DNA from: Escherichia virus TH34
Sequence record: MT446407.1
Length of the DNA: 64,000 bases
Reading direction: 5' to 3' (one strand)
Notes under the pieces: generated by a model
What the model was told of the DNA's origin: nothing
The model's database searches: none
What the model saw: the letters and a program-made list of their open reading frames with translations, nothing else
Program-made: the position numbers and the translations under genes
Part shown: positions 1 through 64,000 of the stretch, piece by piece
Layout: every line of letters begins with the position of its first letter
How positions within the stretch are numbered: the stretch's first letter is position 1

Positions 1-37
1 ACTAAAGCACCACCAGGTCTCCCAATACCAAAATCAC

Positions 38-1795
38 CTACCTTAAGAACGTTTCACTATTTGTTCCAGTGTTCATTGTGGCTGAGTTGCCTAATCCAAG
101 ATTAGTTCTTGCTCCAGCTGCATTAGTTGCACCTGTACCACCACTAGCAACAGGGACGTTATTTAGTGTAGAGATGTTCCCTAATCCAAGATTAGTTCTT
201 GCTCCAGCTGCATTAGTTGCACCTGTACCACCACTAGCAACAGGGACGTTATTTAGTGTAGAGATGTTCCCTAATCCAAGATTAGTTCTTGCTCCAGCTG
301 CATTAGTTGCACCTGTACCACCCTGAGAAACAGAGAGAGCAGTCGTAAGTCCTGTAATAGAGGTTATGTCTGAGTTTGCACCAGAAGAAGCAGCTCCTAG
401 AGTAGTTCTAGAAATAGTAACATTACCTGTAGCTTCATCAGGAGCTTGATTGTTAACAGTAACCACATAAGGTTTCTGAGATTGAACAGACCCGTCATAT
501 TGAGAATCTTTGTCAGCGTCTGGAGCACGAATAGCTTCCCCACCAGTCCAATCTGGAAGTCGGATCCTGATGAAGTTGCTAGAGTCTGCATCAGTAAAAC
601 CATCAGCCAGTTTACCCCAAGAGAAATACTGCTTAGCACCGGACTGCCATTCAGTTTCACTAACTACTGGTAATTGGCCACTGACCAAAGATGGACCTAA
701 ATCTAAAGCACTTTCCTTAGAAACCAAGCGACCATCAGCAGGTAGTACACCGGGGTAAGAGATATTCTTAGCTGGGTCATATGGGAACATAACCATCTCA
801 CCGAGATACAAAGAAGGGTTCCCTGTAGGAATAGTAATATCAATGTTGCCAGATGAGTCAGGAGGTCGTGAGTTAACTGTAATAATACGACCTTCGGTTT
901 TAGCTGGAATTAGTGTTTTATTAGCTGAAACGGTGTAGAAAACATATTGAGTGTTTTCCCAAACCATAACAGATTCGCCTGTTTGACGATATTGAGCATT
1001 TGCATCAGCATCAGCTTTAGTTTGATATATTTTAATAGGTTTATCGAATTTGTCATTAATCTCTTGACGACTATATTGAGCAACGTTCAGAACGTTACCT
1101 AGGCCAACAACGTTCTTATCAAGAGTAAGGGCTACATCTCCAGTTTGTTCTGGACCATCATTAACTTTGATAGAACGAACAGAAGGGATTAAGTTAGCGA
1201 TATTACTGAGGCTGGTTTTATACACTTTGTTGTCATCAGGGTCAACATAAAAACCAATATCCCCTGCTTCTGGAACCCCCGTTGGGGCAGTGTTTAAGTC
1301 GGTTACAGAACCATCACGACCCGGCTCACCTTCAGGAATACCTAGCTTGATTTCACCAGTTTGGTTATTGAAAGAACCAGTAGCTTCAGAACCCGGAGGA
1401 AGAGTGGTCACTGTAACTTTCATAGCCAACAGGATATCAAGTTGCTGATCGACTTCAATCAGTTTTTGGTTAATCAAAGCAATAGAGTTGTTAGCATTAG
1501 CAACAGCTGCGTTAGTCTGTGCAATCAGTTGCATCAGTCGAGCATCTTGATCTTTAAAGTCCTGTTTCAGATCTTCAATATCTTGCTGTAATAGAATACC
1601 TTGCTTATAAAGTTTCTCTACTTCAGCAACAAGATCATCAACTGTACCAAACTTAGACTCAGCTAAAAGTGCCCAATATTTAGAATCAGCAGCATACTCA
1701 GCTGCTTGTTTATAGGCTCCGATAGAGCCTTCTGTTGCACCAAATTGGCCTACATTATTTACTGTAGTAGGTTCTTGGTTGTTATAAACGATCAT
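38..1795 (-). CDS. tail fibre / tail spike-like protein
   Basis: 585-aa ORF; heptad-rich coiled-coil N-terminus; Gly/Thr/Asn-rich C-terminus with 2.6 tandem copies of GGTGATNAAGARTNLGLGNISTLNNVPVAS; sits in structural block. Confidence 0.55.
   Translation of the reverse strand: MIVYNNQEPTTVNNVGQFGATEGSIGAYKQAAEYAADSKYWALLAESKFGTVDDLVAEVEKLYKQGILLQQDIEDLKQDFKDQDARLMQLIAQTNAAVANANNSIALINQKLIEVDQQLDILLAMKVTVTTLPPGSEATGSFNNQTGEIKLGIPEGEPGRDGSVTDLNTAPTGVPEAGDIGFYVDPDDNKVYKTSLSNIANLIPSVRSIKVNDGPEQTGDVALTLDKNVVGLGNVLNVAQYSRQEINDKFDKPIKIYQTKADADANAQYRQTGESVMVWENTQYVFYTVSANKTLIPAKTEGRIITVNSRPPDSSGNIDITIPTGNPSLYLGEMVMFPYDPAKNISYPGVLPADGRLVSKESALDLGPSLVSGQLPVVSETEWQSGAKQYFSWGKLADGFTDADSSNFIRIRLPDWTGGEAIRAPDADKDSQYDGSVQSQKPYVVTVNNQAPDEATGNVTISRTTLGAASSGANSDITSITGLTTALSVSQGGTGATNAAGARTNLGLGNISTLNNVPVASGGTGATNAAGARTNLGLGNISTLNNVPVASGGTGATNAAGARTNLGLGNSATMNTGTNSETFLR
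86..322. repeat. in-frame 90-bp tandem repeat, about 2.6 copies, inside the tail fibre gene
   Basis: near-identical units starting at about 90, 180 and 270 (cctaatccaagattagttcttgctccagctgcattagttgcacctgtaccacc...). Confidence 0.85.
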
Positions 1796-1804
1796 ATGTT
1801 CTCC

Positions 1805-2551
1805 TTATCTGTATCTACGAATGCCGTACACTTCTCGTGAGCTATTAAGACGGCTAATAGTATTAGGGATTACTAGAGGGGAACCTGAGTATTCTGCTTT
1901 CTTACTCTGCTCCACAATCTCGTCAAGGATTGCTTTACCAAGTGCTGACCACTTTTGAACTCCATTATCATCTTGAACGAATAAAGAAGCATGACGCAGA
2001 GTAAAATATAGAAGCAGCTCAGGAGCAATAGTTAGAATAGCACTGGTATCTTCATCAGAGTGGAACTCCGGTGGGTCTGCATAATAACTTAAAACTACAG
2101 CATTCTCAGCAGGGATTTCAGGTGCTCCATCATCAGGATAAACAGGAGTATCTGCATCAATTAGAGGGTAGAACATAAACCGACTACCTAAACGAGCAAA
2201 AACAACTTCCCCTTGATTCCAATTGGATGGGTTGACTGAGTTATTTCTCTTCAACCAGTCAAGTTCTTCAGGAGAGGTTACTCTGAACATCATTCCATTT
2301 GAAGCTCTCATAATCCACTGTGCTTCTAAAAAGTCAGGAGGGATAAAAGCAATACCATCCTTGATATCTAAATATACTTCTTTTTCCAGAGGAGGGATTC
2401 GTAAGTTACGATAGATTTCTTTCTCTGCAAAGTTAATAAAGTTTGGAATCTGATTAACAAATTCATCATCATCCCTATCGGCCCAGAGCGACACAGCCTT
2501 TTTAAGCCAGCCATAGGTATTGATAGGGTAAGCCACTTCAGGCATCGCCAT
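1805..2551 (-). CDS. hypothetical virion protein (position suggests head-tail joining or tail component)
   Basis: 248-aa ORF between tail fibre and capsid genes; no recognisable motif. Confidence 0.4.
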   Translation of the reverse strand: MAMPEVAYPINTYGWLKKAVSLWADRDDDEFVNQIPNFINFAEKEIYRNLRIPPLEKEVYLDIKDGIAFIPPDFLEAQWIMRASNGMMFRVTSPEELDWLKRNNSVNPSNWNQGEVVFARLGSRFMFYPLIDADTPVYPDDGAPEIPAENAVVLSYYADPPEFHSDEDTSAILTIAPELLLYFTLRHASLFVQDDNGVQKWSALGKAILDEIVEQSKKAEYSGSPLVIPNTISRLNSSREVYGIRRYR

Positions 2552-2611
2552 AATTGTGTCCTCCTAGTTGTGTATAGACAAAGAGAATACATTACACTTG
2601 GTCGTGTATAG

Positions 2612-2645
2612 GTCTTAAAGCAAGAAAAGCCGCCCGAAGGCAGCT
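2612..2645 (-). terminator. rho-independent terminator after the capsid/Ig gene (minus strand)
   Basis: minus-strand hairpin gctgcc-ttcg-ggcggc followed by ttttcttgcttt. Confidence 0.5.
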
Positions 2646-2855
2646 TAGGTTTATGCACCAGACTTGACAATATAAGTACGGAATATTGCGGAGGCTGGGT
2701 TAGTTCTGATTGAGATTTTAGTATCTTCACTGGTAATCGGAGCTGATAAAGTGATTGTCAACACCTGACCTGTTAAATCAACTTCCATCAAACCTACATC
2801 AGTGCCTTCTGTGTCATAAGTCAAAGCACCAACTACCGAACCCTGAGGTACACCA

Positions 2856-3515
2856 TCAAAAACGGACTACACCCGGTTGAGTGGAGTCAGTGATTGTGAT
2901 AGAGTCTGTAGCAAGAGGGTTCTCTGGAGCACCTACGACCACAGTGTTAGAAACAGTAGAAGCAACAAGGCCCGTAAGTTTCGGAGTAGCTGTGATTGTA
3001 GTGGTTGCTGTTACAGAAGTTTGAGTTTTATGAGTTGCTTTAACTGTAACTGTACCAGATGTGTTATCACCTAGGGTAAAAACTCCTGATGGGTTAAAAG
3101 ACCCCGCTGATGGAGGAGTTATCAAAAACTCATAATCAGAGAACGTTGAGTTAGTTGCTGTAAACATTGTGGTGAACGCTGTAGTGCTACCACCGATCTT
3201 ACCGGTGATTGGACCTCTTGTTACAATAGTAGCGGGCTCAAAAACAGATTGGACTGTAGCAGTACCTGTCTTACCACCTTTAGTTGCCGTAATAGTTGCT
3301 GGGGTTTCTTGCGACGCACTCGGTGCAGTATATAGCCCAGAAACAGAAACAGCCCCACCGCCTTCAACGGACCAACTAAATCCGGTTGTGCTTGTGGAGC
3401 CGTCGCTCATTTCTGCTGTAGCTGTAAACTGCTGAGTAGCCCCCGTCGGAAGGCTTGCAACCGACGAAGGACTAACAGTTACGGTATCTACTGTTACGCC
3501 GCCACTACCTTTCCC
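2856..3515 (-). CDS. Ig-like (BIG2-type) C-terminal extension of the major capsid protein, probably made by -1 frameshift
   Basis: about 220 aa Thr/Ser/Gly-rich with Ig-like repeats; reading frame is -1 relative to the capsid ORF and overlaps its 3' end; first in-frame ATG lies inside the capsid gene. Confidence 0.5.
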   Translation of the reverse strand, partial: GKGSGGVTVDTVTVSPSSVASLPTGATQQFTATAEMSDGSTSTTGFSWSVEGGGAVSVSGLYTAPSASQETPATITATKGGKTGTATVQSVFEPATIVTRGPITGKIGGSTTAFTTMFTATNSTFSDYEFLITPPSAGSFNPSGVFTLGDNTSGTVTVKATHKTQTSVTATTTITATPKLTGLVASTVSNTVVVGAPENPLATDSITITDSTQPGVVRF

Positions 3516-4555
3516 GCAGCAGTGAACAGAACACCGGAAGCGTATGGGTTGCGGTGACGCAGACCAACTTCCATTTCGATCATCCACTTCTCGTAAGAAC
3601 CGTCTTTAGCCAGTTCAGTACGCTTCGGTGCACGAAGAACCATCTGAGTCCAATCAGAGCTACGGAAGAAGTAAACTGCATCAGTAGGCATCCAACGGTT
3701 AACGATGATTTTATAGCTCTGACCCAGCGGGTCGGTGATGCTATTAACTTCGTAGATGAATTGTTTAGTGTTCTCAAAGATACGCTGACGAGAACCAACA
3801 GAGTTTTCCTGAAGCTTAGCGAAAACGCTAGCGTGAGCAGGGTTAATCATGATGATATCAGCTTCAGAACCTGCGGTATACAGCTGAAGAGTCATATCAA
3901 AGATATCTGCTTCATCAAAGCCTACGTTAGTGGTAGGGTTAGATGCGTTCTGTGCAACTTTAACAGTTACTGCACCGGTATCCGGGTCAGCAGGACCGTT
4001 CTTAGTCTTATCAACAACGCTACCAGACAGACCGCCATGAGCACACAGGAACTGGAAAGCACCAGTCTTACGAGCTGCATGAGTATCATTCAGACCAGCC
4101 AGAGCAGGATCAGCTGCTGAGTTAGTTAGATACTGGTCAGCCAGAACGTCGGTACGAGCCTGACCGGACAGCAAGATTTTCTCGAGGTCACGTTTAATCT
4201 CTTTACCTTTCTTCTCCAGCTGATACATCAGTTCACGACCACGACCGTAGTTAGCGGTGGTGTTAGCAGTATCAGAAACACGAACTACTTTACGCAGGAT
4301 CTGAGTTACGTTAGATTTGATAACAGTCGGTTGCATTTCACCGTCATCAGCGCGAGAGCCTTCAACGTGTGCGTTGTTAGCATCAACACTTGCCAGTGCA
4401 TCGGTCTGCCAGCTGAAAATAGTCTGGTTGATAGACTCTTTACCAGTCATAGACACAAACGGAGTATCTTGCGGAGAGAGGACAGAAATCCAGTTAGCAA
4501 AAGAAAGTTTTTTACCGTTCTGGTCGTAAGATACAAATAAAGTTGGATTTGCCAT
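3494..4555 (-). CDS. major capsid protein
   Basis: 353-aa ORF immediately downstream of the scaffold gene, upstream of the Ig-like extension and a terminator; strong RBS; assignment by position and size. Confidence 0.6.
   Translation of the reverse strand: MANPTLFVSYDQNGKKLSFANWISVLSPQDTPFVSMTGKESINQTIFSWQTDALASVDANNAHVEGSRADDGEMQPTVIKSNVTQILRKVVRVSDTANTTANYGRGRELMYQLEKKGKEIKRDLEKILLSGQARTDVLADQYLTNSAADPALAGLNDTHAARKTGAFQFLCAHGGLSGSVVDKTKNGPADPDTGAVTVKVAQNASNPTTNVGFDEADIFDMTLQLYTAGSEADIIMINPAHASVFAKLQENSVGSRQRIFENTKQFIYEVNSITDPLGQSYKIIVNRWMPTDAVYFFRSSDWTQMVLRAPKRTELAKDGSYEKWMIEMEVGLRHRNPYASGVLFTAAGKVVAA
3509..3515 (-). other. candidate -1 slippery heptamer G_GGA_AAG (minus-strand sense)
   Basis: capsid frame reads gcG GGA AAG gta gtg gcg gcg TAA; -1 frame reads GGG AAA GGT AGT GGC ... 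continuing into the Ig-like ORF. Confidence 0.5.
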
Positions 4556-4595
4556 GTTATGTTAGCTCCTATACTATTTAAAAATAATTTGTCGA

Positions 4596-5675
4596 TTAAT
4601 CTACGAGATACTTAAATGCATCTTCGTGACGAATGCGACCCTCTGAAAATGCCTTGGCAACCTTAGCGTTGTCTGGCGTATTGGAAGTACGAGACTTAGA
4701 AGAGTCGGACTTCACAACCTTACGTGGAGAACCCGGACGTTTAATCTTAGCCATTACCTGTTGCTTACCTTTATCAAATTGGTATGCTTTATGCAAAGCT
4801 AGGAAAATAGACGGACGATTCTCTTTCAAGACTTCTTCTTCTGTAGCACCGAGATCAATTGCATATTGCATCAGATTCTGATAAACACTGTCATCCCAAT
4901 TAGGAATTTCACGTTTCAATACATTAACACATTCGGTACATTTAGCTTGGAAGGCTTGCTGTTCTTTTGCTGCTGCATCTTGCTTGATCTTAACTTGCGC
5001 TTGTTCAAGCTGCTGACGACGAGCAGTGTACTTCTCTAAAAAGCGTTTGTTTTCAACATAGGCTTGTGGATCTTCAACTGCTAGCTTGTCCCAATCAAAA
5101 CCGTTATAATCTTCAATTACTCGGTCTGCTTCTAAGGACGCTAATTCTAATACATCCGCTAAACCACCTACACGCTCTTCAAAAGCTTCAACATGACGCT
5201 GAAGAACAGCTTCCCGTTCAGTCATATCGGAGCCAGTAACATAGCCATTTGATAACTCTTCAATAGTCATCTCACGACCATCAGGAAGGGTGATAACAGT
5301 TTCATAATCTACGTCGAAAGCATCACCTTCTTCGTATTCACTGTCAGTAGAATCATCGTGATCTACATCACTTGGTTCTTCATCTTCAACAACTTCATCA
5401 GAGTCGTCGTCTGAATCACCTTCATCGTCTTCTCCTTCCTCTTCTGAATCATCCCATCCTTCTTCATCTTCGAACGTGAGTTCATCACCCTTACCAAGAA
5501 GGTCGGAATCAAAGTCAAAGTTATCTCCAGTATCTTCTGGAAACTCACTGTCAATGTCCACTTCTGGTTCTTGTTCAGATTCTAATCGACTTAGGTCTTC
5601 TTTAAAAGATCCTTTCAAGTCATCAAGTTGGAGGAATGATTTAAAATCGTTTGGGTCTAAAAATTCATTTGCCAT
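4596..5675 (-). CDS. scaffolding protein
   Basis: 359 aa; highly acidic D/E-rich central part and helical C-terminus; located between portal and capsid genes. Confidence 0.55.
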   Translation of the reverse strand: MANEFLDPNDFKSFLQLDDLKGSFKEDLSRLESEQEPEVDIDSEFPEDTGDNFDFDSDLLGKGDELTFEDEEGWDDSEEEGEDDEGDSDDDSDEVVEDEEPSDVDHDDSTDSEYEEGDAFDVDYETVITLPDGREMTIEELSNGYVTGSDMTEREAVLQRHVEAFEERVGGLADVLELASLEADRVIEDYNGFDWDKLAVEDPQAYVENKRFLEKYTARRQQLEQAQVKIKQDAAAKEQQAFQAKCTECVNVLKREIPNWDDSVYQNLMQYAIDLGATEEEVLKENRPSIFLALHKAYQFDKGKQQVMAKIKRPGSPRKVVKSDSSKSRTSNTPDNAKVAKAFSEGRIRHEDAFKYLVD

Positions 5676-5911
5676 TAGGAATTATCTCCTGCACTATTGA
5701 TAGCAGCTTTTATGACCTCTTTTAAGCTACCAACCATTTTATACTTTTGATAACACTCTTCGCGTTTCTTTGACTCATGCACATCAGTTAAAACTATGTC
5801 TTTCATGAGGGTTTCTTTTAATGCCTCTAATGCTGCGTCAAGAATGCCGTTATGATTGAGAGCCGCCAAAGCGGCGGCATGCTCTTTATTGAATTGTTGT
5901 CTAGTATTCAT
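5675..5911 (-). CDS. hypothetical small protein
   Basis: 78-aa ORF between portal and scaffold genes. Confidence 0.35.
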   Translation of the reverse strand: MNTRQQFNKEHAAALAALNHNGILDAALEALKETLMKDIVLTDVHESKKREECYQKYKMVGSLKEVIKAAINSAGDNS

Positions 5912-5920
5912 TTAGTGTCC

Positions 5921-8164
5921 TTATTTTCTACTACCAAGCTTTCTATTAGGAATCCTAGAATCTTTGAGAGAACTCTGTTGTTCTTTCTTAGTTTCATTTG
6001 CTTCTTTCTTTTGGAGTTCCAAAGTCTTATCTTGAATTTTAGCTTGCTGGTCTACCTTCTCAAGATCAACCTGATGATTCATGGTCATCTGGAGTTCTTT
6101 CAGTATAGATTCATATTGACGAACCTGTTGCTGAAGGAGAGAAAGCTTATGCTTAGCTTGTTCAAGAGTAGCTGAGTTATCTTCCTTACGATTTTCGAGA
6201 GTCATCTGATCAGCAGCATTCTCTTGCTTGAATTGCAATTCTTCTTGACGCAAGCTGAACTCGTCCGCAGCTTTCTGCTGTTCAAACGTAGTACGTTCAC
6301 GCTGGTCGAATGCATCAGCAATCATCTTCTGAGAAGAAGCCTGTACGTTCTCAACCTGAGCTTTAGTCATCTCGAGCTGGAGGATTTCCATCGGAGAAGG
6401 CTGAGGAGGTTGATACTGTTCAAGAGGCATAAGATATTTATGAGTGTCTTTAATACCCATCAACTCAAAGATCTGTGCAGTCATATAACGATCTTGCTCC
6501 AGAGTAAAGAGAGGTGCAAGCTGAGCATCAGCAGCAATCAATTGCTTCAGGCTAATCAGTTTCTGTGCACGTTCTGATTTCTCAGTAGGAGAGATAGCTA
6601 CAACAACTTGTAAATTATGACGAGCTGGTAATTGTTTAGGATTTACTTCAACCATACCACGAGGGGTTTGAACCTGTAAAGGAACTTCACCATTTTCTCT
6701 GATAAGGTTGTAAATACCACGCATTAATTCAACCATACCATTATGAGCAATGTTACGACAAACCATACGGAGACGGTTCTGTGCAGCATTCATCATTAGA
6801 CCTACGGTTGCATATGCGTTATCATTCTTAAATACATCAGGGTTAATACCCATACCAAGTTTAGTAACACCTGTACGAGTTTCTTTCAACTCTTCAGACA
6901 TTCCTAACAGACCATCAATACCTTGAGGTAGATTGTGGTAAGGGAAGAGATCAATCGCATCCTGACGCTCCATTTCAACTACACCACCCGGACGGTTGTC
7001 TAGTAAAGAACGACGGTCATAGGCTCCTACAATGGCTTTATATCGACCATAGTTTGCGTTGTTAACGTTATCAATGTAACCACGGACAAGTGCTGTACGT
7101 AGGTCTTGAATATCTTTAGTAATGTCATACACGGATTGACCATAGAAGGAACCCGGAATAGGATAAGGACAGAAAGTAACAAACGGAATGCTAGTTACTT
7201 CTTCACAAGAGAGAATATGCTCACCTGCTTGGATTACTTGATAGAGTTTAGATTCTTTGTTATTATCCAATACACCTGTACGGATGTAATGTTCATAAAC
7301 CCAAACCATGCAAGCCACATCTTCAGTGTCCACACCAATGTCTGCATCAATGTCCTGTCTCCAGTCAGTACGTGACCAAGCAACTGTAGACTGAGTGGTG
7401 TCCATTGTATCAGTCCAGTCGTTAAACGCTTCGATCTCGTCTTTAGGGAAGCCCATTGCTAATAAATCATCTTTAGATTTACGTGTGCGATGACAGAAAT
7501 ACTGAGCATCTGCAAAAGAGGTAGCATGTTCGTCAACAAAGATTTGCTCTGAAGGAACATATTCTACTTTAACACGTTTTACTGTTTGTTTGTAAGTTAC
7601 TTTAACATCCACTGTTCCATCATCGTTTTCAGTGGTAAAGATTTCTAAATCTTGAAGTCCACCTGCTTCCATACCTTGTACGTATGCAGCCAAAGCTTCT
7701 GGAGGTACGCCCTCAGCCTCTTCTGTTTGGGTAGAGGTTTGTTCATCCCAATAGTATTTGATAAAAGAGTTACGTGTAACCAGACATTCCTGAGCCGCTG
7801 AGGAAATGATGTTATATCCCGGATTATCACGAAGCAAGATTTGGTTTACAAGCTTAGTTGCTACATCAGCTGCATCCGAATCTGCTTGGTTGTCCGCAAC
7901 AAACGTCACCGCTTCATCGCCTGAACAGAATACGTTAATGATATCTTGGAGAGTTCCGTTAACAGACTCCCATACTGTACGATCTACCCAACTAGAGCTT
8001 CCAGCAGTTACTGGAGCTGGTAAGTTTCCGTAGAAATATTCCCATGCTTCACGAGAATAACCTTTTACAGCGATGTCTACATAACCCTGTGCATAATTGA
8101 ATCGACGTTGAAGGTCAACGCGTAATTCATCCAAAATATCTTCACTAAATTTCTTCTTAGCCAT
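5921..8164 (-). CDS. portal protein with long C-terminal helical (barrel-like) extension
   Basis: 747 aa; directly downstream of large terminase; C-terminal about 150 aa Q/E/K-rich coiled coil as in P22-type portals. Confidence 0.65.
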   Translation of the reverse strand: MAKKKFSEDILDELRVDLQRRFNYAQGYVDIAVKGYSREAWEYFYGNLPAPVTAGSSSWVDRTVWESVNGTLQDIINVFCSGDEAVTFVADNQADSDAADVATKLVNQILLRDNPGYNIISSAAQECLVTRNSFIKYYWDEQTSTQTEEAEGVPPEALAAYVQGMEAGGLQDLEIFTTENDDGTVDVKVTYKQTVKRVKVEYVPSEQIFVDEHATSFADAQYFCHRTRKSKDDLLAMGFPKDEIEAFNDWTDTMDTTQSTVAWSRTDWRQDIDADIGVDTEDVACMVWVYEHYIRTGVLDNNKESKLYQVIQAGEHILSCEEVTSIPFVTFCPYPIPGSFYGQSVYDITKDIQDLRTALVRGYIDNVNNANYGRYKAIVGAYDRRSLLDNRPGGVVEMERQDAIDLFPYHNLPQGIDGLLGMSEELKETRTGVTKLGMGINPDVFKNDNAYATVGLMMNAAQNRLRMVCRNIAHNGMVELMRGIYNLIRENGEVPLQVQTPRGMVEVNPKQLPARHNLQVVVAISPTEKSERAQKLISLKQLIAADAQLAPLFTLEQDRYMTAQIFELMGIKDTHKYLMPLEQYQPPQPSPMEILQLEMTKAQVENVQASSQKMIADAFDQRERTTFEQQKAADEFSLRQEELQFKQENAADQMTLENRKEDNSATLEQAKHKLSLLQQQVRQYESILKELQMTMNHQVDLEKVDQQAKIQDKTLELQKKEANETKKEQQSSLKDSRIPNRKLGSRK

Positions 8165-8231
8165 CTAATCTCTCCCTCGGTTGATAGCTTGGAGTAAACT
8201 ACTAAAGGGAGGACTAGCCTCCCCACTATAT

Positions 8232-9773
8232 TTAGTAGCTTTGATTCCATCTGTTAATATTTTCTTGATAAAGCGACGAGCTACCATAGCTAGCGTCATG
8301 CTTAGACCGACCTCTGTGTGTAACAGAACAAGCTGAATATCGCATTGCGTCCATAAGGTCATCGTGTTCTTTAATAATCTTCCCAACTTTTCGATGGTAA
8401 CGTGCTTTCTCTTCAAAGAGCTTAGCACATGCGGTAGTATTAAAGACTTTGAATCGACCTGACATCATACGCTCACGAATATCAGTAATTCCTGGCTCCA
8501 CAAAGAAGTTCTTCTTACTATCCATTCCGATCTTGTTGTGGAAGGTATCATTTTGTACGTTTACTCCTGCATTTTTATAGAATTGTGCTACAGAAGCACC
8601 ACTTCCCTTCTCAATGTTATCAGCATCGTGAGGAAGAATGACTGGAATCCACTGACCACGACCATTAATAGCTGGTGCATGATACACTGGAGTAAAGCCA
8701 CTTTCTTTATAGCAGTCATAAATGTAGATTGTATCGGTGTTAGCATCATAAGCTGACCATACAGCTGCCGTCGGGTGATCAATACCAATATCAATGGCAC
8801 AAACACGTTTCCACGTATCAGGAATTTCAAACGGGTCACACTTAATTGAATCATCAGATACATCGTAAATCAAACCTGAACCCAACAGAGGCATACCTTT
8901 AGAGCGCATCTCTAGCTGCCATGCCGGAATACCTTCTGTCATATCCTTTATATCTTGGTCAGAGATGTGACCACCTAGGTCCACATGAGCATCCCACCAA
9001 GAAGCATTTTGGAAATACAGAGAACCTGTGTTCTCGTCCCCTTCACCTTTCATAAACTTGTCCACCAGCTCTGTTAATCCGTTCTCTGGTGTAGCTGTAA
9101 TCGTAACTAAACCTTTAGTAGTAAGTGTACGTGTTACGCACTGAGAGAAGATTGCCATACTTTCATAAGGATCTTCTTCGTCCAGCCAAATGTAATCCAC
9201 TGTAGCACCCATTAATGTGTGTTCACCCTGTTGGGTAGAACGAAACTCTAACGTACTCAGCCCATCAAATTCGCCTCTAGCATTTTGGTGCTTGATTTGT
9301 ACGATCTGTAATTTGTTTCCATCTCGTTCTATCGTGTCAATGACGATAGCGTCACGAGGAATAACACCCGTCCCTAATAAGTTTGTATCCTTTCCGATAG
9401 GTGTTCCAAATAATTCCTTTTGCAATACCTTTCTTGTAGAGTCCCCTGTAATCCCTACTGCCCAAGCCAATATGGGTCGATTAAATCTATATCCTGTCCA
9501 CCAAGTTGGGTAGCGACCTGTGACATGACAAGCAAACTCGTATGCCTCGCTGTAAGATTTACCAACACGGTTAGCTGCACACAGGAATCTAAAGCGATGC
9601 TTCAGTCCCGCTGCATAAAAGTCTTTCTGAAACTGGTATGCTTTAAAAGAAAGAATCCTATTATACTTTCTCCATTGATCTCTATCCTTCAGCATTTCAA
9701 GCAGAGCCTTCTTCTCCTCTACCGATAGCTTGTCTCCAGTTAGTGCTTCATATATTTCTTTATCTAATGACAT
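8232..9773 (-). CDS. terL: terminase large subunit
   Basis: 513 aa; Walker-A-like LCAANRVGKS near N-terminus; acidic residues consistent with a C-terminal nuclease domain; position upstream of portal. Confidence 0.8.
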   Translation of the reverse strand: MSLDKEIYEALTGDKLSVEEKKALLEMLKDRDQWRKYNRILSFKAYQFQKDFYAAGLKHRFRFLCAANRVGKSYSEAYEFACHVTGRYPTWWTGYRFNRPILAWAVGITGDSTRKVLQKELFGTPIGKDTNLLGTGVIPRDAIVIDTIERDGNKLQIVQIKHQNARGEFDGLSTLEFRSTQQGEHTLMGATVDYIWLDEEDPYESMAIFSQCVTRTLTTKGLVTITATPENGLTELVDKFMKGEGDENTGSLYFQNASWWDAHVDLGGHISDQDIKDMTEGIPAWQLEMRSKGMPLLGSGLIYDVSDDSIKCDPFEIPDTWKRVCAIDIGIDHPTAAVWSAYDANTDTIYIYDCYKESGFTPVYHAPAINGRGQWIPVILPHDADNIEKGSGASVAQFYKNAGVNVQNDTFHNKIGMDSKKNFFVEPGITDIRERMMSGRFKVFNTTACAKLFEEKARYHRKVGKIIKEHDDLMDAMRYSACSVTHRGRSKHDASYGSSSLYQENINRWNQSY

Positions 9774-9861
9774 GTTTCCTCCAATTAAAATAGAAAAGGG
9801 AGAGATCCCTCGCGAAAAGAACCCTCCCCTCTATTTACAGAATATGCTATCCTGTCTTCCT

Positions 9862-10338
9862 TTATTTGCTCTCGTCCGCTCCCTCCCCCTTTTCAGCGTC
9901 CTCAGAGTTGTCTTCTTCTGGAGGTAGCACATCTGCACCTAATGCTCCAGTCAAGAAGTCCTTGATTTGTGCGTTCAATGAATCTTCATTAATTACATTC
10001 TCTTCCTCAATCTTAATCTCAACAGAAGCTGCCTTCGGATATACCAGATCTGCAACTTTACTTGCAGCCTTGAATCTAAGATCAGGTGGAATATTTGGAT
10101 CTTCATAAATTTGAATCAACACTTCATCAGGGGACAGATGACTTGAAGCAACTCGGTCCAACATGAGCTGTGTCAACTTACCTCTACTACCTTTGGGTCG
10201 TCCGAACTTATTTCCCTTTTGGAACTTCCCTGTGCTTGGCTCCATACCACGGTTTTCCAATTCATCAGTTACACCGGGTAATCTTCCTGTAACCTCAGCT
10301 ACCTGTGCAGGCGTGAGTTCTCCTTTTTCTCCAAACAT
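9862..10338 (-). CDS. putative terminase small subunit
   Basis: 158 aa immediately upstream of terL; basic GRPKGSRG DNA-binding-like motif; acidic C-terminus. Confidence 0.4.
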   Translation of the reverse strand: MFGEKGELTPAQVAEVTGRLPGVTDELENRGMEPSTGKFQKGNKFGRPKGSRGKLTQLMLDRVASSHLSPDEVLIQIYEDPNIPPDLRFKAASKVADLVYPKAASVEIKIEEENVINEDSLNAQIKDFLTGALGADVLPPEEDNSEDAEKGEGADESK

Positions 10339-10403
10339 CTTATACTCCTTCTACATTATCGTTATAACAAAAAGCCTCCCACTAGAGGAGGCAACACCTT
10401 TTA

Positions 10404-11063
10404 TTAATCTACATTACCTACGTGTAGGTTGAACAAAGTCTGGAGAGCTACAGTTTCACCTTCCCAAGTCACTGGAACAGATTTGTCATTCTCTACATCA
10501 AAAGAAGAGGACGCCAAAAATTTTTTGTATTCTTCAAGCTCGGGGTCCAGAGCTTGTTCACTAGCATGTACCCACGTAACTACTTCATTACCTTCTTCAT
10601 CAATTACTACATTACGTGACCATTGATCTTTTGAATTTAAATAATTATTCAGAGCTTCATACTCGGCTTCTTCAATCATCTCAATCATTTCACGGGCATA
10701 GTCCGGTAGGTGTGCATGTTTGTCAGCTACATACGGAACAACTTCTAAATTGGATGGACACTTGCGTTTAACTTCTTTTGCTACAGTGAAATAATCTTTC
10801 ACATCTTTAGCTTCTGTACGAGGAATCAAACCTTCCCATAGTTCACGGGTTGAAGGAGCATGACCATACACAGAACCATGAGCCAGTTGTTTTACCATCT
10901 CAACTCGGGATTTACCTCCAGTAGTTTCATGAACACGATTCAGATAGAGAGTGTCCTCTGATAAAGGACGGAGATTACCATTGTAAACAACCTCGCCTTT
11001 ACATCCCATGTTCTCGTAGATTGCATTCAGTGTAGTAGTTCCTGTCATATTGTTATTCATCAT
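10404..11063 (-). CDS. hypothetical protein
   Basis: 219-aa ORF with good coding character; no confident motif. Confidence 0.45.
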   Translation of the reverse strand: MMNNNMTGTTTLNAIYENMGCKGEVVYNGNLRPLSEDTLYLNRVHETTGGKSRVEMVKQLAHGSVYGHAPSTRELWEGLIPRTEAKDVKDYFTVAKEVKRKCPSNLEVVPYVADKHAHLPDYAREMIEMIEEAEYEALNNYLNSKDQWSRNVVIDEEGNEVVTWVHASEQALDPELEEYKKFLASSSFDVENDKSVPVTWEGETVALQTLFNLHVGNVD

Positions 11064-11346
11064 TCTCTCCTTCAGTATTTACGTTATCACTATAACGATA
11101 ATCTTTAAACGTTTCAGCCTTGTAACTCACAAAGCATCTCATGTACAACCAGCCCAATGAACTAATGTCCATCGTAGCATCAAAATCTTCATCATCGTCT
11201 AGGTCTACTAATCTACCCAAACAACTCAATACCTCCTCCCCTTCATCAAATACAAATGCACATCTTTCAGTGCGGAAGTAAGGAAGCAGCTCTGATAAAA
11301 AGTCTAGAATCATTTTATATCTCCTCTGATATAAGAGAGTGATCAA
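11053..11346 (-). CDS. hypothetical acidic protein
   Basis: 97-aa ORF with a run of acidic residues (DLDDDEDFD). Confidence 0.35.
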   Translation of the reverse strand: MITLLYQRRYKMILDFLSELLPYFRTERCAFVFDEGEEVLSCLGRLVDLDDDEDFDATMDISSLGWLYMRCFVSYKAETFKDYRYSDNVNTEGENDE

Positions 11347-12450
11347 CCCATAAAGGCTTACTCATCTAAAGGCCCACCCATCTAATCTCTGAAGTAAAGG
11401 GGACTCCATAAAGGCTACCCCACATTAAGGCATACCCATAAAGGCCATGTCATGTTAAGGCCTATCCACCCATTTACTATTCCTCACCTTACCACAGTCT
11501 GCACATCTCCATGTACTCTTGTAATAAGCGTGTAATCGTTCATCACCTCTTGATATCCGGATTGGATAGTATTCGTGATTACATTTGAATTGCTTAACTA
11601 GTAACTTAATCTTCCACATAAAGTTGTTCCTCATACTTAAATCCACAACTAACGTTGGGGCATATAGTTATATATAAGAGTTTAAAATTCTGATTTGACC
11701 GAGTGGGGCTAGCCCCTCCGAGAGTGTTTTGGTAAAAAGGGGAGTCCTCATTTAAAAAAGGGTTATTACCGATGCAATCGCCTTTAGGAAATCAATCAGC
11801 CTTTAAGCTCTAAGCCTTGCCCTACCTGCTATCAGTGGCATGCCTACCCATAAATACCCTACCCATTGATATTAGACATGCATTATTTACCCATGTATAT
11901 CTAACCAGTGATTTCCTACCCGTATTTCTCTTACTCATGTTGAGAAGGGATGAAAGGCTAGACTCTGATGTACTGTACAGGCATACTAATAGAAGACTAT
12001 AACTAACCGGTATTAATAGTAACATAAGCATTAGTAACCTATATAAACTATATCGTTGATGACAATCCCCCAAGTGCTGACCAACTGCTTTGCAGGTTGG
12101 CCACGGTTTAATAGTAATAACTTATGTTAATGTTTCATGAGTGGATTATTGATGTATGTATCATTAGACTGGTATTAGTTTCTTTTATCATTCTTTTAGG
12201 TCTGTTTCTTTTTCAGCGTGTCTTTATTCTTTTTCTTTTAGTTGTTTGAGTAAATTATTTGACTGGTAATTAACTCCCGCATGGTCTGGTCTGTCATCTG
12301 TAACTAACTTACATTATACCCTACCCGTTTCCCCTTCCTCGTTAGGCTTCTTACCCATTGGCTAACCTATGCGGCACGTTCTACCCATCTGTCGTTGCCG
12401 TTGGTCTGCTACCCGTTCTATAAGTGTTATTAAGTAGTAAGCTGTATCTC
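11345..12450. repeat. repeat-rich divergent intergenic region (candidate genome terminus, pac site or regulatory hub)
   Basis: multiple short direct repeats: ccataaaggc x3 (11347-11450), (C)TACCC(A/G)T about 10 copies (11820-11960 and 12290-12420); AT/T-rich stretch 12100-12260; separates leftward late genes from rightward early genes. Confidence 0.35.
11455..11646 (-). CDS. small Cys/His zinc-finger-like protein
   Basis: 63 aa; C-x-H ... C-x2-C pattern shared with three small + strand ORFs at 22806-23383. Confidence 0.4.
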   Translation of the reverse strand: MDLSMRNNFMWKIKLLVKQFKCNHEYYPIRISRGDERLHAYYKSTWRCADCGKVRNSKWVDRP

Positions 12451-12522
12451 TGAATAAGAAAGTTTAGTAAATTAAATTCCTTTTAGATTCAGTGAGTTAT
12501 GAAATAGTTTGAAAATAAGTGG

Positions 12523-12550
12523 TTGACAAGTTTTTCCTTTAATATATAGT
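12523..12550 (+). promoter_or_regulatory. sigma70-type early promoter
   Basis: TTGACA (12523-12528), 16-nt spacer, TATAGT (12545-12550); upstream of the first early gene. Confidence 0.5.
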
Positions 12551-12595
12551 TGCGACTGTAATTTGTAGTTCACATCAACCGAAAGGATTAATGAA

Positions 12596-13459
12596 ATGTC
12601 AAAGTTAGCAATTAAATACTTGAATCAAGCAAATGATGTACTTTCTCCGTTAGGTCTTTCCGTTGGTGTGCCTTCTCAATGGATGGATAACCAGCAAGCT
12701 CGTACCAGCTTTAAAAACTCTGTCATTCTGGCTTGTCTTATCATAGATTCCGCTGCGAACGCCTTACAGTGTGAAGATGAGCAGTCAATGAAAGAGAATG
12801 GTTTTACAGATATGCAAGATGCTATCAACTGTTACATTCAGGCTAATTTAGATAGTTGGACTCAGAATGATTGGCCTGAATCTTGCCGCGATGTTAACGC
12901 AGTATTATCCCGCTTGTCTGCTATGGTTGAAGCTATTCAGAACAAGAAGAAGAAAGATAGTAAGCCTTCTATTGCAAGTAAGATTATGAAGTCTGTCAAC
13001 CTTGCAAGTTATGCGCTGGTTGCAGCTATCAGTGTTAGTGCTATCGCTACCAATGTGCAGGCAAAAGACTCTCTTTCTACAGGTCTGCAATCCTTTGTTA
13101 GCACGTTTAAGAATGCTCCTGATATGGCTTGCCGTGACGTTGGCAGTGATGGTAATGATTCATTTTGGAAGGTGCATTTTAACTCTGTAACCGTAAAAGA
13201 TGTGCGTGTCACTCTTACCCCGTTAAGTGAGAAATCAGGCATTCAGTCGGTTATTAATTTAAAGCGTGCTGATAGTGATCATGACATGGTTACATACTCT
13301 CTATATCAGAAGGTTGAGAAAGAGAAATTACAGTTCGTGACTAATCTCGTTAGCTATGGTGATGTTAGTGAAACTGTACTCGCTACCACTGCTTACAATG
13401 ACGGTGTAGCAGTTTATACAACCTTTATTAACTTTGCTAATTGTGAGGCTATCCAGTGA
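12596..13459 (+). CDS. early hypothetical protein
   Basis: 287-aa ORF with RBS aaaggatta upstream; first gene after the early promoter. Confidence 0.55.
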   Translation: MSKLAIKYLNQANDVLSPLGLSVGVPSQWMDNQQARTSFKNSVILACLIIDSAANALQCEDEQSMKENGFTDMQDAINCYIQANLDSWTQNDWPESCRDVNAVLSRLSAMVEAIQNKKKKDSKPSIASKIMKSVNLASYALVAAISVSAIATNVQAKDSLSTGLQSFVSTFKNAPDMACRDVGSDGNDSFWKVHFNSVTVKDVRVTLTPLSEKSGIQSVINLKRADSDHDMVTYSLYQKVEKEKLQFVTNLVSYGDVSETVLATTAYNDGVAVYTTFINFANCEAIQ

Positions 13460-13704
13460 ACGAATCATTTGCAACCGTAATAAACTCCCATATGTGCATC
13501 CAGCATGGTGATTTGGTTATCAGCGGTAAATATGGGCTTGTACTGATTCCTATCCGTGCTTTGGCTTCCTTGTCTTCAGCACATGCACGCATGACTATTG
13601 CCCGGTTGTCCGGCCTTGATCCGATGGATGCTAACGAATATCGTGATTTGCTGGTTAAATCCGGTCTATCACTGGAAGAACTGTTAACCGTCGAGGATCG
13701 TTAA
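13456..13704 (+). CDS. hypothetical small protein
   Basis: 82-aa ORF; start overlaps the upstream stop (translational coupling). Confidence 0.4.
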   Translation: MNESFATVINSHMCIQHGDLVISGKYGLVLIPIRALASLSSAHARMTIARLSGLDPMDANEYRDLLVKSGLSLEELLTVEDR

Positions 13705-13816
13705 TGGTGATTCATAAATACTTTTTGCATTGCCTGATTGCTTTCTGTATCATGTTATTTACCTATGACATGATTTCTTATGTTGCACGTTCTTTTTAAG
13801 GATTGCCCCAATCGTA

Positions 13817-14158
13817 TTGGAGGATTGGATTATGAAAATTAAATTAGCTGTATGTGCTGCCTTGTTCGCTGTTTCTTCCGTGTCTTATGCTGCCGTATTC
13901 AATGAGGCTAATCTCGATGGCCTGCAATGTACCTACCTTATGGAAAATTACGACACTGGCAAGAAGTCCAGCAAGGTAGTATTGATTGACCTGAATGACT
14001 ACGACAACAAGGTTGTTGATAGCAAATATGCGATGCTTGTTAACGAAGCTACAGGCAAACAAATTACTATTGATCACATGATGCGGTCTAGTATGACGTT
14101 GTTCGATGAGTCGATGAACGAAATATCATCCGGTAACGGCACTTGCACCAATCCGTAA
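13817..14158 (+). CDS. small secreted/periplasmic protein
   Basis: 113 aa; N-terminal signal peptide MKIKLAVCAALFAVSSVSYAAV; RBS ggagg upstream. Confidence 0.5.
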   Translation: MEDWIMKIKLAVCAALFAVSSVSYAAVFNEANLDGLQCTYLMENYDTGKKSSKVVLIDLNDYDNKVVDSKYAMLVNEATGKQITIDHMMRSSMTLFDESMNEISSGNGTCTNP

Positions 14159-14177
14159 CCAACCCGTAAGACTTCCT

Positions 14178-14204
14178 AAGCGCCCTTTTGAGGCGCTTTT
14201 TTCA
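14178..14204 (+). terminator. rho-independent terminator
   Basis: aagcgccc-tttt-gaggcgctt followed by a T-run. Confidence 0.6.
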
Positions 14205-14705
14205 TTTCTAAGGTGATTGCACATCTTGCCCCTGTTTAGCTCGTTAGAACGCCTCCTGTATGCCTTATTTTCGATTATAAGGCTTGTTTTCTTCCTCCCC
14301 TGATGTTATTCGTGCGCGTGCTCATCTATACCTAAAAGAAAGTGAAATTATTTTAGAAAAAGGTATTGCTTTCTTTGCTTGATAGATTTATATTTGAATC
14401 TCAGGTTTAGTTATGCAGTCGGTAACAAGCCTGATAGGCTAGACTTTTAGCCTTGCTCTTTAAAAACAAGGTTTGCTTAGGAGTGGTGCTAACAAGCGTC
14501 ATTACTATAAGGCACTTAGTTGATTATCCTAGTCGATTCCTCTTTCATGCGTGGATTTGGCGGCCTATAAGGTCGATACTTCAAAGAAATCAGCGTTTAA
14601 CAGTGTACTAGATTCTCTCAAGGCAAACTTTGTTTACTAGCTCTTTAAAAATTCGATTAGTGTATCTTGATAAACTCCCAACCATGCCATAATGAGGATT
14701 TATCC

Positions 14706-14906
14706 ATGAACATTTACACCTTCTCAAGCAAAGACACGCAAATCACTTGCACTAGCATTAACGTTACTAACATGATTATGAGAATAGTCGGTAGCACGTT
14801 ACAGCAAGCGAAAGAAATGATAGCTGATGCCGACAATGGCAAATCTATCGCGGTGTTATCGCTGGTAAGTACGGATAAAGATTTAACCTTTAAACGTATG
14901 AACTAA
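14706..14906 (+). CDS. hypothetical small protein
   Basis: ATG at 14706 preceded by gagga RBS; 66 aa; lies inside the ORF-poor region. Confidence 0.3.
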   Translation: MNIYTFSSKDTQITCTSINVTNMIMRIVGSTLQQAKEMIADADNGKSIAVLSLVSTDKDLTFKRMN

Positions 14907-14967
14907 GGTAGGTTAGCGGCCTCAATGGTCGCTAGTTTATCAAGATGCATTAATCGAAAAATAGTTG

Positions 14968-14995
14968 TTGACACGTCGAATCACTATGATAAGAT
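14968..14995 (+). promoter_or_regulatory. sigma70-type promoter
   Basis: TTGACA (14968-14973), 16-nt spacer, TAAGAT; A-rich upstream. Confidence 0.45.
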
Positions 14996-15002
14996 GTGAT
15001 CT

Positions 15003-15127
15003 CAGCAGTACAGAACACTTCCAGATAGATGATTAGCATCATGTAAAAAGGCTTAAACTGGAAGGAGTGGGAACACTCAAGGCACGACGCCGAGGAAGAC
15101 GGCGACATATTTAACGCTCTTTAACAA
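15003..15127 (+). ncRNA. candidate short transcript (promoter to hairpin + GCTCTTTAACAA element)
   Basis: no ORF; bounded by the promoter at 14968 and a cgccg/cggcg hairpin followed by the conserved motif at 15116-15127. Confidence 0.25.
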
Positions 15128-15199
15128 ATTATCATCTTGCCCTTTCGCATAGATTCAAGCGAGATAAGGGAATAGAATAAAAGAAGATGATAAAAAGAG

Positions 15200-15227
15200 T
15201 TGACAAGGTGAAACACTCTGTTAGAAT
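15200..15227 (+). promoter_or_regulatory. sigma70-type promoter
   Basis: TTGACA (15200-15205), 16-nt spacer, TAGAAT (15222-15227). Confidence 0.55.
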
Positions 15228-15234
15228 GTTCACT

Positions 15235-15394
15235 AAGCAAGGCAACTTGCTAAACAGTTCCCTAAGTGACGTAGCGCGGGAAAGGTGGCACATAGTGCAG
15301 CGCGTAGGTCGGGTATAGCCGCCCCGTTAGTGCATAAGTAGGCTTAAAAATGAAATGTTTGCGGAGTCATGAAAACCGCACCGCTCTTTAAAAA
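15235..15394 (+). ncRNA. candidate short transcript
   Basis: no ORF; ends with hairpin gcgg...ccgc followed by CCGCTCTTTAAAAA (15383-15394). Confidence 0.25.
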
Positions 15395-15497
15395 TATGAA
15401 TCAGAAAGTTAAGCGCAACCGCTTACAATCTTGTTAATCCAATGCGTGATTAACTAGTCATTCGAAAGAATAGACGAGAAAAAGATTTAAAAAGTGG

Positions 15498-15526
15498 TTG
15501 ACACGCTAAACGGGATGATTCATAAT
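15498..15526 (+). promoter_or_regulatory. sigma70-type promoter
   Basis: TTGACA (15498-15503), 17-nt spacer, CATAAT (15521-15526). Confidence 0.55.
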
Positions 15527-15532
15527 GAGCAC

Positions 15533-15620
15533 TCACTAGGCAACTAGTGAAACGCGAAACCACGGCGAACGGTGGCGGGAGGTGAGAAAGCACCTCGATA
15601 GATTTACCGCTCTTTAACAA
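15533..15620 (+). ncRNA. candidate short transcript
   Basis: no ORF; ends with CCGCTCTTTAACAA (15609-15620). Confidence 0.25.
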
Positions 15621-16437
15621 TTTAAACTTCTTCCTATATCGGTTGAACATGATGAGCAATAATAACCATTGCAAGTCATGCCAGATAAAACGATGTAAGG
15701 CGCTCTAGAGTATCAGAGAAAACGGCCTTGCAATCCCTTACTGGAAACGATGCCACTGATAAACGAAGTTATCGAGTACATGCAATGCTTAAGCTAATCA
15801 CCTACGGTTAAAGGGTAGCGGCGGCGGGGCTAGTAAAGTGCTACGGTAATAGACGTTAATCAGGGTAATCAATCCCGACTAATTTAGCTCAATAGCGAGC
15901 GACGGAATGAAGGTTAAAGAGTAGCAAATTGCTATTTAATAATAAGGTTTAAGTGTGAGTGTTTACTGAGCAAGTTGTTTGATGCACATCAATATGATGT
16001 GAGTACATAACAATGCAATGTAGTAAACCGTGAGAGAGATAATCAAACGCCAATTTATCAGGCGGTTAATGACTCTTTGCCATATACTTTCCCGTAGTAG
16101 GTGATAAGTCGGCTTAGAGAGTTAATATAAAAGGGTATCGCGGAGCGAACGTAAAGTAAACAGTAATGCTATCGGCTAGAAGGTTAGCTAATTAGAGATA
16201 GACACACTGCCTTATTATGATGATTAATCATCGCTGGCAAATCGGCTTCGTTTATAGCGATTAATAGAATCCACCGGATGAAACATCATGGCAAGTTAGG
16301 CGGCAAGGTTAACTCCTGATAAGTCCGCCTGATTTACCACTGATTACTAATAGTTAGTGATTAGTGTTAAGTCATTGTGACTTGAATAGCTCATAGAGAG
16401 CGGCGCATAGAGCGTTTCAATTAAAAGGTAAATTATC

Positions 16438-17340
16438 ATGGCTAAATCTTTCAATCTGGTTAATGAATCCGGTTTTAACGCACTGGCTAACAACATTCGC
16501 AGCAATAACGCAGCAATTAAGCAAGATGTTTCTAACTTCCTGTTAGGTCACTTACAGCACTTCCGTGCTAACGGTAAGAAGTTAGACGTGTTACAGGCGG
16601 CGGTAGACTTCCTGTTAACTGAACGTTACCGTGATTTAGATGTGATTGCAGTTGCAATTTCTTTCCTAACTCCTGTTAAGTACAACAGCGACGCGGCGAA
16701 CGGTAAAAAGAAATGGATTAATCTGGAAGGTGAAGCGAAAGCGAAAGAAGACGCTAAACCTGAACAAGTTAAGGCCAAAATGGAACAAAACCGTGCCCGC
16801 TGGTCTAACTCCTTTGAACGCTTTGCGAAAGGCGAAGACGTGCAGGTTGATAACCCAGCATTTTATAAAGGTTGCAACGACAACGTTCCGGTAGCAAATC
16901 AGATTAACCAGAAGGTTAACGAAAACTTTAATCAGGACATTTACGCTTTAACTGATCGTTTGGCTGCAATCCGTATTGAAGCGGCACTACTGGCCGATGA
17001 ACGCAACGGAGCATCTTCTGATAACACTATCGCATTGAGTGAAGAAGTAGGCAAAGTTAAGAAAACTTTCGATTCACTCCTTAAGAAAGTAACCGCATCA
17101 ACTGTATCTATCAGCGATGACTACTTGATTAACGCATCTTCAAAAGAGCTTGAATCTCTGGACTCATACGCTGATGAAATGGAAAAGGCGATCAACGAAA
17201 TGACCGAAAAATTGTCTAACCTTCGCGGTCGTATCTCAAATGCTTCAACTGTCAAAGCGAACGAGAAAGCGGCGGCAGACGAGGAAGAAGTATTGCGTAA
17301 AGCTGCCGAGATCATGGCAGCACGCCAACAAGCTGCATAA
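16438..17340 (+). CDS. early hypothetical protein (300 aa), predicted helical
   Basis: long ORF with RBS; followed by a strong terminator; no recognisable motif. Confidence 0.6.
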   Translation: MAKSFNLVNESGFNALANNIRSNNAAIKQDVSNFLLGHLQHFRANGKKLDVLQAAVDFLLTERYRDLDVIAVAISFLTPVKYNSDAANGKKKWINLEGEAKAKEDAKPEQVKAKMEQNRARWSNSFERFAKGEDVQVDNPAFYKGCNDNVPVANQINQKVNENFNQDIYALTDRLAAIRIEAALLADERNGASSDNTIALSEEVGKVKKTFDSLLKKVTASTVSISDDYLINASSKELESLDSYADEMEKAINEMTEKLSNLRGRISNASTVKANEKAAADEEEVLRKAAEIMAARQQAA

Positions 17341-17360
17341 CCTACAATAAAGAACATATA

Positions 17361-17394
17361 AGGCGCTATTCGAAAGGGTAGCGCCTTTTCTTTT
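17361..17394 (+). terminator. rho-independent terminator
   Basis: aggcgctat-tcgaaagg-gtagcgcct followed by tttcttttact. Confidence 0.6.
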
Positions 17395-17448
17395 ACTAGT
17401 GCATTGATTCAGTGTACTAATCAAAGAAACTAAAAAGAGATAAACACC

Positions 17449-17673
17449 ATGCCAAAATTGAAAACAGAAGTTAAGATGTATCGTAACGTCATCAACAACA
17501 TGACCTATCGAAAAACCGATAAATATGGAATCGAGTGTAAGTGCATTCTTACCGGTGAATGGTATCCGTCGCCGATTCAAGAACAAGCGTTAATTGAAAA
17601 CTCTGTTACTTACACTATCACGCAGGAAACTAAGCTAGGCCGATTCCTTCGTAAGTTAGGGCTACGCAAATGA
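17449..17673 (+). CDS. hypothetical small protein
   Basis: 74-aa ORF with RBS. Confidence 0.4.
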   Translation: MPKLKTEVKMYRNVINNMTYRKTDKYGIECKCILTGEWYPSPIQEQALIENSVTYTITQETKLGRFLRKLGLRK

Positions 17674-17891
17674 TCTTAACTCAATCCCATTTGTGTCCTA
17701 TCTGTAAGAAAGCGCGTGCTAATAACAATCATCGCAAGTGTAGCAGAATCCTACAGCGTCGTCGTAATGATGCCGAGATGGATAAAATGCACAAAAACCA
17801 GCATGAGCACGAAAGAAAACAAGCGGCGATCAATGCATCTTCTGTAATGTATCGTCGTGTAAGATCACTCCAATATAAGGATGCTATCTAA
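17670..17891 (+). CDS. small basic Cys-containing protein
   Basis: 73 aa; CPICKK...HRKC motif; very basic. Confidence 0.4.
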   Translation: MILTQSHLCPICKKARANNNHRKCSRILQRRRNDAEMDKMHKNQHEHERKQAAINASSVMYRRVRSLQYKDAI

Positions 17892-18100
17892 TGACCAGTT
17901 TAAGCACGTTAGAGAAGAAAGCTACTCGACTGCTAGGGCGTCGTGTCCGCTATCACTACCTGAATAAAGGTAAGGCATTAACCGGACGTATTACCACGGT
18001 GTCCAGTCGCTGCGGTAAGTTAATATCTGTAAGTGTCCTCTTTGATGGCGAACGTGTAGCAATTACACGTAGTTGGAAGTCGTTTAGTTTAATTGATTAA
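17891..18100 (+). CDS. small KOW/SH3-like protein, paralog group with 19807 and 19984
   Basis: 69 aa; LLGRRVRY...GRITTV pattern resembling the two ORFs at 19807-20169. Confidence 0.4.
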   Translation: MTSLSTLEKKATRLLGRRVRYHYLNKGKALTGRITTVSSRCGKLISVSVLFDGERVAITRSWKSFSLID

Positions 18101-18170
18101 GTTATTTGGTTAAGCCTTGCTATGTGGTAAGGCTTGCACGATATAATTTATCAGCGAAAGGAATAAAGCA

Positions 18171-18614
18171 ATGGCTAAATCTAAAATCAGCATGAAAGGC
18201 GGGCGTGTGTTCTCGATGAGTGAACTGGAAAAAGATAAGCCAGTCGCTACTAACCACATTAGCAAACGTAGCCTTAAACGTAGAGCTATCAAACAAACCG
18301 CTCAAGAACATAAACCCTCTACCGTAGCAAAGGTGTTAGGTCGTCGTGTTCATCGTGCTGATGCGCTTCTTAAAGCTGATCATAACCGTTCACTGTTAAC
18401 CAACGGTGCAGCGAAAACAGAAGAAGAGAAACGTTTAGAAATCTATTGCAACGGTCGCACTAAAGGTAAGCAGAAGAATAAAGGTAGCACTAAGCCACCG
18501 AAAGCTTTCCCTACTACTAGTCAATGTGCACCGGATGTTTTCTACGCTGACAGTCAGCATAAGTGGGGAGTCGAAAAATACATTGACCCCATCAAGGAAG
18601 CGAGAGTAAAGTAA
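18171..18614 (+). CDS. highly basic protein (possible nucleic-acid-binding)
   Basis: 147 aa, Lys/Arg-rich throughout. Confidence 0.45.
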   Translation: MAKSKISMKGGRVFSMSELEKDKPVATNHISKRSLKRRAIKQTAQEHKPSTVAKVLGRRVHRADALLKADHNRSLLTNGAAKTEEEKRLEIYCNGRTKGKQKNKGSTKPPKAFPTTSQCAPDVFYADSQHKWGVEKYIDPIKEARVK

Positions 18615-18855
18615 GCCTCTTCTCTGTACCAGTAGTCAACTACTATGACGCTCTTCTTGAGCGTCTTTGTGTCTGCCGCCTTTGTGCGGCTTTTTGCGTA
18701 GCTAGTGATGCCTAAAGGGCACTCCCTTTGTGAATCATTGGCATGGTTCAATCCCTATTGGATGGTCATTTGACCGGGCCTTTAACGAGGCCGCTTTTTT
18801 AAGAGTCTTTACGAGGATTCTTAAATGAGTGAGGTCATGTTCACTCTTTCAGGTC

Positions 18856-18882
18856 GCCCCGTCTTCGGATGGGGCTTTTTTA
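18856..18882 (+). terminator. rho-independent terminator
   Basis: gccccgtc-ttcg-gatggggc followed by ttttttat. Confidence 0.6.
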
Positions 18883-18909
18883 TGCCCGTAAAACAGGAGG
18901 TAGTAAGTT

Positions 18910-19320
18910 CTGATAACGACAGCCCAGCTACTTTTGACATTGACTATTTATTATGAGGCAGGGAATCAGCCAACCGCTTGCAAAGCATTAGTAGCGGATA
19001 CCGTAATAAACAGAATGTCACAACGAAAACTGACTGCCGAGCAGGTTATAAACCAACGAAACCAGTTCGAGTGGATACCCGTCTTATTAAAGAAGGAGAA
19101 ACCTTTCAAACGTTATGTAAAGCTAATTCGTGATGATAATCCCCTGATAAAGAAGTCAATCAGAGAGAGCGAGCGGCTTGCAAGGCGTGCACTGAAGAAA
19201 AGTTATGTGCCTTTATACAGTGGTACATACTTTCAGAGTAAGAGCGAAGGGGTGCCAAAGTGGTATACCAATCCAATGTATTGTGGTGATTTAGTGTTCA
19301 ATAATAGTGCCCGTGACTGA
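18910..19320 (+). CDS. SleB/CwlJ-like cell wall hydrolase (start codon uncertain, non-ATG)
   Basis: YYEAGNQ, VADTVINRM, NQRNQFEWI, SERLARRAL, PKWY segments match the CwlJ/SleB family pattern; no in-frame ATG or GTG after stop at 18904; AGGAGG at 18895-18900 is 9 nt upstream of CTG 18910. Confidence 0.55.
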   Translation: MITTAQLLLTLTIYYEAGNQPTACKALVADTVINRMSQRKLTAEQVINQRNQFEWIPVLLKKEKPFKRYVKLIRDDNPLIKKSIRESERLARRALKKSYVPLYSGTYFQSKSEGVPKWYTNPMYCGDLVFNNSARD

Positions 19321-19521
19321 TTCATAGGTGCCAAGATTGACAAACTAAATTTCCTTATAAATCACCTACTTATGATTTTCTCTGCAAAAAGTGGTAGTGA
19401 TTCGGAACCAGAGGTAATGACTGTATATAGACCTCTGAAAATTATTGATAGAAATTAAGTTTAGAAATAATAAATTCTAAATAATATTTCTTATAATATC
19501 TTACTTTAAGAGGATAAAGAT

Positions 19522-27490: not shown

Positions 27491-28708
27491 ATGTTCCCTG
27501 TAACACTTCAAAGCTGGAAAGAATCAGAAGACGTTGTAACCGTCTGGCCCCCTTGTTATGGTTTCCTGAAAGCAGGTTACTATCAGGGTGGTGATTATGA
27601 CGAAGATGAAGATGGTGATCCTGATTACTATAATACATACGATAGTAATTTCGGCTGGAATATCCGCATCAAGGTGTGGAGTGGAAATATGATGGTTCGT
27701 CAAGGCACTGCTGAAGAGAACGTTCTTGAGAATATGTTGCCTATGTCTGAAATCAAGTATATCTGGAACTCCGGAACACATCTTCCAGCTCACGGTGTAA
27801 GACGTTATGGTGATACTGAATATATCGCTACTCAGTATTTCCGTGAAGGGTTAGAAAATGAAGACCCTCGTCCTCCTTCTCATGTGGAAACATGGGCAGA
27901 AGAAAACAACCGTCCTGATATCACTGATCGTGTTGTTATGGAAACCTTTGCAGCATTCATGGATAAAGACCTTGACTCATGTCTGGTATGGCATGAAGTA
28001 GGGTTCATGGGTGTTTGTACTGATGGCTGTCCCGCTGATCGTGCTCTGTTCTATCTGATGTTGAATCGCACATTCTATACAGATGATGAAAAATCTGCTG
28101 TGTATGAAATGTTGAACAAGATGTATAAGAAGGGCTGGTCTCCTTTAGCCTCTCTTGCATTCAGCCGACTGATCAACTCTTCAGTGGATGTGTTCGGTAA
28201 CGAACGTGTTGCTTTAACAGGGAATGATTACGATTCCTGTATCTTCCAAGCATCTCTGTATACAGTGGGTGTTGGTAGTACGATGATTGAGCCTCGCCAG
28301 ACCAAATGGCGACAGTGTGAATACACTGAAGGTGAAGGTCATCTTCGTGATGAAGACTTCTCCAGTCTGATCTATCGCGGTGAAGGTGTTCGTGATTGTC
28401 GAGTGAACAACTCGATGTTCTTGCCAATCCTTTTGCCTCAATATTGCCATCTGTCGGAAGATACCCGCCCAATCATCACAGAAAAGTCACTCTTGGTTGA
28501 ATTTATCCGAGAGGTGGCTGAATCTGAAACATCTTTTGCTAAAATTGTGTTCGGTTATAACTGGAACAATGAAACAGCTTCAGCTCGAAGCTACAACATG
28601 TATAACATTATCAGTAGTATGTCCAATGGACTGACAGGTAGTAATTATACAGTACGTCCCTCAGAAGAGTGGGAAAACATTTTGGAAAAATTATTCTTCA
28701 ATAAATAG
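27491..28708 (+). CDS. hypothetical protein (cluster member, unknown function)
   Basis: 405-aa ORF with an acidic N-terminal patch; tightly packed with downstream cluster genes. Confidence 0.55.
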   Translation: MFPVTLQSWKESEDVVTVWPPCYGFLKAGYYQGGDYDEDEDGDPDYYNTYDSNFGWNIRIKVWSGNMMVRQGTAEENVLENMLPMSEIKYIWNSGTHLPAHGVRRYGDTEYIATQYFREGLENEDPRPPSHVETWAEENNRPDITDRVVMETFAAFMDKDLDSCLVWHEVGFMGVCTDGCPADRALFYLMLNRTFYTDDEKSAVYEMLNKMYKKGWSPLASLAFSRLINSSVDVFGNERVALTGNDYDSCIFQASLYTVGVGSTMIEPRQTKWRQCEYTEGEGHLRDEDFSSLIYRGEGVRDCRVNNSMFLPILLPQYCHLSEDTRPIITEKSLLVEFIREVAESETSFAKIVFGYNWNNETASARSYNMYNIISSMSNGLTGSNYTVRPSEEWENILEKLFFNK

Positions 28709-28716
28709 AGGCGAAT

Positions 28717-29667
28717 ATGTCAATCTCCGCATCGACTGCTCCGGTAACACCAGCAGAGAACTTTGGTGAGTCAGTGTTCAGAGGGCGAGCTTGTTTTGGT
28801 ACTTTCAACTGTCAGCATATGTATTCTGTTACAGACATTAATGGCGACAGTATCAATCTCTCAAGCCTTCGTGATAGAACTTCAGAAATTGGAGTTATTA
28901 ACTTCTGGCCTCACAATTTTTATGGCGTACCAGCTAAAGATATCGAAAGAGCTTTAGTTGAAGCAACAGACATTTTTAACTCAATGTCTTGCTATAAAAA
29001 CATGTTCTCTGTCACTTCGGTGAACTCAGTTGCCGTGAACCTTCGAGACCACCCAGCAGACAAGGTGTTTACTGGATTAATGACCCTCCGGAGTTATCTG
29101 GATGGGGATTTTATGGGAATGGAGTTCCTTCAGGAAGGCGTTCAAGACAAGGAAGAGTTGCTCAAGCGACAACGAATCGGCTTAGCTTTACGCTTGGCTG
29201 GTTTAAGTCGTAACTTCTTTGGTCGTTGGGATTATTCACATGATGTGGATACTGATGATGAATCAGCAGCGACCTATTTTACCGGTGAAATGAGTGCAAT
29301 CGCATTCTTGCCACTGGTCTGTTCAACTGATGAATTTTCTGAAAACGTATGGGTTCAGAATGTATTTGGTGTTGACGATAACAGAGATGGTTATGTACGA
29401 AACCATAATGACGGAGTTCTCCGCCGTATGGCTCGTCGTCGTGACCAAGACCCTGACTATTACGAGAGTATGAGTGAGTGGTTGCGTCTCTGGTCAATGT
29501 GTGCAGGCCATAAACGTGAAGTATTAGATCAGCGTATGGACAGAATTACTGTTCACAGTTTTATTGAACGCTTGATGCAAGCAGTACCTTCCTCAATGAC
29601 ACCAGAAGAAGCTGGTGCCCGTGTTGTTTCCCTTTTTGATGAACTTGTGGAGTATTACAATGACTAA
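28717..29667 (+). CDS. hypothetical protein (cluster member, unknown function)
   Basis: 316-aa ORF; overlaps the next start by 8 nt. Confidence 0.55.
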   Translation: MSISASTAPVTPAENFGESVFRGRACFGTFNCQHMYSVTDINGDSINLSSLRDRTSEIGVINFWPHNFYGVPAKDIERALVEATDIFNSMSCYKNMFSVTSVNSVAVNLRDHPADKVFTGLMTLRSYLDGDFMGMEFLQEGVQDKEELLKRQRIGLALRLAGLSRNFFGRWDYSHDVDTDDESAATYFTGEMSAIAFLPLVCSTDEFSENVWVQNVFGVDDNRDGYVRNHNDGVLRRMARRRDQDPDYYESMSEWLRLWSMCAGHKREVLDQRMDRITVHSFIERLMQAVPSSMTPEEAGARVVSLFDELVEYYND

Positions 29668-30466
29668 GCGTGCTTTCCTTATTGGTTCTGACCCTGAAAT
29701 GTTTGTTCGTACTGCTTCTGGTGTTATCACCTCTGTGGCTGGTAAGCTGGGCTGTTCTAAAGATAACAAAATCGATCTGGCCCCTGATGTTCGTCTTCAA
29801 GAAGACAACGTTCTGGCTGAATTTGATATTAACCCACAGAAAGGGTTCGAAGCGTTTGATGATAACATCCAGCGTGGTATTGATCTGACCAACAAAGTTC
29901 TTAATGAACGTGGTATGGAAGCTGCACTTGGGATTAGTTCTCATGTGTACACTTCTGAAGAGCTGCAATCATTCCATCCATCAGCCTTTGTGTTTGGCTG
30001 TACTCCTGATTTCAACGCCTTCACTGGTCAGAAAAACCCATCTCCGGTAGCGACAGACAAAGGTCTGCGTACTGCTGGCGGTCACGTACACCTCGGTGTT
30101 GCAGGGTCTTTGGAAGTAACTCGACAGACTCAGATGATGCTGGGTGTTCTCTGTGATTACTTCCTGTCACTTCCAGCAGTAATTATGGATAAGGACACTC
30201 GTCGTAAAGAGCTTTACGGCAAGGCATCTGCTATTCGTTATAAAGATTATGGTATTGAATACCGTTCTCTGTCGAACTTCTGGATTGGTGAACAGTCCAC
30301 TCGTAAGTTTGTTTACGATCAAGTTGATAAGGTTATTCAGGGCTGTGATATGGAAATTCTCATGTCTCTGCACTCCCGTCTGCCTATCGAAAAGCTTCAC
30401 AACATCATCAATAGCAATGATGTTAAAGAAGCGGATAAGTTCTCCTCTAAACTCCAGATTATCTAA
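29660..30466 (+). CDS. amidoligase-like protein (glutamine-synthetase-like COOH-NH2 ligase fold), paralog 1
   Basis: about 268 aa from ATG 29660; acidic motifs GSDPEMF and EFDINP, GGHVHLG (H-x-H) and GIEYRSL, the last two echoed in ORF 31099 (STHVHMD, VEFRIS). Confidence 0.4.
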   Translation: MTKRAFLIGSDPEMFVRTASGVITSVAGKLGCSKDNKIDLAPDVRLQEDNVLAEFDINPQKGFEAFDDNIQRGIDLTNKVLNERGMEAALGISSHVYTSEELQSFHPSAFVFGCTPDFNAFTGQKNPSPVATDKGLRTAGGHVHLGVAGSLEVTRQTQMMLGVLCDYFLSLPAVIMDKDTRRKELYGKASAIRYKDYGIEYRSLSNFWIGEQSTRKFVYDQVDKVIQGCDMEILMSLHSRLPIEKLHNIINSNDVKEADKFSSKLQII

Positions 30467-30475
30467 GGTGTTATC

Positions 30476-31102
30476 GTGAGCCTGTTAAGAGATTTTCAGC
30501 ATTATTATTGCGGAACATGGATTGCCCAACGTGCAGAACGAGGGATTAATTTACCTCTTTATGTACTCAACGTGAACCAAGCAAACCGCTTTGGAGAAGA
30601 TGACTTCTCTCACGAAGCAGAAATGGCCTTAACTTTTGAAGTTGAACGCTGGTCTAAGAACGCCGAAGGGCAGTTTGAACGACAGGTTGTTCAGGGCATT
30701 CCTGTGTTTGATCAAAGCCTTATTCTGGAATCTCCAGATGTGGGATACTTACAACACGGCAACAACATGGTAAGCTGGACTCATATCAACCCTGTTCGTC
30801 AGCGAGCTAAGGGTCTGATGGGGAACAAATTACGTGGTGCACCTCCTTCAATGGGTCGTTCGATTCCGGGAGAGCTGGTGTATAATCTGTTTAATCCTGA
30901 CTTCGAAGGTCTGGTTACTCGCTTCATCTACATCAACCCTGTCGATGGTAAAGTTTATTACAAAGGGGCACTTGTAGGTCAAGTTGATCTTTCTGCTGGT
31001 TACGGCGACAATGGTCGTCAATCTTTAAATCTTCTGGAGAAGTTCAAGCATATTTCTTCAGATCTGTCATCATATAATGTAGAGTTGGTGGAAACGTTAT
31101 GA
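30476..31102 (+). CDS. hypothetical protein (cluster member)
   Basis: 208-aa ORF; stop overlaps the next start. Confidence 0.5.
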   Translation: MSLLRDFQHYYCGTWIAQRAERGINLPLYVLNVNQANRFGEDDFSHEAEMALTFEVERWSKNAEGQFERQVVQGIPVFDQSLILESPDVGYLQHGNNMVSWTHINPVRQRAKGLMGNKLRGAPPSMGRSIPGELVYNLFNPDFEGLVTRFIYINPVDGKVYYKGALVGQVDLSAGYGDNGRQSLNLLEKFKHISSDLSSYNVELVETL

Positions 31103-32199
31103 CAACCGTAGCACAAGTTTTTGGATACCGTAATGCTCGTCTGGCTGAGCCGCACCCAAGCATCGCTTTTCAGTGTGGTATTGGCATCGAGCTGGAAGTT
31201 GAAGGAACCTCTGAAATTGATGCAGACCTTTGGGTTTGTACTGAAGATGGTTCACTTCGTGATGGCTGTGAGATGGTTTGTGCACGGCCTTACAACGGTG
31301 TAGAATTGCTTAGTGCTATTAACAATCTGAGTGAAGCAGTACAAGACTCTGAAGCTGAAGGGACTTGGCGCTGCTCTACTCACGTTCATATGGATATGCG
31401 TGACGCTGATAGTAACATCCTGAAGAAAGTAATTCTTGGATGGACGTTCTATGAAAAGATGATGTTCAAATGTTCTGGATACCATCGCTATCGTAGCAAC
31501 TTCTGTCCTGCCTTTGCTGTTGTTCAAGCACAGGTAATGAATGCTTCCGCAGCGTTCAACCGAGATGGTGAAGCCTTCTTCAATACTCTTGTTAATAGCT
31601 GGGACAAGTACACCTCCCTTAACCTATTACCTCTGGCTCAGTTTGGTTCTGTTGAATTTCGTATCTCAGAGCCAAAGTGGAAGAAAAGCCAACTCCTTAA
31701 TCTGGTCAACCGCTTCTTAGTTCTCAAGAAACTGGCTGTTGAGTATGCAGATTTGGATAATGAAGCATATGTTGAGAAACTGAATGAGCTACGCTTCGCT
31801 CCTATGATTCAGTATCTGCCTCTGGACTACACACCTAATGATGATGACCTGACTGGTGGTTATCGTTTGGCTCGTGATATTCTGTTCTGTCGTGAACATT
31901 CTGTTACTCTGGTTGGTCGTGTTCGTGTACAGCAGACCGGACCTGATGGTGAAATCCTTATCAACTTGCGTGATATGGGTGACTTCTACGGTTTCTTGGG
32001 ATATGTACGTGGTAATGCCAACTCTATTTATGAAGAGATCATGACCTATTACACCCCTCAGATTGAAAACACTCGAATCGCAACGGTTCGTGAAATTCGT
32101 CACATGTTTGCTCTGATGCGTGAATCAGGTAGCAGTGATGATAACGTCACTGGTTACATTCCAGACCATCTGGAAATGCAATTAGAACGACTGCTGTAA
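31099..32199 (+). CDS. amidoligase-like protein, paralog 2
   Basis: 366 aa; GIGIELEVEG (E-x-E), EDGSLRDGCEMV, STHVHMD, VEFRISEP motifs consistent with glutamine-synthetase-like amidoligases. Confidence 0.5.
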   Translation: MTTVAQVFGYRNARLAEPHPSIAFQCGIGIELEVEGTSEIDADLWVCTEDGSLRDGCEMVCARPYNGVELLSAINNLSEAVQDSEAEGTWRCSTHVHMDMRDADSNILKKVILGWTFYEKMMFKCSGYHRYRSNFCPAFAVVQAQVMNASAAFNRDGEAFFNTLVNSWDKYTSLNLLPLAQFGSVEFRISEPKWKKSQLLNLVNRFLVLKKLAVEYADLDNEAYVEKLNELRFAPMIQYLPLDYTPNDDDLTGGYRLARDILFCREHSVTLVGRVRVQQTGPDGEILINLRDMGDFYGFLGYVRGNANSIYEEIMTYYTPQIENTRIATVREIRHMFALMRESGSSDDNVTGYIPDHLEMQLERLL

Positions 32200-32276
32200 C
32201 ACAATGGGCGCTCTGATAAAGGGCGCATTTAAAGGTTAATTAGATGAAAGGGTTTACCCTTCAGGTGGATTAGAAA

Positions 32277-34310
32277 ATTTGTGGTATCGTATTAGCTGGG
32301 GGCAACATGACCTCCACAGACTTAGACGTATTCAACCAGCTTCTGTATGCTGGAGTCTTCCGTGGTCAGCACTCAACTGGTGTGTTCGGTCAGCGTAAAG
32401 GTGATGAAAAAGTATTTTCTTATAAAGAAGCACTTCCTTCCTATGCCTTCATGCTCCAGACAGGGTACACGAATCTTACTAAGGGGCTTACGAACTATGT
32501 AGTTCCTCCATCGTGGATTGTTGGTCATAGCCGACATGCCACACGTGGTGCGGTCAATGCTCGAAATGCTCACCCATTCTCTCATGGTGACATTACTCTG
32601 GTTCATAATGGTACACTGTTAGATCAGGAACTGTTACCAGATCATAAGAATTTCGAAGTTGATAGCGAAAACATCTGTCATTCAATCAACACCATCGGTG
32701 CAGCAGAGACTATCCAGAAGTTGGATGGTGCGTTCACTTTAATCTGGCATGACGCCAAAGACAATACTCTGCATATCATTCGTAACGATGAACGTCCTTT
32801 CCATCTGGCCCGTTGTGGTCTAGATTGGTTTGGTGCTTCTGAAGAAGATATGTTGATGTGGATTCTTAATCGTTCCAAGTCACACAAGAACCGTATCAAT
32901 GATCACTTTGAGTGTAAAGTGGGAACTGAATACATCTTTGATTTGTCTGGCAACCGTATGACTCTGACTCAAGAGGTGGAGCACAAGCTTCCGGTTTTTA
33001 CGGTAACGAGTCGCTGGGGCGGCTATTACTCGAACTCTTCTCTGTATCAGAACCAACAGACAAACAAATCAAGCAGCAGCACAAGCGACATTTACGGAAA
33101 CAAAGACGACAAGCCCGGCGTGACAAGCGGAGACATTCGTCGTCGTAAAGCGATTGAAGATCAGAATAAACTGGCTGCCGATCGTGGTCTTCCGTATCGT
33201 CGTGACGGTCGTGTGGATATCATTCCTCATGAGTTCCACGCTTATAACAACACTGACCGTGGTAAGATGGTTGGTTATATTTATGATGATGCTGCTCAAG
33301 AGTATGTTGAGGGTGATGTTCATAATGTAGCCAAGAGTGAATACTTGAAGGCTCTCGAAAACCCAAAGGTAGTGTATCGCGGGACAGTTGCTTGTATCTC
33401 CGAAGTGGACAGTATGATTCGCCTCGTACTCACTTCAGGGCTGTTTGTTGATGCTACCGATAAGGAGCCTCAAAGCACTACCGCTGATTTTGATGATGAT
33501 ATCCCTTTTGATTTAGAAGACTCCTTCATCACTAAGAATGGTGTGGAAGTCACCCGTAAGTTCTGGGAATCACATTCTCATGGTGATTGTGGCGGTTGTG
33601 ACAAGCATATTGAATGGAAAGATGCTAAGAAAGCTGTGTTCGCTTACCAAGCATATTGGCATCCGGCCTGTTTCGAAGCATTGTCCAAACCGTCTGAAGA
33701 AGATGAAGACATTCCTTTGGGTGTCTGTGCTGTATGTGGCAATGTTAAAACTGATTTCGAGTTTGATAACGAAATGAGTAAACTTCGTGGTGAAGATATT
33801 TGTTATGTCTGTGCCAAAGAGATCAAAGACAAAGTGACTAACACTACATTGTCTGAAGGTTACATTTGGACTAAAGCAGTTGACACAACCAACCCACGTC
33901 GCCCTGAAGTAGCAGTTCGTGTTGATCAGCGTATGCTTAGCCGGATGATTGTAATGGTCAGCTCAGCTAAACGTTCTGGTGACATTGAATTGTCTGATGT
34001 TCCAAATTCTTATTTGGAAAAACGTGGTGGTGATACCTATGCCATCTCTGTTTATGGTCCAAAGAATGCCCCAAAGGAGGTGCCCGCTGAGAAAGCGGAA
34101 ACATTTCCAGAAAAGCAAACAACTCTCCGAAAAACAGTTGTCAGTTACGACGGACAACGAACAGCTGAGTTCACAAAAGCCCTCTGGACTTCAATTGGGT
34201 TTTGTGCGGTCTGTTATAAACAAATTCCGTGGCGTGATGCAGAAATTTGCTCACTGAACAAAGAAAACAGGGTGATCTGTAATTCAGATTACTGTAAAGG
34301 TAAACATTAA
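32277..34310 (+). CDS. class-II glutamine amidotransferase (Ntn-hydrolase)-like protein with C-terminal zinc-ribbon region
   Basis: GAT-II motifs RGQHSTG, LVHNGTL, DGAFTLIWHD, IRNDERPFHL; the canonical N-terminal C-G-I-V is encoded at 32280 just upstream of the first ATG (32307), preceded by ATT (32277) and SD AGGTGG (32263-32268); C-terminal half has several C-x2-C pairs. Confidence 0.7.
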   Translation: MCGIVLAGGNMTSTDLDVFNQLLYAGVFRGQHSTGVFGQRKGDEKVFSYKEALPSYAFMLQTGYTNLTKGLTNYVVPPSWIVGHSRHATRGAVNARNAHPFSHGDITLVHNGTLLDQELLPDHKNFEVDSENICHSINTIGAAETIQKLDGAFTLIWHDAKDNTLHIIRNDERPFHLARCGLDWFGASEEDMLMWILNRSKSHKNRINDHFECKVGTEYIFDLSGNRMTLTQEVEHKLPVFTVTSRWGGYYSNSSLYQNQQTNKSSSSTSDIYGNKDDKPGVTSGDIRRRKAIEDQNKLAADRGLPYRRDGRVDIIPHEFHAYNNTDRGKMVGYIYDDAAQEYVEGDVHNVAKSEYLKALENPKVVYRGTVACISEVDSMIRLVLTSGLFVDATDKEPQSTTADFDDDIPFDLEDSFITKNGVEVTRKFWESHSHGDCGGCDKHIEWKDAKKAVFAYQAYWHPACFEALSKPSEEDEDIPLGVCAVCGNVKTDFEFDNEMSKLRGEDICYVCAKEIKDKVTNTTLSEGYIWTKAVDTTNPRRPEVAVRVDQRMLSRMIVMVSSAKRSGDIELSDVPNSYLEKRGGDTYAISVYGPKNAPKEVPAEKAETFPEKQTTLRKTVVSYDGQRTAEFTKALWTSIGFCAVCYKQIPWRDAEICSLNKENRVICNSDYCKGKH

Positions 34311-34321
34311 GAGGTGAAGTT

Positions 34322-34555
34322 ATGGAAGTTCGTAAATTGATGTTGGATAACGTTGTAACCACTCGACGTATCCCAATGACAAGCACAGGATGTGATAACC
34401 TTCGAGCTATTCAGAAATGGATGCAAGAAGGTATTGGGGGACTGGTTAACTCTCCAGTTGAAATCCCTTTCCCAACCGTTATCAATAACGTGTTGGCTGA
34501 CTATGTGAAATTGAAGGGGATTAAAGTTGAGCCTCATGTCAAGCAAGGGAGCTAA
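34322..34555 (+). CDS. hypothetical small protein
   Basis: 77-aa ORF with RBS gaggtgaag. Confidence 0.4.
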   Translation: MEVRKLMLDNVVTTRRIPMTSTGCDNLRAIQKWMQEGIGGLVNSPVEIPFPTVINNVLADYVKLKGIKVEPHVKQGS

Positions 34556-34757
34556 GCCTCACCTGACAATGCTGGAGTATCAACAACTCCGACTTCAACA
34601 ACTGGTAACGGAGCAGCGAAAGCTGTATCCGTTTGCTTTTAACCTAATTGATTCACCAAGCGATGACCAAGAAGACGAGATGTTCTCCAAGTATTGGGAA
34701 ATCGAAGTTAAAATTCAATCCTGTCGTAACGAAATTCTTAAACTAAAAGGTATCTAA
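34527..34757 (+). CDS. hypothetical small protein (start uncertain)
   Basis: 76-aa ORF overlapping the previous one; alternative start near 34569. Confidence 0.3.
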   Translation: MSLMSSKGAKPHLTMLEYQQLRLQQLVTEQRKLYPFAFNLIDSPSDDQEDEMFSKYWEIEVKIQSCRNEILKLKGI

Positions 34758-34759
34758 AA

Positions 34760-36007
34760 ATGACTACTCGTATCCGTGTTCTTCCGTATGGCCCTTCTGA
34801 TTCTGTTAACGCTCTGGTAACTGCCATTAGTGATACTATCCGTGATGAACGTATCAACGCTAACGTAATGGGTCTTCTTTCTGAGAACAGTCGCTGGCGT
34901 TCTCGTGAGGGTGATGTGGTTGTGAACTACGGGAACCGCCGCTATCCTGAATCCTTCTTTGGTTCTGCAACTGTTCTTAACCGTACCGCAGCCTTACACA
35001 TGGCAGCGAACAAACGTCGTGCTTTCAGCGTGATGGACCAAGCAGGTGTTAAAACTGTTGAGTATACAGATGTTCAAGAGATTGCTCAGGAGTGGTCAAA
35101 CTCTGGCAACATTGTGTATGAACGTCATGAACTGACTGGTCACTCTGGTTCGGGTATTATTGTTGTTGAGCCTCGTGATTCAGTTGGTCAAGCTGAACTG
35201 TACACCAAAGGTATTCAAGGCCCACGTCGTGAATGGCGTGTCCATGTGTTCAAAGGTGCAATCACCTATGTTCAGAAGAAAATTCGTCGTAATGGTTATC
35301 GTGAAGACCCTAACTATCGTGAAGATGTTCGTAACCATCACACTGGTTGGGTTTACTCAAGCTCTTTTACGGATGTTCCGAACGATGCATCTCTGATCAA
35401 CGCAGTGAAGGCCGTTGAATCGATGGGTCTGGATTTTGGTGCAGTTGATATCATTACTAAAGGTCGAGAAGCATGGGTACTGGAAGTTAATACAGCACCG
35501 GGCCTGACTGGTACAACTCTGGATACCTACCGTCACAACATCCTTGAGTTTGTTAAAGCTCAAAACCCTCTCTATACTCCTCAGTATAAAGTGGTTTACC
35601 AGACTCCTGTTGAAGCTCCAATTGAAGATGGAGATGGTGAATTGGTTGCTGACAGTGAAAGTGCTGATGATGAAAACTTCGCACTGGAAGGCCAAGTCGC
35701 ACAGCCGGTTGATTCAGTGGATGTAGTTCCTGAAGAAATGCAACTGGAAGGTCAGATGAATACTCAGACAATCCGTAATGCACCTACTGGTTATGTGTTG
35801 TCTCGTGGTTACTGGATTGCAGATATTCGTCATGTTCATAACAACCTGCAACCTAATGCAATGTCTGCCAATGTCATTCTGTTCTGCGATGGTCGTAACT
35901 TCTACCGCAGTGGCTGGAACGTTCCGGTTCATCCGCAACAAGTCCACAACCCTCGTAAGTTAGAGTCTGTAACTGTTGAAGGTAGTGAAGTGGCAGTAAC
36001 TCTGTAA
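34760..36007 (+). CDS. ATP-grasp superfamily ligase
   Basis: 415 aa; GHSGSGIIVVEP (Gly-rich loop), EWRVHVFKG, DFGAVDIITKGREAWVLEVNTAPGLTG motifs typical of RimK/glutathione-synthetase-like ATP-grasp enzymes. Confidence 0.7.
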   Translation: MTTRIRVLPYGPSDSVNALVTAISDTIRDERINANVMGLLSENSRWRSREGDVVVNYGNRRYPESFFGSATVLNRTAALHMAANKRRAFSVMDQAGVKTVEYTDVQEIAQEWSNSGNIVYERHELTGHSGSGIIVVEPRDSVGQAELYTKGIQGPRREWRVHVFKGAITYVQKKIRRNGYREDPNYREDVRNHHTGWVYSSSFTDVPNDASLINAVKAVESMGLDFGAVDIITKGREAWVLEVNTAPGLTGTTLDTYRHNILEFVKAQNPLYTPQYKVVYQTPVEAPIEDGDGELVADSESADDENFALEGQVAQPVDSVDVVPEEMQLEGQMNTQTIRNAPTGYVLSRGYWIADIRHVHNNLQPNAMSANVILFCDGRNFYRSGWNVPVHPQQVHNPRKLESVTVEGSEVAVTL

Positions 36008-36027
36008 TTAAACAAAAGGAATTTGTA

Positions 36028-36270
36028 ATGTTGTCTATCGAAGATTTGATCAGTCGTGGAATGACCGAACAAAAAGAACCTCTGATTGTTGGTTCTCGTA
36101 AAGCTATTAACCAACTCTGTGAAGAGTTTGGAATCACAAACAAGAGAATGATTGGTAATCAGTTCTCTGCAATTGTCACCTTCCTTAAACGAGGTGATAA
36201 ATATTCAATGGAATGTGTTGAGCGTATCATCGCAATTGCACAAGAAGATAAGGGAGTAACAACTCTGTGA
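36028..36270 (+). CDS. hypothetical small protein
   Basis: 80-aa ORF. Confidence 0.4.
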   Translation: MLSIEDLISRGMTEQKEPLIVGSRKAINQLCEEFGITNKRMIGNQFSAIVTFLKRGDKYSMECVERIIAIAQEDKGVTTL

Positions 36271-36452
36271 ATAAATACACAATCATGTTTCGTACAGTAA
36301 ACTCAGAAGGTAATATTCAATCTCTAGATATTCAAGCAGATCGCTTTGAATCACTTGGAACAAGTGTTAACTTCTTCCGAGGAGTAGAGTTGGTAGGTAC
36401 ATTCCAATCTGACGTGTTGACTGGTGTGATCAAACACTTCGAAGTAGAATAA
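36267..36452 (+). CDS. hypothetical small protein
   Basis: 61-aa ORF. Confidence 0.35.
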   Translation: MNKYTIMFRTVNSEGNIQSLDIQADRFESLGTSVNFFRGVELVGTFQSDVLTGVIKHFEVE

Positions 36453-36517
36453 TTTGCTTTAGCCTCTTCGGAAGAGGGGGCTAGTTCAAATTTAACTGAA
36501 ACACAAAAGGTAATATA

Positions 36518-36949
36518 ATGTCTGATAAAGTATTAGTAGCAACTTACGGCAGCTTGAGAAAAGGTCAACACAACCACGCTATCAATGCTCGTGCCGGTGG
36601 TGTGTCTATTGGTGAGGGTTGGACAGTGAACAACTGTAACCTGTATCAGTATTGCACAGCATACTTCCCAAGTGTGTCTCTGGAGCACGACAGCAATGGC
36701 AAGCCTGTTCGTGTGGAAGTATTTGAAACAACTCAAGCTGGTTTGGAAGGTCCGTATGACGGTCTGGAAGGTTATCGTGGTAAAGACAATCCATACACTT
36801 TCTACAATCGTACACTAATTCCAGTAGTGCTGGATAGTGGTGAAACTGTGGAAGCATGGATTTATCATATCGACGAAGAACAAGATGTTCTGGTTGAATC
36901 TGGCGACTGGACAGCGTATCTGGCAGGTGATCAGGATGACAGTAACTGA
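36518..36949 (+). CDS. gamma-glutamyl cyclotransferase-like (AIG2/GGCT fold) protein
   Basis: 143 aa; N-terminal ATYGSLRKGQHNH (YGSL motif) and downstream DGLEGY with a candidate catalytic Glu. Confidence 0.7.
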   Translation: MSDKVLVATYGSLRKGQHNHAINARAGGVSIGEGWTVNNCNLYQYCTAYFPSVSLEHDSNGKPVRVEVFETTQAGLEGPYDGLEGYRGKDNPYTFYNRTLIPVVLDSGETVEAWIYHIDEEQDVLVESGDWTAYLAGDQDDSN

Positions 36950-37142
36950 GCGACAGAAGCTGAGAAAGCTCGAGTCTGACTACTTAAAGTTACGGTGGAA
37001 GATTAACCGCTATGACAAGTTTGTCAGTATGCTTGACCGCAATAAACATTCTGAAGATTTTATCATGAGAACCCAATCAGCTTTACAGGGTTTTAAAAGT
37101 CTTCAAGATGATGTGTGGGAAGAAATACGTTCGTTTTATTGA
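36936..37142 (+). CDS. hypothetical small protein
   Basis: 68 aa from ATG 36936 with RBS aggtga. Confidence 0.35.
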   Translation: MTVTERQKLRKLESDYLKLRWKINRYDKFVSMLDRNKHSEDFIMRTQSALQGFKSLQDDVWEEIRSFY

Positions 37143-37178
37143 AGAAGTCTGCTCAAGGAATTCCAAGGAGGATAGAGC

Positions 37179-38969
37179 ATGTCAAAGATCATTTTAGGGG
37201 ATACAGGTTGTAAAGAATGTATCTCTCATGGTCGTGATAAGACCCACAATCACATGATTCTCTTCCGAAACGAAGAGTCCGGTGAAGAGTGGGGCAGTTG
37301 TAATCGTTGTGGTAGTTATGAAGTTTTCGAAAAGGGAACAACTCCTACACCGAATGAAAAGAAAGAACTATCCCCTGAAGAACTCCGAGAGATCTTAGAC
37401 GATTGCTTAGAGCTGCCTCAGGGTGAGCTTACTCGTCGTTTGATTCCTAAAGCTGTCTCTGAACGGTATGAATGCCGTATTGGTTTGAGTCAGACAGATG
37501 GGCAAACTCCTGATAGTTACTTCTTCCCTCGTGAACGTGATGGAAACATTGTTGGTTATGAAGTTAAGCTTCTAGACAGCAAGAAATTCTATTACATCGG
37601 CAGTGTTAAAGAAGCTGACCTATTCGGTATGGCTCAAGCACAACGCGGGGACGTGTACAACAAGAAGCTCTTCATCTTTGAAGACCCACTCTCTTGTATG
37701 TCTGGCTTCCATGTGCTCACTGCGTTCACGAACGCTACAAACATCAAACCTGCGTGTGTATCTCTACCGTTTGGTGCAGGTTCAATCTCTTCCGTTCTCT
37801 CACGTAACCGTGACTTCTTGAATGGTTTTGAGGAGATTGTGCTCTGCATGGACAATGATGATGCAGGTGAGATTGCATTAACTAAAGGTCGTGCATTATA
37901 TCCCCATGTTAAATTTGCTCGTATTCCGAAAGGAACCTTCACTTACAATGGTCAAGAGAAGGAAATCAAAGATGCAAATGACATGTTACTCGCTGGTCGA
38001 GGTCAAGAGCTATTCAACAATCTGAAATATTCAGCGAAGCGGGAATCACCTGCTGGTGCTGTTACTGTCTTTGATTGTTTAGAAGACGCTCTGAAGAAAG
38101 CGGAATGGGGTATTCCTTATCCGTGGAAAACTCTGAATGAAATGACCTTCGGCATTCGTTGGGGAGAGATGGTTGCAATCGGTGGTGGTGTTGGTTCAGG
38201 TAAAACCTTAATCGCACACGAACTGGTAGCATGGCTTTGCCTTGAGCATGGTTTTAATGGTGGTGGCTTCTTCTTGGAAGAGAAGGTAGGCATGTCTGTT
38301 AAAAACATTGCAGGTAAATCAGCATCTGTACCTTTCCACCGACCTGATGTTGAATATGAGGAATCTCAGCTACGTGACGAAGCACTCCGTTACGCTGACA
38401 AGTTCTTCTTGTATGACAACTTCGGACAGAATGAGTGGGATGATATTAAGCAGTGTATTCGCTTCTGGGTAGTTGAGAATCAGTGTAAGTTTATCATTCT
38501 TGATAACATCACTGCATTAGTTTCTCACCTAACTCCATCTGAGGTGAATACAGAAATCAGTAAGATTGCTTCAGAGCTTGCTGGTATGTGTAAGGAATTA
38601 GACTTCACTGCTTTTGTATTATCTCACTTGAATGCTCCGGCAGGTGGTGCTCCTCACGAAGAAGGTGGGCAGGTGAAAGAAGTTCAGTTCACTGGTTCAC
38701 GTTCACTGATGCGTTGGTGTCAGTGCATCATCGGTTTTGAGCGAGATAAGCAAGCGGATGGGTTAGGCAAGAACTTGTCAATCATACGACTTCTCAAGGA
38801 GCGTAACTACGGTCAGACAGGTGTTTGCTACACCAAGTATATCAATGAAACAGGTCGACTTGTAGAACGAGAAGATCACGAAGTTGATGAAGCTAATCCG
38901 TTTGTCTTGACCAATGGTGAGGATGCAGCTTCTCTGCTCACACAAGACGGGGAGGCACGACCTTGGTAA
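37179..38969 (+). CDS. DNA primase-helicase (T7 gp4-like)
   Basis: 596 aa; N-terminal Cys4 zinc ribbon (CKECISHG...CNRCG), TOPRIM-like [10 protein letters not shown], DnaB-type Walker [10 protein letters not shown]. Confidence 0.85.
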
Positions 38970-39511
38970 AGAAAATATTCGCCTTCGATATCGAGGGTGA
39001 TAATCTCTATGAGGGCATCCAAAATGTCTGGTGTATCTGGATATTTGATGTTCTTACAGGTGAACGGTGGGGGTATCGCCCTCACCAAATTGAAGAAGCT
39101 CTTCACAAACTGAAGGAAGCTGATATAGTTGTAGGACACAACATCATAGATTTTGACCTACCAGCTCTCTTTAAATTCTACTCTCATGTAATACCTTTCC
39201 ACTTCAATGTCTTTGATACACTTTGCCTGAGTCGTTATCTCAAGCCTGACCGTATTGGAGATAATCCAGAATATCCCAAAGGCGACCCTAGACATGGCCC
39301 TCGTGGTCATGGCCTCAAGCAATGGGGCGAATTTCTGGGTGAACTGAAGGGTGATTATGGTGAGCAGGAAGAAGCATGGGATGCATTCACTGAAGACATG
39401 TTCACATATTGTGAGCAAGACGTTAACTTAACAGTTAAGGTTTACATGTGTCTTTGCCAAATGGCAGGATTTGATTATAAGAATCCCCCATCTCTCAACT
39501 GGAAAATGTAG
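38963..39511 (+). CDS. stand-alone 3'-5' exonuclease (DnaQ/DEDD), probable proofreading subunit of a split family-A DNA polymerase
   Basis: 182 aa; Exo I FDIEGD, Exo [14 protein letters not shown], Exo III YCEQDV. Confidence 0.7.
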
Positions 39512-39513
39512 AA

Positions 39514-40950
39514 ATGATTAAGATTCCATTGTCTGAATTAAACCTTCAAGAAGGAGAAGCCCTCAGTGTAGGGCTTGACCTGATTCGTAATTTGATCAGA
39601 GATAACGTAGTCCCTGATGGTATCTATCCTGTTATTGCGGGTGGTGCTATCCGTGATACGTTCTTCCAAAATCGAACTCCGAATGACGTTGATATCTTCC
39701 TAGTTCAAGGAGGATTTCGTTGGAACACTCGTCAGGAAAACAGCCCTGCTAACGTGGGTAATGCTGCACTGTTCCTTGACAACTTCTTGTCTTGGACAGA
39801 GAGTAAAGGGCTTCAAACTACATCTCGCCTAGTTCAGCCTGTTAGTGGGACAAATTACGCTGAAGCACTTTTCACTTTCCAAGAGATTTTGGAAGTGGAG
39901 ATTGACGAAGTGAAGATTCAGATGATGATTAACCTCCCTCTGGATATGGATACTCTGAGAGGTCGCTTCCCTATGATTTGTCAAGGGTTTATGACTCTCG
40001 ATGATATGTATGTGTCGAACGAAGGTATGTTTGCAATGGCATATACTAATGATATCCCTGTGGTGACAAGTCGTGACATGAAGTATGTCCACAAAAAGTG
40101 GCCTGAAGCAACAGTTGCAGTTTACAGCAGTTCTACTGAGTATATGCACCTTGCAATGGGAGCTTTTGGTGAACCAGAAGTTCATCTGATCAGTGATTTA
40201 GTTGGGCCTATGGCTGGTGTAAACTTGTATCAGAATCAACGTCGCCACTACACCTTGAAGATGATGGAAACTGTATTAAATATTCCTCAGGAAGCGGGTC
40301 GTAACTATCTGGATGAAGAGGTTAACCTACAGACAGATTGGTCTAGTGAATTAACCACTATTGGTGTTGAAGCAATTACGCAGCCTTGGACTCCGGGAAC
40401 TGACAGACGTGACTCTTGGCAACAGACAAGATTCGCAGCACCTGCTACAGAGGCACCTCGTGATACTTTCACTGGTAGTTTTGGTAGTGCCCGTTCTTCT
40501 GGAATGGGTACTCGTACATGGCACGTCACTCATGATACAGGTGGAGTAACTGTTCGACCTGCTTCTTCTCCATCTATGGGTGATTTGCAGCGTTCCCGTC
40601 GTTCATGGGAAACAGTTAGCTCTGTTGTTCAGGGTCTACGTTCTAGTGATATAGAACGTGTAGAAGTTGGTGATTTGCCAACCCCTACAGAAGATCGGGT
40701 AGCAGCTATAGCGGCTCGTGAAGCTGCTCGTACTGGCTTTGCATCTTTAGCTAACGACGCTCGACCTGTTGGTCGTCGTAATGGTCTGGCTCATTCTAAC
40801 ACTGCACTTGGTGCAGAACTCCGAGCAACAGCTCGTGAATTAGTTGGTGAACTTGATAGTAACTTAGCAGGTGTTACGCTGACTCGTGAAACAGCTCGTA
40901 ACATGATTAACAATTTGACATCATCTGTACAAGGAAACAGAAACTCATGA
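39514..40950 (+). CDS. Pol-beta superfamily nucleotidyltransferase (CCA-adding / poly(A)-polymerase-like head) with low-complexity C-terminal half
   Basis: 478 aa; GGAIRD...DVD signature near N-terminus; C-terminal about 200 aa rich in S/T/R/A. Confidence 0.5.
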   Translation: MIKIPLSELNLQEGEALSVGLDLIRNLIRDNVVPDGIYPVIAGGAIRDTFFQNRTPNDVDIFLVQGGFRWNTRQENSPANVGNAALFLDNFLSWTESKGLQTTSRLVQPVSGTNYAEALFTFQEILEVEIDEVKIQMMINLPLDMDTLRGRFPMICQGFMTLDDMYVSNEGMFAMAYTNDIPVVTSRDMKYVHKKWPEATVAVYSSSTEYMHLAMGAFGEPEVHLISDLVGPMAGVNLYQNQRRHYTLKMMETVLNIPQEAGRNYLDEEVNLQTDWSSELTTIGVEAITQPWTPGTDRRDSWQQTRFAAPATEAPRDTFTGSFGSARSSGMGTRTWHVTHDTGGVTVRPASSPSMGDLQRSRRSWETVSSVVQGLRSSDIERVEVGDLPTPTEDRVAAIAAREAARTGFASLANDARPVGRRNGLAHSNTALGAELRATARELVGELDSNLAGVTLTRETARNMINNLTSSVQGNRNS

Positions 40951-41480
40951 GTCTTTTAGGTTCTCAAGAACTACACAACGTTATTGATAATGGCTTTTTA
41001 GATGCGGAGCATAAATATGTTAACGCTGCTAGCGTGGATATCCGTATTGGTGATACTATCCTTGTTGAAGAACAGGCTGACGGCATTGTTGACATTGATG
41101 CTAAAGAAAATCTCAAGTGGAAAGAAGTGAAAATCCCTGAAGATGGTATTGTCATCACTCCGGGACAATTCTTCTTAGCTCACTCAATGGAAGAGTTTAA
41201 CCTTCCAGATAACATCTCAAGTCTGTTTGTACTTCGCTCCTCAATGGCTCGTTGTGGTTTGAACCACTTACATGCTGGTTGGGCTGATGCAGGGTTTAAC
41301 AGCAGTAAGCTGACCTTTGAATTCCATAACGTTACCCACAACCACAGCTTACGAGTTCGTGCTGGGATGCGTGTTGGTCAGATGGTTATGTTTGAACACT
41401 CTCACGCTGGTGATGATTCCTATGCAGTGAAGGGTCGTTACAATGGCAGCAATGGGGTAGTTGCATCTAAAGGTGTATAA
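40947..41480 (+). CDS. dCTP deaminase / dUTPase-superfamily protein
   Basis: 177 aa; N-terminal LGSQELHNVIDNGFL and SVDIRIG pattern resembling Dcd-type enzymes. Confidence 0.5.
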   Translation: MSLLGSQELHNVIDNGFLDAEHKYVNAASVDIRIGDTILVEEQADGIVDIDAKENLKWKEVKIPEDGIVITPGQFFLAHSMEEFNLPDNISSLFVLRSSMARCGLNHLHAGWADAGFNSSKLTFEFHNVTHNHSLRVRAGMRVGQMVMFEHSHAGDDSYAVKGRYNGSNGVVASKGV

Positions 41481-41485
41481 CCAAG

Positions 41486-41677
41486 ATGAAAGAAGAAAAA
41501 GCTACTTACTTAGCTATTGGTTTTGTAGTTGGGGCATTTGCTATGGGAGTATTTATATCTAACGTTGGTCCAGATTCTAGCGTTAAGATTGAGACGAGAA
41601 GAGCCGCTTGTGAAATAAATCTCCCTCGTAATCAGGTCTGTGTAATGCAGTTTGTCCCTAAATCGGTTGACAGATAA
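41486..41677 (+). CDS. small membrane protein
   Basis: 63 aa with one TM segment (YLAIGFVVGAFAMGVFI). Confidence 0.4.
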   Translation: MKEEKATYLAIGFVVGAFAMGVFISNVGPDSSVKIETRRAACEINLPRNQVCVMQFVPKSVDR

Positions 41678-41889
41678 TGGAGTTTGGAACAATGAAAAGA
41701 CGTTGGGTAGTTCGTATTCACTGGAGCAGTGGTACAGAGTCAATGGGTATTAGGAATACCCGTCAAGAAGCTCGCGCTCATAAGAAGTTCTTGTTAAGTT
41801 GTGAAAGCACAATTAATAAGATCACTATCCACAAAGCTCAAGACTTTAAATCAGGTCGTTTCTATATCAGCGGAAAGGTACATTACTAA
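41677..41889 (+). CDS. TRQEAR-family small protein, paralog 1
   Basis: 70 aa; W..R..W....G....NTRQEARAHKK ... ending ...Y; shared with 41889 and 43752 ORFs. Confidence 0.45.
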   Translation: MEFGTMKRRWVVRIHWSSGTESMGIRNTRQEARAHKKFLLSCESTINKITIHKAQDFKSGRFYISGKVHY

Positions 41890-42104
41890 TGGATAAATTA
41901 TGGGCAGTTCGTACTAAATGGGCTAACAAAGCTCTTGGTGGTGATTGTATTCAATTATTCAACACAAGACAAGAGGCTCGTCTTGCTAAGAAAACTATAA
42001 AAGCTACAAAAGCTTTAGGAATCGCTGAAAAGGTGGAGATTCATCGTTGGATTGAAAATATCCAGAACAGTGCTGGATTCATATCCAGCAAGGTTTATTA
42101 CTAG
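41889..42104 (+). CDS. TRQEAR-family small protein, paralog 2
   Basis: 71 aa; WAVRTKW...NTRQEARLAKK. Confidence 0.45.
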   Translation: MDKLWAVRTKWANKALGGDCIQLFNTRQEARLAKKTIKATKALGIAEKVEIHRWIENIQNSAGFISSKVYY

Positions 42105-42156
42105 TTGGTAGTAGATATGATAACTCTCAAATGTATATACAGTATAAGAATATTGT

Positions 42157-42504
42157 ATGAAACAGGAGAGAGTTATGTTAGATTTGAGTAAAGTGGCCCC
42201 GCCATCTGAAGAGATTAGCAAAGCTAAAGTTATGCAGCAGTTCTATCATCGTGATATGCTTGGTCGTTATATCAAGAATCGTGATGTTGTTGCATGGTCT
42301 ATTGGAAATCAAGGTTATCTTCTCAAAGTGTTGCAAGTTACTGGCTCAACAGCCAAGCGAGTCAAAGTCTATGACCCTGAAATGGGGCGTTCTAAGTCTG
42401 TAGACCCACAGAATTGCATTGTTATTACCCAGCAGGTCATGGACAACATTGCTCGTAACGTAGCCAATTCAACCAATTTAGAAGGAGAGACTCCTAATGC
42501 ATAA
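42157..42504 (+). CDS. hypothetical protein
   Basis: 115-aa ORF. Confidence 0.4.
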   Translation: MKQERVMLDLSKVAPPSEEISKAKVMQQFYHRDMLGRYIKNRDVVAWSIGNQGYLLKVLQVTGSTAKRVKVYDPEMGRSKSVDPQNCIVITQQVMDNIARNVANSTNLEGETPNA

Positions 42505-43063
42505 TAATGTCTTCGACTTACCTGAACTAACACGAGTGGGTTCTAGTAACCCATTCTCTACAACTGACTCCTCTATCTCTCGTCTTGAGGGAATGAATAA
42601 ACTGATCAGCGGTAACAGTCTAGAGCACATCCTATGCGGTGTGCAGGCTAACCTTGAGCTTCTACACATCAAAGCAAAGAATTACCACTGGAACGTCTCT
42701 GGAGCTGGTTTCCAAGGTGTTCATGGTATGTTCGATGAATTAGAAGACTATGCTCGTGAAACAGGAGACCGAGTAGCTGAGCGAATGCGTTATCACTGTA
42801 TCAAAGTGGATGCAACAGCTAGTAGCTATCTTAGTTGTGCTTGGTTCAGAGAAGGTAGTGCTGATCTCGACATGGACGGTATGCTTTCCGACATGTGCAT
42901 GACTCTGATGTGTATCATTGAAAAGATGGACGAGTTTGATTCAGACTTGTGCACTTATCCAGTAGACCAGAGTATGCTTCAAGAAATTAATGAAGGTCTT
43001 GGCAAGTTCTGTTACTTCGTCAAGAGCAACATGTCCCACTCTAGTGGCGATGTGTCTTACTAA
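42497..43063 (+). CDS. Dps/ferritin-like protein
   Basis: 188 aa; LELLHIKAKNYHWNVSGAGFQGVHGMFDELEDYARETGDRVAERM closely follows the Dps helix pattern (HW..G..F...H..FDE....D..AER). Confidence 0.55.
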   Translation: MHNNVFDLPELTRVGSSNPFSTTDSSISRLEGMNKLISGNSLEHILCGVQANLELLHIKAKNYHWNVSGAGFQGVHGMFDELEDYARETGDRVAERMRYHCIKVDATASSYLSCAWFREGSADLDMDGMLSDMCMTLMCIIEKMDEFDSDLCTYPVDQSMLQEINEGLGKFCYFVKSNMSHSSGDVSY

Positions 43064-43084
43064 TCAAACCTCCGCCCTGTCTCT

Positions 43085-43306
43085 TTGTTTAAGAGGTGGG
43101 GCGAACTTCTTTATAAGGATGTGAATATGTTTTCAGCAATCGTATGGTCTGTGTGGGCAATTCTTGTTGGTGGTATTGTTTATCTGGCTCAAAAGCAAAT
43201 GCTTAAAGAAAATCCAAATGATGCCAAACCTATTAAACATGGTAGCATTGCTCTGGTAGTTTTCTCTGTTGTTATTCCTTTCCTTCTCCACCTGTGGACT
43301 GCATAA
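43085..43306 (+). CDS. small membrane protein (2 TM), holin-like topology
   Basis: 73 aa with two hydrophobic helices separated by a charged loop. Confidence 0.4.
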   Translation: MFKRWGELLYKDVNMFSAIVWSVWAILVGGIVYLAQKQMLKENPNDAKPIKHGSIALVVFSVVIPFLLHLWTA

Positions 43307-43483
43307 TGAAATTAAACCTCCCTGAAGAATTACAAGCACATGCCATTATCATTAGTGGCTGTGTGATGGGTCTTGGTCAGACAAAGAAGATTGCTCATGA
43401 CTTAGCAAAAGGTCAGTATAAATCTTTTATTGTTGTTCCTGCTACCCAGCGTCATATCAACCTGTTTATTAACAAGGAATAGA

Positions 43484-43759
43484 ATGAGTAAAGTAATTAA
43501 GTTTTATAGTAATTCATGTGCTCCATGTGCAGCTATGGCTCCTGTGTTTAAGAAGGTTGTGGCTGACTACAGTGTAGAAGTTGAAGAAGTAAATATCTCT
43601 GAAGGTGATGGTCGAGAGCGAGCCATTGAATATGGTGTTCGCAGTATCCCAGCCTTTGTCGTCCCTGATAAGAATAGTGGCGCTCATTACAGCTTATCAG
43701 GTATTCAAACTGAATCTAATCTCCGTGCATTTTTAGACACGGCTCTGAAAGGTGTTTAA
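43484..43759 (+). CDS. thioredoxin-like protein
   Basis: about 91 aa from ATG 43484 (RBS aaggaa); CAPC active-site motif in FYSNSCAPCAAMAP. Confidence 0.6.
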   Translation: MSKVIKFYSNSCAPCAAMAPVFKKVVADYSVEVEEVNISEGDGRERAIEYGVRSIPAFVVPDKNSGAHYSLSGIQTESNLRAFLDTALKGV

Positions 43760-43976
43760 TATGGAAAAGAAACCTTGGACTACTTTTTGGGTAGTTAAGT
43801 GGTTTAATTTTGATAGCACAATCCCTAGCTTCTCCTCATACACAACACGGAGAGAGGCTCGCCGCTTTAAGCGAGCTTTAAAAATTGCTAACACTGGCGC
43901 TTCTAAGATTACAATTCAGAAAGGGATTGAAACAGAAAGTGGAAGCAACATGATTTATAAAAAGATTCATTATTAA
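43752..43976 (+). CDS. TRQEAR-family small protein, paralog 3
   Basis: 74 aa; WVVKWF...TTRREARRFKR. Confidence 0.4.
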   Translation: MFNMEKKPWTTFWVVKWFNFDSTIPSFSSYTTRREARRFKRALKIANTGASKITIQKGIETESGSNMIYKKIHY

Positions 43977-43980
43977 GGAA

Positions 43981-44454
43981 GTGATGTTATACGGTAATTT
44001 GGAATACAACCCTGAAACTGGAGACTTCTTTAGGAATAGCAAAAAGCTAGGAGGAAAGAGGAGCAAGTATGCAACCCTTCGGTTTCAAGGTAAAGTAAGA
44101 AAAGCACATGTGGTTGCTTGGTTTATTTATTATGGGGAGTGGCCTACTTCTCAAATAGACCATGAAGATGGTAATAAGAGGAACAACTCAATCTCTAATC
44201 TTCGATTAGTAGACACCTCTACTAACTGTCACAATCAGTTTGGTGCAAGATCTTCAAACATACAATCAGGTTTTCAAGGGGTTAAAGTTGTTAAGTACAA
44301 ATCAGGCACTATTCGATATAGAGCAGTTATTTGTATTAATGGCAAAGATATACACCTAGGGATGTATGGAACTCCTGAAGAAGCACATCAAGTCTATATA
44401 GAACGGAAAAAGGAACTTTTACGTGAACGAACAACTAACAGCAACATTGATTGA
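43981..44454 (+). CDS. HNH homing endonuclease
   Basis: 157 aa; H-x-(D/E)-G-(N/D)-x-x-N-N motif DHEDGNKRNNSISNLRLV. Confidence 0.65.
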   Translation: MMLYGNLEYNPETGDFFRNSKKLGGKRSKYATLRFQGKVRKAHVVAWFIYYGEWPTSQIDHEDGNKRNNSISNLRLVDTSTNCHNQFGARSSNIQSGFQGVKVVKYKSGTIRYRAVICINGKDIHLGMYGTPEEAHQVYIERKKELLRERTTNSNID

Positions 44455-45073
44455 ACATATGGGAAGCGATAAATCCGTTGTGAATGCGGCAAGGGTTTCT
44501 TTTGGTGTTGTACGAGAAGGTGATTTAAATGAACGTGATGAAAGACTCATTAAATTCTTGGCAAGGGAAAAACACTGTACACCATTTCGTCATCCAACAA
44601 TTAGCTTCCGATGCAAAGCGCCAATCGCAATTGCACGACAACTTGGAAAACATCAAGTGGGGTTCTCGTGGAACGAAATGTCCCGGCGGTATAAAGATGG
44701 AGCAGTTGAACTCTTCATCCCTAAAGAGATTTTTGAAAGACCTTCGGACCTCCATGCAGGTGCAGGGAATCTCCTCACCACAGGAGCACAAAACTCTGCA
44801 CTAGTTCTGATTAACCGAGCATATGAAACAGCTCTTGAGTCGTACGATGAATTGATTAAGTTCATTGCTCCAGAACAAGCTCGATTCGTATTACCTCAGG
44901 GTATGATCACTGAGTGGGTATGGACTGGTTCTCTATATGGTTGGTCAGAGTTGTGTCGTCAGCGACTGTCAGACCATGCTCAGTATGAGGTGCGTTTGTT
45001 CGCATCAACAATTGATGAAGAGCTTCGTAAAATATATCCAATCTCTTGGGATGCATTACGTGAAGCCCACTAA
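44423..45073 (+). CDS. ThyX-like (flavin-dependent thymidylate synthase family) protein with divergent signature
   Basis: 216 aa; H..PF.H...SF......IARQL followed by GKHQ in the position of the canonical RHR, then SWNEMSRRY (ThyX S-x-x-x-S-x-R-Y-like). Confidence 0.5.
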   Translation: MNEQLTATLIEHMGSDKSVVNAARVSFGVVREGDLNERDERLIKFLAREKHCTPFRHPTISFRCKAPIAIARQLGKHQVGFSWNEMSRRYKDGAVELFIPKEIFERPSDLHAGAGNLLTTGAQNSALVLINRAYETALESYDELIKFIAPEQARFVLPQGMITEWVWTGSLYGWSELCRQRLSDHAQYEVRLFASTIDEELRKIYPISWDALREAH

Positions 45074-45245
45074 AGTATGTAGCTTCTGTCGAAAGCAGAA
45101 GCTTCTTATCAATTTCAAACTGAACGAGGAAACAGGTTTGGGTCATGCTTTTTGTCATGATTGCAGGCACTACCTCGAACAGAAGCAATACATAAACTGG
45201 TTGCATTACTACAACCCTAACATCTATAAGCACAAGGTTATCTAA

Positions 45246-45725
45246 ATGAAAGCTATTTTTGAAGGAAGGGAGTATGATGTTCCTGATTGGGTTAAATACA
45301 TAGCCCGTGACTATGATAATCTGGTTTGGGCATATGGAGACGTAAGACCTGTGTTTAATGAAAACACTGGTAGTTGGTCTAACATGTCAAAATTACCAGG
45401 ATTTATTCGGGCACTTGGCTCTTCTAGTCGTCCTGTAGGTTTCGCTGCTGACTCACTTGTTGAGGTTGGTGTTGAAAAGGAAATAGACAAGCCAGAAACA
45501 ATTTGGGTTCTATCTTCAAGCACCCCAATTAAAGGAAGTCGTGGGATTTCCTTCTATGTTGAGCCTGTCGCTTACTTCAAAAACAAGCCGACCATTAATG
45601 CTCTGATGTTAAAGAACATTCCTTATTCACAAGTTGCTACTTTGTTAGATAACGGAACAGTGCTTGTTGAGAATAATGGGACAAATCAAATCTTTTATGA
45701 TTTAGAAGAAAGGGTTTTAGAATGA
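45246..45725 (+). CDS. hypothetical protein
   Basis: 159-aa ORF. Confidence 0.45.
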   Translation: MKAIFEGREYDVPDWVKYIARDYDNLVWAYGDVRPVFNENTGSWSNMSKLPGFIRALGSSSRPVGFAADSLVEVGVEKEIDKPETIWVLSSSTPIKGSRGISFYVEPVAYFKNKPTINALMLKNIPYSQVATLLDNGTVLVENNGTNQIFYDLEERVLE

Positions 45726-45934
45726 AAGGTTTAGTGTTAGGAAAACACCGTTTTACTTTCCGCATCTCCGACAGGAACCCATACCCTACCAAGATTGAAC
45801 CTTACGAGATCATCTCTGAAGTGTTTATCTGGCCTTGGCAGAGTATCTATGATGTTGCTCTTAAGTCCAAGAAGAAGCTGATACCTGTTGGTATTTGGGC
45901 TGATGTTGATTTAGTTAAAATCGAAAAGGTTTAA
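45722..45934 (+). CDS. hypothetical small protein
   Basis: 70-aa ORF. Confidence 0.35.
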   Translation: MKGLVLGKHRFTFRISDRNPYPTKIEPYEIISEVFIWPWQSIYDVALKSKKKLIPVGIWADVDLVKIEKV

Positions 45935-45935
45935 A

Positions 45936-46166
45936 ATGAAAGTTTGGATATTGACACGAGAGATTAACCAGTATGACCAAGATGGTGCATATTTTGAAGC
46001 AGTCTTTCTGAATAAACCAACAGCTGAGCAATTAGCAGAAGCTGGTGTATCTTCCTATTGTATTGACTATACGTTAAAACAAACCCACTCTGATGGCTCT
46101 TGTGGTGGTCGGTCTGAACACATGGAAGATGAATGGTGGCTTTTAGAAGAGATTGAGGTTAAATAA
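45936..46166 (+). CDS. hypothetical small protein
   Basis: 76-aa ORF. Confidence 0.35.
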   Translation: MKVWILTREINQYDQDGAYFEAVFLNKPTAEQLAEAGVSSYCIDYTLKQTHSDGSCGGRSEHMEDEWWLLEEIEVK

Positions 46167-46487
46167 ATGATCAACGATAATACATTTAGGACTGGTAACG
46201 GAAACGAGATTAGTCCTGCTGAAGTGATTAAACGACACAGAACGCAGATGCTTATCCATTCCTATTTGTATTATTGGTTGGATGACCCAATCTGGTCTGA
46301 TGACAAATGGCAACAAGTGGCTGATGACTTAACCACTTTACAAGAGATGTATCCTGAGCCTATTGAATTCTTTGATTCAGAGTTCAATGGATGGAATGGC
46401 TCTACTGGTATGCACCTCCCTCATGACGAGCGTATAGCTTGTATGGCTACCGAAGTATATCGTTTACATAAGGACAAATCTATCTGA
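46167..46487 (+). CDS. stand-alone NAD-dependent DNA ligase domain-Ia-like protein
   Basis: 106 aa; LIHSYLYYWLDDPIWSDDKWQQVADDLTTLQEMYPEP resembles the LigA N-terminal Ia segment (YY.LD.P.ISD.EYD.L...L..LE...PE); no adenylation domain. Confidence 0.45.
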   Translation: MINDNTFRTGNGNEISPAEVIKRHRTQMLIHSYLYYWLDDPIWSDDKWQQVADDLTTLQEMYPEPIEFFDSEFNGWNGSTGMHLPHDERIACMATEVYRLHKDKSI

Positions 46488-46665
46488 AATGTTTTAAATG
46501 TGAATCCACACTTCTCCATCTGGACTCGAAAGTAATACGAGAGCTTGCTAAAGGCTCTCCGACGAAAGGGAAGAATAAGAAATTTGTCGAAGTTAAGGTT
46601 ACAGGTACTCATTGTTCAGAGTGTAAATCCTGTAGCTACACGTATGAAGAACTTGGAGGTAGAAA

Positions 46666-47403
46666 ATGAATCGCAGAGAAACTCGTAGAGAAGCACGGAA
46701 AGCAGCTCGTCGTGGTGAACAGGTGACTAATAAAGGTAAACGTGAGTATCAAGAAGTTGTTCTCGCTAAGCCTGTAGTTCCTCAGAATCAGTTTCAATCT
46801 GAACTGCTCAATGCTATCAAGACTAAACAAGTAGTCTTTACGGATGCTCCTGCTGGATGTGGTAAGACTTATGTTATCACAACAACTGTTATTGATGCTC
46901 TGAAAAGTGGGAAGATTCAAAAGATCATCCTAAGCCGTCCTGCTGTTGGTATGGGTAATTCACTTGGGTTACTTCCCGGTGGGTTGCGTGAGAAGTTCGA
47001 ACCATACCTGATGCCAATCGTTGATGTTATCACTCAGCGTTACGGTAAAGGCTTCTACGAGTGTCAAATTGGTAATGGTAACATTGAGTTCGTACCTCTG
47101 GAATACCTCCGTGGTCGTTCATTCAATGACGCTATTGTGATTGTTGATGAGTTCCAGAACACTACTCCTGATGAAGCATATTCAATCATGACCCGTCTTG
47201 GTGAAACCTCTCAGATGTTCTGTATGGGTGATACTAACCAGCATGACATGCGTGGTGAGAGTGGTTTGGAATGGGCTACTGACTTCATTGATCGTCATGA
47301 CTTATTTGAGTTTGCTGCTTTGGTTGACGGTGAGTCAGATGATATTGTTCGTTCAGGTTTCTGTAAAGCTATTGTTAAAGCAATGGAATCTGAAAAATCC
47401 TAA
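46666..47403 (+). CDS. phoH: PhoH-like ATPase
   Basis: 245 aa; Walker A DAPAGCGKTYV and ILSRPAVGMGNSLGLLPGGLREKFEPYL matching the PhoH core. Confidence 0.85.
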   Translation: MNRRETRREARKAARRGEQVTNKGKREYQEVVLAKPVVPQNQFQSELLNAIKTKQVVFTDAPAGCGKTYVITTTVIDALKSGKIQKIILSRPAVGMGNSLGLLPGGLREKFEPYLMPIVDVITQRYGKGFYECQIGNGNIEFVPLEYLRGRSFNDAIVIVDEFQNTTPDEAYSIMTRLGETSQMFCMGDTNQHDMRGESGLEWATDFIDRHDLFEFAALVDGESDDIVRSGFCKAIVKAMESEKS

Positions 47404-47469
47404 ACATAATGTATACTCCTTAGTGTACACTGATATATTAAGGAGTTATGATGACTGATAAGGCAAAAC

Positions 47470-47763
47470 GTGATTATGCACAAGAAAGACGTACCGCAAT
47501 CAAACGTGGGGAGACAGGTGTTGGTAGCAAGAGCGGAGATGCTCAGCGCCACCGTGCACGTCGCATCGTTGAAAAGCGCGATGGAAAAGCTGCTGTCCGA
47601 GGTAAAGATGTTGGACATAAACGATCAATCAAGTCGGGAGGTTCTAATGCGTCAAGTAACTTACGTGTTGAATCAGTCTCTGGAAATCGCTCGAACGGCG
47701 GCAAAAGTGGAGATCGTGCTGGAAAATCAGCAGGAGGAGTCAAATCGAGAAAAGGCGCTCTAA
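47470..47763 (+). CDS. hypothetical helical protein (alternative overlapping frame 47448-47771 encodes a low-complexity basic peptide)
   Basis: two overlapping ORFs; the 97-aa frame has more protein-like composition. Confidence 0.3.
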   Translation: MIMHKKDVPQSNVGRQVLVARAEMLSATVHVASLKSAMEKLLSEVKMLDINDQSSREVLMRQVTYVLNQSLEIARTAAKVEIVLENQQEESNREKAL

Positions 47764-47767
47764 GTCA

Positions 47768-48262
47768 ATGATTCCGATTTCCGACTACTTGTCATACGAC
47801 CTGGATACTGTTTTATTGATTTTTACCGAATCTAGCTCTAAAGGTAAGAAATGGAATAAATCACATCCGGGAAAAGTGGCAGGGGCTGTTGATGAAAAAG
47901 GGTATATCAGAGTTTACTTTGAAGAGAGGAGATGGAAAGCTCACAGACTTATAGCTTCTGTGCTCATACCTAACCCTGAAAATAAACCACAAATTAACCA
48001 CATCAATGGTAACAAAAGTGATAATAGGTTAGAGAACCTAGAGTGGGTCACTGGTCATGAAAATATGCAACATGCTTTTTCAACAGGTCTTAATGTTGGT
48101 AAAGAGAGGGATGCTAATGGAATGACTAAAATCAACACATTGGATGTGGAGAAGATCAAGAGTTTATATGTTAAAGGCTCTACCACTCATGGAACAAGAG
48201 CACTAGGTAAGATGTTTGGCGTAAGTCACACAGCTATCCGACATGCTTTAAGCTCAAGTTAA
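47768..48262 (+). CDS. HNH homing endonuclease with AP2-like DNA-binding region
   Basis: 164 aa; NHINGNKSDNRLENLEWVTGHENMQH. Confidence 0.65.
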   Translation: MIPISDYLSYDLDTVLLIFTESSSKGKKWNKSHPGKVAGAVDEKGYIRVYFEERRWKAHRLIASVLIPNPENKPQINHINGNKSDNRLENLEWVTGHENMQHAFSTGLNVGKERDANGMTKINTLDVEKIKSLYVKGSTTHGTRALGKMFGVSHTAIRHALSSS

Positions 48263-48267
48263 TATAA

Positions 48268-48297
48268 GGCTACCCATTTCGGGTGGCCTTTTCTTTT
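48268..48297 (+). terminator. rho-independent terminator
   Basis: ggctaccc-atttc-gggtggcc followed by ttttctttta. Confidence 0.55.
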
Positions 48298-48318
48298 ATA
48301 TAATCTAAGGTAATAAAT

Positions 48319-48570
48319 ATGTCTAAAGTAACTTATATCACTGTAACTGATTTCTTTCCTTTTCTGGATGTAACTGAAAGCTACACCTTCCCCGTGAGCA
48401 ATGTTACAAGCTCTGTTGAGATGATTCAATTTAACCCAACAACAGCTCGTACTAACGTGGCTCTTCGTGGTCCTGATGGCAAGTTCATCTCCTTCCGCGA
48501 TAAGGCTGTTCCTAAGCGTATTGCTAAGTCTATTGAAAATCTGAAACCTTTCCCTAACTTTGGTGCATAA
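48319..48570 (+). CDS. small protein, paralog pair member 1
   Basis: 83 aa; shares TARTNV.(L/I)RG.DGKF(I/L)S(F/Y)RD ... NLKPFP with the next ORF. Confidence 0.45.
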   Translation: MSKVTYITVTDFFPFLDVTESYTFPVSNVTSSVEMIQFNPTTARTNVALRGPDGKFISFRDKAVPKRIAKSIENLKPFPNFGA

Positions 48571-48829
48571 TATGAAGATTAGCTTAATCCAAATTCGTGA
48601 TCATCTCTTTAACGGTGACGCTCAGACTCATGATTACAAGGTTAATCAAGGACAACACCCTACCAATCATCTTATTGGAGGGATTTCTCTATTACCTAAT
48701 AAAACAGCACGGACGAATGTAATGATTCGTGGTAAGGATGGTAAATTCCTTTCTTATCGTGATCTTGAAATCTGTGCTGATGTTCGTACAGCTATGAACA
48801 ATCTGAAACCTTTCCCGACAGTGGAGTAA
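48560..48829 (+). CDS. small protein, paralog pair member 2
   Basis: 89 aa; same conserved core. Confidence 0.45.
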   Translation: MVHNMKISLIQIRDHLFNGDAQTHDYKVNQGQHPTNHLIGGISLLPNKTARTNVMIRGKDGKFLSYRDLEICADVRTAMNNLKPFPTVE

Positions 48830-48832
48830 GTT

Positions 48833-49186
48833 ATGCCAGTACCTCAACGCCTAGAACGTCACTGCGTTCTCAAATGGGACAATATTCATGACAACCTCTC
48901 CATTCAAGAGTTTCGTCAGTTTATTGAATTAACAGCGAAGATTAACCGAAACCAACCAGCTCGAAACTTTGTAGTGGTTAGTGATAAGTATCCTGAGTTG
49001 TATGAGCAGGTGTGGGGTATGAAACTTGCACAGGTTCAGAGAAACAGCAATGAACGAAGAGAAACTCGTAGACAGCGAGCAGAAGATATTCCAGCAGTCT
49101 TTTATGTGGATGAATTAACGGAATCCTATGAACAGTTAGATATTGTCGAGGATAACCAAGCGTTCACTGATTTAATATACCAATAA
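48833..49186 (+). CDS. hypothetical protein
   Basis: 117-aa ORF directly upstream of the polymerase gene. Confidence 0.4.
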   Translation: MPVPQRLERHCVLKWDNIHDNLSIQEFRQFIELTAKINRNQPARNFVVVSDKYPELYEQVWGMKLAQVQRNSNERRETRRQRAEDIPAVFYVDELTESYEQLDIVEDNQAFTDLIYQ

Positions 49187-49199
49187 TTATAAGGAGTGG

Positions 49200-51047
49200 G
49201 TGATGGATAACCCTGATAAGTTACCTTTCATAACGGAGATGACAGTCGCTGATATAATCTCAAAGCAGGCGAAGCATGGCGTCAACTTCCACAGAAGAAA
49301 CGCTCGGTGGTTTGTTCACCTTCTCAAAGAGATTATTGTCAATATTGATAAAGAACTGATTCCTCTCCTCCCCAAAATGCGGGTGGATGGTTCAACTTAT
49401 TCGAAACCTTTTAAGAAGTCAGGTTCTTTACAGAAGTGGCCTCAGCTCTATTGTGACAGAGTTGGTCTTAAAAGGGAAGATATCGGTGGGGCGTTTACTT
49501 GCGTTGAGTATGTAGACTTCGACCCATCGAAAGATGCACGTATCAAAGAAGCCTTGATGGACGAAGGCTTTATTCCTCCAGAGTGGAACACATCCAAGAA
49601 ACCTTGGAATACTTACGAAATCCGTAAAGCGATGAAGAAGTATGGCACATATGCTGCTTGGTATTCTGCTTGGATGCGGGGAAACGCTAAAGAAAAACAG
49701 ACAGCTGAGATGATTGACGCTGACATTCGTCGGTTCTTGGATAAACACTTCCGTTATCACACTGTCAATTACATGAAAGCGTACGTTAGTGGTTTAGGCT
49801 TGAATCCGAACAGGAAGAAGCCTGTAACCTTTGATGAAATTAAGAAAGCTTTAGCCATGTCAAACAAGTGGCCTACAGCTCCTACAAACCTCGAGGAGAC
49901 GCTTGAAGAAGGTCTTGGGGGTGAGCTAGGGGGTGTGGGAGGTTTGCTTAAGAGACGTGTTGTAGCGGCTCACAGGCTTGGCTTGATTAATGGTCTTATA
50001 GACAAGGAACGAGAAGATGGTAAGTTGTCCGCCGAAGCTAATAGCTGCGCTACTCCGACATTTCGTTTTAAACACCGTATTGTTGTTAATATTCCTTCTC
50101 GCGGTTTGTTTGGTCACGAGTGCCGCAGTCTATTTCAGTCTGACTGTACCTCAAGTGATAGTAATCACAATCCTATCATCATTACCAACCATATCCCTGA
50201 TGGGTGTTACGTACGAAAAGGTACAAACACTATCTACGAAGTGGGAAAACCGGGCAAGAAAGACAAACCGATAGGTGCTCTGAAATATTACATACCTTCT
50301 GGTCATGAAGTATTTCTTGGTTATGATGGTTCAGGGTTAGAACTGCGTATGCTGGCTCACTACCTTATTAAAGAGTGTCGTGAGATGTTGGCAGAGGCAG
50401 AACAAGAGAATAACCCAGCTAAGAAACGAGAAGCTGAACGCGGTTTAGCATCTGCCGTATTGTACAGAGATATTCTCTTACAGGGTGATATTCACTCCCA
50501 TAACCAGAAACTTGCTGGCTTGCCTACCCGTGATAATGCTAAGACGTTTATCTACGCATTCAACTACGGAGCTGGTGATGCTAAGCTAGGTAGTATTGTT
50601 GGTGGTGGGGCTGATGAAGGTTCTATAATGAGAGCTAGATTCTTAGCAGAGAACCCTTGTATTGCAATCCTTATTGAACGTATGACAGAGAAAGCACAAA
50701 GTGGATACATCTACGGTGTTGACGGTCGTCGTATTACAATGAGACGTGACGGTACAGGAAAGGTCATGACACACAAAGCCTTAAATACGCTCTTACAGAG
50801 CGCTGGGGCGATTGTTATGAAGTATGCAATGCTATTCCTCAATAAATGGATTGAGCGTGATGGTGTTCGTTGTGCGAAGGTTATCGACATGCATGATGAA
50901 GGTCAGTTCACTGTACATCGTGATGATGTTAACAAACTTCGCACTCTCACTGAGGAATGTGTTCGTAAAGCGGGTGAATACCTCAAGATGGAATGCCCTC
51001 TTGCATCAGATTGTAAGATTGGACTGAATTGGCAGCATACGCACTAA
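49200..51047 (+). CDS. family-A DNA polymerase, polymerase domain only
   Basis: 615 aa; motif A LGYDGSGLELRMLAHY, motif B RDNAKTFIYAFNYGAG, motif C MHDEGQF; no exonuclease motifs in this ORF. Confidence 0.8.
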   Translation: MMDNPDKLPFITEMTVADIISKQAKHGVNFHRRNARWFVHLLKEIIVNIDKELIPLLPKMRVDGSTYSKPFKKSGSLQKWPQLYCDRVGLKREDIGGAFTCVEYVDFDPSKDARIKEALMDEGFIPPEWNTSKKPWNTYEIRKAMKKYGTYAAWYSAWMRGNAKEKQTAEMIDADIRRFLDKHFRYHTVNYMKAYVSGLGLNPNRKKPVTFDEIKKALAMSNKWPTAPTNLEETLEEGLGGELGGVGGLLKRRVVAAHRLGLINGLIDKEREDGKLSAEANSCATPTFRFKHRIVVNIPSRGLFGHECRSLFQSDCTSSDSNHNPIIITNHIPDGCYVRKGTNTIYEVGKPGKKDKPIGALKYYIPSGHEVFLGYDGSGLELRMLAHYLIKECREMLAEAEQENNPAKKREAERGLASAVLYRDILLQGDIHSHNQKLAGLPTRDNAKTFIYAFNYGAGDAKLGSIVGGGADEGSIMRARFLAENPCIAILIERMTEKAQSGYIYGVDGRRITMRRDGTGKVMTHKALNTLLQSAGAIVMKYAMLFLNKWIERDGVRCAKVIDMHDEGQFTVHRDDVNKLRTLTEECVRKAGEYLKMECPLASDCKIGLNWQHTH

Positions 51048-51398
51048 TTGAAAATGAACTAGTCTTATTGATTAGTTCTTTTTAAGGAGACAAGGAAGTG
51101 GAAGAAGTAAAAAGTTCTGAATGGTGCTTGAAGCAACAAAAGCTCGCACAGGATGAAGGTCGTTTTGAAGACGCTAAAGCTTATGGTGAATTATTTCAAA
51201 CATGGGTAGAACGAGAGGAGAAAGCTAAATGATGGACCTGATTCGTAAACCCGCCCCAAAGTGGAACATCTATTACCAAGATTCCACTGGTAAATTTCAT
51301 AACCAACTGGTTTATACTGATGAAGAGCGAGATGAAGTCGTTGCTCAGATTGAAGCAGATGGTGGTACAGTTCTCAAAATCTACGAAAGGAATTAATA

Positions 51399-51641
51399 GT
51401 GACTCTAACCTCTAAAGAATTAAAAGAAACTCTGGAAACAACCGAAGGTAAACAACATCTCCTTGCACAGATTCACTCTATGGGTAAGGATACCTTACGT
51501 CAAGCTTTGTATGAACTGACTACTGCTGTTATCCAGATTGAAGCTAACGCTGAAGAAAGTTTGATTAAGTTAGAAGCTGCTAATGCAGAAATCAATGGAT
51601 TGAAGGTTCGTATTATCGAGCTGGAAACACAAAATAAATAA
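51399..51641 (+). CDS. small coiled-coil protein
   Basis: 80-aa helical ORF followed by a terminator. Confidence 0.4.
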   Translation: MTLTSKELKETLETTEGKQHLLAQIHSMGKDTLRQALYELTTAVIQIEANAEESLIKLEAANAEINGLKVRIIELETQNK

Positions 51642-51668
51642 GCTACCTTCGGGTGGCTTTTCTTGTCT
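51640..51668 (+). terminator. rho-independent terminator
   Basis: aagctacc-ttcg-ggtggctt followed by ttcttg. Confidence 0.55.
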
Positions 51669-51679
51669 AAGGAGCTGGT

Positions 51680-52072
51680 ATGAAGATTGGCTTAGATTAT
51701 GACGACACTTTTACAGCGGACAAAGAGATGTGGACACACATCGTAGGACTTATGAAGTCCCGTGGTCATGATGTTCGTATCGTGACTTACCGATTCGCTG
51801 AACCTAATGGGTATACAAATGAAGAACTACTGGCAGATGCTGCTAGTCTAGATATCCCGGTTATCTTTTGCAATGGTGTTCAGAAGGATTCTGTTACTCA
51901 GAGCTTAGGTTTCTTTGTGGATGTTTGGATTGATGACTTCCCTGTTGGTATTCCTAAAATGGACCACCTAGAAGGGATGCTGAAGGGCGTAAGACTTAAC
52001 GACCTTAGAGCAGCACCTCCAGTAGAAATAACCTCTCCTGTGTACTCTGAAGAGCCTCTGGTGATACGATGA
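51680..52072 (+). CDS. HAD-superfamily phosphatase-like (possible nucleotidase)
   Basis: 130 aa; N-terminal GLDYDDTF fits HAD motif I (D-x-D-x-T). Confidence 0.4.
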   Translation: MKIGLDYDDTFTADKEMWTHIVGLMKSRGHDVRIVTYRFAEPNGYTNEELLADAASLDIPVIFCNGVQKDSVTQSLGFFVDVWIDDFPVGIPKMDHLEGMLKGVRLNDLRAAPPVEITSPVYSEEPLVIR

Positions 52073-52251
52073 AGAAGTTCCTATGCTGGTCTATTGCCAT
52101 TGCTTTATTTCTTTGGGTGATGGATGCTCTTGGAGATTATAGTAAAGAAGATTGCGAGACTCGAATCTCAAAAGAGTTTAATGCACCTACTAAGTTTGTA
52201 GGTGGTCGCTGTTACGTTGAGGGTTGGAGTCGTACTAACACCCGTTACTAA
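52069..52251 (+). CDS. small membrane/secreted protein
   Basis: 60 aa with N-terminal hydrophobic segment. Confidence 0.35.
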   Translation: MKKFLCWSIAIALFLWVMDALGDYSKEDCETRISKEFNAPTKFVGGRCYVEGWSRTNTRY

Positions 52252-52259
52252 GGATTAAA

Positions 52260-52484
52260 ATGATTTACGTTCACACTTATAAGATTGGAAAGAAGACAGT
52301 TGACCGAGTTCATACTGATGAAGCCGAAGCTCAGGCTTCTTTAGCGGTTCTAGGTGGTAAGGTTAAAAATTATGTAGAGGCTGGTAAACCAGCTAGTAGC
52401 CCACCTGTTCTAGAGTATCTCGGAACAAATAATCCAGTCACAGCGATGACTGTCATCAATAATAAACAGAGAGAATTGTTGTAA
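52260..52484 (+). CDS. hypothetical small protein
   Basis: 74-aa ORF. Confidence 0.35.
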   Translation: MIYVHTYKIGKKTVDRVHTDEAEAQASLAVLGGKVKNYVEAGKPASSPPVLEYLGTNNPVTAMTVINNKQRELL

Positions 52485-52684
52485 TGTCTAACGAATATAT
52501 CATAAAGAATGCATCCCAAAGTGATTACAAATACCAAGTGATTGCTGACCGGAATGAACTACTAACTTTTGTTGACCTTATGGCTCTGAAAGAAGAGGTT
52601 GATAAGCTGGTGTCAGATGAACAATCCCGACTCTTACAAGAGTCTCTCAGCGGAGATTATATCTGCGATGGTTGTACTATCTAA
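52484..52684 (+). CDS. hypothetical small protein
   Basis: 66-aa ORF. Confidence 0.35.
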   Translation: MSNEYIIKNASQSDYKYQVIADRNELLTFVDLMALKEEVDKLVSDEQSRLLQESLSGDYICDGCTI

Positions 52685-52827
52685 AAGGTTTAAAGTCTGG
52701 CTAGACGAAGGAGCTGAATATCCTGAAAGTTCTGGCTGGAGAGTGATTCTGGAAACAGATGATAGGGAAGAGGCTGAAACGAAAGCTGAATCCTTCAACT
52801 ACTCATATTACGAGGACACGTACGAGA

Positions 52828-53448
52828 ATGGCTGAAGTTTACTTTGCAGGTGATGGTCACCTAGGCCATCGTAACATCTGTAATTTTAGAAAGAAGTTTA
52901 GCAGTATTGAAGAACATGACAAAGCTATCCTAGCAGCTTTTGACCATGTTACTAAACGTGATAAAACTTTCTTTACAGGTGATTGGGTGTTTGAGAGATA
53001 TGCACTTGATGTTATCGCTGAAGTAAAAGGAGAGAAACATCTTGTCCTAGGAAACCATGACAGATTAGAACTTCTCCCTGATATGATGAAAGTCTTTAGA
53101 CACATCAGTGGTGATTATAAATACAAAGAGTTTTGGGTAACTCATATTCCTATTCACTCTGATGAAATGAGAGGAAAGTATAATATCTATGCTCATACTC
53201 ATAACTCTACTATTAAAGATTGGAGATACTTTTGTACTTCTATGGAACAAATTGATTATAGAGCTGTGTCTCTGCAAGAGATTAGAAAAGAACTGGAAAG
53301 TAGGAAAGAGTGGGTAGCTTCTTTATTACAAAAAGATTATCCAATTACCAGCGAAGTACAAGAGATGTTAAGCAAGCAAGCTGAATCTAACTTACCTTTT
53401 CAGAGAACAGTAGAACAAACTAGCTTTAAAGGTCTTTTAGAATGGTAG
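52828..53448 (+). CDS. calcineurin-like metallophosphoesterase
   Basis: about 206 aa from ATG 52828; motifs YFAGDGHLGH, GDW and LGNHD. Confidence 0.65.
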   Translation: MAEVYFAGDGHLGHRNICNFRKKFSSIEEHDKAILAAFDHVTKRDKTFFTGDWVFERYALDVIAEVKGEKHLVLGNHDRLELLPDMMKVFRHISGDYKYKEFWVTHIPIHSDEMRGKYNIYAHTHNSTIKDWRYFCTSMEQIDYRAVSLQEIRKELESRKEWVASLLQKDYPITSEVQEMLSKQAESNLPFQRTVEQTSFKGLLEW

Positions 53449-53459
53449 AAGTTATTGTT

Positions 53460-53790
53460 TTTAAGTTAAGTTAATTAGTTTTCTTTTGATTTTAATAGAG
53501 AATCAAAGTCCTAGGAGTCCTCAACCTAAATCAAGGATTTCCTTAATTCTCTATTTTTATCTCGCAGGTGTCTCCTGCCCTTCGGTACTTGCAAGGGTTA
53601 CGATGATTGCCCAATATACAAGCCTGCAATAGCTTTACTAGCTATACCATATATACATTACTACTTACTATTATCTACTACCAAAAAGGTTATAGTATAA
53701 TAGAACCTTATCTGTATAGGTGTAATGTATATAGTATACCAACCGCTCAAAGAGAGCAACAATCTTGAATTTATATAAGGAAATATTAAT
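53460..53790. promoter_or_regulatory. structured AT-rich intergenic region (candidate replication origin or phage-specific promoter)
   Basis: inverted repeat tagagaat...attctcta around palindrome tcctagga (53506-53554); GC hairpin ctcgcaggtgtctcctgcccttcgg; iterated tacta/tatag words; TATAAT at 53696. Confidence 0.3.
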
Positions 53791-54531
53791 ATGTCTATGA
53801 TCCCTGAACTGTCTGTATCCCGTAAATCCAACTACGATGTAATCCCTGATGGCGAGTACGAAGCACGCATTGTTCGTGTAGTAGGTTTAGGTGTTCACAA
53901 TCGTGACCCTTGGATTGACCCTAAGACCAAAGCAGTTACTCCTAAGAACCCAGCTTTCCGTATGGACTTGGCATTTGAACTGATTGGTGTTGATGCTACT
54001 GGCACAGATAATGATGGTAAGGCATTGGACCCACGTCCTGCTTGTCAGTTTAAATCCTTCGATGTAAACCCACGAGCTAAGAACTCTGGTATTCTGAACC
54101 TAATTAAAATGATCGACCCAAGTGTTCAAGCACTGAAAGGTGATTTGGGTTGGTTCAAAGATATGCTGCTTGGTCAGCCTGTCAACATTCTGGTTAACTC
54201 TTACACCAACAAAGCTGGTGAGAAGAAAAACTCTATCAAGAGCATCACTCCAATCCCAACTAAGTATCGTGATGCTGTAGGTGCTCCTCGTAGTGAGTTG
54301 ATCTTCTTCGAACCGTATGCTGAAACTGACGCTAACTTGGCTGCTTATCAAGCTATGTTTCCATTCCAACGTAACCTTCTGACCCAAGCTAATGATGCTA
54401 AAAACATCCCTCTGGCTGGTCGTGAAGTTACTCGCGCTTCTGACACTGAACAGAAAGACGCGACTCCAAGTATCCCTACTATTAATGAAGAGCCGCAATC
54501 TACCTTTGAAGAAGATGACAGCCCTTTCTAA
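53791..54531 (+). CDS. single-stranded DNA-binding protein (T7 gp2.5-like)
   Basis: 246 aa; ITPIPTKYRDAVGAP resembles the gp2.5 core as recalled; acidic C-terminal tail ending FEEDDSPF. Confidence 0.55.
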   Translation: MSMIPELSVSRKSNYDVIPDGEYEARIVRVVGLGVHNRDPWIDPKTKAVTPKNPAFRMDLAFELIGVDATGTDNDGKALDPRPACQFKSFDVNPRAKNSGILNLIKMIDPSVQALKGDLGWFKDMLLGQPVNILVNSYTNKAGEKKNSIKSITPIPTKYRDAVGAPRSELIFFEPYAETDANLAAYQAMFPFQRNLLTQANDAKNIPLAGREVTRASDTEQKDATPSIPTINEEPQSTFEEDDSPF

Positions 54532-54552
54532 TGAATCTCTCCTTGTAATAGC

Positions 54553-54578
54553 TTAGCCACCTTCGGGTGGCTTTTTTC
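54553..54578 (+). terminator. rho-independent terminator
   Basis: tagccacc-ttcg-ggtggctt followed by ttttcg. Confidence 0.6.
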
Positions 54579-54590
54579 GTTGGAGTTAAA

Positions 54591-54938
54591 ATGGAAAAGC
54601 TTCAAAACAATATCGGCTTCTTAGTCTTTACAGCCCTTGTATTCTTTGGTGGGATGAAGTTTGAGCAATATCGAAATGATAGTAACACTCTTGACCAAGA
54701 GAAGAAACAACAAGAGATTGAGATTGAGAGAGCTAAGGCTGCTGATGAAGTAGCTCAGAAAGTTCTTACCAGTATAACCAACTGGAAGAAGAACACAGAA
54801 ACTATTTATAAAGAGATGCATTATGAAAAGACTAAGCCAGTTTTTTACAATGTGTGCGCTAGCGATGAGTATGTCAGCTTGTTCAACGAGCGACAACAGC
54901 AGGCAGCTAATGCCCTTACCAACAAACCTAAAAGCTGA
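54591..54938 (+). CDS. i-spanin (Rz-like)
   Basis: N-terminal TM (IGFLVFTALVFFGG) then charged coiled coil; contains the embedded o-spanin start in another frame. Confidence 0.6.
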   Translation: MEKLQNNIGFLVFTALVFFGGMKFEQYRNDSNTLDQEKKQQEIEIERAKAADEVAQKVLTSITNWKKNTETIYKEMHYEKTKPVFYNVCASDEYVSLFNERQQQAANALTNKPKS

Positions 54939-55083
54939 GTGTGATGTTGATCTCCCTTTGCTTCAGAGTGCACAGGGAGTGGCATTTGCAACAACATTAG
55001 AGTGGTATCAGGACAACTACACAACCTGTGCTGCTAACCATAATGGTTTACTGAAAGCTCTCAAGGAGAGAGGAATACAATGA
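54823..55083 (+). CDS. o-spanin (Rz1-like lipoprotein)
   Basis: signal peptide with lipobox MSAC; Pro-rich mature region; overlaps the 3' end of the i-spanin gene. Confidence 0.6.
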   Translation: MKRLSQFFTMCALAMSMSACSTSDNSRQLMPLPTNLKAECDVDLPLLQSAQGVAFATTLEWYQDNYTTCAANHNGLLKALKERGIQ

Positions 55084-55304
55084 TCAGAGCGGAACTTACA
55101 ATACCAGAAGGTGTTACTCAACTTCATGCAGTATGGGAATATAATAATCAGGTTTGGGGACGAACTTTTAAATTCTTTGTAGATGGAGATCAATCCTATT
55201 GGGCCTATTACGACCCTGAAGAAGATATGTGGATTAAGGTAAGTGGTATTCAGACAGCCATCCCTTGTCCTGACACAGCAATGTATTTGTTCTGTGTAGT
55301 TTAA
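55080..55304 (+). CDS. hypothetical small protein
   Basis: 74-aa ORF. Confidence 0.4.
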   Translation: MIRAELTIPEGVTQLHAVWEYNNQVWGRTFKFFVDGDQSYWAYYDPEEDMWIKVSGIQTAIPCPDTAMYLFCVV

Positions 55305-55328
55305 TATAAAGTAAGTTAAGGACGACTT

Positions 55329-55979
55329 ATGAAGAAGAAGACAACACCCACACGCTATCGTATTCATGGCATTCCTATTAAATATTATCCAACCTTCGAT
55401 GAATTCTATCGAGAGAACTGGAAAGTTGTGCATCGCTATTTTATGTATGACATTAAAGATTATCACGAAGCAGAGGATGTTGCTCAGGAAGTATTACTGA
55501 ACGCTTGGCGTTTTGTGTTTGCAAAGCAAGAAGAACTTCTGCTCGCTGATGAAAAAGATATTGAACACATGACTTATCGTGTTAAGAATATCATCTGGTC
55601 TATTCGTTCTAACCGTCAGACAGTTGGAGATCGACGTATCTACTCTATTCCAGAGGCTGATATGTTTAGACCTCCTGAGATGAACTCATGGGAAAGTCCT
55701 TTAGAGATTGCGATGGATAAGCATGACTCTACTGGAGACCCCTTCTTGGAATCTAGAATCTTTTTCTTCTTCCAAGACTTAAGTGATATTATGGATACCA
55801 AGAAAATGGCAAGCATGTTCTCTATGCTCTTCCTTGGAATACCTCACGATCACATCCAGCAAGAGCTGGGAATTTCACACGGAACTTTCTATCGCCGATA
55901 TGCAGAGAATCGTGATCTGTACGAAGCTGTAGTAGAGAAGCACTTTGATAAAGAAGATCTTCAAGGGATGATTCAATAA
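55329..55979 (+). CDS. phage-encoded ECF-like sigma factor
   Basis: 216 aa; region-2-like [20 protein letters not shown] and C-terminal HTH-like [19 protein letters not shown]. Confidence 0.55.
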
Positions 55980-56575
55980 TGAGTAAACCATTAGTAGTAA
56001 TTCTGAATGGACCACCGGGTTGTGGTAAAGATACAATCGCTAATGCTTGGTTAGAGAAGACCGTCGGTAACACTGAGTTTAGGCCGCATGTAAAGGCTTT
56101 TAAGGAGCCTATGTATCGAGTGGCTGCTGCTGCATTAGGACTTCCTCTTTATGAGTTCATGGAGCTATACAACGATCGTGAGTGGAAAGAATATAGCCGT
56201 CCTGAATGGGGCGGTAAGACAGTTCGAGATTTAATGATTGCGACTAGTGAGAACTACCTGAAACCAATGTTTGGTGACACCTGCATGGGTAAGCTTGCTG
56301 TTAGCAGTATTCAACAACGCATCCCAACACAGAATGATGTTATTGTATTCTCTGATGGTGGATTTAAAGCAGAAGTTGAAGAACTGGAAAAACATTTCCA
56401 TGTTCGAGTAATTCAGATTCATCGTGATGGCTGTACTTTTGAAGGAGACTCTCGTTCCTATATTGAAGGCGCGAACCTTTCAACCTACCTTCTCTTTAAT
56501 GATTGTTCTATAGAAGAGGCGGTGGAGTATTTAGAATACAGTATTGCACAGACACGGAGAGATCTCTATGCCTGA
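55979..56575 (+). CDS. P-loop kinase (deoxynucleoside monophosphate kinase-like)
   Basis: 198 aa; N-terminal Walker A VVILNGPPGCGKDT. Confidence 0.5.
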   Translation: MSKPLVVILNGPPGCGKDTIANAWLEKTVGNTEFRPHVKAFKEPMYRVAAAALGLPLYEFMELYNDREWKEYSRPEWGGKTVRDLMIATSENYLKPMFGDTCMGKLAVSSIQQRIPTQNDVIVFSDGGFKAEVEELEKHFHVRVIQIHRDGCTFEGDSRSYIEGANLSTYLLFNDCSIEEAVEYLEYSIAQTRRDLYA

Positions 56576-57389
56576 TGTAATCTATCCTGAAGTAGCAATT
56601 GTGGATGCAGATGTTCTTAGGTATGAAGTTGGTGCTCTTACACAAGAGCATCCTTTCCTAGACACAGGTCGTGTTCCAGTTGATTATGGATTCTTGATTG
56701 AACGTCTCCAACATAAGATTGATGTAATCATCTCAAGAACTGGTTGTGAAAGAACAATCTTTTATTTCAGCGAAGGTGGTAACTTCCGCTTCGATGTTGC
56801 CAAGCAGCAAGGTTATAAAGCTAACCGACCTCCGGGAGAAAGGCCACATCACTGGCAGAACGTTAGTGATTATATCAAAGAACATTACCAGTATGTTGAA
56901 GTGTTTGGCAGAGAAGCAGATGATGCACTCGCTGAACGACAGCGTATAGAAAAGAACACAATCATCTGTACTCGTGATAAGGATTTGTTAATCACTCCCG
57001 GATGGCATTACCGCTGGGCTTGCGGTGAACGACAGAAAGAAGTACCCCCTCATTACGTATCAGAGGAAGTAGCATGGCAGAACTTCTTCTATCAGATGTT
57101 GATTGGAGACAGTACAGATAACATCCCCGGATGTGGTGAGAAAGTTGAAATGATGTGGGGCGGTAACTTAGTTATGCGTCGTAAGGGTATTGGTAGCAAA
57201 GCTGCTATCAAACTTATTGAGAAGGTATTCGATAAGTGGACTCTTTATCATATTATACGAATGGAATACTATAAGAGGTTCGAGGAAGAAGCAGAAGCTA
57301 AGATGTTAGAAAATGCTCGATTGCTCTTCGTTGGACAAGCTGAAGGCGACCTCTTTGATTGGTCGTGGTTAGATAAATCTTGGGAATAA
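56568..57389 (+). CDS. 5'-3' exonuclease / flap endonuclease (T7 gp6-like)
   Basis: YKANRPP, READDALA, ICTRDKDL and H3TH signature GDSTDNIPG. Confidence 0.8.
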   Translation: MPDVIYPEVAIVDADVLRYEVGALTQEHPFLDTGRVPVDYGFLIERLQHKIDVIISRTGCERTIFYFSEGGNFRFDVAKQQGYKANRPPGERPHHWQNVSDYIKEHYQYVEVFGREADDALAERQRIEKNTIICTRDKDLLITPGWHYRWACGERQKEVPPHYVSEEVAWQNFFYQMLIGDSTDNIPGCGEKVEMMWGGNLVMRRKGIGSKAAIKLIEKVFDKWTLYHIIRMEYYKRFEEEAEAKMLENARLLFVGQAEGDLFDWSWLDKSWE

Positions 57390-57399
57390 GGATATTATA

Positions 57400-57591
57400 A
57401 TGGGTAAATTTGACTATCGTTCGTATGATGAAAATTCCTCTAATCGTGAGTCTCGTAAAGACCAGAAGATTAAACACCAAGCATTTGATCGTCGTACAGG
57501 ACGTATCCCTCGTGCTGAAAAAGAATCACATCGTATTAACAAACGTATTTGGGAAGATGCTGACATGGATGTAGGTTATGGAGAAAGCTGA
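57400..57591 (+). CDS. hypothetical small basic protein
   Basis: 63-aa ORF. Confidence 0.35.
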   Translation: MGKFDYRSYDENSSNRESRKDQKIKHQAFDRRTGRIPRAEKESHRINKRIWEDADMDVGYGES

Positions 57592-58030
57592 GAAAACTAG
57601 ATGCTCTTTTAGTTATAACCCGGAGACTGGATTGTTCTCCGGACTTTCTATATACACTGACAGAGATGGTTATCTGTACACTTTTATTGATAGAAAGAAT
57701 TTCCGCTTGCACCGATTGGTTTTTCTTTTAGAAGGTGAAGATATTTCTGGAAAACTTATAGATCACATTGATGGTGATAGGCAGAATAATAAAAGAAATA
57801 ACTTAAGGCTTGTAAACTCTCAAGAGAATACCTACAATAAAAGAGTAGGAAGAAACAATACTACCGGACATAAGGGAATTACTCAAGAGCCAAATGGTAA
57901 GTGGAGAGCTAGGATTTCTGCAAACAAGAAAAGATATTCTCTAGGAGTGTTTGATTCTTTAGAAGAAGCTGTTGCTGCTTTAAGTGAAGAGAGACAAAAA
58001 CTACATGGAGAATATGCAAATGAAGGCTGA
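57578..58030 (+). CDS. HNH homing endonuclease with AP2-like region
   Basis: 150 aa; DHIDGDRQNNKRNNLRLV and GKWRARI. Confidence 0.65.
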   Translation: MEKAEKTRCSFSYNPETGLFSGLSIYTDRDGYLYTFIDRKNFRLHRLVFLLEGEDISGKLIDHIDGDRQNNKRNNLRLVNSQENTYNKRVGRNNTTGHKGITQEPNGKWRARISANKKRYSLGVFDSLEEAVAALSEERQKLHGEYANEG

Positions 58031-58421
58031 AAAAACCAGATGTTCAAATCAGTGGACTGAAGCACGATACAATTCCTTCATCAAGTCAGGGATTCGTTCT
58101 CTCACTAGAAAGTGGAAGCCTATGTTTGACTCTCTTAAAGAGGCTCAGACAGAGCGTAAGATCAACCCCAAAACTGGTAAACTGGCAATGCACTATAAGT
58201 GTGCCATGTGCGGTAATGACTCTCCTCTTAAAGAGGTAGCTGTTGACCATATCAACCCTATTGTTCCAGTGGACCATGCAGCTTCTTGGGATGAAATCAT
58301 CGAGAGAGCTTTGGTTGAAGTAGATGGCTTTCAAGTCTTGTGTAAAGAGCCTTGTCATAAGATTAAAACTAAGGAAGAGAATGATGCAAGACGAGAATTT
58401 AAAAAATCTAGAGACTCCTGA
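58020..58421 (+). CDS. HNH endonuclease (start uncertain, 58005-58020)
   Basis: Cys-rich CAMCGN...DHINP...CHK HNH core; N-terminus shares KAEKTRCS with the upstream HNH gene. Confidence 0.55.
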   Translation: MKAEKTRCSNQWTEARYNSFIKSGIRSLTRKWKPMFDSLKEAQTERKINPKTGKLAMHYKCAMCGNDSPLKEVAVDHINPIVPVDHAASWDEIIERALVEVDGFQVLCKEPCHKIKTKEENDARREFKKSRDS

Positions 58422-58683
58422 AGAAAGAGAAGTCTTTGAATCTATGAATAAGGAAAACACCTATGATCAAGTATCTACGAAACAAGTTCTTCGCTTTAGC
58501 TATCGTAATTGGAGAGGTGAAATTGCAGACCGCTCCGTTGTTCCTATACGAACCTCAGTTGCTTCTTCCCGTTATCATAATGGGGGCAAACCTTGTTGGA
58601 TAATGACCGCTTGGGACAATGACAAGAATGACATTCGAGAGTTTAAGCTCTCTGATATTATTAAGTATTATGATCTAATCTAG
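58381..58683 (+). CDS. hypothetical protein
   Basis: about 100 aa from ATG 58381. Confidence 0.4.
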   Translation: MMQDENLKNLETPEEREVFESMNKENTYDQVSTKQVLRFSYRNWRGEIADRSVVPIRTSVASSRYHNGGKPCWIMTAWDNDKNDIREFKLSDIIKYYDLI

Positions 58684-58762
58684 GAGGTCTTATGATTGAC
58701 TTCGAAGAAGAAAATTGGGATGTATGATGAATTCGATGGATTCTAACATCTAGAAATAAAGA

Positions 58763-58792
58763 AGCCCCCTTCCTTTTCAGGTTGGGGGCTTT
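58763..58792. terminator. bidirectional rho-independent terminator between convergent gene blocks
   Basis: aagccccc...gggggctt hairpin with T-runs on both strands. Confidence 0.6.
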
Positions 58793-58798
58793 TCTCGT

Positions 58799-61700
58799 TT
58801 ACTCCTTAGCTCGAACTCTAACACGGAGTTTAGCTTGACGCTTACTTCTCTCCAACTTGTCAGACAGAGAACCACGTTTGACTTTCAACTCTCCCTCGTC
58901 ATTATACTTCTCCAAGAACTGTAAATACTCTTGTCGAGTAGTTGTCTTGTAAGAAGGAATCTTAACATCAGGATTCTCTTCAATCACACGTCTAATCTTC
59001 GCCACATCATCCCGCCCTAAAAGTTTCCCTTTAGCTTGTTCAGCAGTAGAACCAAAGATTTTCTCCAGTGCTCTAGATTTGTTACCACCCGCTGAAGCAG
59101 CACCAAGTTTCGCAATAGCAGAGTAATCATCAGCACTAAACCAAGCCACTGGATTATCTCCATATTGTTTCTTGTTCTCCGCAGCAGTTTGTAAAGCACG
59201 CACAAAGCGACGGTTGTTACCAGCCTTATCAGCACCATGAACTCTATCTAGAACCTCTGCTACACTAGCCAGTTCCTGCAAGTCTTTACCTTCGATAAAA
59301 GCTTTCTCTGCTTTGTTAGCAAAGTCATCTTCCTGCTTCTTAATGCTTTCCAGTATATCAGAGGAGGCTTGAGATCTTTCATCTTCCGGCAACGCCGAAC
59401 GAACTTTCTCCATTTCCAACTCTTCATCCTGAAGTTTCTTCAACTCAGAATCTACCTTCCTAGCATCTTCGATAGCTTTCGAAGTATCTGCATCTACCTC
59501 TACCTTCCCATCCATATCACCAGTTGCCTTAGCAATATCTTTCTCGATTGGTGTCATCTTCTCAAAATCCTTAGCAAACTTTGAAATATCCGACTCAATA
59601 CGAGAACGAGCATTCTGGTGCTCAGTAGGAGTCATAGGTTTCTCCAGAAGAGAGTAACGGTTATCCATATAAGAACCTGCAAAGATTTCTGCATCTTCTT
59701 TAGGAATCCCTTTATCCTCCATAGAACGCATCAGGCGCTTATGAATGTCATCACGTTGACGTTGTATTGCCATGCGATCGTTCTCTGCTTCCTGAGCTTC
59801 TTTGAGCTTCTTGTCACGTTGTACACGGGAATCAATGTCGTATTTACGGTTCATCTCTTCCGCCTGTTCGTACATCTTATTCCACTTAGCTTCTCGAGCA
59901 TCTTCTTCCGCTTCAGTGAGACGACGCTTACGGTCGATGTAATCACTTTCTGCGTTGTGGATACGTTCGATAATACTACGGAAACGCTCCGGTGGTACAG
60001 GAGAGTTTTTCTCGTGGTGAGCTGCTAACTGTTTCAGTGTACGACCTTCCTGAGCCTCACGTACCGACTCTGGTAAATCTTTCAACAGGTTCTCCATCTC
60101 CGATTTCTGAGCCGCTATAGCCTCGAGAGACTGTCTTTCTGTCTCTACTGCTGCCTTGGCATCACTACGAGCTTTAGCCCTGTTACGGAGCGTCTCAAGA
60201 CGTTCTTGACGTGCTTGCAAATGTTTAGCTGCTGCTTCGTACTGAGAGTTCTTATTAGCTTTGTTGAACATGTTAACTTCACGGTTATATGTGTTAATGA
60301 AGCCATCCCATATATCCTTCATCTGTCCCACTTCCAAAGCATCTTCCCTTCCAGCCTTCTCTGAAGCTTTAAACTTCCCATCTACAAAGTCTTCCATCAA
60401 CTTACGCATAGCATCTTTTTGAGCTGGACGTAATGGCTCTGCATCAAGAAGTAGATTGATTTCGCTGTGTAACTCTTTCTTCTGGTCAACCAGCTTAGGA
60501 GCATCAGCTTTATCAAGCTTTTTATTCTCTGCAAGAGCTTCTTCATACATCCTATTAAACTCATCATCACGTTGTTTCTGATACAGACGTTCAGACCTAC
60601 GCTTCAGTGAATCTAGACTAGTCACGTTTCCTCCAATACCTTTCTCCTCAGCACGTAATGCCTTGGTAGCAATATCAGAAGGTAGACCACGTTCCTTAAC
60701 CCAATCAGCAAACGAAGAACGAACACGTTGTGACTTAGCAGCAGCAATACCCTGTTGAGAAGCAAGCTGGTTACGAGCCATCTCAGCATGGCGTTCAGCA
60801 TTGTTAGCTTGGTCTTCCTGACGGATACGACGCATCAACTCTTTCGGGTCGCCTTTATAAGAAAGGAAGTTCTCAGCTGTGGCTTTAGCCTTAGCACCTG
60901 CCGTATACAGAGAACGAGCAAAGCGATCTGCACGATCTTTAGTAGCTTGACGGGCAGCACTTGACATAGCAGCCAGACGCTCTATTCCAGTAGCTGGTTT
61001 AACAGGCTCAGGCTCAATCTCAGGAGCTTTAGGAGCACGGGTAGGTAATGGCTCAGCTTGAACTGTAGGCTCCTCAGGAACGCTCTCAGCAGCCTTGCTA
61101 GCCTCTTCTGCTTCTTGACGTTTACGAGCTTCTGCAACAGCACGACGTTGGGCAACTAAATCCCTTGCGGTAGTAACTGGTTCTTGTGGAACTGGCTCTG
61201 GAGTTGGTTCTTCCTGAACCCTGTTAGCTTCGGCTTCTTGACGTCTAGCTTCAGCTTCCTTCAAAGCACGTCTCTGTGCGACCAAATCACGAGCAGTTAA
61301 AGGAGAGGTTTCTGGAGAGGAAATTTCTTCCGTCACAGTAGTAGCAGAAGGCTCCCGAACCGGTTCGATTTCCGTGTCATTTTGAGTCTTAAATTTAATG
61401 TCATCAACTTCAGGTTCTTTCTCCATCGCAGCACGGGCTTCATCAGCCTGAGCACGAGCACGAGTTACTTCCATATCACTACGAGCAAGAGAACGAATAG
61501 CTTCACTGTTAGCAGCCTGCTGGCTTTCGCGTTGAGAGCGAGCACGGTCAGAACGGAAACGGTTAAGAACATGCTTAGCAGCACCAAGAGGATTCTTAAT
61601 CAGAACTGGAGGAGCAGCTTCTTTAAAACCATCAGCAGTCAGAGAAGTCCAACCACGGTCTTGATTACTCATTAACTTAGCTGTATTATTCAGAGTGAAA

Positions 61701-63217
61701 GCATCTTGGATTGGGTTGAAACCTTCAGGCATTCCTTTAAGTTTCTTCAAACCACCAATAGCAGTTTTCATTTCTGGAGATACATTATCAGCCAGTTTCT
61801 GAAGCTCTGTAGCTTTCTCTATGAAGTTATTAAAGTCTTCACCATCACGAGCTTTGAATCGATTAGCTTCGTTATAGAAAGTTTTATAAGCATCAATGAA
61901 ATCACGATCTGCTTGGGTACGATTCTTAATGTCCATAGCACTACCAGTAAAATCACCACTGGCACGAGCAGCTATTAATTCACGATCAAGATTATCCAGA
62001 ACATCAGACAGAGATTTAGTGTTGTCTTTTGTATAATCAGCCATTGCATCTTTCATTGCCACAGCTTGTTTCTGGTTATGTTCGTTGTCTGCGTTAGCTT
62101 TACCTTGCTTTTTATTAGGAGCAGCAAGAGGATTTAAACCCGGAACATTAGAACGATCTTCCAGAATAGTAGCAGCCTTCTCAGCACGACTTTGATCAGT
62201 ATTAAGGATACGCTGAGCAGCAGGGGAGTCCATAGCCACAGCATCAGTAACACGGAAACCGTTCTCATCGAGGAGGTTAAGAGCGGAAGCTGTGTTAGCG
62301 TTATCAGCTTTAGAGTAAGCCTCTCTTAGTTCGTCTGCATTTTTAGCTGAGCGAATAGCTTCATCTTCAGCGGCAATGTCAGTCTTAACGTGTTCTGGAG
62401 TACGGTCAAAGACTTGAGGACTAGGACGACTTATCAATCCATGAACCCCACCGATAGCCCCACCGTAAGCAGCACCCATCGCACCTTCTTCTACAGCACC
62501 TTCAATAATGTTAGCAAGAGTAGTGTCATCACCATATTTGTTCTGTGCTTCAGCAGCACCTACAAGAGCACCACCTTTAGCACCAGCCACTGCGTTAGAT
62601 GCTACACTCTGACCAACACGACCTAGAGTAGTAGAAGCAGTTCCTGTCATCCCCGGAAGAATCTTCTGAGCTGCAAAGTTAGCACCACCAACTAGACCAG
62701 CATCAAGAACAGACTTCTCTTCACCCTCTTCTGGAGTTTGGTCCGCATAAGCCCTACCTGTTTCACGAGCTGCAATAACAGCAGCAGCTACAGCTGGGTT
62801 AGCGACCGTAAGACCGATATCAGCGGCAACGCCAGCATACTGACCTACAGATTTACCTACACCATCTTCGATTTGAGAAAGACGTTCTTCTAGTAAGTTT
62901 TTAGAGTTGTCTTGAATACGCTTACCATAACTTGTCTGTGTACCAGCTAGATTTTCTCCAATCTCAACTAATCCACCAATACCTCTAGCAGCACTAGCTG
63001 CAATGTTTGCACCACCTGATTGAATAGCGTTGGACACACCTTGGGCAAAATCACCAACCAACCCCGGTTGCTCTTCTTGTTTAGGAGCTGGAGCAGCCTC
63101 AGGAATCGTTCCACCCGCTGCTTTATACTGTTCTCGCATCTGAGACTGTTGCTCAGGGGAGGCATTCAAATACGCAGGGCTTTTAGAAGCTTCTTCCCAC
63201 GGTTTTAAGTTAGCCAT
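58799..63217 (-). CDS. large virion protein (tape-measure or internal ejection-protein-like)
   Basis: 1472 aa; Gly/Ala-rich N-terminal region, extensive coiled coil, internal duplicated segment TARDLVAQRRA...EAE. Confidence 0.5.
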   Translation of the reverse strand: MANLKPWEEASKSPAYLNASPEQQSQMREQYKAAGGTIPEAAPAPKQEEQPGLVGDFAQGVSNAIQSGGANIAASAARGIGGLVEIGENLAGTQTSYGKRIQDNSKNLLEERLSQIEDGVGKSVGQYAGVAADIGLTVANPAVAAAVIAARETGRAYADQTPEEGEEKSVLDAGLVGGANFAAQKILPGMTGTASTTLGRVGQSVASNAVAGAKGGALVGAAEAQNKYGDDTTLANIIEGAVEEGAMGAAYGGAIGGVHGLISRPSPQVFDRTPEHVKTDIAAEDEAIRSAKNADELREAYSKADNANTASALNLLDENGFRVTDAVAMDSPAAQRILNTDQSRAEKAATILEDRSNVPGLNPLAAPNKKQGKANADNEHNQKQAVAMKDAMADYTKDNTKSLSDVLDNLDRELIAARASGDFTGSAMDIKNRTQADRDFIDAYKTFYNEANRFKARDGEDFNNFIEKATELQKLADNVSPEMKTAIGGLKKLKGMPEGFNPIQDAFTLNNTAKLMSNQDRGWTSLTADGFKEAAPPVLIKNPLGAAKHVLNRFRSDRARSQRESQQAANSEAIRSLARSDMEVTRARAQADEARAAMEKEPEVDDIKFKTQNDTEIEPVREPSATTVTEEISSPETSPLTARDLVAQRRALKEAEARRQEAEANRVQEEPTPEPVPQEPVTTARDLVAQRRAVAEARKRQEAEEASKAAESVPEEPTVQAEPLPTRAPKAPEIEPEPVKPATGIERLAAMSSAARQATKDRADRFARSLYTAGAKAKATAENFLSYKGDPKELMRRIRQEDQANNAERHAEMARNQLASQQGIAAAKSQRVRSSFADWVKERGLPSDIATKALRAEEKGIGGNVTSLDSLKRRSERLYQKQRDDEFNRMYEEALAENKKLDKADAPKLVDQKKELHSEINLLLDAEPLRPAQKDAMRKLMEDFVDGKFKASEKAGREDALEVGQMKDIWDGFINTYNREVNMFNKANKNSQYEAAAKHLQARQERLETLRNRAKARSDAKAAVETERQSLEAIAAQKSEMENLLKDLPESVREAQEGRTLKQLAAHHEKNSPVPPERFRSIIERIHNAESDYIDRKRRLTEAEEDAREAKWNKMYEQAEEMNRKYDIDSRVQRDKKLKEAQEAENDRMAIQRQRDDIHKRLMRSMEDKGIPKEDAEIFAGSYMDNRYSLLEKPMTPTEHQNARSRIESDISKFAKDFEKMTPIEKDIAKATGDMDGKVEVDADTSKAIEDARKVDSELKKLQDEELEMEKVRSALPEDERSQASSDILESIKKQEDDFANKAEKAFIEGKDLQELASVAEVLDRVHGADKAGNNRRFVRALQTAAENKKQYGDNPVAWFSADDYSAIAKLGAASAGGNKSRALEKIFGSTAEQAKGKLLGRDDVAKIRRVIEENPDVKIPSYKTTTRQEYLQFLEKYNDEGELKVKRGSLSDKLERSKRQAKLRVRVRAKE

Positions 63218-63282
63218 AATTTCTCCTTATAAATAAAAATGTCCTACCTCCTATATACATTATAAGAGATAGGACTTAGGTC

Positions 63283-63936
63283 TTACTGAGTCATCCAATC
63301 AGTGTTAGAAGACAAAGCACCATTAAGTTTAGGATTGGTTGCTGAACCACCAACAGCTGCTTCAGACTCTGCTTCGAATACACCGAGAGGGTCATAGAAA
63401 CCAGCAGAAGGAATAGCTCGGTTAACAAGAGCAGTTGCACGTTTCTTGTCCATACCAGAACCAACATAAGCTTCAATAGTTGCTTTCTTAGAATCCTTAA
63501 CACCTTTCTCAGCAGAAGAAGCACCAACAGTTGCTTGCTTACGGGCATAGGAAAGAGCGGCATCGGATGGACGATAACCAGCTTTAAGAGACCAAGTGTT
63601 ACCTACCTTAACAAGAATGGATGGGTCTTCTGCGAAGTGTGACAAGTCATCAGCTTGCAGAGAACGGTTAGCGCCAATCTCAGCTCTTGCGGAGTTCATA
63701 ATAGCCTGCATGTAAGCAGAACGAGCAGTCTGATAATCACCATCCTTAACTGCTTTGTCTGCCAAATCCAAGTCTTTATGAGACTGGTTAAACAGTCCTG
63801 CCTTCTCTGCCCACTGTTTAGCAACCGTACCTTCAGCAGTGTTCTGAGCAAGACGAACTTCTTTCGGGTTAAAGTTAAAACTTTGAGCAGCTTGTTCTGC
63901 ACGGTCTGCCTTAACTTGATCACGATAACCAATCAA
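63283..63936 (-). CDS. virion-associated protein (may extend beyond the window)
   Basis: 217-aa ORF upstream of the large virion protein; minus-strand coding appears to continue to the window edge. Confidence 0.4.
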   Translation of the reverse strand: MIGYRDQVKADRAEQAAQSFNFNPKEVRLAQNTAEGTVAKQWAEKAGLFNQSHKDLDLADKAVKDGDYQTARSAYMQAIMNSARAEIGANRSLQADDLSHFAEDPSILVKVGNTWSLKAGYRPSDAALSYARKQATVGASSAEKGVKDSKKATIEAYVGSGMDKKRATALVNRAIPSAGFYDPLGVFEAESEAAVGGSATNPKLNGALSSNTDWMTQ

Positions 63937-64000
63937 CTCTTTCTGTTTCTCAAACTGAGCATCAGCACGTTGTTCAGCAGCACGACGAGTTTCAGCAGCA

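Follow-up and report, generated by a model that had tools for sequence, protein, structure and literature searches.

The window analysed here, a stretch of 64,000 nucleotides of Escherichia virus TH34 (MT446407.1), comes from a Kuravirus-like coliphage of the phiEco32/SU10 group, and its major capsid gene raises the question of how an Ig-like reading frame that overlaps the 3' end of that gene comes to be translated. A preliminary description had proposed that a programmed -1 frameshift fuses the major capsid protein (MCP) to the Ig-like sequence. This reading is supported by the phased heptamer, the missing start and ribosome-binding site, the Ig fold, the conservation in relatives and the existence of in-frame fusions, and it is very probable that an MCP-Ig fusion is made by programmed -1 ribosomal frameshifting in this Kuravirus-like major capsid gene. 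The feature is already known, having been published for the phiEco32, SU10, Paul and YF01 group, and is therefore rated as ordinary; the current understanding of the frameshift mechanism is unchanged by the TH34 findings. The details that are new here are an extra T that truncates the TH34 extension, a weak conserved hairpin and a relationship to Big_2 that lacks a direct match. The features are listed in Table 1.

Table 1. Positions of the features of the TH34 capsid locus within the window.
Feature	Position	Strand	Details
Shine-Dalgarno (SD) AGGAG of major capsid gene	4566..4570	-	upstream sequence AGTATAGGAGCTAACATAAC-ATG; anti-SD duplex -6.5 kcal/mol
MCP gene, zero frame	3494..4555	-	353 aa, 38.7 kDa; ATG 4555, stop TAA 3496..3494
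Slippery heptamer G_GGA_AAG	3509..3515	-	X_XXY_YYZ phase in capsid frame, six codons before stop
-1 frame extension after slip	2856..3509	-	217 aa (3509..2859), 21.5 kDa; stop TGA 2858..2856
Candidate stimulatory hairpin	3470..3500	-	GGC-(G)-UAACAGU / ACUGUUA-GUC, 10-nt loop, 8 nt after heptamer
Second hairpin	3440..3470	-	CCUUCGUCGG / CCGACGGGGG, about 38 nt after heptamer
In-frame ATG used by gene callers for 184-aa 'Ig protein'	3408..3410	-	without SD, unconserved, inside first Ig domain
T5 run, one extra T relative to Bas86 (TTTT) and Paul (GTTT)	2858..2862	-	makes premature ...VVRF-TGA stop
Orphaned last 68 codons of ancestral extension	2651..2857	-	DGVPQGSVVGAL...RTYIVKSGA-TAA, now in zero frame
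Intrinsic terminator	2627..2646	-	AAGCTGCCTTCGGGCGGCTT and T-rich tail; closes capsid/extension transcription unit

The short product is a typical capsid protein of its group. The 353-aa reading frame ending at 3494, as first described, was confirmed; it ends in ...FTAAGKVVAA-TAA and matches the Pfam family SU10_MCP (PF17236) over residues 12-344 with 265 bits (E 1e-78), which passes the gathering cut-off of 24.1 bits, as well as the PHROG 1328 major head protein. The AGGAG motif upstream of its ATG is the sole ribosome-binding site for both the short and the long products. The heptamer at 3509-3515 was also found as described, in phase with the MCP frame, and the sequence statements of the preliminary description hold throughout. 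The motif GGGAAAG is not enriched in the window, where it occurs 8 times against 6.6 expected, and apart from the copy at 3515..3509 none of the 8 is phased within a real gene. Reading of the sequence upstream of the heptamer revealed no SD-like motif. The length of the -1 reading frame was dropped as a test against chance, since a neighbouring gene commonly lies in that frame and the length is then uninformative: 7 of 43 long open frames (at least 150 codons) precede a -1 frame, presumably that of the next gene, which stays open for at least 176 codons. Taken singly, the heptamer and the downstream reading frame are both unremarkable; what stands above chance is the combination of a unique phased copy, its conservation in relatives and an Ig domain that starts at the junction.

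With regard to the extension, no stop interrupts the -1 frame between a point 36 codons before the capsid stop and its own TGA, and the overlapping frame of about 220 aa that had been proposed corresponds to 217 aa when counted from the slip site. The predicted slip product, MCP residues 1-349 plus these 217 aa, has 566 aa and 59.9 kDa. The extension consists of a GSGG linker, two Ig-like beta-sandwiches at residues 7-86 and 94-175, and, at its end, a C-terminal domain interrupted after 40 residues. It matches the PHROG 13745 Ig domain protein (1.4e-54), and 47 homologues were found. The AF2 model has a pLDDT of 90, with values above 95 in the two beta-sandwich domains and of 57-70 in the last 40 residues, and its best PDB match in Foldseek was to the Ig-like repeats of the Leptospira LigA variable region (8gyr, E 2.7e-10, TM 0.52-0.62), with further matches to Big_2-CBM56 structures. 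A Pfam search of the 217-aa extension returned no family, Big_2 included, even at E<=10, so that the 'BIG2-type' label given to it has no direct Pfam match; it stands indirectly, through the LigA-like fold and through homologous first domains that match Big_2 (PF02368) barely above the 22.8 cut-off, with 23.4 bits in Paul and 25 bits in phiEco32. In other relatives (P59, PJNS034 and LAh_8) the Pfam matches of the -1 products are to I-set/Ig_3. The Ig domain of the -1 products of relatives begins at residues 1-8, aligned to Pfam profile positions 1-2.

The position of this domain bears on whether the Ig-like frame might be a separate gene with its own start (ATG 3410, giving 184 aa, or GTG 3587), whose product would attach to the capsid as a non-covalent decoration. 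A stand-alone 'Ig domain containing protein' is indeed annotated in databases and in several GenBank records, and the SU10 cryo-EM paper handles gp10 as a separate protein (PMC9509320). However, anti-SD duplex energies revealed no ribosome-binding site at any candidate start in the -1 frame, with values of +1.2 kcal/mol for ATG 3410 and, at best, -3.4 kcal/mol for GTG 3587, compared with -5.9 to -10.2 kcal/mol in seven real genes nearby. The equivalent of ATG 3410 is missing in phiEco32, TH42, KBNP1711 and Bas93, and the annotated starts of the Ig frame vary between phages. The claim that the frame has no credible independent start was thus borne out. Furthermore, the first Ig domain starts 7 residues past the junction, upstream of all candidate start codons in the extension, and since it begins there, initiation at the first Met (Met34) would remove three of its strands, which the AF2 model places at residues 7-34. 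The homologue P0001, which starts at the equivalent Met, has a poorly modelled first domain (pLDDT 38-69). In-frame MCP-Ig fusions in relatives, and the detection of the fusion by mass spectrometry in SU10 (PMC4281155) and Privateer (PMC7881722), also speak against a separate gene, which we hold to be very improbable. The 184-aa 'Ig protein' of automatic gene calling is best regarded as an artefact; the correct annotation is a single MCP CDS joined across the -1 shift at 3509..3515. The fusion is expected to give GSGGVTVDTVTVSPSSVASLPTGATQQFTATAE peptides, as opposed to the free Ig protein of ~18 kDa that would start at the Met of ATG 3410.

In all 21 Kuravirus-like loci, which include isolates, viral contigs and metagenome assemblies, the heptamer is in phase and the MCP stop is conserved 5-7 codons past it. 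In a scan of 20 loci with a pattern that permitted synonymous variants of the heptamer codons, exactly GCG GGA AAG was found in all 20, and the codons after the heptamer vary. This recurrence of the two-frame arrangement and of the MCP stop in the 21 loci argues against a sequencing or assembly error in a gene that would truly be one continuous MCP-Ig frame, as does the dominance of the short 38.5-kDa MCP in SU10 (PMC4281155); homopolymer indels do occur in the same reading frame, and an error of this kind at the junction is nevertheless scarcely credible. Phased sites are also found further afield. Privateervirus (Proteus phage Privateer/P59 and Cronobacter phage CsaP_009), with an MCP 57% identical to that of TH34, has the same heptamer in phase and a -1 frame with Ig domains, and differs from TH34 in that the stop comes 2 codons after the heptamer and I-set and Big_2 domains make up the extension. 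The distant relative PJNS034 (43% MCP identity) carries a phased C_CCA_AAA and a -1 frame of 130 aa.

The conserved geometry likewise bears on the possibility that the long form arises from transcriptional slippage, that is, stuttering of the RNA polymerase, rather than from ribosomal slippage. In bacteria, the transcriptional slippage known so far depends on homopolymer runs longer than the short G3 and A3 runs of this site, typically at least six A or T, and nothing specific favours it here. The X_XXY_YYZ arrangement is conserved and is equally phased in the C_CCA_AAA of PJNS034, and such a phased geometry is required by tandem tRNA re-pairing and irrelevant to polymerase stuttering, which makes a transcriptional origin extremely unlikely.

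The TH34 locus corresponds to phiEco32 gp11/gp12, SU10 gp9/gp10, Paul CPT_Paul_009/010 and YF01 gp8, in which the same gene carries GGGAAAG 5-7 codons before its stop and an extension in the -1 frame. The MCPs of phiEco32, Paul and YF01 are 94-95% identical to that of TH34, and Kuravirus-like phages share with it the junction ...FTAAGK followed by G(S)GGVTVD, with extensions that are Ig-like throughout. The Paul GenBank record contains a joined CDS with the note 'Frameshift at GGGAAAG'. Mass spectrometry of SU10 found forms of 38.5 and 55.4 kDa, of which the smaller is dominant (PMC4281155), and that of Privateer detected a minor long capsid protein (PMC7881722). The YF01 paper describes the capsid frameshift for the whole group (PMC9965538), and the SU10, Privateer and YF01 papers cite Savalia 2008 for the frameshift in phiEco32 (PMC4281155, PMC7881722, PMC9965538). 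The SU10 cryo-EM study reports no extra capsid density (PMC9509320) and, as stated in PMC9965538, was also without a long-form band.

A second route to the same kind of product exists within the clade. The 7-11-like phages SE131 (gp028), GAP52 (GAP52_011) and BUCT695 have a second MCP gene, in which, as in TH34, an SU10-type MCP is covalently joined to one or more Big_2 domains. Unlike in TH34, the junction arose by gene duplication and in-frame fusion, and there is neither a slippery heptamer nor a -1 frame. The clade thus arrives at an MCP-Ig product either by frameshifting or by duplicating the MCP gene and fusing one copy in frame.

Outside the clade, Levin et al. are said to have found in 1993 that the G/GT tail assembly chaperone of phage lambda uses the heptamer G_GGA_AAG. 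Lambda G/GT is like TH34 in its low-level, C-terminally extended product, but the gene encodes a tail chaperone, and its product, whose extension is not of the Ig type, does not form part of the virion. In gene 10A/10B of T7 and T3, ribosomes shift to the -1 frame close to the 3' end of the MCP gene and thereby make a minor, longer capsid subunit, with different slippery sequences and a short extension. This capsid frameshift is cited as a precedent in PMC7881722, and the frequencies quoted in PMC9965538 are about 10% for T7 gene 10 and about 3.5% for lambda G/GT. By analogy with the figures quoted for these two phages, the slippage efficiency in TH34 would be a few per cent.

The preliminary description had called for a search for a stimulatory RNA structure after the heptamer, and the outcome was mixed. 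Such elements, a hairpin or pseudoknot 5-9 nt downstream or an SD-like sequence upstream, are frequent at -1 sites without being required. A weak, bulged hairpin of 10 bp (about -5 to -10 kcal/mol) includes the capsid stop codon and begins 8 nt downstream of the heptamer, compared with 5 nt in phiEco32. Its stem is invariant across 11 sequences, which makes a covariation test impossible. In TH34, 92% of the neighbouring segments are less stable than the 40-nt segment that starts at +5, and in 4 of 5 lineages the +5..+44 segment falls within the top 1-8% for stability among its neighbours (Fisher p = 0.0009); the whole 116-nt region, on the other hand, folds no better than shuffles (z = -0.36). 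A stimulation of slipping by this hairpin is only suggestive. When taken jointly with the +1 slip discussed below, a repeated gain of a stimulatory stem-loop 5-8 nt downstream, in four lineages that differ in its sequence, is very unlikely. Other candidate structures were discarded. The second hairpin has one covarying pair (G-C, U-A, A-U) and lies too far from the heptamer for a classical stimulator. RNAalifold favours a long hairpin from about 29 nt downstream with compensatory changes in two pairs only (G-C/U-A/A-U and G-C/U-G), which is not claimed here, its covariation being 0.130 compared with 0.141 when the partners are slid by -1. A stem-loop enclosing the slip site has been proposed for SU10 (PMC4281155) and is rejected as a stimulator because a ribosome that decodes the heptamer must already have melted it.

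The downstream end of the extension is where TH34 departs from other Kuravirus-like phages, in which the modular extension differs in length. Past the MCP stop it ranges from 172 to 540 aa across loci, with 174 aa in phiEco32, 212 in TH34, 267 in TH42, 454 in Bas86 and 540 in Paul. Judged from the sequence, the ancestral gene ran on past position 2856, since a 1-nt insertion private to TH34 cuts the extension short, removing the last 68 aa of a C-terminal domain of the Bas86/Paul type. The tail reads through in frame in 8 of 8 homologous proteins that have it, and in the DNA of Bas86 and Paul; the AF2 model of the tail domain of P0001 has a pLDDT of 29-68 and gives no confident fold. An independent Logan re-assembly of SRR11772964 has the same T5 run. 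As the extension is truncated within its last domain, the TH34 long form may be partly misfolded or being lost.

Accordingly, it is possible, though we regard it as doubtful, that the slip site works while the TH34 extension is decaying and dispensable, its long form being functionally impaired or unstable. Besides the T5 run and its recurrence in the re-assembly, the low pLDDT of the last 40 model residues and the varying length across loci are consistent with decay, as is an indel near the start of the extension in the deposited SU10 sequence, where a stop follows 13 codons past the heptamer. The truncation of the extension by indels in two deposited genomes, those of SU10 and TH34, suggests that it may be dispensable in culture. 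By contrast, the two Ig-like domains before the truncation are intact and confidently folded, and the orphaned 68 codons, in which the list of reading frames shows a 57-aa frame at 2651..2824, are intact, free of stops and close to Bas86, so that the T insertion would be either very recent or a read-level homopolymer error.

Another fate of the truncated frame, a +1 'shifty-stop' slip at the private CGU_UUU_UGA after the -1 slip, would require two recoding events on one mRNA and is highly improbable. In such a slip, tRNA-Phe would re-pair perfectly, exchanging one UUU of the T5 run for another and exactly restoring the ancestral ...VVRF-DGVPQG... together with the final 68 aa. Nested products of three sizes, 353, 566 and 634 aa (38.7, 59.9 and 66.9 kDa), would result, a species of ~67 kDa or the peptide VVRFDGVPQGSVVGALTY would be expected, and the insertion would be tolerated through phenotypic suppression.

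Under the preferred reading, a single -1 frameshift, ribosomes would initiate at the capsid ATG and the majority would stop at the capsid TAA to give the 353-aa, HK97-fold MCP. A minority would slip back by one base on G_GGA_AAG, with tRNA-Gly re-pairing from GGA to GGG and tRNA-Lys from AAG to AAA, a step that the weak conserved hairpin may stimulate, and would continue in the -1 frame to produce MCP 1-349 followed by GSGG, the two Ig-like domains and the C-terminal segment. This long form would co-assemble as a minor capsid subunit and probably display its Ig-like domains on the surface of the prolate head, where they would presumably adhere weakly to glycans of the cell surface or of mucus, an idea that PMC9965538 attributes to Fraser et al. 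2006. A search between the capsid stop and the extension revealed no terminator; the terminator comes after the ancestral end of the extension, and the GenBank record of phage Paul has a terminator annotated at the corresponding position.

The phage is a Kuravirus-like E. coli podophage (Gordonclarkvirinae, phiEco32/SU10 group) whose structural genes are carried on the minus strand. The preliminary description had proposed a frameshift fusion between its major capsid protein (MCP) and an Ig-like domain, and its statements on the capsid ORF end, the slippery heptamer and the -1 ORF were all correct. The MCP ends in ...FTAAGKVVAA-TAA, and its final codons, GCU GCG GGA AAG GUA GUG GCG GCG UAA, place the heptamer in X_XXY_YYZ phase, with the stop six codons later. 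Past a -1 slip the frame reads GGG AAA GGU AGU GGC GGC GUA ACA... and stays open for a 217-aa extension, so that the junction ...FTAAGK followed by GSGGVTVDTVTVSPSS... would yield a fusion of 566 aa (349 + 217) and 59.9 kDa, compared with 38.7 kDa for the MCP.

Features of the window discussed in the text
Feature	Coordinates	Strand	Details
Portal gene		minus	Pfam SU10_portal
Scaffold gene		minus	
MCP gene	4555..3494	minus	353 aa; Pfam SU10_MCP, E 1e-78
Slippery heptamer	3515..3509	minus	G_GGA_AAG
First hairpin	3500..3470	minus	GGC-(G)-UAACAGU / ACUGUUA-GUC
Second hairpin	3470..3440	minus	
Called start of Ig ORF	3410		ATG (Met34 of extension)
T5 run	2862..2858	minus	one extra T
Stop of -1 ORF	2858..2856	minus	TGA
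Leftover ancestral codons	2857..2654	minus	68 codons, intact, next frame
Stop of leftover frame	2653..2651	minus	TAA, directly before terminator
Intrinsic terminator	2646..2627	minus	strong
Place of Bas86 HNH gene	2551-2651		~100 nt with terminator
Adaptor gene		minus	Pfam SU10_adaptor
Repeat-containing ORF	38-1795	minus	585 aa
Tandem repeat	86-322		90 bp, 2.6 copies, 99% identity
tRNA-Arg gene	23393-23468	plus	anticodon TCT; single

Neither the heptamer nor the -1 ORF is unusual alone, and it is their combination that counts. GGGAAAG occurs 8 times in the 64 kb window against 6.6 expected, and long -1 frame ORFs beyond a gene's stop are frequent there because neighbouring genes often occupy that frame. 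Only the MCP copy is phased inside a real ORF, the remaining seven sitting in open frames of 6-23 codons.

The site is conserved among relatives. The 21 Kuravirus-like loci, including the window (MCP identity 93-100%; drawn from GenBank, IMG/VR, metagenomes and Logan), have G_GGA_AAG 5-7 codons before the stop, and the -1 ORF runs 172-540 aa beyond it in 20 of them, with a stop after 13 codons in the deposited SU10. With a pattern that permitted synonymous variants, GCG GGA AAG was exact in all 20 loci scanned, while the codons after it differ (VVAA, VAA, AGA, VEAA, LDPQQ). The same heptamer stands 2 codons before the stop in Privateervirus (P59, CsaP_009; MCP identity 57%), with a 168-aa -1 ORF and an I-set domain from residue 2, and PJNS034 (43%) has C_CCA_AAA and a 130-aa -1 ORF with an Ig domain from residue 1. 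Aeromonas LAh_8-like loci (59-66%; L008-L011, ~4905-4925) encode Ig domains (88-169 aa) in a -1 ORF past the MCP stop with only the non-canonical G_GUA_AAG (A_AAG), which may be a site of single-tRNA-Lys slippage; a GC-rich tetraloop hairpin lies 6 nt 3' of it in L008-L010. The 7-11-like phages (SE131, GAP52, BUCT695; 55-57%) have no slip site and instead carry a second MCP gene, which on checking is an in-frame Big_2 fusion, whereas Kuravirus-like phages use the frameshift. The in-frame fusions of the 7-11-like phages give independent evidence that selection favours a covalent MCP-Ig protein. Two MCP paralogues occur in 7-11-like, GAP52 and BUCT695-type phages and four on one IMG/VR contig (L017 4549-5778, L018 3501-5258, L019 4529-5626, L012, and L013 with four tandem MCP matches).

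The extension matches PHROG 13745 ('Ig domain containing protein', 1.4e-54) and has 47 homologues, several with precomputed matches to Big_2, the Pfam bacterial Ig-like family. AlphaFold2, with a 27-sequence alignment, gave a mean pLDDT of 90 and two beta-sandwich domains (residues 7-86 and 94-175, pLDDT >95). In the PDB the model most closely resembles the Ig-like repeats of Leptospira LigA (8gyr, E 2.7e-10, TM 0.52-0.62), ahead of intimin, NCAM and Big_2-CBM56 structures. Pfam Big_2 had no match to the window's extension, even at E<=10; Paul and phiEco32 do match it in the homologous first domain, at residues 7-84 (profile 2-75) and 6-77 respectively, with scores of 23.4 and 25 bits that barely exceed the cut-off of 22.8 bits. 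Therefore, of the original Ig-like (BIG2-type) assignment, the first part is solid and the second supported only indirectly. The Ig-like module is real and begins at the MCP junction.

The absence of a credible start or RBS for the Ig ORF, likewise proposed at the outset, was borne out. By anti-SD duplex energies, no Shine-Dalgarno sequence precedes any of the five ATG, GTG or TTG codons in this frame: their values lie between +1.5 and -3.4 kcal/mol, whereas those of seven real genes nearby lie between -5.9 and -10.2. The ATG chosen by gene callers, giving the 184-aa 'protein' P0002, is missing from phiEco32, TH42, KBNP1711 and Bas93 in the sequence comparison, and other internal starts were chosen in other phages. 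First-domain strands at residues 7-13, 25-27 and 29-34 of the AlphaFold2 model precede Met34, so initiation there would remove them; in the model of the homologue P0001, which begins at Met34, this domain has a pLDDT of 38-69. No terminator was found in the window between the MCP stop and the extension, and a strong one lies downstream. Stand-alone calls of this ORF include P0002, P0015, P0019 and P0024 and GenBank phi32_12, SU10_010 and Bas86_0006, with automatic internal starts varying by phage (an ATG, or a GTG that yields 'MASLL...' or 'MTVSP...'); among the GenBank records examined, a joined CDS is annotated in Paul only. With a conserved heptamer, no Shine-Dalgarno sequence and Ig sequence from the junction onwards, programmed -1 frameshifting producing a minor MCP-Ig fusion is very probably the correct explanation.

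This frameshift is already known for the phiEco32/SU10 group, and its finding here is therefore a correct rediscovery. GenBank MN045231 (Paul) has a joined MCP CDS noted as 'Frameshift at GGGAAAG', adding 'Frameshift in PhiEco32 major capsid protein product as well (PMID 18294652)'. Mirzaei et al. 2014 described GGGAAAG slippage joining SU10 gp9 to Ig-like gp10, with 38.5 and 55.4 kDa forms in mass spectrometry (PMC4281155), and the Privateer paper reported a frameshift signal and a minor capsid protein found by mass spectrometry (PMC7881722). The YF01 paper described the joined product and the event for the entire phage group, quoting slippage of ~3.5% in lambda and ~10% in T3/T7 (PMC9965538).

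As to a stimulatory structure 5-9 nt downstream, for which a check had been suggested, the 116 nt from the heptamer fold no better than shuffles (z = -0.36). A weak, bulged 10-bp hairpin containing the MCP stop codon begins 8 nt past the heptamer (5 nt in phiEco32). Its stem is unchanged in 11 distinct sequences, so covariation gives neither support nor refutation. A second hairpin, ~38 nt past the heptamer, has one pair of three Watson-Crick types (G-C, U-A, A-U), and its covariation score is not above that of a register slid by -1; this pair joins the synonymous third base of a Ser codon to position 2 of a variable P/Q/L/E codon. In a test with preset parameters, the 40 nt starting at +5 exceeded 92-99% of the segments within 2.5 kb in stability. 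This applied to the six Kuravirus-like loci tested, to Privateervirus and PJNS034, and to two of the three Aeromonas-type loci; with one locus per lineage, this held in four of five lineages (Fisher p = 0.0009). A weak downstream stem-loop is plausible but unproven as a stimulator. The identical heptamer of lambda G/GT is not known to need a downstream stem-loop.

The extension was predicted at about 220 aa; its length of 217 aa agrees, and its end at 2856 reflects an extra T. Homologous extensions continue past ...QPGVVRF into DGVPQGSVVGAL...RTYIVKSGA, and in the DNA alignment the window has T5 where Bas86 has TTTT and Paul GTTT, producing CGU UUU UGA and the early stop ...VVRF-TGA. The last 40 residues have low model confidence, as expected from a severed domain, and the homologue model gave no defined fold for the complete tail domain. 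Over 5,555 nt, T5 run included, the window shows no difference from an independent Logan re-assembly of SRR11772964, so the insertion is not an artefact of one assembly; it may be a read-level homopolymer sequencing error, or a mutation that truncated the extension recently, a counterpart of the loss in SU10. With low probability, the mutation is suppressed phenotypically: a +1 slip at U_UUU_UGA would restore the exact ancestral protein (634 aa, 66.9 kDa). The premature stop noted in SU10 (PMC9965538) was confirmed in KM044272 (L038 1391-1450), where the -1 frame ends 13 codons past the heptamer (GKGGGVTVDTVYC, then stop). There, ...TVSPASLAS, the Ig-domain start in relatives, is found in the zero (MCP) frame after the stop; an indel therefore disrupts this extension also, which fits the missing density for the Ig protein in SU10 cryo-EM (PMC9509320).

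Bas86 carries a gene for an HNH endonuclease (L002 4169-4681) between its capsid extension and its adaptor gene; in its place the window has just a short stretch. The tandem repeat encodes a recurring ...GGTGATNAAGARTNLGLGNISTLNNVPVAS... motif, which lies at the C-terminal end of the 585-aa ORF adjoining the adaptor gene; the Bas86 counterpart of this ORF carries the annotation tail fiber protein.

Follow-up and report, generated by a model that had tools for sequence, protein, structure and literature searches.

A predicted 249-bp direct terminal repeat and associated heptamer arrays at the putative genome junction of a phiEco32-like Escherichia phage

The direct terminal repeat (DTR) of phiEco32 is 193 bp long and has been mapped experimentally (PMC9965538, PMC4281155). 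Repeats of 193 bp have also been reported for YF01, on full-length nanopore reads (PMC9965538), for Paul, by PhageTerm (PMC6787329), and for SU10, with a sharp drop-off in reads (PMC4281155). The fixed ends and exact repeats of these phages, together with the blunt drop-off in SU10, contradict both pac- and cos-type packaging (PMC4281155, PMC9965538, PMC6787329). Within the repeat, a "highly conserved region" at ~130-170 has been described (PMC9965538), and SU10 carries an internal repeat, CCCTTTTTTA-10 nt-CCCTTTTTTA, 21 nt from the repeat end (PMC4281155). One promoter lies upstream of the last early-end gene (PMC4281155). The phiEco32-like phages are without the phage RNA polymerase that, in T7, takes part in concatemer processing (PMC4281155). 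A terminal repeat is therefore an expected, already described property of this group and not a new kind of element.

T7 has three copies of the motif CCTAAAG inside its 160-bp terminal repeat and further copies in arrays on either side of it, every copy pointing the same way. These flanking arrays of short repeats were reportedly named SRL and SRR by Dunn and Studier in 1983, and we know of no established function for them. Repeated boxes also make up the sites of small terminases, as in the R sites of lambda cosB and in pacL and pacR of SPP1.

We analysed a 64,000-nt stretch of DNA (hereafter the window), whose best DNA matches are Kuravirus and Suseptimavirus phages (86-93%). By these matches its source is a phiEco32-like podophage of the Gordonclarkvirinae, nearest to the group of SU7, NC-B, TH42 and Bas88. 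Genes on the minus strand occupy 38-11646 and 58799-63936, at the two window ends, and those between them are on the plus strand; this fits an earlier note on this sequence, according to which the late block appears to wrap round the window ends. An assembly opened at an arbitrary point would place the join of the two physical genome ends inside the window. The note had suggested that these ends, or terminal repeats, may lie in the region upstream of the first early gene, and this suggestion is supported by homology to mapped repeats, by 18 conserved junctions and by where relatives' records end. We consider it likely that the region is a collapsed concatemer junction, with a predicted DTR of ~249 bp and with motif arrays that serve as cis-elements of the terminus (Table 1).

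Table 1. Features in and around the predicted genome junction (window coordinates; / marks a predicted cut)
Feature	Position	Strand	Basis or remarks
Large-subunit terminase ORF	8232-9773	-	Counterpart annotated as terminase large subunit in PAS59, BS3, MN03 and phiEco32
TerS-like ORF	9862-10338	-	Synteny, weak DUF5681 match, published HHpred result
Array 3, late-gene side	11346-11475	+	Units of ~15 bp: ACCCAT or ACTCAT plus (T)AAAGGC
Small gene, phi32_1 homologue	11455-11646 (probable ATG at 11634)	-	PHROG 7696, E 6.8e-12
Conserved non-coding flank, TTATATATAAGAGTTTAAAATTCTGATTTGACCGAGTGGGGCT/, just outside low boundary	11668-11710	.	Nearly invariant in all clades
Predicted DTR, 249 bp	11711-11959	.	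Homology to NC-B and phiEco32 repeats
Invariant repeat core, TAAAAAGGG - GAGTCCTCATT - TAAAAAAGGG	11733-11762	.	Conservation 1.00 at 11740-11759
Array 1, inside repeat: CTACCCAT, CTACCCAT, TTACCCAT, CTACCCGT, degenerate CTTACTCAT	11845-11939	+	
Variable spacer outside repeat	11960-12119	.	Conservation 0.5-0.65
Conserved non-coding element, CATGAGTGGATTATTGATGTATGTAT..TTAGACTGG	12136-12172	+	Kept in three clades; conservation 1.00 at 12140-12159
T-rich tract	12176-12245	+	GC 0.28; T over A on + strand
Array 2, outside repeat: CTACCCGT, TTACCCAT, CTACCCAT, CTACCCGT	12322-12416	+	Spacings 30, 30 and 28 bp
Sigma-70 early promoter, TTGACA-16-TATAGT	12523-12550	+	11/12 matches; no other strong site in 11000-13000
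First early gene, phi32_128 homologue, 287 aa	12596-13459	+	

The predicted repeat is delimited by comparison with relatives. The exact 250-bp terminal repeat of NC-B maps to window 11711-11959, and the exact 193-bp repeat of phiEco32 aligns at both boundaries of the same interval. This homology to a mapped repeat coincides with the syntenic place between the phi32_1 and phi32_128 homologues, and both the large-subunit and the TerS-like terminase genes of the group lie nearby. Across 18 related junctions from three clades, the low boundary is conserved as ...TTTGACCGRRTGGNNCT/AGSC and the high boundary as GAAAGGCY/AK, with repeat lengths of 192/193/194, 249/250 and 280 bp. At 11959/11960, conservation falls in a sharp step from 0.97 to 0.63. 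The boundary dinucleotides vary (GGCC/AG in MN03 and Bas90, GGCT/AT in EC.W2-6), and because only CT/AG on the low side and GAAAGGC on the high side are invariant, we do not press the idea of a palindromic or inverted GGCT/AG nuclease site at both boundaries. Several relatives' database records begin or end within the junction region, with those of SU7, UKE3 and HC-25922 starting at the equivalent of 11959. The window holds only one copy of the interval, as expected from a collapsed assembly.

With the Kuravirus DTRs of phiEco32, SU10, Paul and YF01 (192-193 bp), the predicted repeat shares its syntenic place, homologous boundaries on both sides, an invariant core (GAGTCCTCATTTAAAAAA with TAAAAA(A)GGG on its flanks) and a four-copy CCCRT array that stops 36 bp short of the high boundary. 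It differs in being 249 rather than 193 bp long, the additional 56 bp being internal, and in its heptamers, which read TACCCAT in the window and TCCCCGT in phiEco32. The core of the window's repeat also matches the internal repeat of SU10. Just outside the low boundary, the conserved flank may be what is recognised for the low-side cut, a leftward promoter of the small gene, or both; most Kuravirus records have only window 11668-11775 in common with the region. A scan of viral contigs with an invariant 19-mer returned a new junction (L030) of the phiEco32 class, 192 bp long and with the same geometry; its other matches were phiEco32 itself and two in unrelated coding sequence that we attribute to chance, and no further heptamer classes appeared in the contigs scanned. 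The 2.8-kb junction of Salmonella phage 7-11, now placed in another family, has no comparable array, and its record is without terminal overlap. An Rfam scan of 11000-13000 (E up to 1) gave no match and therefore no known RNA element.

The genes nearest the junction differ in how well they are conserved. The TerS-like ORF is 90-96% identical to its relatives from all clades; by sequence, nothing meaningful matched it among solved structures. The phi32_1 homologue, annotated in Bas88, PAS59 and Bas86/87, is 83-97% identical within the window's clade and 49-63% identical to the phiEco32 clade. It encodes 59-63 aa with a C-x-H...C-x2-C pattern, which may represent a zinc-ribbon-like fold. Its PHROG match and its annotation in relatives modify the earlier description of the region as intergenic, which holds for most of it but not for this coding ORF. 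The note's view that ORFs 11817-12002(+) and 11822-12073(-) look spurious is supported: together with 12124-12249(+), they have no PHROG match and span the predicted repeat boundary and a stretch in which relatives differ by indels that are not multiples of three, TH42 for instance having 31 bp inserted. All three are most likely spurious.

The short motifs on which the note had remarked are present where it placed them and are commoner than chance would give. The three reported copies of ccataaaggc were recovered as CCATAAAGGC at 11348, 11406 and 11436, with none elsewhere in 64 kb. For the (C)TACCC(A/G)T motif, put at about ten copies in two clusters, we found nine TACCCRT matches within 11433-12416, all on the + strand (11433; 11845, 11860, 11888, 11917; 12322, 12352, 12382, 12410). 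The whole window has 26 matches on both strands, compared with 8.9 +/- 3.2 in shuffles. Of the two clusters, only the first lies inside the predicted repeat; the second is 360-460 bp outside it, upstream of the early promoter. A k-mer test, with the remainder of the window as background, gives nine copies of ACCCAT where 0.38 are expected, and none on the opposite strand. The core CCCRT occurs 12 times on the + strand of the junction region and never on the - strand, with 1.32 expected per strand (P ~2e-8). The T-rich stretch is likewise there, at ~12176-12245, with an AT skew of -0.54 to -0.58.

These motifs form three arrays, such that the same short motif occurs inside the predicted repeat and on its flanks in one orientation. 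In array 1, the CCCRT cores are spaced by 15, 28 and 29 bp, and the degenerate unit follows 14 bp past the last full copy. The distance from that copy to the high boundary is 36 bp in 18 of 18 junctions, whatever the length of the DTR (192-280 bp), and the same 18 share a last spacing of 29 bp. Heptamer positions in array 1 are conserved at 0.99, compared with 0.91 for the spacers, and a single additional unit accounts for the 31 bp by which the repeat of TH42 is longer. Array 2 lies within a nearly invariant block at ~12300-12420 and ends 107 bp upstream of the early promoter. Array 3 sits in the 141-bp gap between ORFs 11053-11313(-) and 11455-11646(-) and contains all three CCATAAAGGC copies, with TAAAGGC at 11351, 11367, 11409 and 11439, TTAAGGC at 11425 and 11455, and CCCRT cores at 11347, 11377, 11435 and 11469; it is present in the window's clade and largely missing from the phiEco32 clade. 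Within each of the three clades, the heptamer flavour agrees between the in-repeat and outside arrays: the window's clade has TACCCAT, the phiEco32 clade TCCCCGT and Bas92 TCCCGTG.

On the early side of the predicted repeat, the variable spacer includes a window-specific 32-bp insertion at 12073-12104, which folds no better than shuffles (z 0.66) and for which no second copy was found. The T-rich tract differs in length among relatives and is tandemly duplicated in Bas92. The early promoter, 812 bp from the low repeat boundary, has an A/T-rich region upstream, and the SU7 record annotates a promoter in the corresponding upstream region, the correspondence being estimated from alignment. Matches to the late-promoter consensus TAATGTATATA with <=2 mismatches number 30, compared with 23 expected, and the match at 12150 is not significant alone; published gp36-dependent promoters sit upstream of other genes.

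The layout resembles that of T7, in which a motif is likewise shared between repeat and flanking arrays. In both phages the motif spacings are multiples of a 12-15-bp unit, the DTR (in the window, predicted) is short and exact, and the entering end is followed at 500-850 bp by host-type early promoters. There is, however, no sequence homology, the motifs differ (CCCRT-core heptamers versus CCTAAAG), and the comparison does not indicate common descent. Only array 3, through CCATAAAGGC, resembles T7 variants, and a shared 11-mer, TACCCATAAAG, is within chance (by our own estimate, ~0.5 such matches). Furthermore, the T7 arrays abut the repeat, whereas those of the window are 240-460 bp away, and the terminases are not close relatives. 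Like lambda cosB and the SPP1 pac sites, the window has short same-orientation boxes at regular spacing beside a defined cut, here a predicted one. Those phages have cohesive ends or headful permuted genomes, whereas the window's group has exact blunt direct repeats. The TerS-like protein of the window also does not co-vary with box flavour, and binding of TerS to the boxes is putative.

In the model that we propose, replicating concatemers would contain the repeat once per genome unit. Packaging cuts would fall at ...GGGGCT/AGCC (11710/11711) and ...GAAAGGCT/AG (11959/11960), and duplication of the repeat at packaging would, as happens in T7, leave every virion DNA with a copy at either end. 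Read in the orientation of the window, the genome unit would start at 11711 (the early end, with the promoter 812 bp in) and end at 11959, after the late genes. The in-repeat CCCRT array would stand at a fixed distance from the high-side cut, with the two same-orientation arrays flanking the repeat. Among possible array functions we favour concatemer processing and packaging, the arrays acting as a binding platform for that machinery: a small terminase or an accessory protein may bind them and place a nuclease 36 bp past the last heptamer. Since terminus-proximal genes differ by 37-58% between clades while the TerS-like ORF is so well conserved across them, either TerS would read only the shared CCCRT core or another protein would read the arrays.

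Records of the window's own clade disagree on the low boundary, implying repeats of 53, 250 and 275 bp. The 250 bp of NC-B are equivalent to 11711-11959. For SU7, PhageTerm gave 53 bp, equivalent to 11907-11959, and the record carries this as an exact terminal repeat; PAS59 is annotated with an exact 275-bp repeat_region at both ends, equivalent to ~11893-12200, for which the paper gives no method. Because the literature on the SU7-like clade consists of a doubtful 53-bp repeat, documentation of the 249-bp class is confined to database records, for example that of NC-B. The true ends of the clade could accordingly be those of SU7 or PAS59, but we find this improbable. The authors of the SU7 result themselves doubt it, and of the PAS59 boundaries one interrupts a heptamer and the other the T-rich tract, neither at a conserved motif, while PAS59 itself has the conserved 249-bp interval with both boundary motifs. 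The EK010 and E20-1 records start or end at yet other, mutually differing positions in the region, which we read as arbitrary opening points or assembly overlaps. Finally, no other non-coding sequence in the whole phage group is as conserved as the flank of the low boundary in our prediction.

Even with the ends where we place them, the arrays might have other origins or roles. That they have no function and arose through slipped replication or local duplication where genes are sparse would fit the unit gained in TH42, the tandemly duplicated T-rich unit in Bas92 and the freely varying spacers. We regard this as very improbable, however, as heptamers are kept while spacers diverge almost completely between clades, and all 18 junctions agree in heptamer number and order, in the 29-bp spacing and in the 36-bp distance; the absolute strand bias (12 versus 0) and the concerted change of flavour across separate arrays argue the same way. 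That bias would suit a strand-specific process, and the arrays and T-rich tract could form an origin or priming zone, with the heptamers as iteron-like or primase sites and the tract, 75 bp from four evenly spaced heptamers and beside a conserved element, as the unwinding element. GGTCTG, with four copies on the + strand versus 0.34 expected in the same k-mer test, contains TGGTC, which is a primase site in T7, a member of another phage group, and the T7 secondary origins phiOL (405) and phiOR (39229) are annotated beside the T7 arrays. Yet the repeat cores, at 5-8 bp, are far shorter than typical iterons (~17-22 bp), neighbouring ORFs show no initiator-like domain, and GC skew is confounded by divergent transcription. 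An origin would also leave the in-repeat array at a fixed distance from the cut site unexplained, and we think it unlikely. The arrays might instead be operator-like sites of a clade-specific early DNA-binding protein, acting on the early promoter and/or the leftward genes, or in protecting or organising the DNA ends after injection. Array 2 does precede the only strong early promoter by 107-200 bp, a repeat-borne array would occur at both DNA ends, and flavour co-varies with the Zn-ribbon-like gp1 homologue and the gp4-like, gp5-like and gp128-like proteins, and not with TerS. As the comparison covered just three clades, though, this co-variation is fully confounded with phylogeny; no strong promoter adjoins array 1 or array 3, and no candidate protein has a recognised DNA-binding domain. 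Operators would again fail to account for the constant 36 bp between array and cut site, and they seem to us an unlikely answer too.

If these are the termini, as we think likely, the prediction shows where the genome should be opened and that ~249 bp should be added for the true virion length. It also flags the inconsistent termini in records of the SU7-like clade (53, 250 and 275 bp). The authors of the SU10 study suggested that these phages, being without their own RNA polymerase, may generate and package their complete genomes by a non-T7 mechanism that is still unknown (PMC4281155). For this question, the constant distances of 36 and 29 bp and a heptamer flavour that changes in concert offer cis-elements that are concrete and cheap to test. 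A possible but doubtful extension is that the CCCRT arrays are the long-sought cis-signals that fix where the repeat begins and ends in DTR phages without a phage RNA polymerase: from the in-repeat array, a bound protein would measure 36 bp to the cut, the flanking arrays would mark the junction for polar processing, and the reader would be a fast-diverging terminus-proximal protein that co-evolves with the heptamer flavour, not the small terminase. If true, this would suggest a function for the unexplained flanking arrays of T7.

The closest DNA matches of the region are TH42, TH43, Bas88, Bas87 and MLP3 (86-93%), and by sequence it matches the phiEco32-group Escherichia phages (Gordonclarkvirinae: Kuravirus, Suseptimavirus). 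The window runs in reverse to the phiEco32 record. Its minus-strand morphogenesis genes lie at 38-11646 and 58799-63936, bearing out the earlier note's view that the late block continues round the window ends, with plus-strand genes between them (12596-57389); the assembly is thus a permuted, collapsed form of a linear genome.

Within this phage group, direct terminal repeats (DTRs) of 193 bp are reported for YF01 from full-length nanopore reads and for Paul from PhageTerm (PMC9965538; PMC6787329), as well as for SU10, where reads fall away abruptly at either end of the repeat (PMC4281155). Exact terminal repeats are also found in the records of phiEco32 (193 bp), NC-B (250 bp) and PAS59 (275 bp). 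The NC-B repeat falls at 11711-11959 in window orientation, and both boundaries of the phiEco32 repeat align to the same two points. In 18 of 18 junctions of genome ends, built from database records, the low boundary (11710/11711) reads ...TTTGACCGRRTGGNNCT/AGSC and the high boundary (11959/11960) reads ...GAAAGGCY/AK (/ denotes the boundary). The interval so bounded measures 249-250 bp in the window's SU7-like clade, against 192-194 bp in the phiEco32 clade and 280 bp in TH42. The internal repeat reported for SU10, 21 nt from its DTR end (PMC4281155), is found at 11733-11762. Conservation within the window's clade is 0.87-1.0 across the interval and drops to 0.63 exactly at 11959/11960, and the DTR core is single-copy in the window. 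On these grounds we predict a 249-bp DTR at 11711-11959. The earlier observation was correct, and the proposal that genome ends or terminal repeats may lie here is supported by homology to mapped repeats and by conserved boundaries; such a feature is to be expected in this known group of phages.

The repeats and T-rich stretch listed in the earlier note at 11345-12590 are all present. The only three exact copies of CCATAAAGGC in the 64 kb are those at 11348, 11406 and 11436. TACCCRT is matched 26 times across the window, compared with 8.9 +/- 3.2 in shuffles; nine of these matches fall within 11433-12416, every one on the plus strand. ACCCAT is present in nine copies (0.38 expected from the k-mer rate in the rest of the window), and the minimal core CCCRT in 12 on the plus strand and none on the minus strand (1.3 expected per strand). 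All heptamer copies in the three arrays share one orientation.

Non-coding features of the region in window coordinates
Feature	Position	Strand	Remarks
Array 3	11346-11475	+	ACCCAT + (T)AAAGGC in ~15-bp units; fills gap between two leftward genes
Array 1	11845-11939	+	inside predicted DTR
T-rich tract	~12176-12245		GC 0.28
Array 2	12322-12416	+	360-460 bp past high boundary
Sigma-70 promoter	12523-12550	+	TTGACA-16-TATAGT; only strong one in 11000-13000

The array inside the repeat has four copies per junction (five in TH42), with a last spacing of 29 bp in 18 of 18. In all 18, exactly 36 bp separate the end of its final copy from the high boundary, whatever the repeat length; the extra TH42 unit and the 56 bp by which the clades differ in length lie on the array's other side or within it. 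That extra unit, a 31-bp TACCCAT unit at the equivalent of ~11890, gives TH42 its predicted 280-bp DTR, so that DTR length in the window's clade changes by gain of array units. Array 2 sits within a nearly invariant block ending 107 bp upstream of the sigma-70 promoter; in Bas92 it is down to 1-2 copies. At 340-420 bp past the low boundary, the Bas92 junction also carries the T-rich unit, TTCTTTTATTCTTTTCTTTTTCAGCGTTTC, in tandem duplicate.

The ORFs at 11817-12002, 11822-12073 and 12124-12249, the first two already suspected, are probably spurious, since no family match was found for them and the sequence holding them varies among relatives by non-triplet indels. By contrast, 11455-11646(-) matches PHROG 7696, is annotated in relatives and is, by these matches, a real gene. 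In the small protein beside the DTR (11455-11634(-)), a C-x-H...C-x2-C pattern (KCNHE...RCADCGK) hints at a zinc ribbon; the protein diverges between clades in parallel with heptamer flavour. The 219-aa protein of 10404-11063(-), which PHROG 12176 and several records name 'ABC transporter', matched nothing in Pfam at E 0.1 or better, and that name seems to be inherited annotation for which this analysis found no domain support. A 32-bp insertion at 12073-12104, AGTGCTGACCAACTGCTTTGCAGGTTGGCCAC, is unique to this genome and missing from eight close relatives; its short hairpin folds no better than shuffles (z 0.66), and no second copy was found in the window. Just upstream of the T-rich tract, in otherwise variable spacer, a non-coding element at 12136-12172 (CATGAGTGGATTATTGATGTATGTAT..TTAGACTGG) is kept in full throughout the window's clade and is still recognisable in the phiEco32 clade and Bas92. 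Its resemblance to AATGTA, the core of the gp36 promoter, extends to only 5/6 positions (in Bas92, 10/11 to TAATGTATATA). Candidate identities are an origin element and an unmapped phage-sigma promoter.

Heptamer flavour is alike in arrays 1 and 2 within each clade: YTACCCAT/CTACCCGT in the window's clade, TTCCCCGT/CTCCCCGT with a final YTACCCGT in the phiEco32 clade, and TTCCCGTG in Bas92. The separating spacers are almost unrelated from clade to clade. This pattern argues for selection on the heptamers rather than a by-product of slippage; we consider functionless repeats very improbable. The arrays might be operators for a clade-specific early protein, which we think unlikely. Terminus-adjacent genes (gp5-like, gp4-like, Zn-ribbon-like gp1, gp128-like) share only 42-63% identity between clades where they match; their co-variation with flavour spans three clades only and is confounded with phylogeny. 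The small-terminase (TerS)-like ORF 9862-10338(-) is assigned by synteny, a weak DUF5681 match and a published HHpred resemblance to TerS of PaP3. Relatives in all clades share 90-96% identity with it, so that it does not co-vary with flavour. TerS could still recognise the CCCRT core common to all, or the arrays may be read by a different protein. Genes from 10404 to ~14158, either side of the DTR, share only 42-67% identity with the phiEco32 clade or are missing there; set against the conserved TerS-like gene, this places the genome ends in a fast-diverging module, with a mosaic boundary within 9862-14158.

An origin or priming zone seems to us as unlikely as operators. GGTCTG occurs in four plus-strand copies (0.34 expected; sites at 12199-12204, 12283-12293 and 12403-12408), of which at least those at 12283 and 12403 are kept in relatives. 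The copies include TGGTC, a T7 primase recognition sequence. Slightly less probable is that the true ends differ in the window's clade, whose deposited low boundaries disagree. SU7 (MZ342906) has a 53-bp repeat equivalent to 11907-11959, a PhageTerm call on which its own authors urged caution; PAS59 (OQ921332) is annotated with a 275-bp repeat (~11893-12200), in a paper giving no method. The EK010 (LC553734) and E20-1 (OP293233) records open or close elsewhere within the region, which we put down to overlaps in assembly or to genomes opened at an arbitrary place. The high boundary is identical in SU7 and NC-B, PAS59 itself carries the conserved 249-bp interval, and all SU7-like junctions examined (SU7 and PAS59 included, EK010 and E20-1 left out) have the conserved interval of 249-250 bp, flanked by the two boundary motifs.

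We favor a terminal repeat with putative packaging arrays, whose parts (repeat, in-repeat motif, flanking arrays, promoter) are also those of T7. In the T7 end sequences, the 160-bp repeat holds three CCTAAAG copies, flanking CCTAAAG arrays (175-340 and ~39630-39705) have one orientation and spacings in multiples of 12-13 bp, and 498-750 bp separate host promoters A1-A3 from the end that enters first. Unlike in T7, the window motif is not CCTAAAG and the arrays are further from the repeat; a shared 11-mer, TACCCATAAAG, is within chance (~0.5 expected by our estimate). The data directly support the repeats with their statistics, the homology to mapped DTRs, boundary conservation, a fixed geometry and concerted heptamer variation; building on these, we propose that concatemers would carry one DTR per unit, with cuts at 11710/11711 and 11959/11960 followed by DTR duplication, as proposed for T7-like phages. 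The arrays would be putative binding platforms for concatemer processing and packaging, the high-side cut being set 36 bp past the last heptamer. The 11711 end, with the early promoter 812 bp inside, would, on the T7 model, probably enter the cell first. To what is expected of this group, these data add modest new details: a 249-bp DTR class in the SU7-like clade, the 36/29-bp geometry, concerted heptamer flavours and a T7-like layout.

Follow-up and report, generated by a model that had tools for sequence, protein, structure and literature searches.

In a phage genome otherwise packed with genes, what is served by a 2.3-kb region (14160-16437) that carries tandem promoters and a recurring motif and almost no reading frames? 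This question was raised by a 64,000-nucleotide stretch of Escherichia virus TH34 (MT446407.1; hereafter the window), a phiEco32-like E. coli podophage from a group in which the host polymerase is used throughout infection. The original prediction had regarded the region as an array of short, highly transcribed noncoding RNAs or as a cluster of promoter/terminator decoys. The analysis described here led us instead to consider it probable that the region forms the head of an early transcription unit laid out like a host ribosomal-RNA operon. At its upstream end lies an intrinsic terminator (14178-14198, + strand; 7-bp GC-rich stem followed by TTTTTCATTT) closing a small operon with a promoter at 12523, and the SU10 paper likewise describes the gene group upstream of the region as having a promoter on its 5' and a terminator on its 3' side.

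The description of the region as ORF-poor held with one reservation. The longest + strand ORF spans 79 codons (14667-14906), and its ATG-initiated form of 66 aa (14706-14906, + strand), equipped with a Shine-Dalgarno sequence, probably represents a real small gene, so that the region is not wholly non-coding. Its product showed 94-97% amino-acid identity in five close relatives (NC-B, TH43, Bas86, SU7, and Bas88), in one of which, SU7, it is annotated as gp104, and gave no match in Pfam or PHROG searches; the ORF is missing from the phiEco32 clade and was classified as a clade-specific accessory gene. Apart from this accessory gene, the gene-free state of the region was kept among the relatives, and no conserved protein-coding gene was found at this position in homologous phages. 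The 15.7-16.4 kb stretch, rightly reported to contain stop codons in all frames, shows stop-free runs of at most 52 codons, whichever strand is read, no ORF within 15621-16437 is conserved among the relatives, and the substitutions in this interval (113, 111, and 110 variable columns in the three phases) showed no codon periodicity, all of which speaks against protein coding.

A sigma-70 consensus scan recovered all three promoters that had been proposed, with scores of 10-11 of 12: P1 (14968-14995; TTGACA-N16-TAAGAT with a TG extended -10 and an A-rich upstream tract), P2 (15200-15227; TTGACA-N16-TAGAAT, 11/12), and P3 (15498-15526; TTGACA-N17-CATAAT, 11/12), all on the + strand and all kept in relatives. 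In every close relative, P3 keeps the same position relative to the downstream ATG, at about -945. Sites scoring 11/12 occur in the whole 64 kb only at 12523, 15200, and 15498, each on the + strand in the segment that heads the + strand gene block; since about two such sites are expected, their number is not above chance, and the weight given to P1-P3 rests on their clustering and their conservation in 16 relatives rather than on the count. Further upstream, a lenient scan gave an uncertain candidate for a weak promoter, P0 (14366-14394, + strand; TTGCTT-N17-TATATT, 8/12, 82% A+T upstream), at the place occupied by a strong promoter module in relatives. In the downstream 20 kb, no promoter-like site reached 11/12, promoter-like sites were depleted (15 versus 38 expected), and several strong + strand terminators were present. 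The promoters P1-P3 were already known, whereas the interpretation of the motif and the large RNA described below appear to be new.

The recurring motif likewise proved to be real. The + strand bears five exact copies of GCTCTTTAA(A/C)AA in a span of 1.2 kb, and GCTCTTTAAMAA occurs exactly at 14455, 14640, 15116, 15383, and 15609 and nowhere else in the 64 kb; with up to one mismatch allowed, 1.2 matches are expected, and none of 100 shuffles reached five. Judged by its sequence, the motif is the boxA of the E. coli rrn operons, the loading site for NusB/NusE(S10), in both variants of the host (leader, AACAA; 16S-23S spacer, AAAAA), each phage copy being a 12-mer identical to the leader boxA (TGCTCTTTAACAA) or the spacer boxA (TGCTCTTTAAAAA) of E. 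coli K-12 rrnH. Copy 1 (14455-14466, GCTCTTTAAAAA), preceded by two hairpins, is of the rrn-spacer type, and copy 2 (14640-14651) repeats GCTCTTTAAAAA exactly. Copy 3 (15116-15127, GCTCTTTAACAA) is of the rrn-leader type; copy 4 (15383-15394, GCTCTTTAAAAATATGAATCA) lies in a segment matching the boxA region of the rrnH 16S-23S spacer at 20 of 26 positions; and copy 5 (15609-15620, GCTCTTTAACAATTTA) shares 16 contiguous nt with the rrnH leader, the longest identity to a host site in the window. Contiguous identity of the spacer type likewise amounts to 16 nt in distant relatives, and that of the leader type to 19 nt in the Bas88 homolog of copy 3.

All five copies fit GYTCTTTAANA, the boxA consensus established by experiment for gamma-proteobacteria (Baniulyte 2017, PMC5725501), and this consensus matched the window seven times against 0.6 expected, with five of the matches in the 1.2-kb region. 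Save for rare one-base variants, boxA is kept in 16 close and nine distant relatives, and the variation falls almost wholly on the N position of the consensus (A/C/T). The relatives carry three to five copies per genome, with promoter-to-boxA leaders of 20 to 155 nt, and the position of copy 5 relative to the ATG is about -830 in every close relative and -870 to -936 in distant ones. A degenerate boxA-like sequence, GCTATTTAA(T/C)AA, at 15930-15941 has a C4-to-A change and departs from the functional consensus. In the literature searched, phiEco32 and boxA were not brought together in any paper, nor were Kuravirus and non-coding; boxA may have been mentioned in the primary phiEco32 papers (PMC3275717, PMC2587145) or in the SP6 genome paper.

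The surroundings of the copies bear directly on the possibility that each promoter produces its own abundant RNA of 80-150 nt ending at a hairpin plus motif, as an array of small RNAs or decoys. Downstream of the strong promoters there are indeed hairpins and a motif containing T's, with 148, 183, and 111 nt from the -35 elements of P1, P2, and P3 to copies 3, 4, and 5, respectively, and the P1 and P3 leaders folded better than shuffles (z of about -2.6 and -2.8). Copies 1 and 2 have no convincing promoter of their own and would be served only by P0 or by read-through from upstream. The predicted folds, however, place the hairpins 5' of the motif, as in the rrnH leader folded in the same way, with a gap of 9-12 nt in most modules, and leave the motif unpaired in four of the five leaders; for P2, the leader fold is ill-defined, and part of the motif is paired in it. 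Furthermore, the motif offers three consecutive U against the U-tract of at least five, following a GC-rich stem, that was required of an intrinsic terminator. A lax scan passed only 14436-14453 plus TGCTCTTTAA as terminator-like, and there the T's are supplied by boxA itself. In relatives, the P2 leader is reduced to about 20 nt, with the hairpin gone and boxA kept. The terminator scan found no canonical intrinsic terminator with a U-tract between the modules, and transcription from P1-P3 therefore most likely runs on through the modules as a single long RNA. Taken together, these observations make both short discrete RNAs and promoter/terminator decoys very improbable, the motif being the host's anti-termination signal; what stands of the original prediction is that a highly transcribed, essentially non-coding early region encodes a noncoding RNA.

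The order of elements also agrees with rrn, where the hairpin precedes boxA (boxB-boxA) and boxA is the anti-termination element of most weight (Said & Wahl 2021, PMC8632103). The last copy is preceded by 11 nt by a boxB-like hairpin (15578-15597, + strand) having a conserved AGAAAG loop and a covarying stem, with compensatory changes in 3 of 7 pairs (helix 4 of alignment A1), while the hairpin loops differ from module to module. The same order, hairpin and then boxA, differs from that of a lambda-type nut site, where boxB is bound by an arginine-rich protein of the N type. No GT-rich boxC resembling TGTGTGGG was found 3' of any copy; in its place, the last boxA is followed by a strand of a long-range helix.

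Five exact copies, with three to five in relatives, might seem more than one transcript needs, and they mimic both host site types, flanks included, behind the strongest promoters in the window. These features could be taken to mean that the boxA copies titrate NusB, S10, and SuhB in trans away from host rrn and thereby aid the shut-off of ribosome synthesis, with any role in cis being secondary. We regard such a sink for Nus factors as rather unlikely, since the copy number simply follows from one boxA per promoter module, a single copy suffices in T7 (an rrn-type boxA at nt 813, 63 nt after the A3 start), and the last copy is fixed right before a structured RNA, which points to a role in cis.

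That RNA accounts for the stretch at 15.7-16.4 kb which had been called unexplained. On the evidence of alignment and folding, 15621-16416 is a single structured + strand RNA of about 800 nt, of which the 15.7-16.4 kb stretch makes up the larger part. Its length is conserved in 97 of 97 related phage records and in nine distant metagenomic relatives. Domain I (15621-15918) is closed by a long-range helix (15621-15634/15904-15918) that begins directly after boxA and showed compensatory changes in all eight pairs once distant relatives were added. It is followed by a conserved hairpin (15919-15937), whose 3' arm opens the boxA-like 15930-15941, the latter running a few nt beyond it. The ends of domain II (15939-16218) are joined in a long-range closing helix of some 22 bp (15939-15966/16156-16218), in which, as read from the aligned sequences, AAUAAGG/CCUUAUU is replaced by AAUUUGG/CCAAAUU in the ~50% clade; compensatory changes were also seen in neighbouring helices of its stem (helices 11 and 12 of alignment A4). 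Domain III (16219-16416) is a row of conserved hairpins leading up to the ribosome-binding site. All three domains and the intervening hairpin lie on the + strand and were delimited from the alignments and folds.

The covariation support for this fold was strong. In the alignment of 17 sequences, 99.0% of the cells of the 237 pairs were paired, as compared with 94.1% in shuffled and 34-50% in slid controls, and 67 of the 237 pairs were compensatory, as compared with 30.3 +/- 3.3 in shuffled (none of 500 reaching this number) and 4-9 in slid controls. With distant relatives included (24 sequences), 101 of 130 pairs were compensatory, and the covariation score was 0.535 versus 0.21 for shuffled and about 0.09 for slid controls. 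The single-sequence fold of the leader gave z = -3.7. Compensatory pairs thus exceeded the controls, and they did so on one strand: G-U made up 11.5% and A-C 0.3% of the paired cells, so that only a + strand RNA fits.

This strand preference also bears on whether the conservation reflects a function of the DNA itself, as a replication origin, a packaging site, or a protein-binding array. The primary origin of T7 also follows tandem promoters, and a long conserved non-coding stretch beside strong promoters recalls it. Nevertheless, we consider a DNA-level element highly improbable, since the compensatory changes keep G-U (99.0% paired on the + strand versus 87.8% on the other), as expected from selection on a + strand RNA, and since the boxA copies are strictly strand-specific; moreover, no direct-repeat or iteron structure was noticed. 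A replication origin in particular was rejected, the turning point of the GC skew lying at about 12-12.5 kb, outside the region.

The leader RNA had no match in Rfam 15 at the gathering score, the only hit in the window being a tRNA elsewhere, and searches with E up to 10 yielded chance-level matches plus a weak Ysr197 on three of the boxA copies. It showed no similarity to E. coli genomes and is therefore neither host-derived nor prophage-borne, and no earlier description of it was found. Several further ideas were discarded. An internal duplication relating domains I and II gave local alignments no better than shuffles. The candidate motifs for a CsrB-like GGA-loop sponge or an anti-Shine-Dalgarno mimic were not conserved when alignment A1 was inspected by eye. 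A covariance model of one arm retrieved a single distant relative weakly (E 0.011); it had been built from too similar sequences, and direct alignment of the distant leaders worked better.

Immediately downstream of the leader lies a gene for a 300-aa homolog of phiEco32 gp124 (16438-17340, + strand; phrog_13018). This gene always adjoins the leader RNA, even in phages whose protein is only 49-68% identical. The protein belongs to no Pfam family and to a PHROG without assigned function, and its AlphaFold model (mostly helical, pLDDT 71) resembled no PDB or BFVD fold outside its own family, so that the protein gave no clue to the role of the RNA. The gene is followed by a strong intrinsic terminator (17360-17387, + strand; 12-bp stem, then TTCTTTT), which read-through transcription must pass.

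From this arrangement we infer that Nus factors load at the phage boxA copies and bring about anti-termination. The host sigma-70 polymerase would start at P1-P3, and possibly also at the weak P0 or arrive by read-through from upstream, and each transcript would expose an unpaired boxA of the host type within 20-150 nt. Binding of NusB-NusE(S10) to the boxA RNA, together with NusA, NusG, and SuhB, would then give rise to an rrn-type elongation complex that is fast and resistant to pausing and Rho, so that the untranslated structured leader of about 800 nt (15621-16416) could be transcribed without Rho-dependent termination. The 5' boxA would stay tethered to the polymerase and aid the formation of long-range RNA helices; by analogy, the helix directly after boxA matches the logic of rrn, where a tethered 5' element assists long-range pairing (PMC8632103). 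The polymerase would finally proceed into the gp124 homolog and the early/middle block of about 40 kb, which is almost without other strong sigma-70 promoters. Complexes of the rrn type overcome chiefly Rho-dependent terminators and intrinsic ones only weakly, and the terminator at 17360 may therefore stop most transcripts, in which case boxA may mainly serve the leader and the gp124 homolog. With its G>C skew (+0.12) and heavy folding, the leader itself may offer Rho little to act on, whether or not boxA is present.

As for the purpose of the RNA, its invariable position directly 5' of the gp124 homolog, the lack of a terminator between the two, and a ribosome-binding site left unpaired in the consensus fold would all suit a long regulatory 5' UTR controlling translation or stability of that gene and nothing more. 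This reading, which is compatible with the rrn-like transcription unit and differs only in what the RNA is for, is possible but on the doubtful side, as about 800-930 nt with three domains, long-range helices, and deep conservation far exceed the needs of known bacterial UTR regulators. We infer an independent function for the leader RNA, as a stable, possibly processed molecule or as a partner in an RNP, rather than a role as a mere spacer. More tentatively, and rather less likely than not, the leader of 0.8-0.9 kb could be more than a 5' UTR and belong to a new class of large functional phage RNAs, expressed like rRNA from rrn-type promoters, shielded from Rho and assisted in folding by the Nus/SuhB complex, with helix-closed domains possibly released by RNase III, and acting in host takeover; such an RNA might form an RNP with the always-adjacent gp124-family protein, or it might bind or sponge up a host factor.

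Among the closest known systems, the E. coli rrn operon, with its boxB-boxA-boxC sites and an elongation complex of NusA/B/E/G, SuhB, and S4, shares the array of strong sigma-70 promoters preceded by A-rich tracts, the hairpin followed by an unpaired boxA (12-19 nt identical, in leader and spacer variants), and the long untranslated structured RNA with its first long-range helix beside boxA. The phage differs from it in lacking a GT-rich boxC, in discriminators that are not GC-rich, in having a boxA for each promoter, and in an RNA of about 0.8 kb that has no sequence relationship to rRNA and leads into protein-coding genes. T7, also a virulent coliphage that expresses its early genes with the host polymerase, has an exact boxA after the tandem A1, A2, and A3 promoters; however, this one boxA serves three promoters, only about 100 nt separate it from the first gene (0.3), and there is no large structured RNA. 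SP6/K1-5-like phages carry boxA in the early region as well, with three copies in SP6-like phages. In IMG/VR, the informative matches in a scan for GCTCTTTAACAATT were loci with two or three clustered copies; the use of such matches as a measure of frequency was dropped, as at 14 nt they are mostly due to chance. In Salmonella phage 7-11, a distant morphological relative, the right-end 11 kb contained no boxA and no strong promoter by the criteria used.

In the nut sites of lambda, too, boxA and Nus factors make the host polymerase resistant to termination where the early operons begin. Lambda uses the order boxA-spacer-boxB and a weakened boxA (CGCUCUUA), and requires binding of the N protein to boxB, whereas here the hairpin precedes a boxA that agrees fully with the host consensus, and no N-like protein was noticed. 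The suhB 5' UTR provides a precedent for a non-rRNA transcript with a consensus boxA that recruits Nus factors (PMC5725501); there, boxA lies beside the Shine-Dalgarno sequence, represses translation, and promotes Rho termination, while the nearest boxA of the phage lies about 830 nt from the start codon. The leader RNA resembles GOLLD, ROOL, and other Rfam families in being phage-borne, several hundred nt long, multi-domain, and supported by covariation, and differs from them in having no Rfam match, in being confined to phiEco32-like phages and their relatives, and in its fixed place as the 5' leader of early genes with expression signals of the rrn type.

These results also correct annotations in which the stretch of the leader RNA is given small "hypothetical proteins" that are spurious. 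The authors of the work on the related phage 7-11 had stated that its anti-termination strategy was still to be defined, and an exact host boxA behind every early promoter offers a concrete and testable answer for the phiEco32 group. The occurrence of the same module in T7, SP6-like phages, and an unrelated metagenomic phage suggests that virulent enterobacterial phages commonly borrow rRNA anti-termination as an early strategy. With about 800 nt and more than 200 covariation-supported pairs, the leader ranks among the larger structured RNAs of a cultivable and tractable E. coli phage, and its presence in about 100 sequenced coliphages that are candidates for therapy, as well as in deeper metagenomic relatives, opens the function of a large phage RNA to direct experiment.

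The recurring motif of the original prediction was confirmed as five exact copies of GCTCTTTAAMAA, all on the + strand within 14455-15620 (copies 1-5, at 14455, 14640, 15116, 15383, and 15609), a number matched in none of 100 shuffles. When compared with the rrnH operon of E. coli K-12, in which the boxA region of the leader reads ...CTGCTCTTTAACAATTTATCAGAC... and that of the 16S-23S spacer reads ...TTGCTCTTTAAAAATCTGGATCAAG..., each phage copy was revealed to be an identical 12-mer to the leader or the spacer boxA. Both rrnH elements are rRNA-operon boxA, the RNA site for NusB-NusE(S10) (PMC8632103), and the phage motif is, at the sequence level, the host rrn boxA. The identity extended into the flanks for 16 nt in copy 5, for 19 nt in the homologous P1 copy of Bas88, and over 20 of 26 positions between copy 4 and the host spacer boxA region, while distant relatives shared a 16-nt run with the host spacer boxA. 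All five copies also fit the experimentally based consensus GYTCTTTAANA (PMC5725501), for which the window contained seven matches where 0.6 would be expected; both matches located elsewhere in the window fall on the non-transcribed strand of the respective genes.

In the predicted leader folds, boxA was unpaired with hairpins upstream in four of five cases, the P2 leader fold being poorly determined, and the rrnH leader subjected to the same folding procedure likewise displayed an unpaired boxA after hairpins. This hairpin-then-boxA order matches the boxB-boxA order of rrn operons and is the reverse of that in lambda nut (PMC8632103); no GT-rich boxC was found after the phage copies. Weak, sub-threshold matches to the Rfam family Ysr197 (Yersinia sRNA 197) at 15099-15137, 15358-15406, and 15566-15630 coincided with three boxA sites, and this family may include an rrn-leader-like boxA of its own.

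The 2.6 kb around the region matched approximately 90 phiEco32-group (Gordonclarkvirinae) podophages of Escherichia and Shigella, with TH42 as the top match (97%), followed by Bas88, NC-B, PAS59, and SU7. Since the genes of the window lie on the minus strand at 38-11346 and on the plus strand from 12596 to about 58.7 kb, the region is the head of a long rightward early/middle gene block. In every relative examined, a 1.9-2.3 kb gap lacking credible genes precedes the homolog of phiEco32 gp124 (16438-17340 on the + strand of the window, directly after the gap), and in phiEco32 itself the gap sits between gp125 and gp124. The ORF just upstream (13817-14158) is labeled 'terminase' in several GenBank records and PHROG 13168, which looks doubtful because its product has only about 108 aa and a signal-peptide-like N-terminus, MKIKLAVCAALFAVSSVSYA. 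The sole Rfam or ARAGORN match in the window was a tRNA-Arg (anticodon TCT) at 23393-23468, inside the early gene block.

A scan of the window recovered the three predicted sigma-70 promoters at 14968 (P1), 15200 (P2), and 15498 (P3), and a consensus score of 11/12 was reached only at 12523, 15200, and 15498. The first of these, TTGACA-N16-TATAGT at 12523-12550, is a fourth strong promoter, which lacks an associated boxA and heads a small operon upstream of the region (12596-14158); read-through from it beyond the terminator at 14178 would reach boxA copies 1 and 2. The ORFs of the region are short, as originally noted, but one of 66 codons (14706-14906) is probably a real gene, given its Shine-Dalgarno sequence and its conservation across five close relatives. 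Immediately before it lies TTGATA-N15-TGcCATAAT with an extended -10 (14667-14693), whose role is in doubt because a transcript starting there would lose that Shine-Dalgarno sequence.

The terminator scan of the region found no GC-rich stem with a U-tract between the promoter modules, where the lone terminator-like call (14436-14453) scored as such because boxA supplies the T's. On this basis, all promoters most likely feed one rightward transcript. An abundantly transcribed, non-coding region was correctly anticipated, whereas short RNAs and terminator decoys were not borne out. In the 20 kb downstream (16400-36399), promoter-like sigma-70 sites were depleted (15 versus 38 ± 7 expected), with none at 11/12 or higher, and + strand intrinsic terminator-like sites were enriched (27 versus 15 ± 4 expected), the strong ones including 17360, 18856, 21494, and 26908; helping at such terminators is a further candidate role of the boxA complex. 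The depletion and the terminators fit the published scheme, in which four sigma-70 promoters at the cluster start drive the early genes of this group (PMC8948821), one upstream and three in the spacer region (PMC4281155).

Sixteen close relatives from three genera carried 3-5 promoter-to-boxA modules per genome, with the 12-mer kept barring rare one-base variants and the motif varying almost exclusively at the consensus N position (A, C, or T). Titration of host Nus factors by so many copies is another candidate role. The RNA from the -10 element to boxA varied from about 20 to 155 nt, as shown by the P2 leader, whose length was 155 nt in the window but about 20 nt in both SU7 and Bas88. In every genome, the final promoter lay about 945 nt before the ATG, with the penultimate and final boxA copies about 1060 and 830 nt before it. 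Position 15930 (about -505) holds a degenerate copy, GCTATTTAACAA, in which C4 is changed and which is half buried in a hairpin; a C4T/T6C double change in the suhB boxA abolishes SuhB recruitment (PMC5725501).

The 15.7-16.4 kb stretch, formerly described as stop-rich and left unexplained, is indeed noncoding, with neither a conserved ORF nor codon periodicity in the aligned relatives, and is now read as a large structured leader RNA (15621-16416). The sequence between the last boxA and the ATG measured 825-834 nt in close relatives, with about 75% identity, and the leader was full-length in all 97 phage records with a gp124 homolog, mostly unannotated there. RNAalifold predicted 237 pairs from 17 sequences, 67 of them with compensatory changes. 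Paired cells amounted to 99.0%, versus 94.1 ± 0.2% after shuffling and 34-50% with the partner slid by 1-3 columns, and the 67 double-change pairs compared with 30.3 ± 3.3 when shuffled (0/500) and 4-9 when slid, controls that carry a caveat, as the same alignment had been used to derive the structure. Seven full-length metagenomic sequences outside the derivation, though close relatives, kept 98-99.6% pairing. As G-U accounted for 11.5% of paired cells and A-C for 0.3%, the fold suits only RNA of the + strand, which is the one the promoters produce.

The window sequence folded alone gave the same main helices (z = -3.7). Domain I (15621-15918, closed by 15621-15634 with 15904-15918) begins directly after boxA and is followed by a hairpin (15919-15937), domain II (15939-16218, closing helix of about 22 bp), and the hairpin row of domain III (16219-16416), 3' of which the ribosome-binding site is unpaired. 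The leader matched no Rfam family, and nothing resembling its sequence was found in E. coli genomes. It could be processed into a stable RNA, form an RNP with the gp124-family protein, whose own analysis offered no clue to what the RNA does, or serve simply as a 5' UTR.

The same layout was found in all nine contigs encoding distant members of the gp124 family, which reaches proteins just 49-69% identical. Each contig has strong promoters and 1-3 exact boxA copies, all in the orientation of the gene, with the final copy lying 870-936 nt ahead of the ATG, and a 2-3 kb gap with no or nearly no called genes. In five metagenomic relatives (L150, L151, L153, L155, and L156), the gene-free gap is even longer, about 3 kb (about 950-4000 per locus) upstream of the gp124 homolog, and additional RNA structure might be present in the portion that precedes the boxA modules. 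Although the distant leaders were 53-80% identical among themselves and matched the window leader patchily, conserved islands and helices could be aligned. Across 24 sequences, 130 consensus pairs were 95.2% paired (78.2% shuffled, 36-45% slid), with compensatory changes in 101 (61 ± 4 shuffled, 34-43 slid) and a covariation score of 0.535 (0.21 shuffled, about 0.09 slid). The domain I closing helix beside boxA showed such changes in 8/8 pairs, and the aligned sequences of the domain II closing helix read AAUAAGG/CCUUAUU in some and AAUUUGG/CCAAAUU in others.

Beyond the sequences, arrangement, conservation, and RNA fold, which the analysis showed, we infer from established knowledge of rrn operons that anti-termination of the rrn type would operate at the phage boxA. 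NusB-S10 would bind the nascent boxA, and NusA, NusG, and SuhB would join to make the polymerase Rho-resistant and fast, while the 5' boxA would remain tethered and favor long-range helices. By the same logic as in rRNA operons, such transcription would be what a long untranslated RNA needs.

T7 (NC_001604) likewise has a perfect rrn-type boxA, GCTCTTTAACAATCTGG, at nt 813-824, 63 nt past the A3 start and ahead of gene 0.3. SP6/K1-5-like podophages have three copies (nt 737, 1358, and 2018 in Klebsiella phage K1-ULIP33) in the early region at their left end, which is annotated with many 'hypothetical proteins' of 40-60 codons. An IMG/VR viral contig (L103) provides an independent case of a promoter followed by boxA, with three copies on one strand (4206, 4530, and 5539), the first lying about 25 nt downstream of a perfect TTGACA-N17-TATAAT and sharing a common CTGAGAAATCAGCAA hairpin with the second; no boxA was found in the right-end 11 kb of Salmonella phage 7-11. 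These occurrences suggest that rrn boxA behind early host-type promoters is a device common to virulent enterobacterial phages, of which the phiEco32 group is a new, more elaborate case. Its promoters were already known; neither PMC8948821 nor PMC4281155 mentions boxA or structured RNA, nor did the literature searched, which lay outside the primary phiEco32 papers, for this group. The boxA identification thus appears new for the group, though of a kind already present in T7, and the substantive novelty is the large, covariation-supported leader RNA.

What the first reader, a model, noticed from the sequence alone, without database searches (positions are those of the whole stretch)
18904..19320. 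SleB/CwlJ-like cell wall hydrolase in the early region with no canonical start codon
The ORF matches the CwlJ/SleB pattern across its length but has no in-frame ATG or GTG after the stop at 18904. The only good Shine-Dalgarno (AGGAGG 18895-18900) is 9 nt before CTG 18910. It is far from the spanin genes, so it may not be the endolysin; it could be a virion-associated or regulated hydrolase. With the GAT-II gene, this is the second enzyme here with a non-AUG initiation context.
Basis: seen in the sequence. Interest (0 to 1): 0.45.

Follow-up and report, generated by a model that had tools for sequence, protein, structure and literature searches.

The report
Phage cell-wall hydrolase starting at CTG
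A small, well-conserved SleB-type cell-wall-cutting enzyme gene of phiEco32-like E. coli phages has most likely swapped its normal start codon (ATG, then TTG in relatives) for the very weak CTG, so it is probably made in tiny amounts; this corrects inconsistent annotations but is not a new kind of system.

Summary
The ORF is real. It is the ortholog of phiEco32 phi32_117, present in all 98 E. coli Gordonclarkvirinae records. It passes the Pfam Hydrolase_2 threshold (31.5 vs 27 bits). Its AlphaFold model (pLDDT 92) matches only SleB catalytic domains in the PDB.

The claim of no in-frame ATG/GTG holds only for the first 35 codons, and in-frame TTGs at 18934 and 18940 were missed.

Comparative evidence favours CTG 18910 as the start:
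- Syntenic orthologs carry ATG (29-56% identity) or TTG (65-70%) at exactly that codon.
- All 22 E. coli-phage sequences examined keep a Shine-Dalgarno, 9 nt, then CTG, even where the upstream flank is unrelated.
- Codons 2-7 show only synonymous third-position changes, in a gene with dS about 1 and dN/dS 0.07.
- The downstream TTG and ATG have no Shine-Dalgarno and would cut helix 1, which carries the catalytic Glu.

The gene sits behind four terminator-like hairpins with no promoter of its own. It has no signal peptide. It is not the main endolysin, because relatives carry a holin plus GH24 lysozyme and an SLT virion protein elsewhere. It is most likely a low-abundance accessory muralytic enzyme. 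Its role and the start codon both remain untested experimentally.

The GAT-II gene likewise appears to start at ATT.

The parts
18647..18665 (+). terminator-like hairpin 1 of 4 in the 295-nt gap upstream of the gene
   Evidence: 5 terminator-like sites found in 18400-19700 against 1.2 +/- 1.0 in shuffles; four of them are on the + strand in this gap
18675..18690 (+). terminator-like hairpin 2
18777..18792 (+). terminator-like hairpin 3
18856..18882 (+). terminator-like hairpin 4 (GCCCCGTC-TTCG-GATGGGGC plus T6), ending 13 nt before the SD
   Evidence: Equivalent terminators are annotated just upstream of the ortholog in Paul, 4E8 and Salmonella phage 7-11
18895..18900 (+). Shine-Dalgarno AGGAGG (GGGGG in some relatives)
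   Evidence: Anti-SD duplex is -11.6 kcal/mol. It is conserved in 22/22 sequences, although the sequence 5' of it is unrelated in phiEco32, Bas92/94, 4E8/EP335 and L107
18901..18906 (+). in-frame TAG TAA that close the frame upstream, so no start further 5' is possible
   Evidence: Relatives read TAG CAA or TAT CAA, with a TAA four codons earlier
18910..18912 (+). proposed near-cognate start codon CTG
   Evidence: ATG or TTG occupies exactly this codon in 11 syntenic or homologous orthologs. CTG is invariant in 22/22. Bas88 and Bas86 GenBank records already annotate a 411-nt CDS from here
18910..19320 (+). CDS for a 136-aa single-domain Hydrolase_2 (SleB/CwlJ-type) protein, stop TGA 19318-19320; ortholog of phiEco32 phi32_117 and Paul CPT_Paul_123
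   Evidence: dN/dS 0.07 against phiEco32; intact in every sequence aligned
18919..18960 (+). helix 1 of the fold (residues 4-17), ending with the invariant Glu16
   Evidence: pLDDT 94-96 over residues 1-20; E16 invariant
18955..18957 (+). GAG, Glu16 of the Y-x-E-A-G-N-Q motif (E-A-R-G-E-P in more distant orthologs); presumed catalytic Glu
   Evidence: Equating it with the SleB catalytic Glu rests on general knowledge of the family, not on a test run here
18934..18936 (+). first in-frame canonical start (TTG, codon 9), used by gene callers to give 128 aa; judged a conserved internal Leu codon
   Evidence: it is CTG or TTA in ATG-start orthologs; no SD
19015..19017 (+). internal ATG (codon 36), used as the start in the SU7, EP335 and EK010 annotations (101 aa); this removes the catalytic Glu
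   Evidence: In one search the 101-aa EP335 model matches the fold at TM 0.27 only
18967..19272 (+). stretch matched by the Pfam Hydrolase_2 profile (residues 21-122 of the 137-aa translation from 18907)

Best explanation
Window 18910-19320 (+) encodes a 136-residue, single-domain SleB/CwlJ-type (Pfam Hydrolase_2) peptidoglycan-cleaving enzyme. It is the ortholog of phiEco32 phi32_117 and is conserved in all E. coli Gordonclarkvirinae. Translation most likely starts at the near-cognate codon CTG 18910 (read as fMet), 9 nt after AGGAGG. This codon is the positional descendant of the ATG, then TTG, start of orthologs in related phages.

Three features point to small amounts of protein (inferred). 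CUG initiates at roughly 1-3% of AUG in E. coli. The SD spacing is longer than in the TTG orthologs. The gene lies behind four terminator-like hairpins with no promoter of its own.

The protein has no signal peptide or membrane anchor, so it would reach the wall only when the membrane is breached by the phage holin. It is not the main endolysin, because the clade has a holin plus GH24 lysozyme cassette and an SLT-domain virion protein. Its most likely role is a low-abundance accessory muralytic enzyme (inferred, untested).
For: Gene and fold:
- Pfam Hydrolase_2 scores 31.5 bits against a cut-off of 27. PHROG 12974 matches at E 7.5e-84.
- The AF2 model has pLDDT 92 and pTM 0.88. The only significant PDB matches are SleB catalytic domains 4FET/4F55, prob 1.00, TM 0.59-0.65 over 135 columns.
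- BFVD matches are phage 'SleB domain' proteins and endolysins.
- The ORF is intact in every sequence aligned. Against phiEco32, dS = 1.02, dN = 0.072 and omega = 0.07.

Start codon:
- In syntenic orthologs the start sits at exactly the CTG codon. (The upstream gene is 68% identical.)
- It is TTG in four loci of 65-70% identity, and ATG in five metagenomic loci of 37-56% identity.
- GAP52 and 7-11 start with ATG one residue earlier in the protein alignment.
- All full-length orthologs share the N-terminus M-L-[ST]-[ST]-A-x-L-L-L-T-L-T, matching window (L)-I-T-T-A-Q-L-L-L-T-L-T.
- SD-9 nt-CTG-ATA is identical in 22/22 E. coli-phage sequences. The sequence 5' of the SD is unrelated in several lineages.
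- The four variable sites in 18913-18930 are all third-position and synonymous. My calculation: chance C(7,4)/C(21,4) = 0.006.
- Against phiEco32, codons 2-7 show 3 synonymous and 0 non-synonymous differences over 12.7 non-synonymous sites. At the gene's synonymous difference rate (0.56), zero changes has probability about 3e-5 (my calculation).
- The anti-SD duplex is -11.6 kcal/mol for CTG but >=0 for TTG 18934 and 18940.
- TTG 18934 is a conserved Leu codon, CTG or TTA in the ATG-start orthologs.
- Starting at codon 8 or 9 would remove half of helix 1 (residues 4-17).
- Paul's curators annotated a ribosome-binding site for the neighbouring genes but none for their ATG-start version of this gene.

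Expression level:
- CUG gives 1-2% (range 0.02-3%) of AUG in E. coli reporters (bioRxiv 10.1101/063800).
- Four terminator-like hairpins lie upstream and no sigma-70 or gp36-type promoter was found.
- The protein is absent from the 34 proteins in the SU10 proteome.

Not the main endolysin:
- Paul has a holin, a Phage_lysozyme endolysin, an SLT internal virion protein and spanins elsewhere.
- The lysozyme is present at >=80% identity in 98 records.
- PMC4281155 and PMC7881722 say the same of the clade.
Against: - There is no direct evidence of the N-terminus or of expression.
- CTG starts are very rare in E. coli and its phages.
- Canonical in-frame TTGs lie 8 and 10 codons downstream. Kuravirus genomes have gained an in-frame ATG at codon 8 through two substitutions, which could mean initiation has moved there.
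- ATA 18913 is equally conserved and cannot be excluded by conservation alone.
- The comparative statistics rest on few variable sites in a short stretch. A conserved leader RNA could mimic part of that signal.
- The window does not contain the holin/lysozyme cassette, so its presence in this particular phage is inferred from relatives.
- Homology to SleB is distant. No sequence-level PDB hit was found, and identity in the fold match is 17-18%.
- SleB and CwlJ act on spore cortex, so activity on E. coli murein is assumed rather than shown.
- The biological role of a cytoplasmic, low-level hydrolase in the early arm is a guess.
Confidence: 0.65

Rival explanations
1. The ancestral start has been lost. 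Translation now begins at the first canonical codon downstream: TTG 18934 in this phage, and the ATG that replaces CTT 18931 in Kuravirus. This gives a 128/129-aa protein. Conservation of the SD and of codons 2-8 would then reflect something else, such as a standby site or RNA element.
For: TTG and ATG are canonical starts. Gene callers and most GenBank records use them. Kuravirus created the ATG by two substitutions from the ancestral CTT, which looks like compensation for a weak start.
Against: - No SD lies upstream of these codons; anti-SD dG is >=0.
- No conserved hairpin brings the distant SD close to them.
- Codons 2-7 show 0 non-synonymous and 3-4 synonymous changes at gene-typical dS, in both clades.
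- TTG 18934 is an internal Leu codon in ATG-start orthologs.
- All full-length orthologs keep the 8 extra residues, which form the first half of core helix 1.
Confidence: 0.15
2. Initiation is at ATA 18913, 12 nt from the SD, rather than at CTG. This gives a 135-aa protein.
For: ATA is also a near-cognate codon with a similar reporter efficiency to CUG. It is invariant in 22/22 sequences. The SD-to-ATG spacer in GAP52 and 7-11 is also long, 11-12 nt after AGGAG.
Against: The Met of nine orthologs aligns with CTG, and their second residue (Leu) aligns with the ATA-encoded Ile. A 9-nt spacing is nearer the usual range than 12 nt.
Confidence: 0.08
3. The gene is an untranslated relic, a pseudogene whose start codon decayed.
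For: It has a non-canonical start, lies behind terminators, has no promoter and was not detected in the SU10 proteome. One metagenomic contig has a premature stop at codon 126.
Against: The ORF is intact with the same length in 21 of 22 sequences, despite dS of about 1. Omega is 0.05-0.12, and variable sites fall 22/12/64 by codon position. The SD is retained.
Confidence: 0.03
4. The protein is packaged in the virion and helps penetrate the wall at entry.
For: It is a small muralytic domain encoded away from the lysis genes. Low copy number would suit a virion enzyme.
Against: It was not found among the 34 proteins of the SU10 preparation, which did detect the SLT-domain internal virion protein gp20. 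That SLT protein already fills the role. The gene is in the early arm, far from morphogenesis genes.
Confidence: 0.05

Closest known systems
SleB / CwlJ spore-cortex lytic enzymes (Pfam PF07486 Hydrolase_2; PDB 4FET, 4F55)
   Same: Same catalytic-domain fold (TM 0.59-0.65, prob 1.0). Pfam score is above threshold. The Glu-containing helix-1 motif is conserved: Y-x-E-A-G-N-Q here, E-A-R-G-E-P in orthologs.
   Different: Only 17-18% identity, with no sequence-level PDB hit. It has no PG-binding domain and no signal peptide, and it is encoded by a phage of a non-sporulating Gram-negative host. Substrate and chemistry are untested.
phiEco32 phi32_117 / Paul CPT_Paul_123 'cell wall hydrolase' / PHROG 12974
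   Same: Direct orthologs, 84-98% protein identity, at the same locus.
   Different: Those records start the protein at a Kuravirus-specific ATG (129 aa) or at TTG (128 aa). This window, like the other Suseptimavirus and Nieuwekanaalvirus genomes, has CTT at that position. Only Bas86 and Bas88 annotate the 136-aa CTG-start form.
Cronobacter phage GAP52 gp023 and Salmonella phage 7-11 gp111 ('endolysin', Grimontviridae)
   Same: Hydrolase_2 proteins of the same length class (141 aa), 29-33% identical, with no signal peptide. They sit in the equivalent genome arm, and in 7-11 a terminator lies just upstream.
   Different: They have an ordinary ATG start. Their genomes use an M15 endopeptidase (gp069) as the other annotated endolysin and lack the holin/lysozyme cassette (PMC4281155).
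Near-cognate start codons in E. coli (infC and pcnB AUU; reporter data for CUG/AUA/AUC/AUU)
   Same: A strong SD followed by a one-mismatch codon, giving low-level initiation that IF3 discriminates against (the infC and pcnB examples are from general knowledge).
   Different: No autoregulatory loop is known or shown here. The evidence is comparative only.
SleB-domain endolysins and hydrolases of other Gram-negative phages (e.g. Erwinia phage Y2 endolysin, Goslar, pf16, GAP31)
   Same: Same fold, TM 0.66-0.80.
   Different: Those are longer (150-250 aa), often with extra domains or N-terminal extensions. Distant IMG/VR homologs sharing the IYYEAGNQ motif mostly carry signal peptides or TM anchors.

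Membership tests
Pfam Hydrolase_2 (SleB/CwlJ cell wall hydrolase) | Profile HMM score above the curated gathering threshold | tested here: met
   31.5 bits against 27, E 2.9e-7. GAP52 ortholog scores 61.7 bits.
Pfam Hydrolase_2 (SleB/CwlJ cell wall hydrolase) | SleB catalytic-domain fold | tested here: met
   AF2 model pLDDT 92. Foldseek top three hits are 4FET_A, 4F55 and 4FET_B, prob 1.00, TM 0.59-0.65. All other hits have E > 3.
Pfam Hydrolase_2 (SleB/CwlJ cell wall hydrolase) | Conserved Glu at the end of helix 1 (Y-G-E-A-R-G-E motif), the catalytic residue of SleB | tested here: met
   E16 is invariant in 16 orthologs. More distant orthologs read Y-H-E-A-R-G-E-P. That this Glu is the catalytic one in SleB is taken from general knowledge, and no residue-level superposition was available.
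Pfam Hydrolase_2 (SleB/CwlJ cell wall hydrolase) | Muralytic (lytic transglycosylase) activity | not testable with these tools
   Needs a zymogram or sacculus digestion.
Canonical phage endolysin of a lysis cassette | Encoded with the holin/spanins and expressed late | tested here: not met
   The gene is in the early arm, about 35 kb from the spanins (54600-55080). In relatives the holin and lysozyme lie among the morphogenesis genes (PMC7881722, PMC4281155).
SAR or secreted endolysin | N-terminal signal peptide or signal-anchor-release helix | tested here: not met
   Residues 4-17 form core helix 1 of the fold at pLDDT 94-96. The protein has no extension, unlike distant homologs with signal or TM N-termini.
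Virion-associated peptidoglycan hydrolase | Present in purified virions | tested here: inconclusive
   Not among the 34 proteins found in the SU10 PEG preparation. A low-copy protein could have been missed.
Genes with a near-cognate (non-AUG/GUG/UUG) start codon | Conserved coding sequence extends upstream of the first canonical start, up to an in-frame stop | tested here: met
   Codons 2-7 show only synonymous third-position variation. TAG/TAA lie directly upstream.
Genes with a near-cognate (non-AUG/GUG/UUG) start codon | Shine-Dalgarno at working distance from the near-cognate codon, and none at the downstream canonical codons | tested here: met
   -11.6 kcal/mol at 9 nt, against >=0 for TTG 18934 and 18940.
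Genes with a near-cognate (non-AUG/GUG/UUG) start codon | Orthologs carry a canonical start at the same codon | tested here: met
   TTG in 4 and ATG in 5 syntenic metagenomic loci. GAP52 and 7-11 have ATG within one codon.
Genes with a near-cognate (non-AUG/GUG/UUG) start codon | Direct evidence of the N-terminus or initiation site | not testable with these tools
   No N-terminomics or ribosome profiling for these phages was found in the paper library.

The most novel reading that the evidence does not exclude
The near-cognate starts in this phage group (CUG on the hydrolase, AUU on the Ntn glutamine amidotransferase) may be more than weak starts. They could act as an IF3-sensitive translational switch, holding these enzymes near zero early and letting them rise as initiation fidelity or IF3 availability falls during infection. 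In that reading the hydrolase, perhaps with the syntenic downstream membrane/coiled-coil protein (19522-19827), would act as a timed second wall-remodelling module.
Probability: 0.08. Interest if true: 0.6.

Novelty: new member of a known kind. Interest (0 to 1): 0.35.

Why it matters
- Annotation: this conserved gene is annotated with at least five different starts across GenBank records (136, 129, 128, 110 and 101 aa). Two of those remove the catalytic Glu. The comparative evidence fixes the likely N-terminus.
- Evolution: it gives a clean natural example of stepwise start-codon weakening (ATG, then TTG, then CTG) at one orthologous codon while the SD and the protein stay under selection. 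That suggests expression was tuned down rather than the gene lost.
- Wider pattern: together with the probable ATT start of the GAT-II gene, it shows that phiEco32-like phages use near-cognate starts that standard gene callers miss.
- Use as an enzyme: anyone wanting to express this protein as an enzybiotic should use the 136-aa form.

Tried and rejected
- A hairpin bringing the distant SD next to TTG 18934 or the Kuravirus ATG (a split RBS as in T4 gene 38). The window MFE pairs GGAGGUAGU with GCUACUUUU, but the z-score is -0.66 and the pairing is absent in Kuravirus and in the TTG/ATG orthologs. Rejected.
- Fusion or frameshift with the overlapping ATG ORF 18825-18956. That ORF runs through the terminator hairpin, and its sequence is replaced by unrelated DNA in phiEco32, Bas92/94 and L107. 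Rejected. The annotated phi32_118 and Bas88_0109/0110 are probably spurious.
- AGGAGG as a predictor of true starts in this window. Only 2 of 11 plus-strand AGGAGG motifs precede a canonical start, and most lie inside genes. The motif count alone is uninformative, so I relied on conservation instead.
- A promoter for the gene. No sigma-70-like site lies between the terminators and the SD. The nearest match to the phage sigma (gp36) consensus TAATGTATA is at 17845, with one mismatch, upstream of the terminators.
- Rfam and tRNA searches of the upstream gap gave nothing near threshold.
- Sequence-level link to solved SleB structures. None at E<=1 with the ortholog profile, nor at E<=10 with the single sequence. 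Only the fold comparison shows it.
- My interim idea that this gene is the ancestral endolysin displaced by the holin/lysozyme cassette. GAP52 and 7-11 have their own second endolysin, the M15 peptidase gp069. The Hydrolase_2 gene is therefore accessory in both families. Idea dropped.
- A window-wide scan for other strong-SD near-cognate starts. 18910 is the only convincing case at dG <= -8. The GAT ATT has a weaker SD (GGTGGA) and was found by homology instead.

Full report
WHAT THE WINDOW IS. The region matches E. coli podophages of the subfamily Gordonclarkvirinae (phiEco32-like). It is 95-98% identical to TH43, Bas88, EK010, ECBP2 and SU7 (Suseptimavirus). It is 82-86% identical to phiEco32, Paul, SU10 and other Kuravirus phages, and to EP335 and 4E8; EP335 is classified as Nieuwekanaalvirus. 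There are 98 matching records in all. In the window, portal and terminase lie on the minus strand (5924-9773). The arm that is early in phiEco32 runs on the plus strand after them. DNA polymerase is at 49203-51044, the spanins at 54600-55080 and the phage sigma factor at 55329-55973.

CHECK OF THE OBSERVATION. The statement 'no in-frame ATG or GTG' is only true up to codon 35. ATG occurs at 19015 and 19276, and GTG at 19207, 19252 and 19294. Only CTG 18910 and ATA 18913 have a Shine-Dalgarno. The anti-SD duplex is -11.6 kcal/mol for them, >=0 for the TTGs and -3.3 for ATG 19015.

WHAT THE PROTEIN IS. The translation passes the Pfam Hydrolase_2 gathering threshold (31.5 vs 27 bits) and matches PHROG 12974 end to end. 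An AlphaFold2 model built on 16 orthologs is confident (pLDDT 92, pTM 0.88). In the PDB it matches only the SleB catalytic domains 4FET and 4F55 (prob 1.00, TM 0.59-0.65, 17-18% identity). No sequence-level PDB hit exists. Among viral models it matches SleB-domain hydrolases and endolysins of many Gram-negative phages. Glu16, at the end of helix 1, is invariant. More distant orthologs show the classic E-A-R-G-E-P motif. The gene is under strong purifying selection: against phiEco32, dS = 1.02, dN = 0.072 and omega = 0.07, and the length is the same in every genome aligned.

WHERE TRANSLATION STARTS. Five lines of evidence point to CTG 18910.
1. Orthology. Metagenomic phages with the same gene order (upstream gene 68% identical) encode 132-136-aa orthologs. 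Their start codon lies at exactly the CTG position. It is TTG in four loci of 65-70% identity and ATG in five loci of 37-56% identity. GAP52 and 7-11 (29-33%) start with ATG one residue earlier. Their N-terminus M-L-T-T-A-A-L-L-L-T-L-T aligns residue for residue with (CTG)-I-T-T-A-Q-L-L-L-T-L-T.
2. Conservation of the initiation unit. In 22 of 22 E. coli-phage sequences the string GGAGG/GGGGG-T-A-[GT]-[TC]-A-A-G-T-T-CTG-ATA is kept. Yet the DNA immediately 5' of the SD is unrelated in phiEco32, Bas92/94, 4E8/EP335 and L107.
3. Codon-type evolution upstream of the first canonical start. The only variable sites in 18913-18930 are 18918, 18921, 18924 and 18930. All are third positions and synonymous. 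By my calculation the chance of that is 0.006. Between window and phiEco32, codons 2-7 have 3 synonymous and 0 non-synonymous differences, with a synonymous rate equal to that of the whole gene. For comparison, the non-coding DNA downstream of the stop varies at 48 of 66 sites with no periodicity.
4. TTG 18934 is a conserved Leu codon. It is CTG or TTA in the ATG-start orthologs and has no SD.
5. Structure. Residues 4-17 form one confidently modelled core helix ending in the catalytic Glu. Starts at codon 8, 9 or 36 truncate or delete it. The 101-aa EP335 annotation no longer matches the fold (TM 0.27).

No conserved RNA structure links the SD to a downstream start. ATA 18913 cannot be excluded by conservation, but it aligns with residue 2 of the orthologs.

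EVOLUTIONARY PICTURE. At one orthologous codon the start goes from ATG in distant relatives, to TTG in intermediate ones, to CTG in the E. coli Gordonclarkvirinae. The SD spacer also lengthens, from 4-5 nt after AGGAGG in the TTG orthologs to 9 nt. Kuravirus later turned codon 8 from the ancestral CTT into ATG, which takes two substitutions. This may be a partial compensation or a neutral Leu-to-Met change, and it is unresolved.

EXPRESSION CONTEXT. The 295-nt gap upstream holds four plus-strand terminator-like hairpins, against 1.2 +/- 1.0 expected. The last ends 13 nt before the SD. No sigma-70-like promoter and no phage-sigma motif lies between them and the gene. Terminators are annotated at the same place in Paul, 4E8 and 7-11. 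The next annotated promoter lies downstream of the gene in SU7 and 4E8. In E. coli reporters CUG starts give 1-2% (range 0.02-3%) of AUG (bioRxiv 10.1101/063800). The protein was not among the 34 found in the SU10 PEG-lysate proteome, which did include several early and middle proteins. Taken together, low abundance is the reasonable inference.

WHAT IT IS NOT.
- It is not the main endolysin. Paul encodes a class III holin and a Phage_lysozyme (PF00959) endolysin between tail genes, an SLT-domain internal virion protein, and spanins. The lysozyme occurs at >=80% identity in 98 records, the same number that carry the hydrolase. Published descriptions agree (PMC4281155, PMC7881722). That cassette lies outside this window, so its presence in this phage is inferred.
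- It is not a secreted or SAR enzyme. It has no N-terminal extension, unlike most distant homologs with the IYYEAGNQ motif.
- It is not the displaced ancestral endolysin either. GAP52 and 7-11 keep an M15 peptidase endolysin as well as their Hydrolase_2 gene.

MOST LIKELY MECHANISM.
- Shown: a conserved, selected SleB-fold gene with a strong SD and a near-cognate codon at the ancestral start position.
- Inferred: initiation at CUG with fMet; low protein output; cytoplasmic localisation until the holin opens the membrane; an accessory muralytic contribution at lysis.
- Why the protein must be kept so scarce, and what it adds beyond the lysozyme, is unknown.

NOVELTY AND SCORE. SleB-domain phage hydrolases and near-cognate starts are both known. 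Two GenBank records (Bas86, Bas88) already annotate the CTG-start CDS without comment. What is new is the comparative argument for the CTG start, the ATG-to-TTG-to-CTG series, and the resolution of five conflicting annotations. This is a new member of known kinds and of moderate interest (0.35). A regulatory, IF3-sensitive reading that also includes the ATT-start GAT-II gene is possible but unsupported (about 8%).

Noticed in passing
window 32264-32310 (GAT-II gene, listed ORF 32307-34310): The Ntn glutamine amidotransferase ORF is listed from ATG 32307. In frame upstream lies TAG-AAA-ATT(32277)-TGT-GGT-ATC-GTA, giving Cys-Gly-Ile-Val, the class-II amidotransferase nucleophile motif. An SD-like GGTGGA sits 7 nt before the ATT.

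Paul has the same ATT-TGT-GGC-ATC, has CTG where the window has ATG 32307, and is annotated from a Met 115 codons into the open frame, so its annotation lacks Cys1. A conserved ATT start is therefore probable. SU10 proteomics detected this protein (9 peptides) against the truncated model.
   Followed up: partly
window 18615-18894: Four tandem plus-strand terminator-like hairpins (18647-18665, 18675-18690, 18777-18792, 18856-18875) fill the gap between the 147-aa gene and the hydrolase, against 1.2 +/- 1.0 expected. No promoter, Rfam family or tRNA was found there. Metagenomic orthologous loci also have long gaps here, 269-656 nt by the called gene coordinates. How the hydrolase is transcribed is unclear.
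   Followed up: partly
window 19522-19827: The next gene encodes a 101-aa protein with an N-terminal transmembrane helix followed by a coiled coil. It keeps this architecture and position in Paul and in 8 of 9 metagenomic orthologous loci, but not in GAP52 or 7-11. Several records label it 'DNA helicase', which looks like an annotation error. It could be a membrane partner of the hydrolase; this was not tested.
   Followed up: partly
window 18934-18975: Synonymous sites are almost frozen just after the start. There are 2 variable sites in 42 nt among 14 genomes, although the gene's dS is about 1. 'CTT TTG ACA TTG ACT ATT TA' is identical even in the 65-70% identity orthologs. The stretch contains two TTGAC(A/T) hexamers. 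The cause is unknown; it could be a constraint on the initiation region or a DNA element.
   Followed up: no
L002 / L006 / L088-L091 (equivalent of window 18931-18933): Kuravirus genomes have ATG where Suseptimavirus genomes, EP335/4E8 and the TTG-start orthologs have CTT. The change needs two substitutions and creates an in-frame ATG without an SD, 7 codons after the CTG.
   Followed up: partly
GenBank records of the ortholog (L001, L002, L003, L086-L091, L119, L121, L122): The same gene is annotated with five different starts:
- CTG, 136 aa (Bas86, Bas88)
- ATG at codon 8, 129 aa (phiEco32, Paul, XT18, Bas92/94)
- TTG at codon 9, 128 aa (4E8, PAS59, E20-1, HC-25922)
- 110 aa (O18-011)
- internal ATG, 101 aa (SU7, EP335, EK010)

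Small ORFs annotated across the terminator (phi32_118, Bas88_0109/0110) are probably spurious.
   Followed up: yes
L108 (MAVG01000004.1): One metagenomic copy of the gene has a premature stop at codon 126, which removes the last 11 residues.
   Followed up: no
L009-L083 (IMG/VR contigs): Distant homologs sharing the IYYEAGNQ motif nearly all carry N-terminal signal peptides or membrane anchors before the catalytic domain. The phiEco32-like and GAP52-like versions start directly at helix 1.
   Followed up: partly
window 23393-23468: A single tRNA-Arg (anticodon TCT) lies on the plus strand. The same tRNA is annotated in Paul.
   Followed up: no
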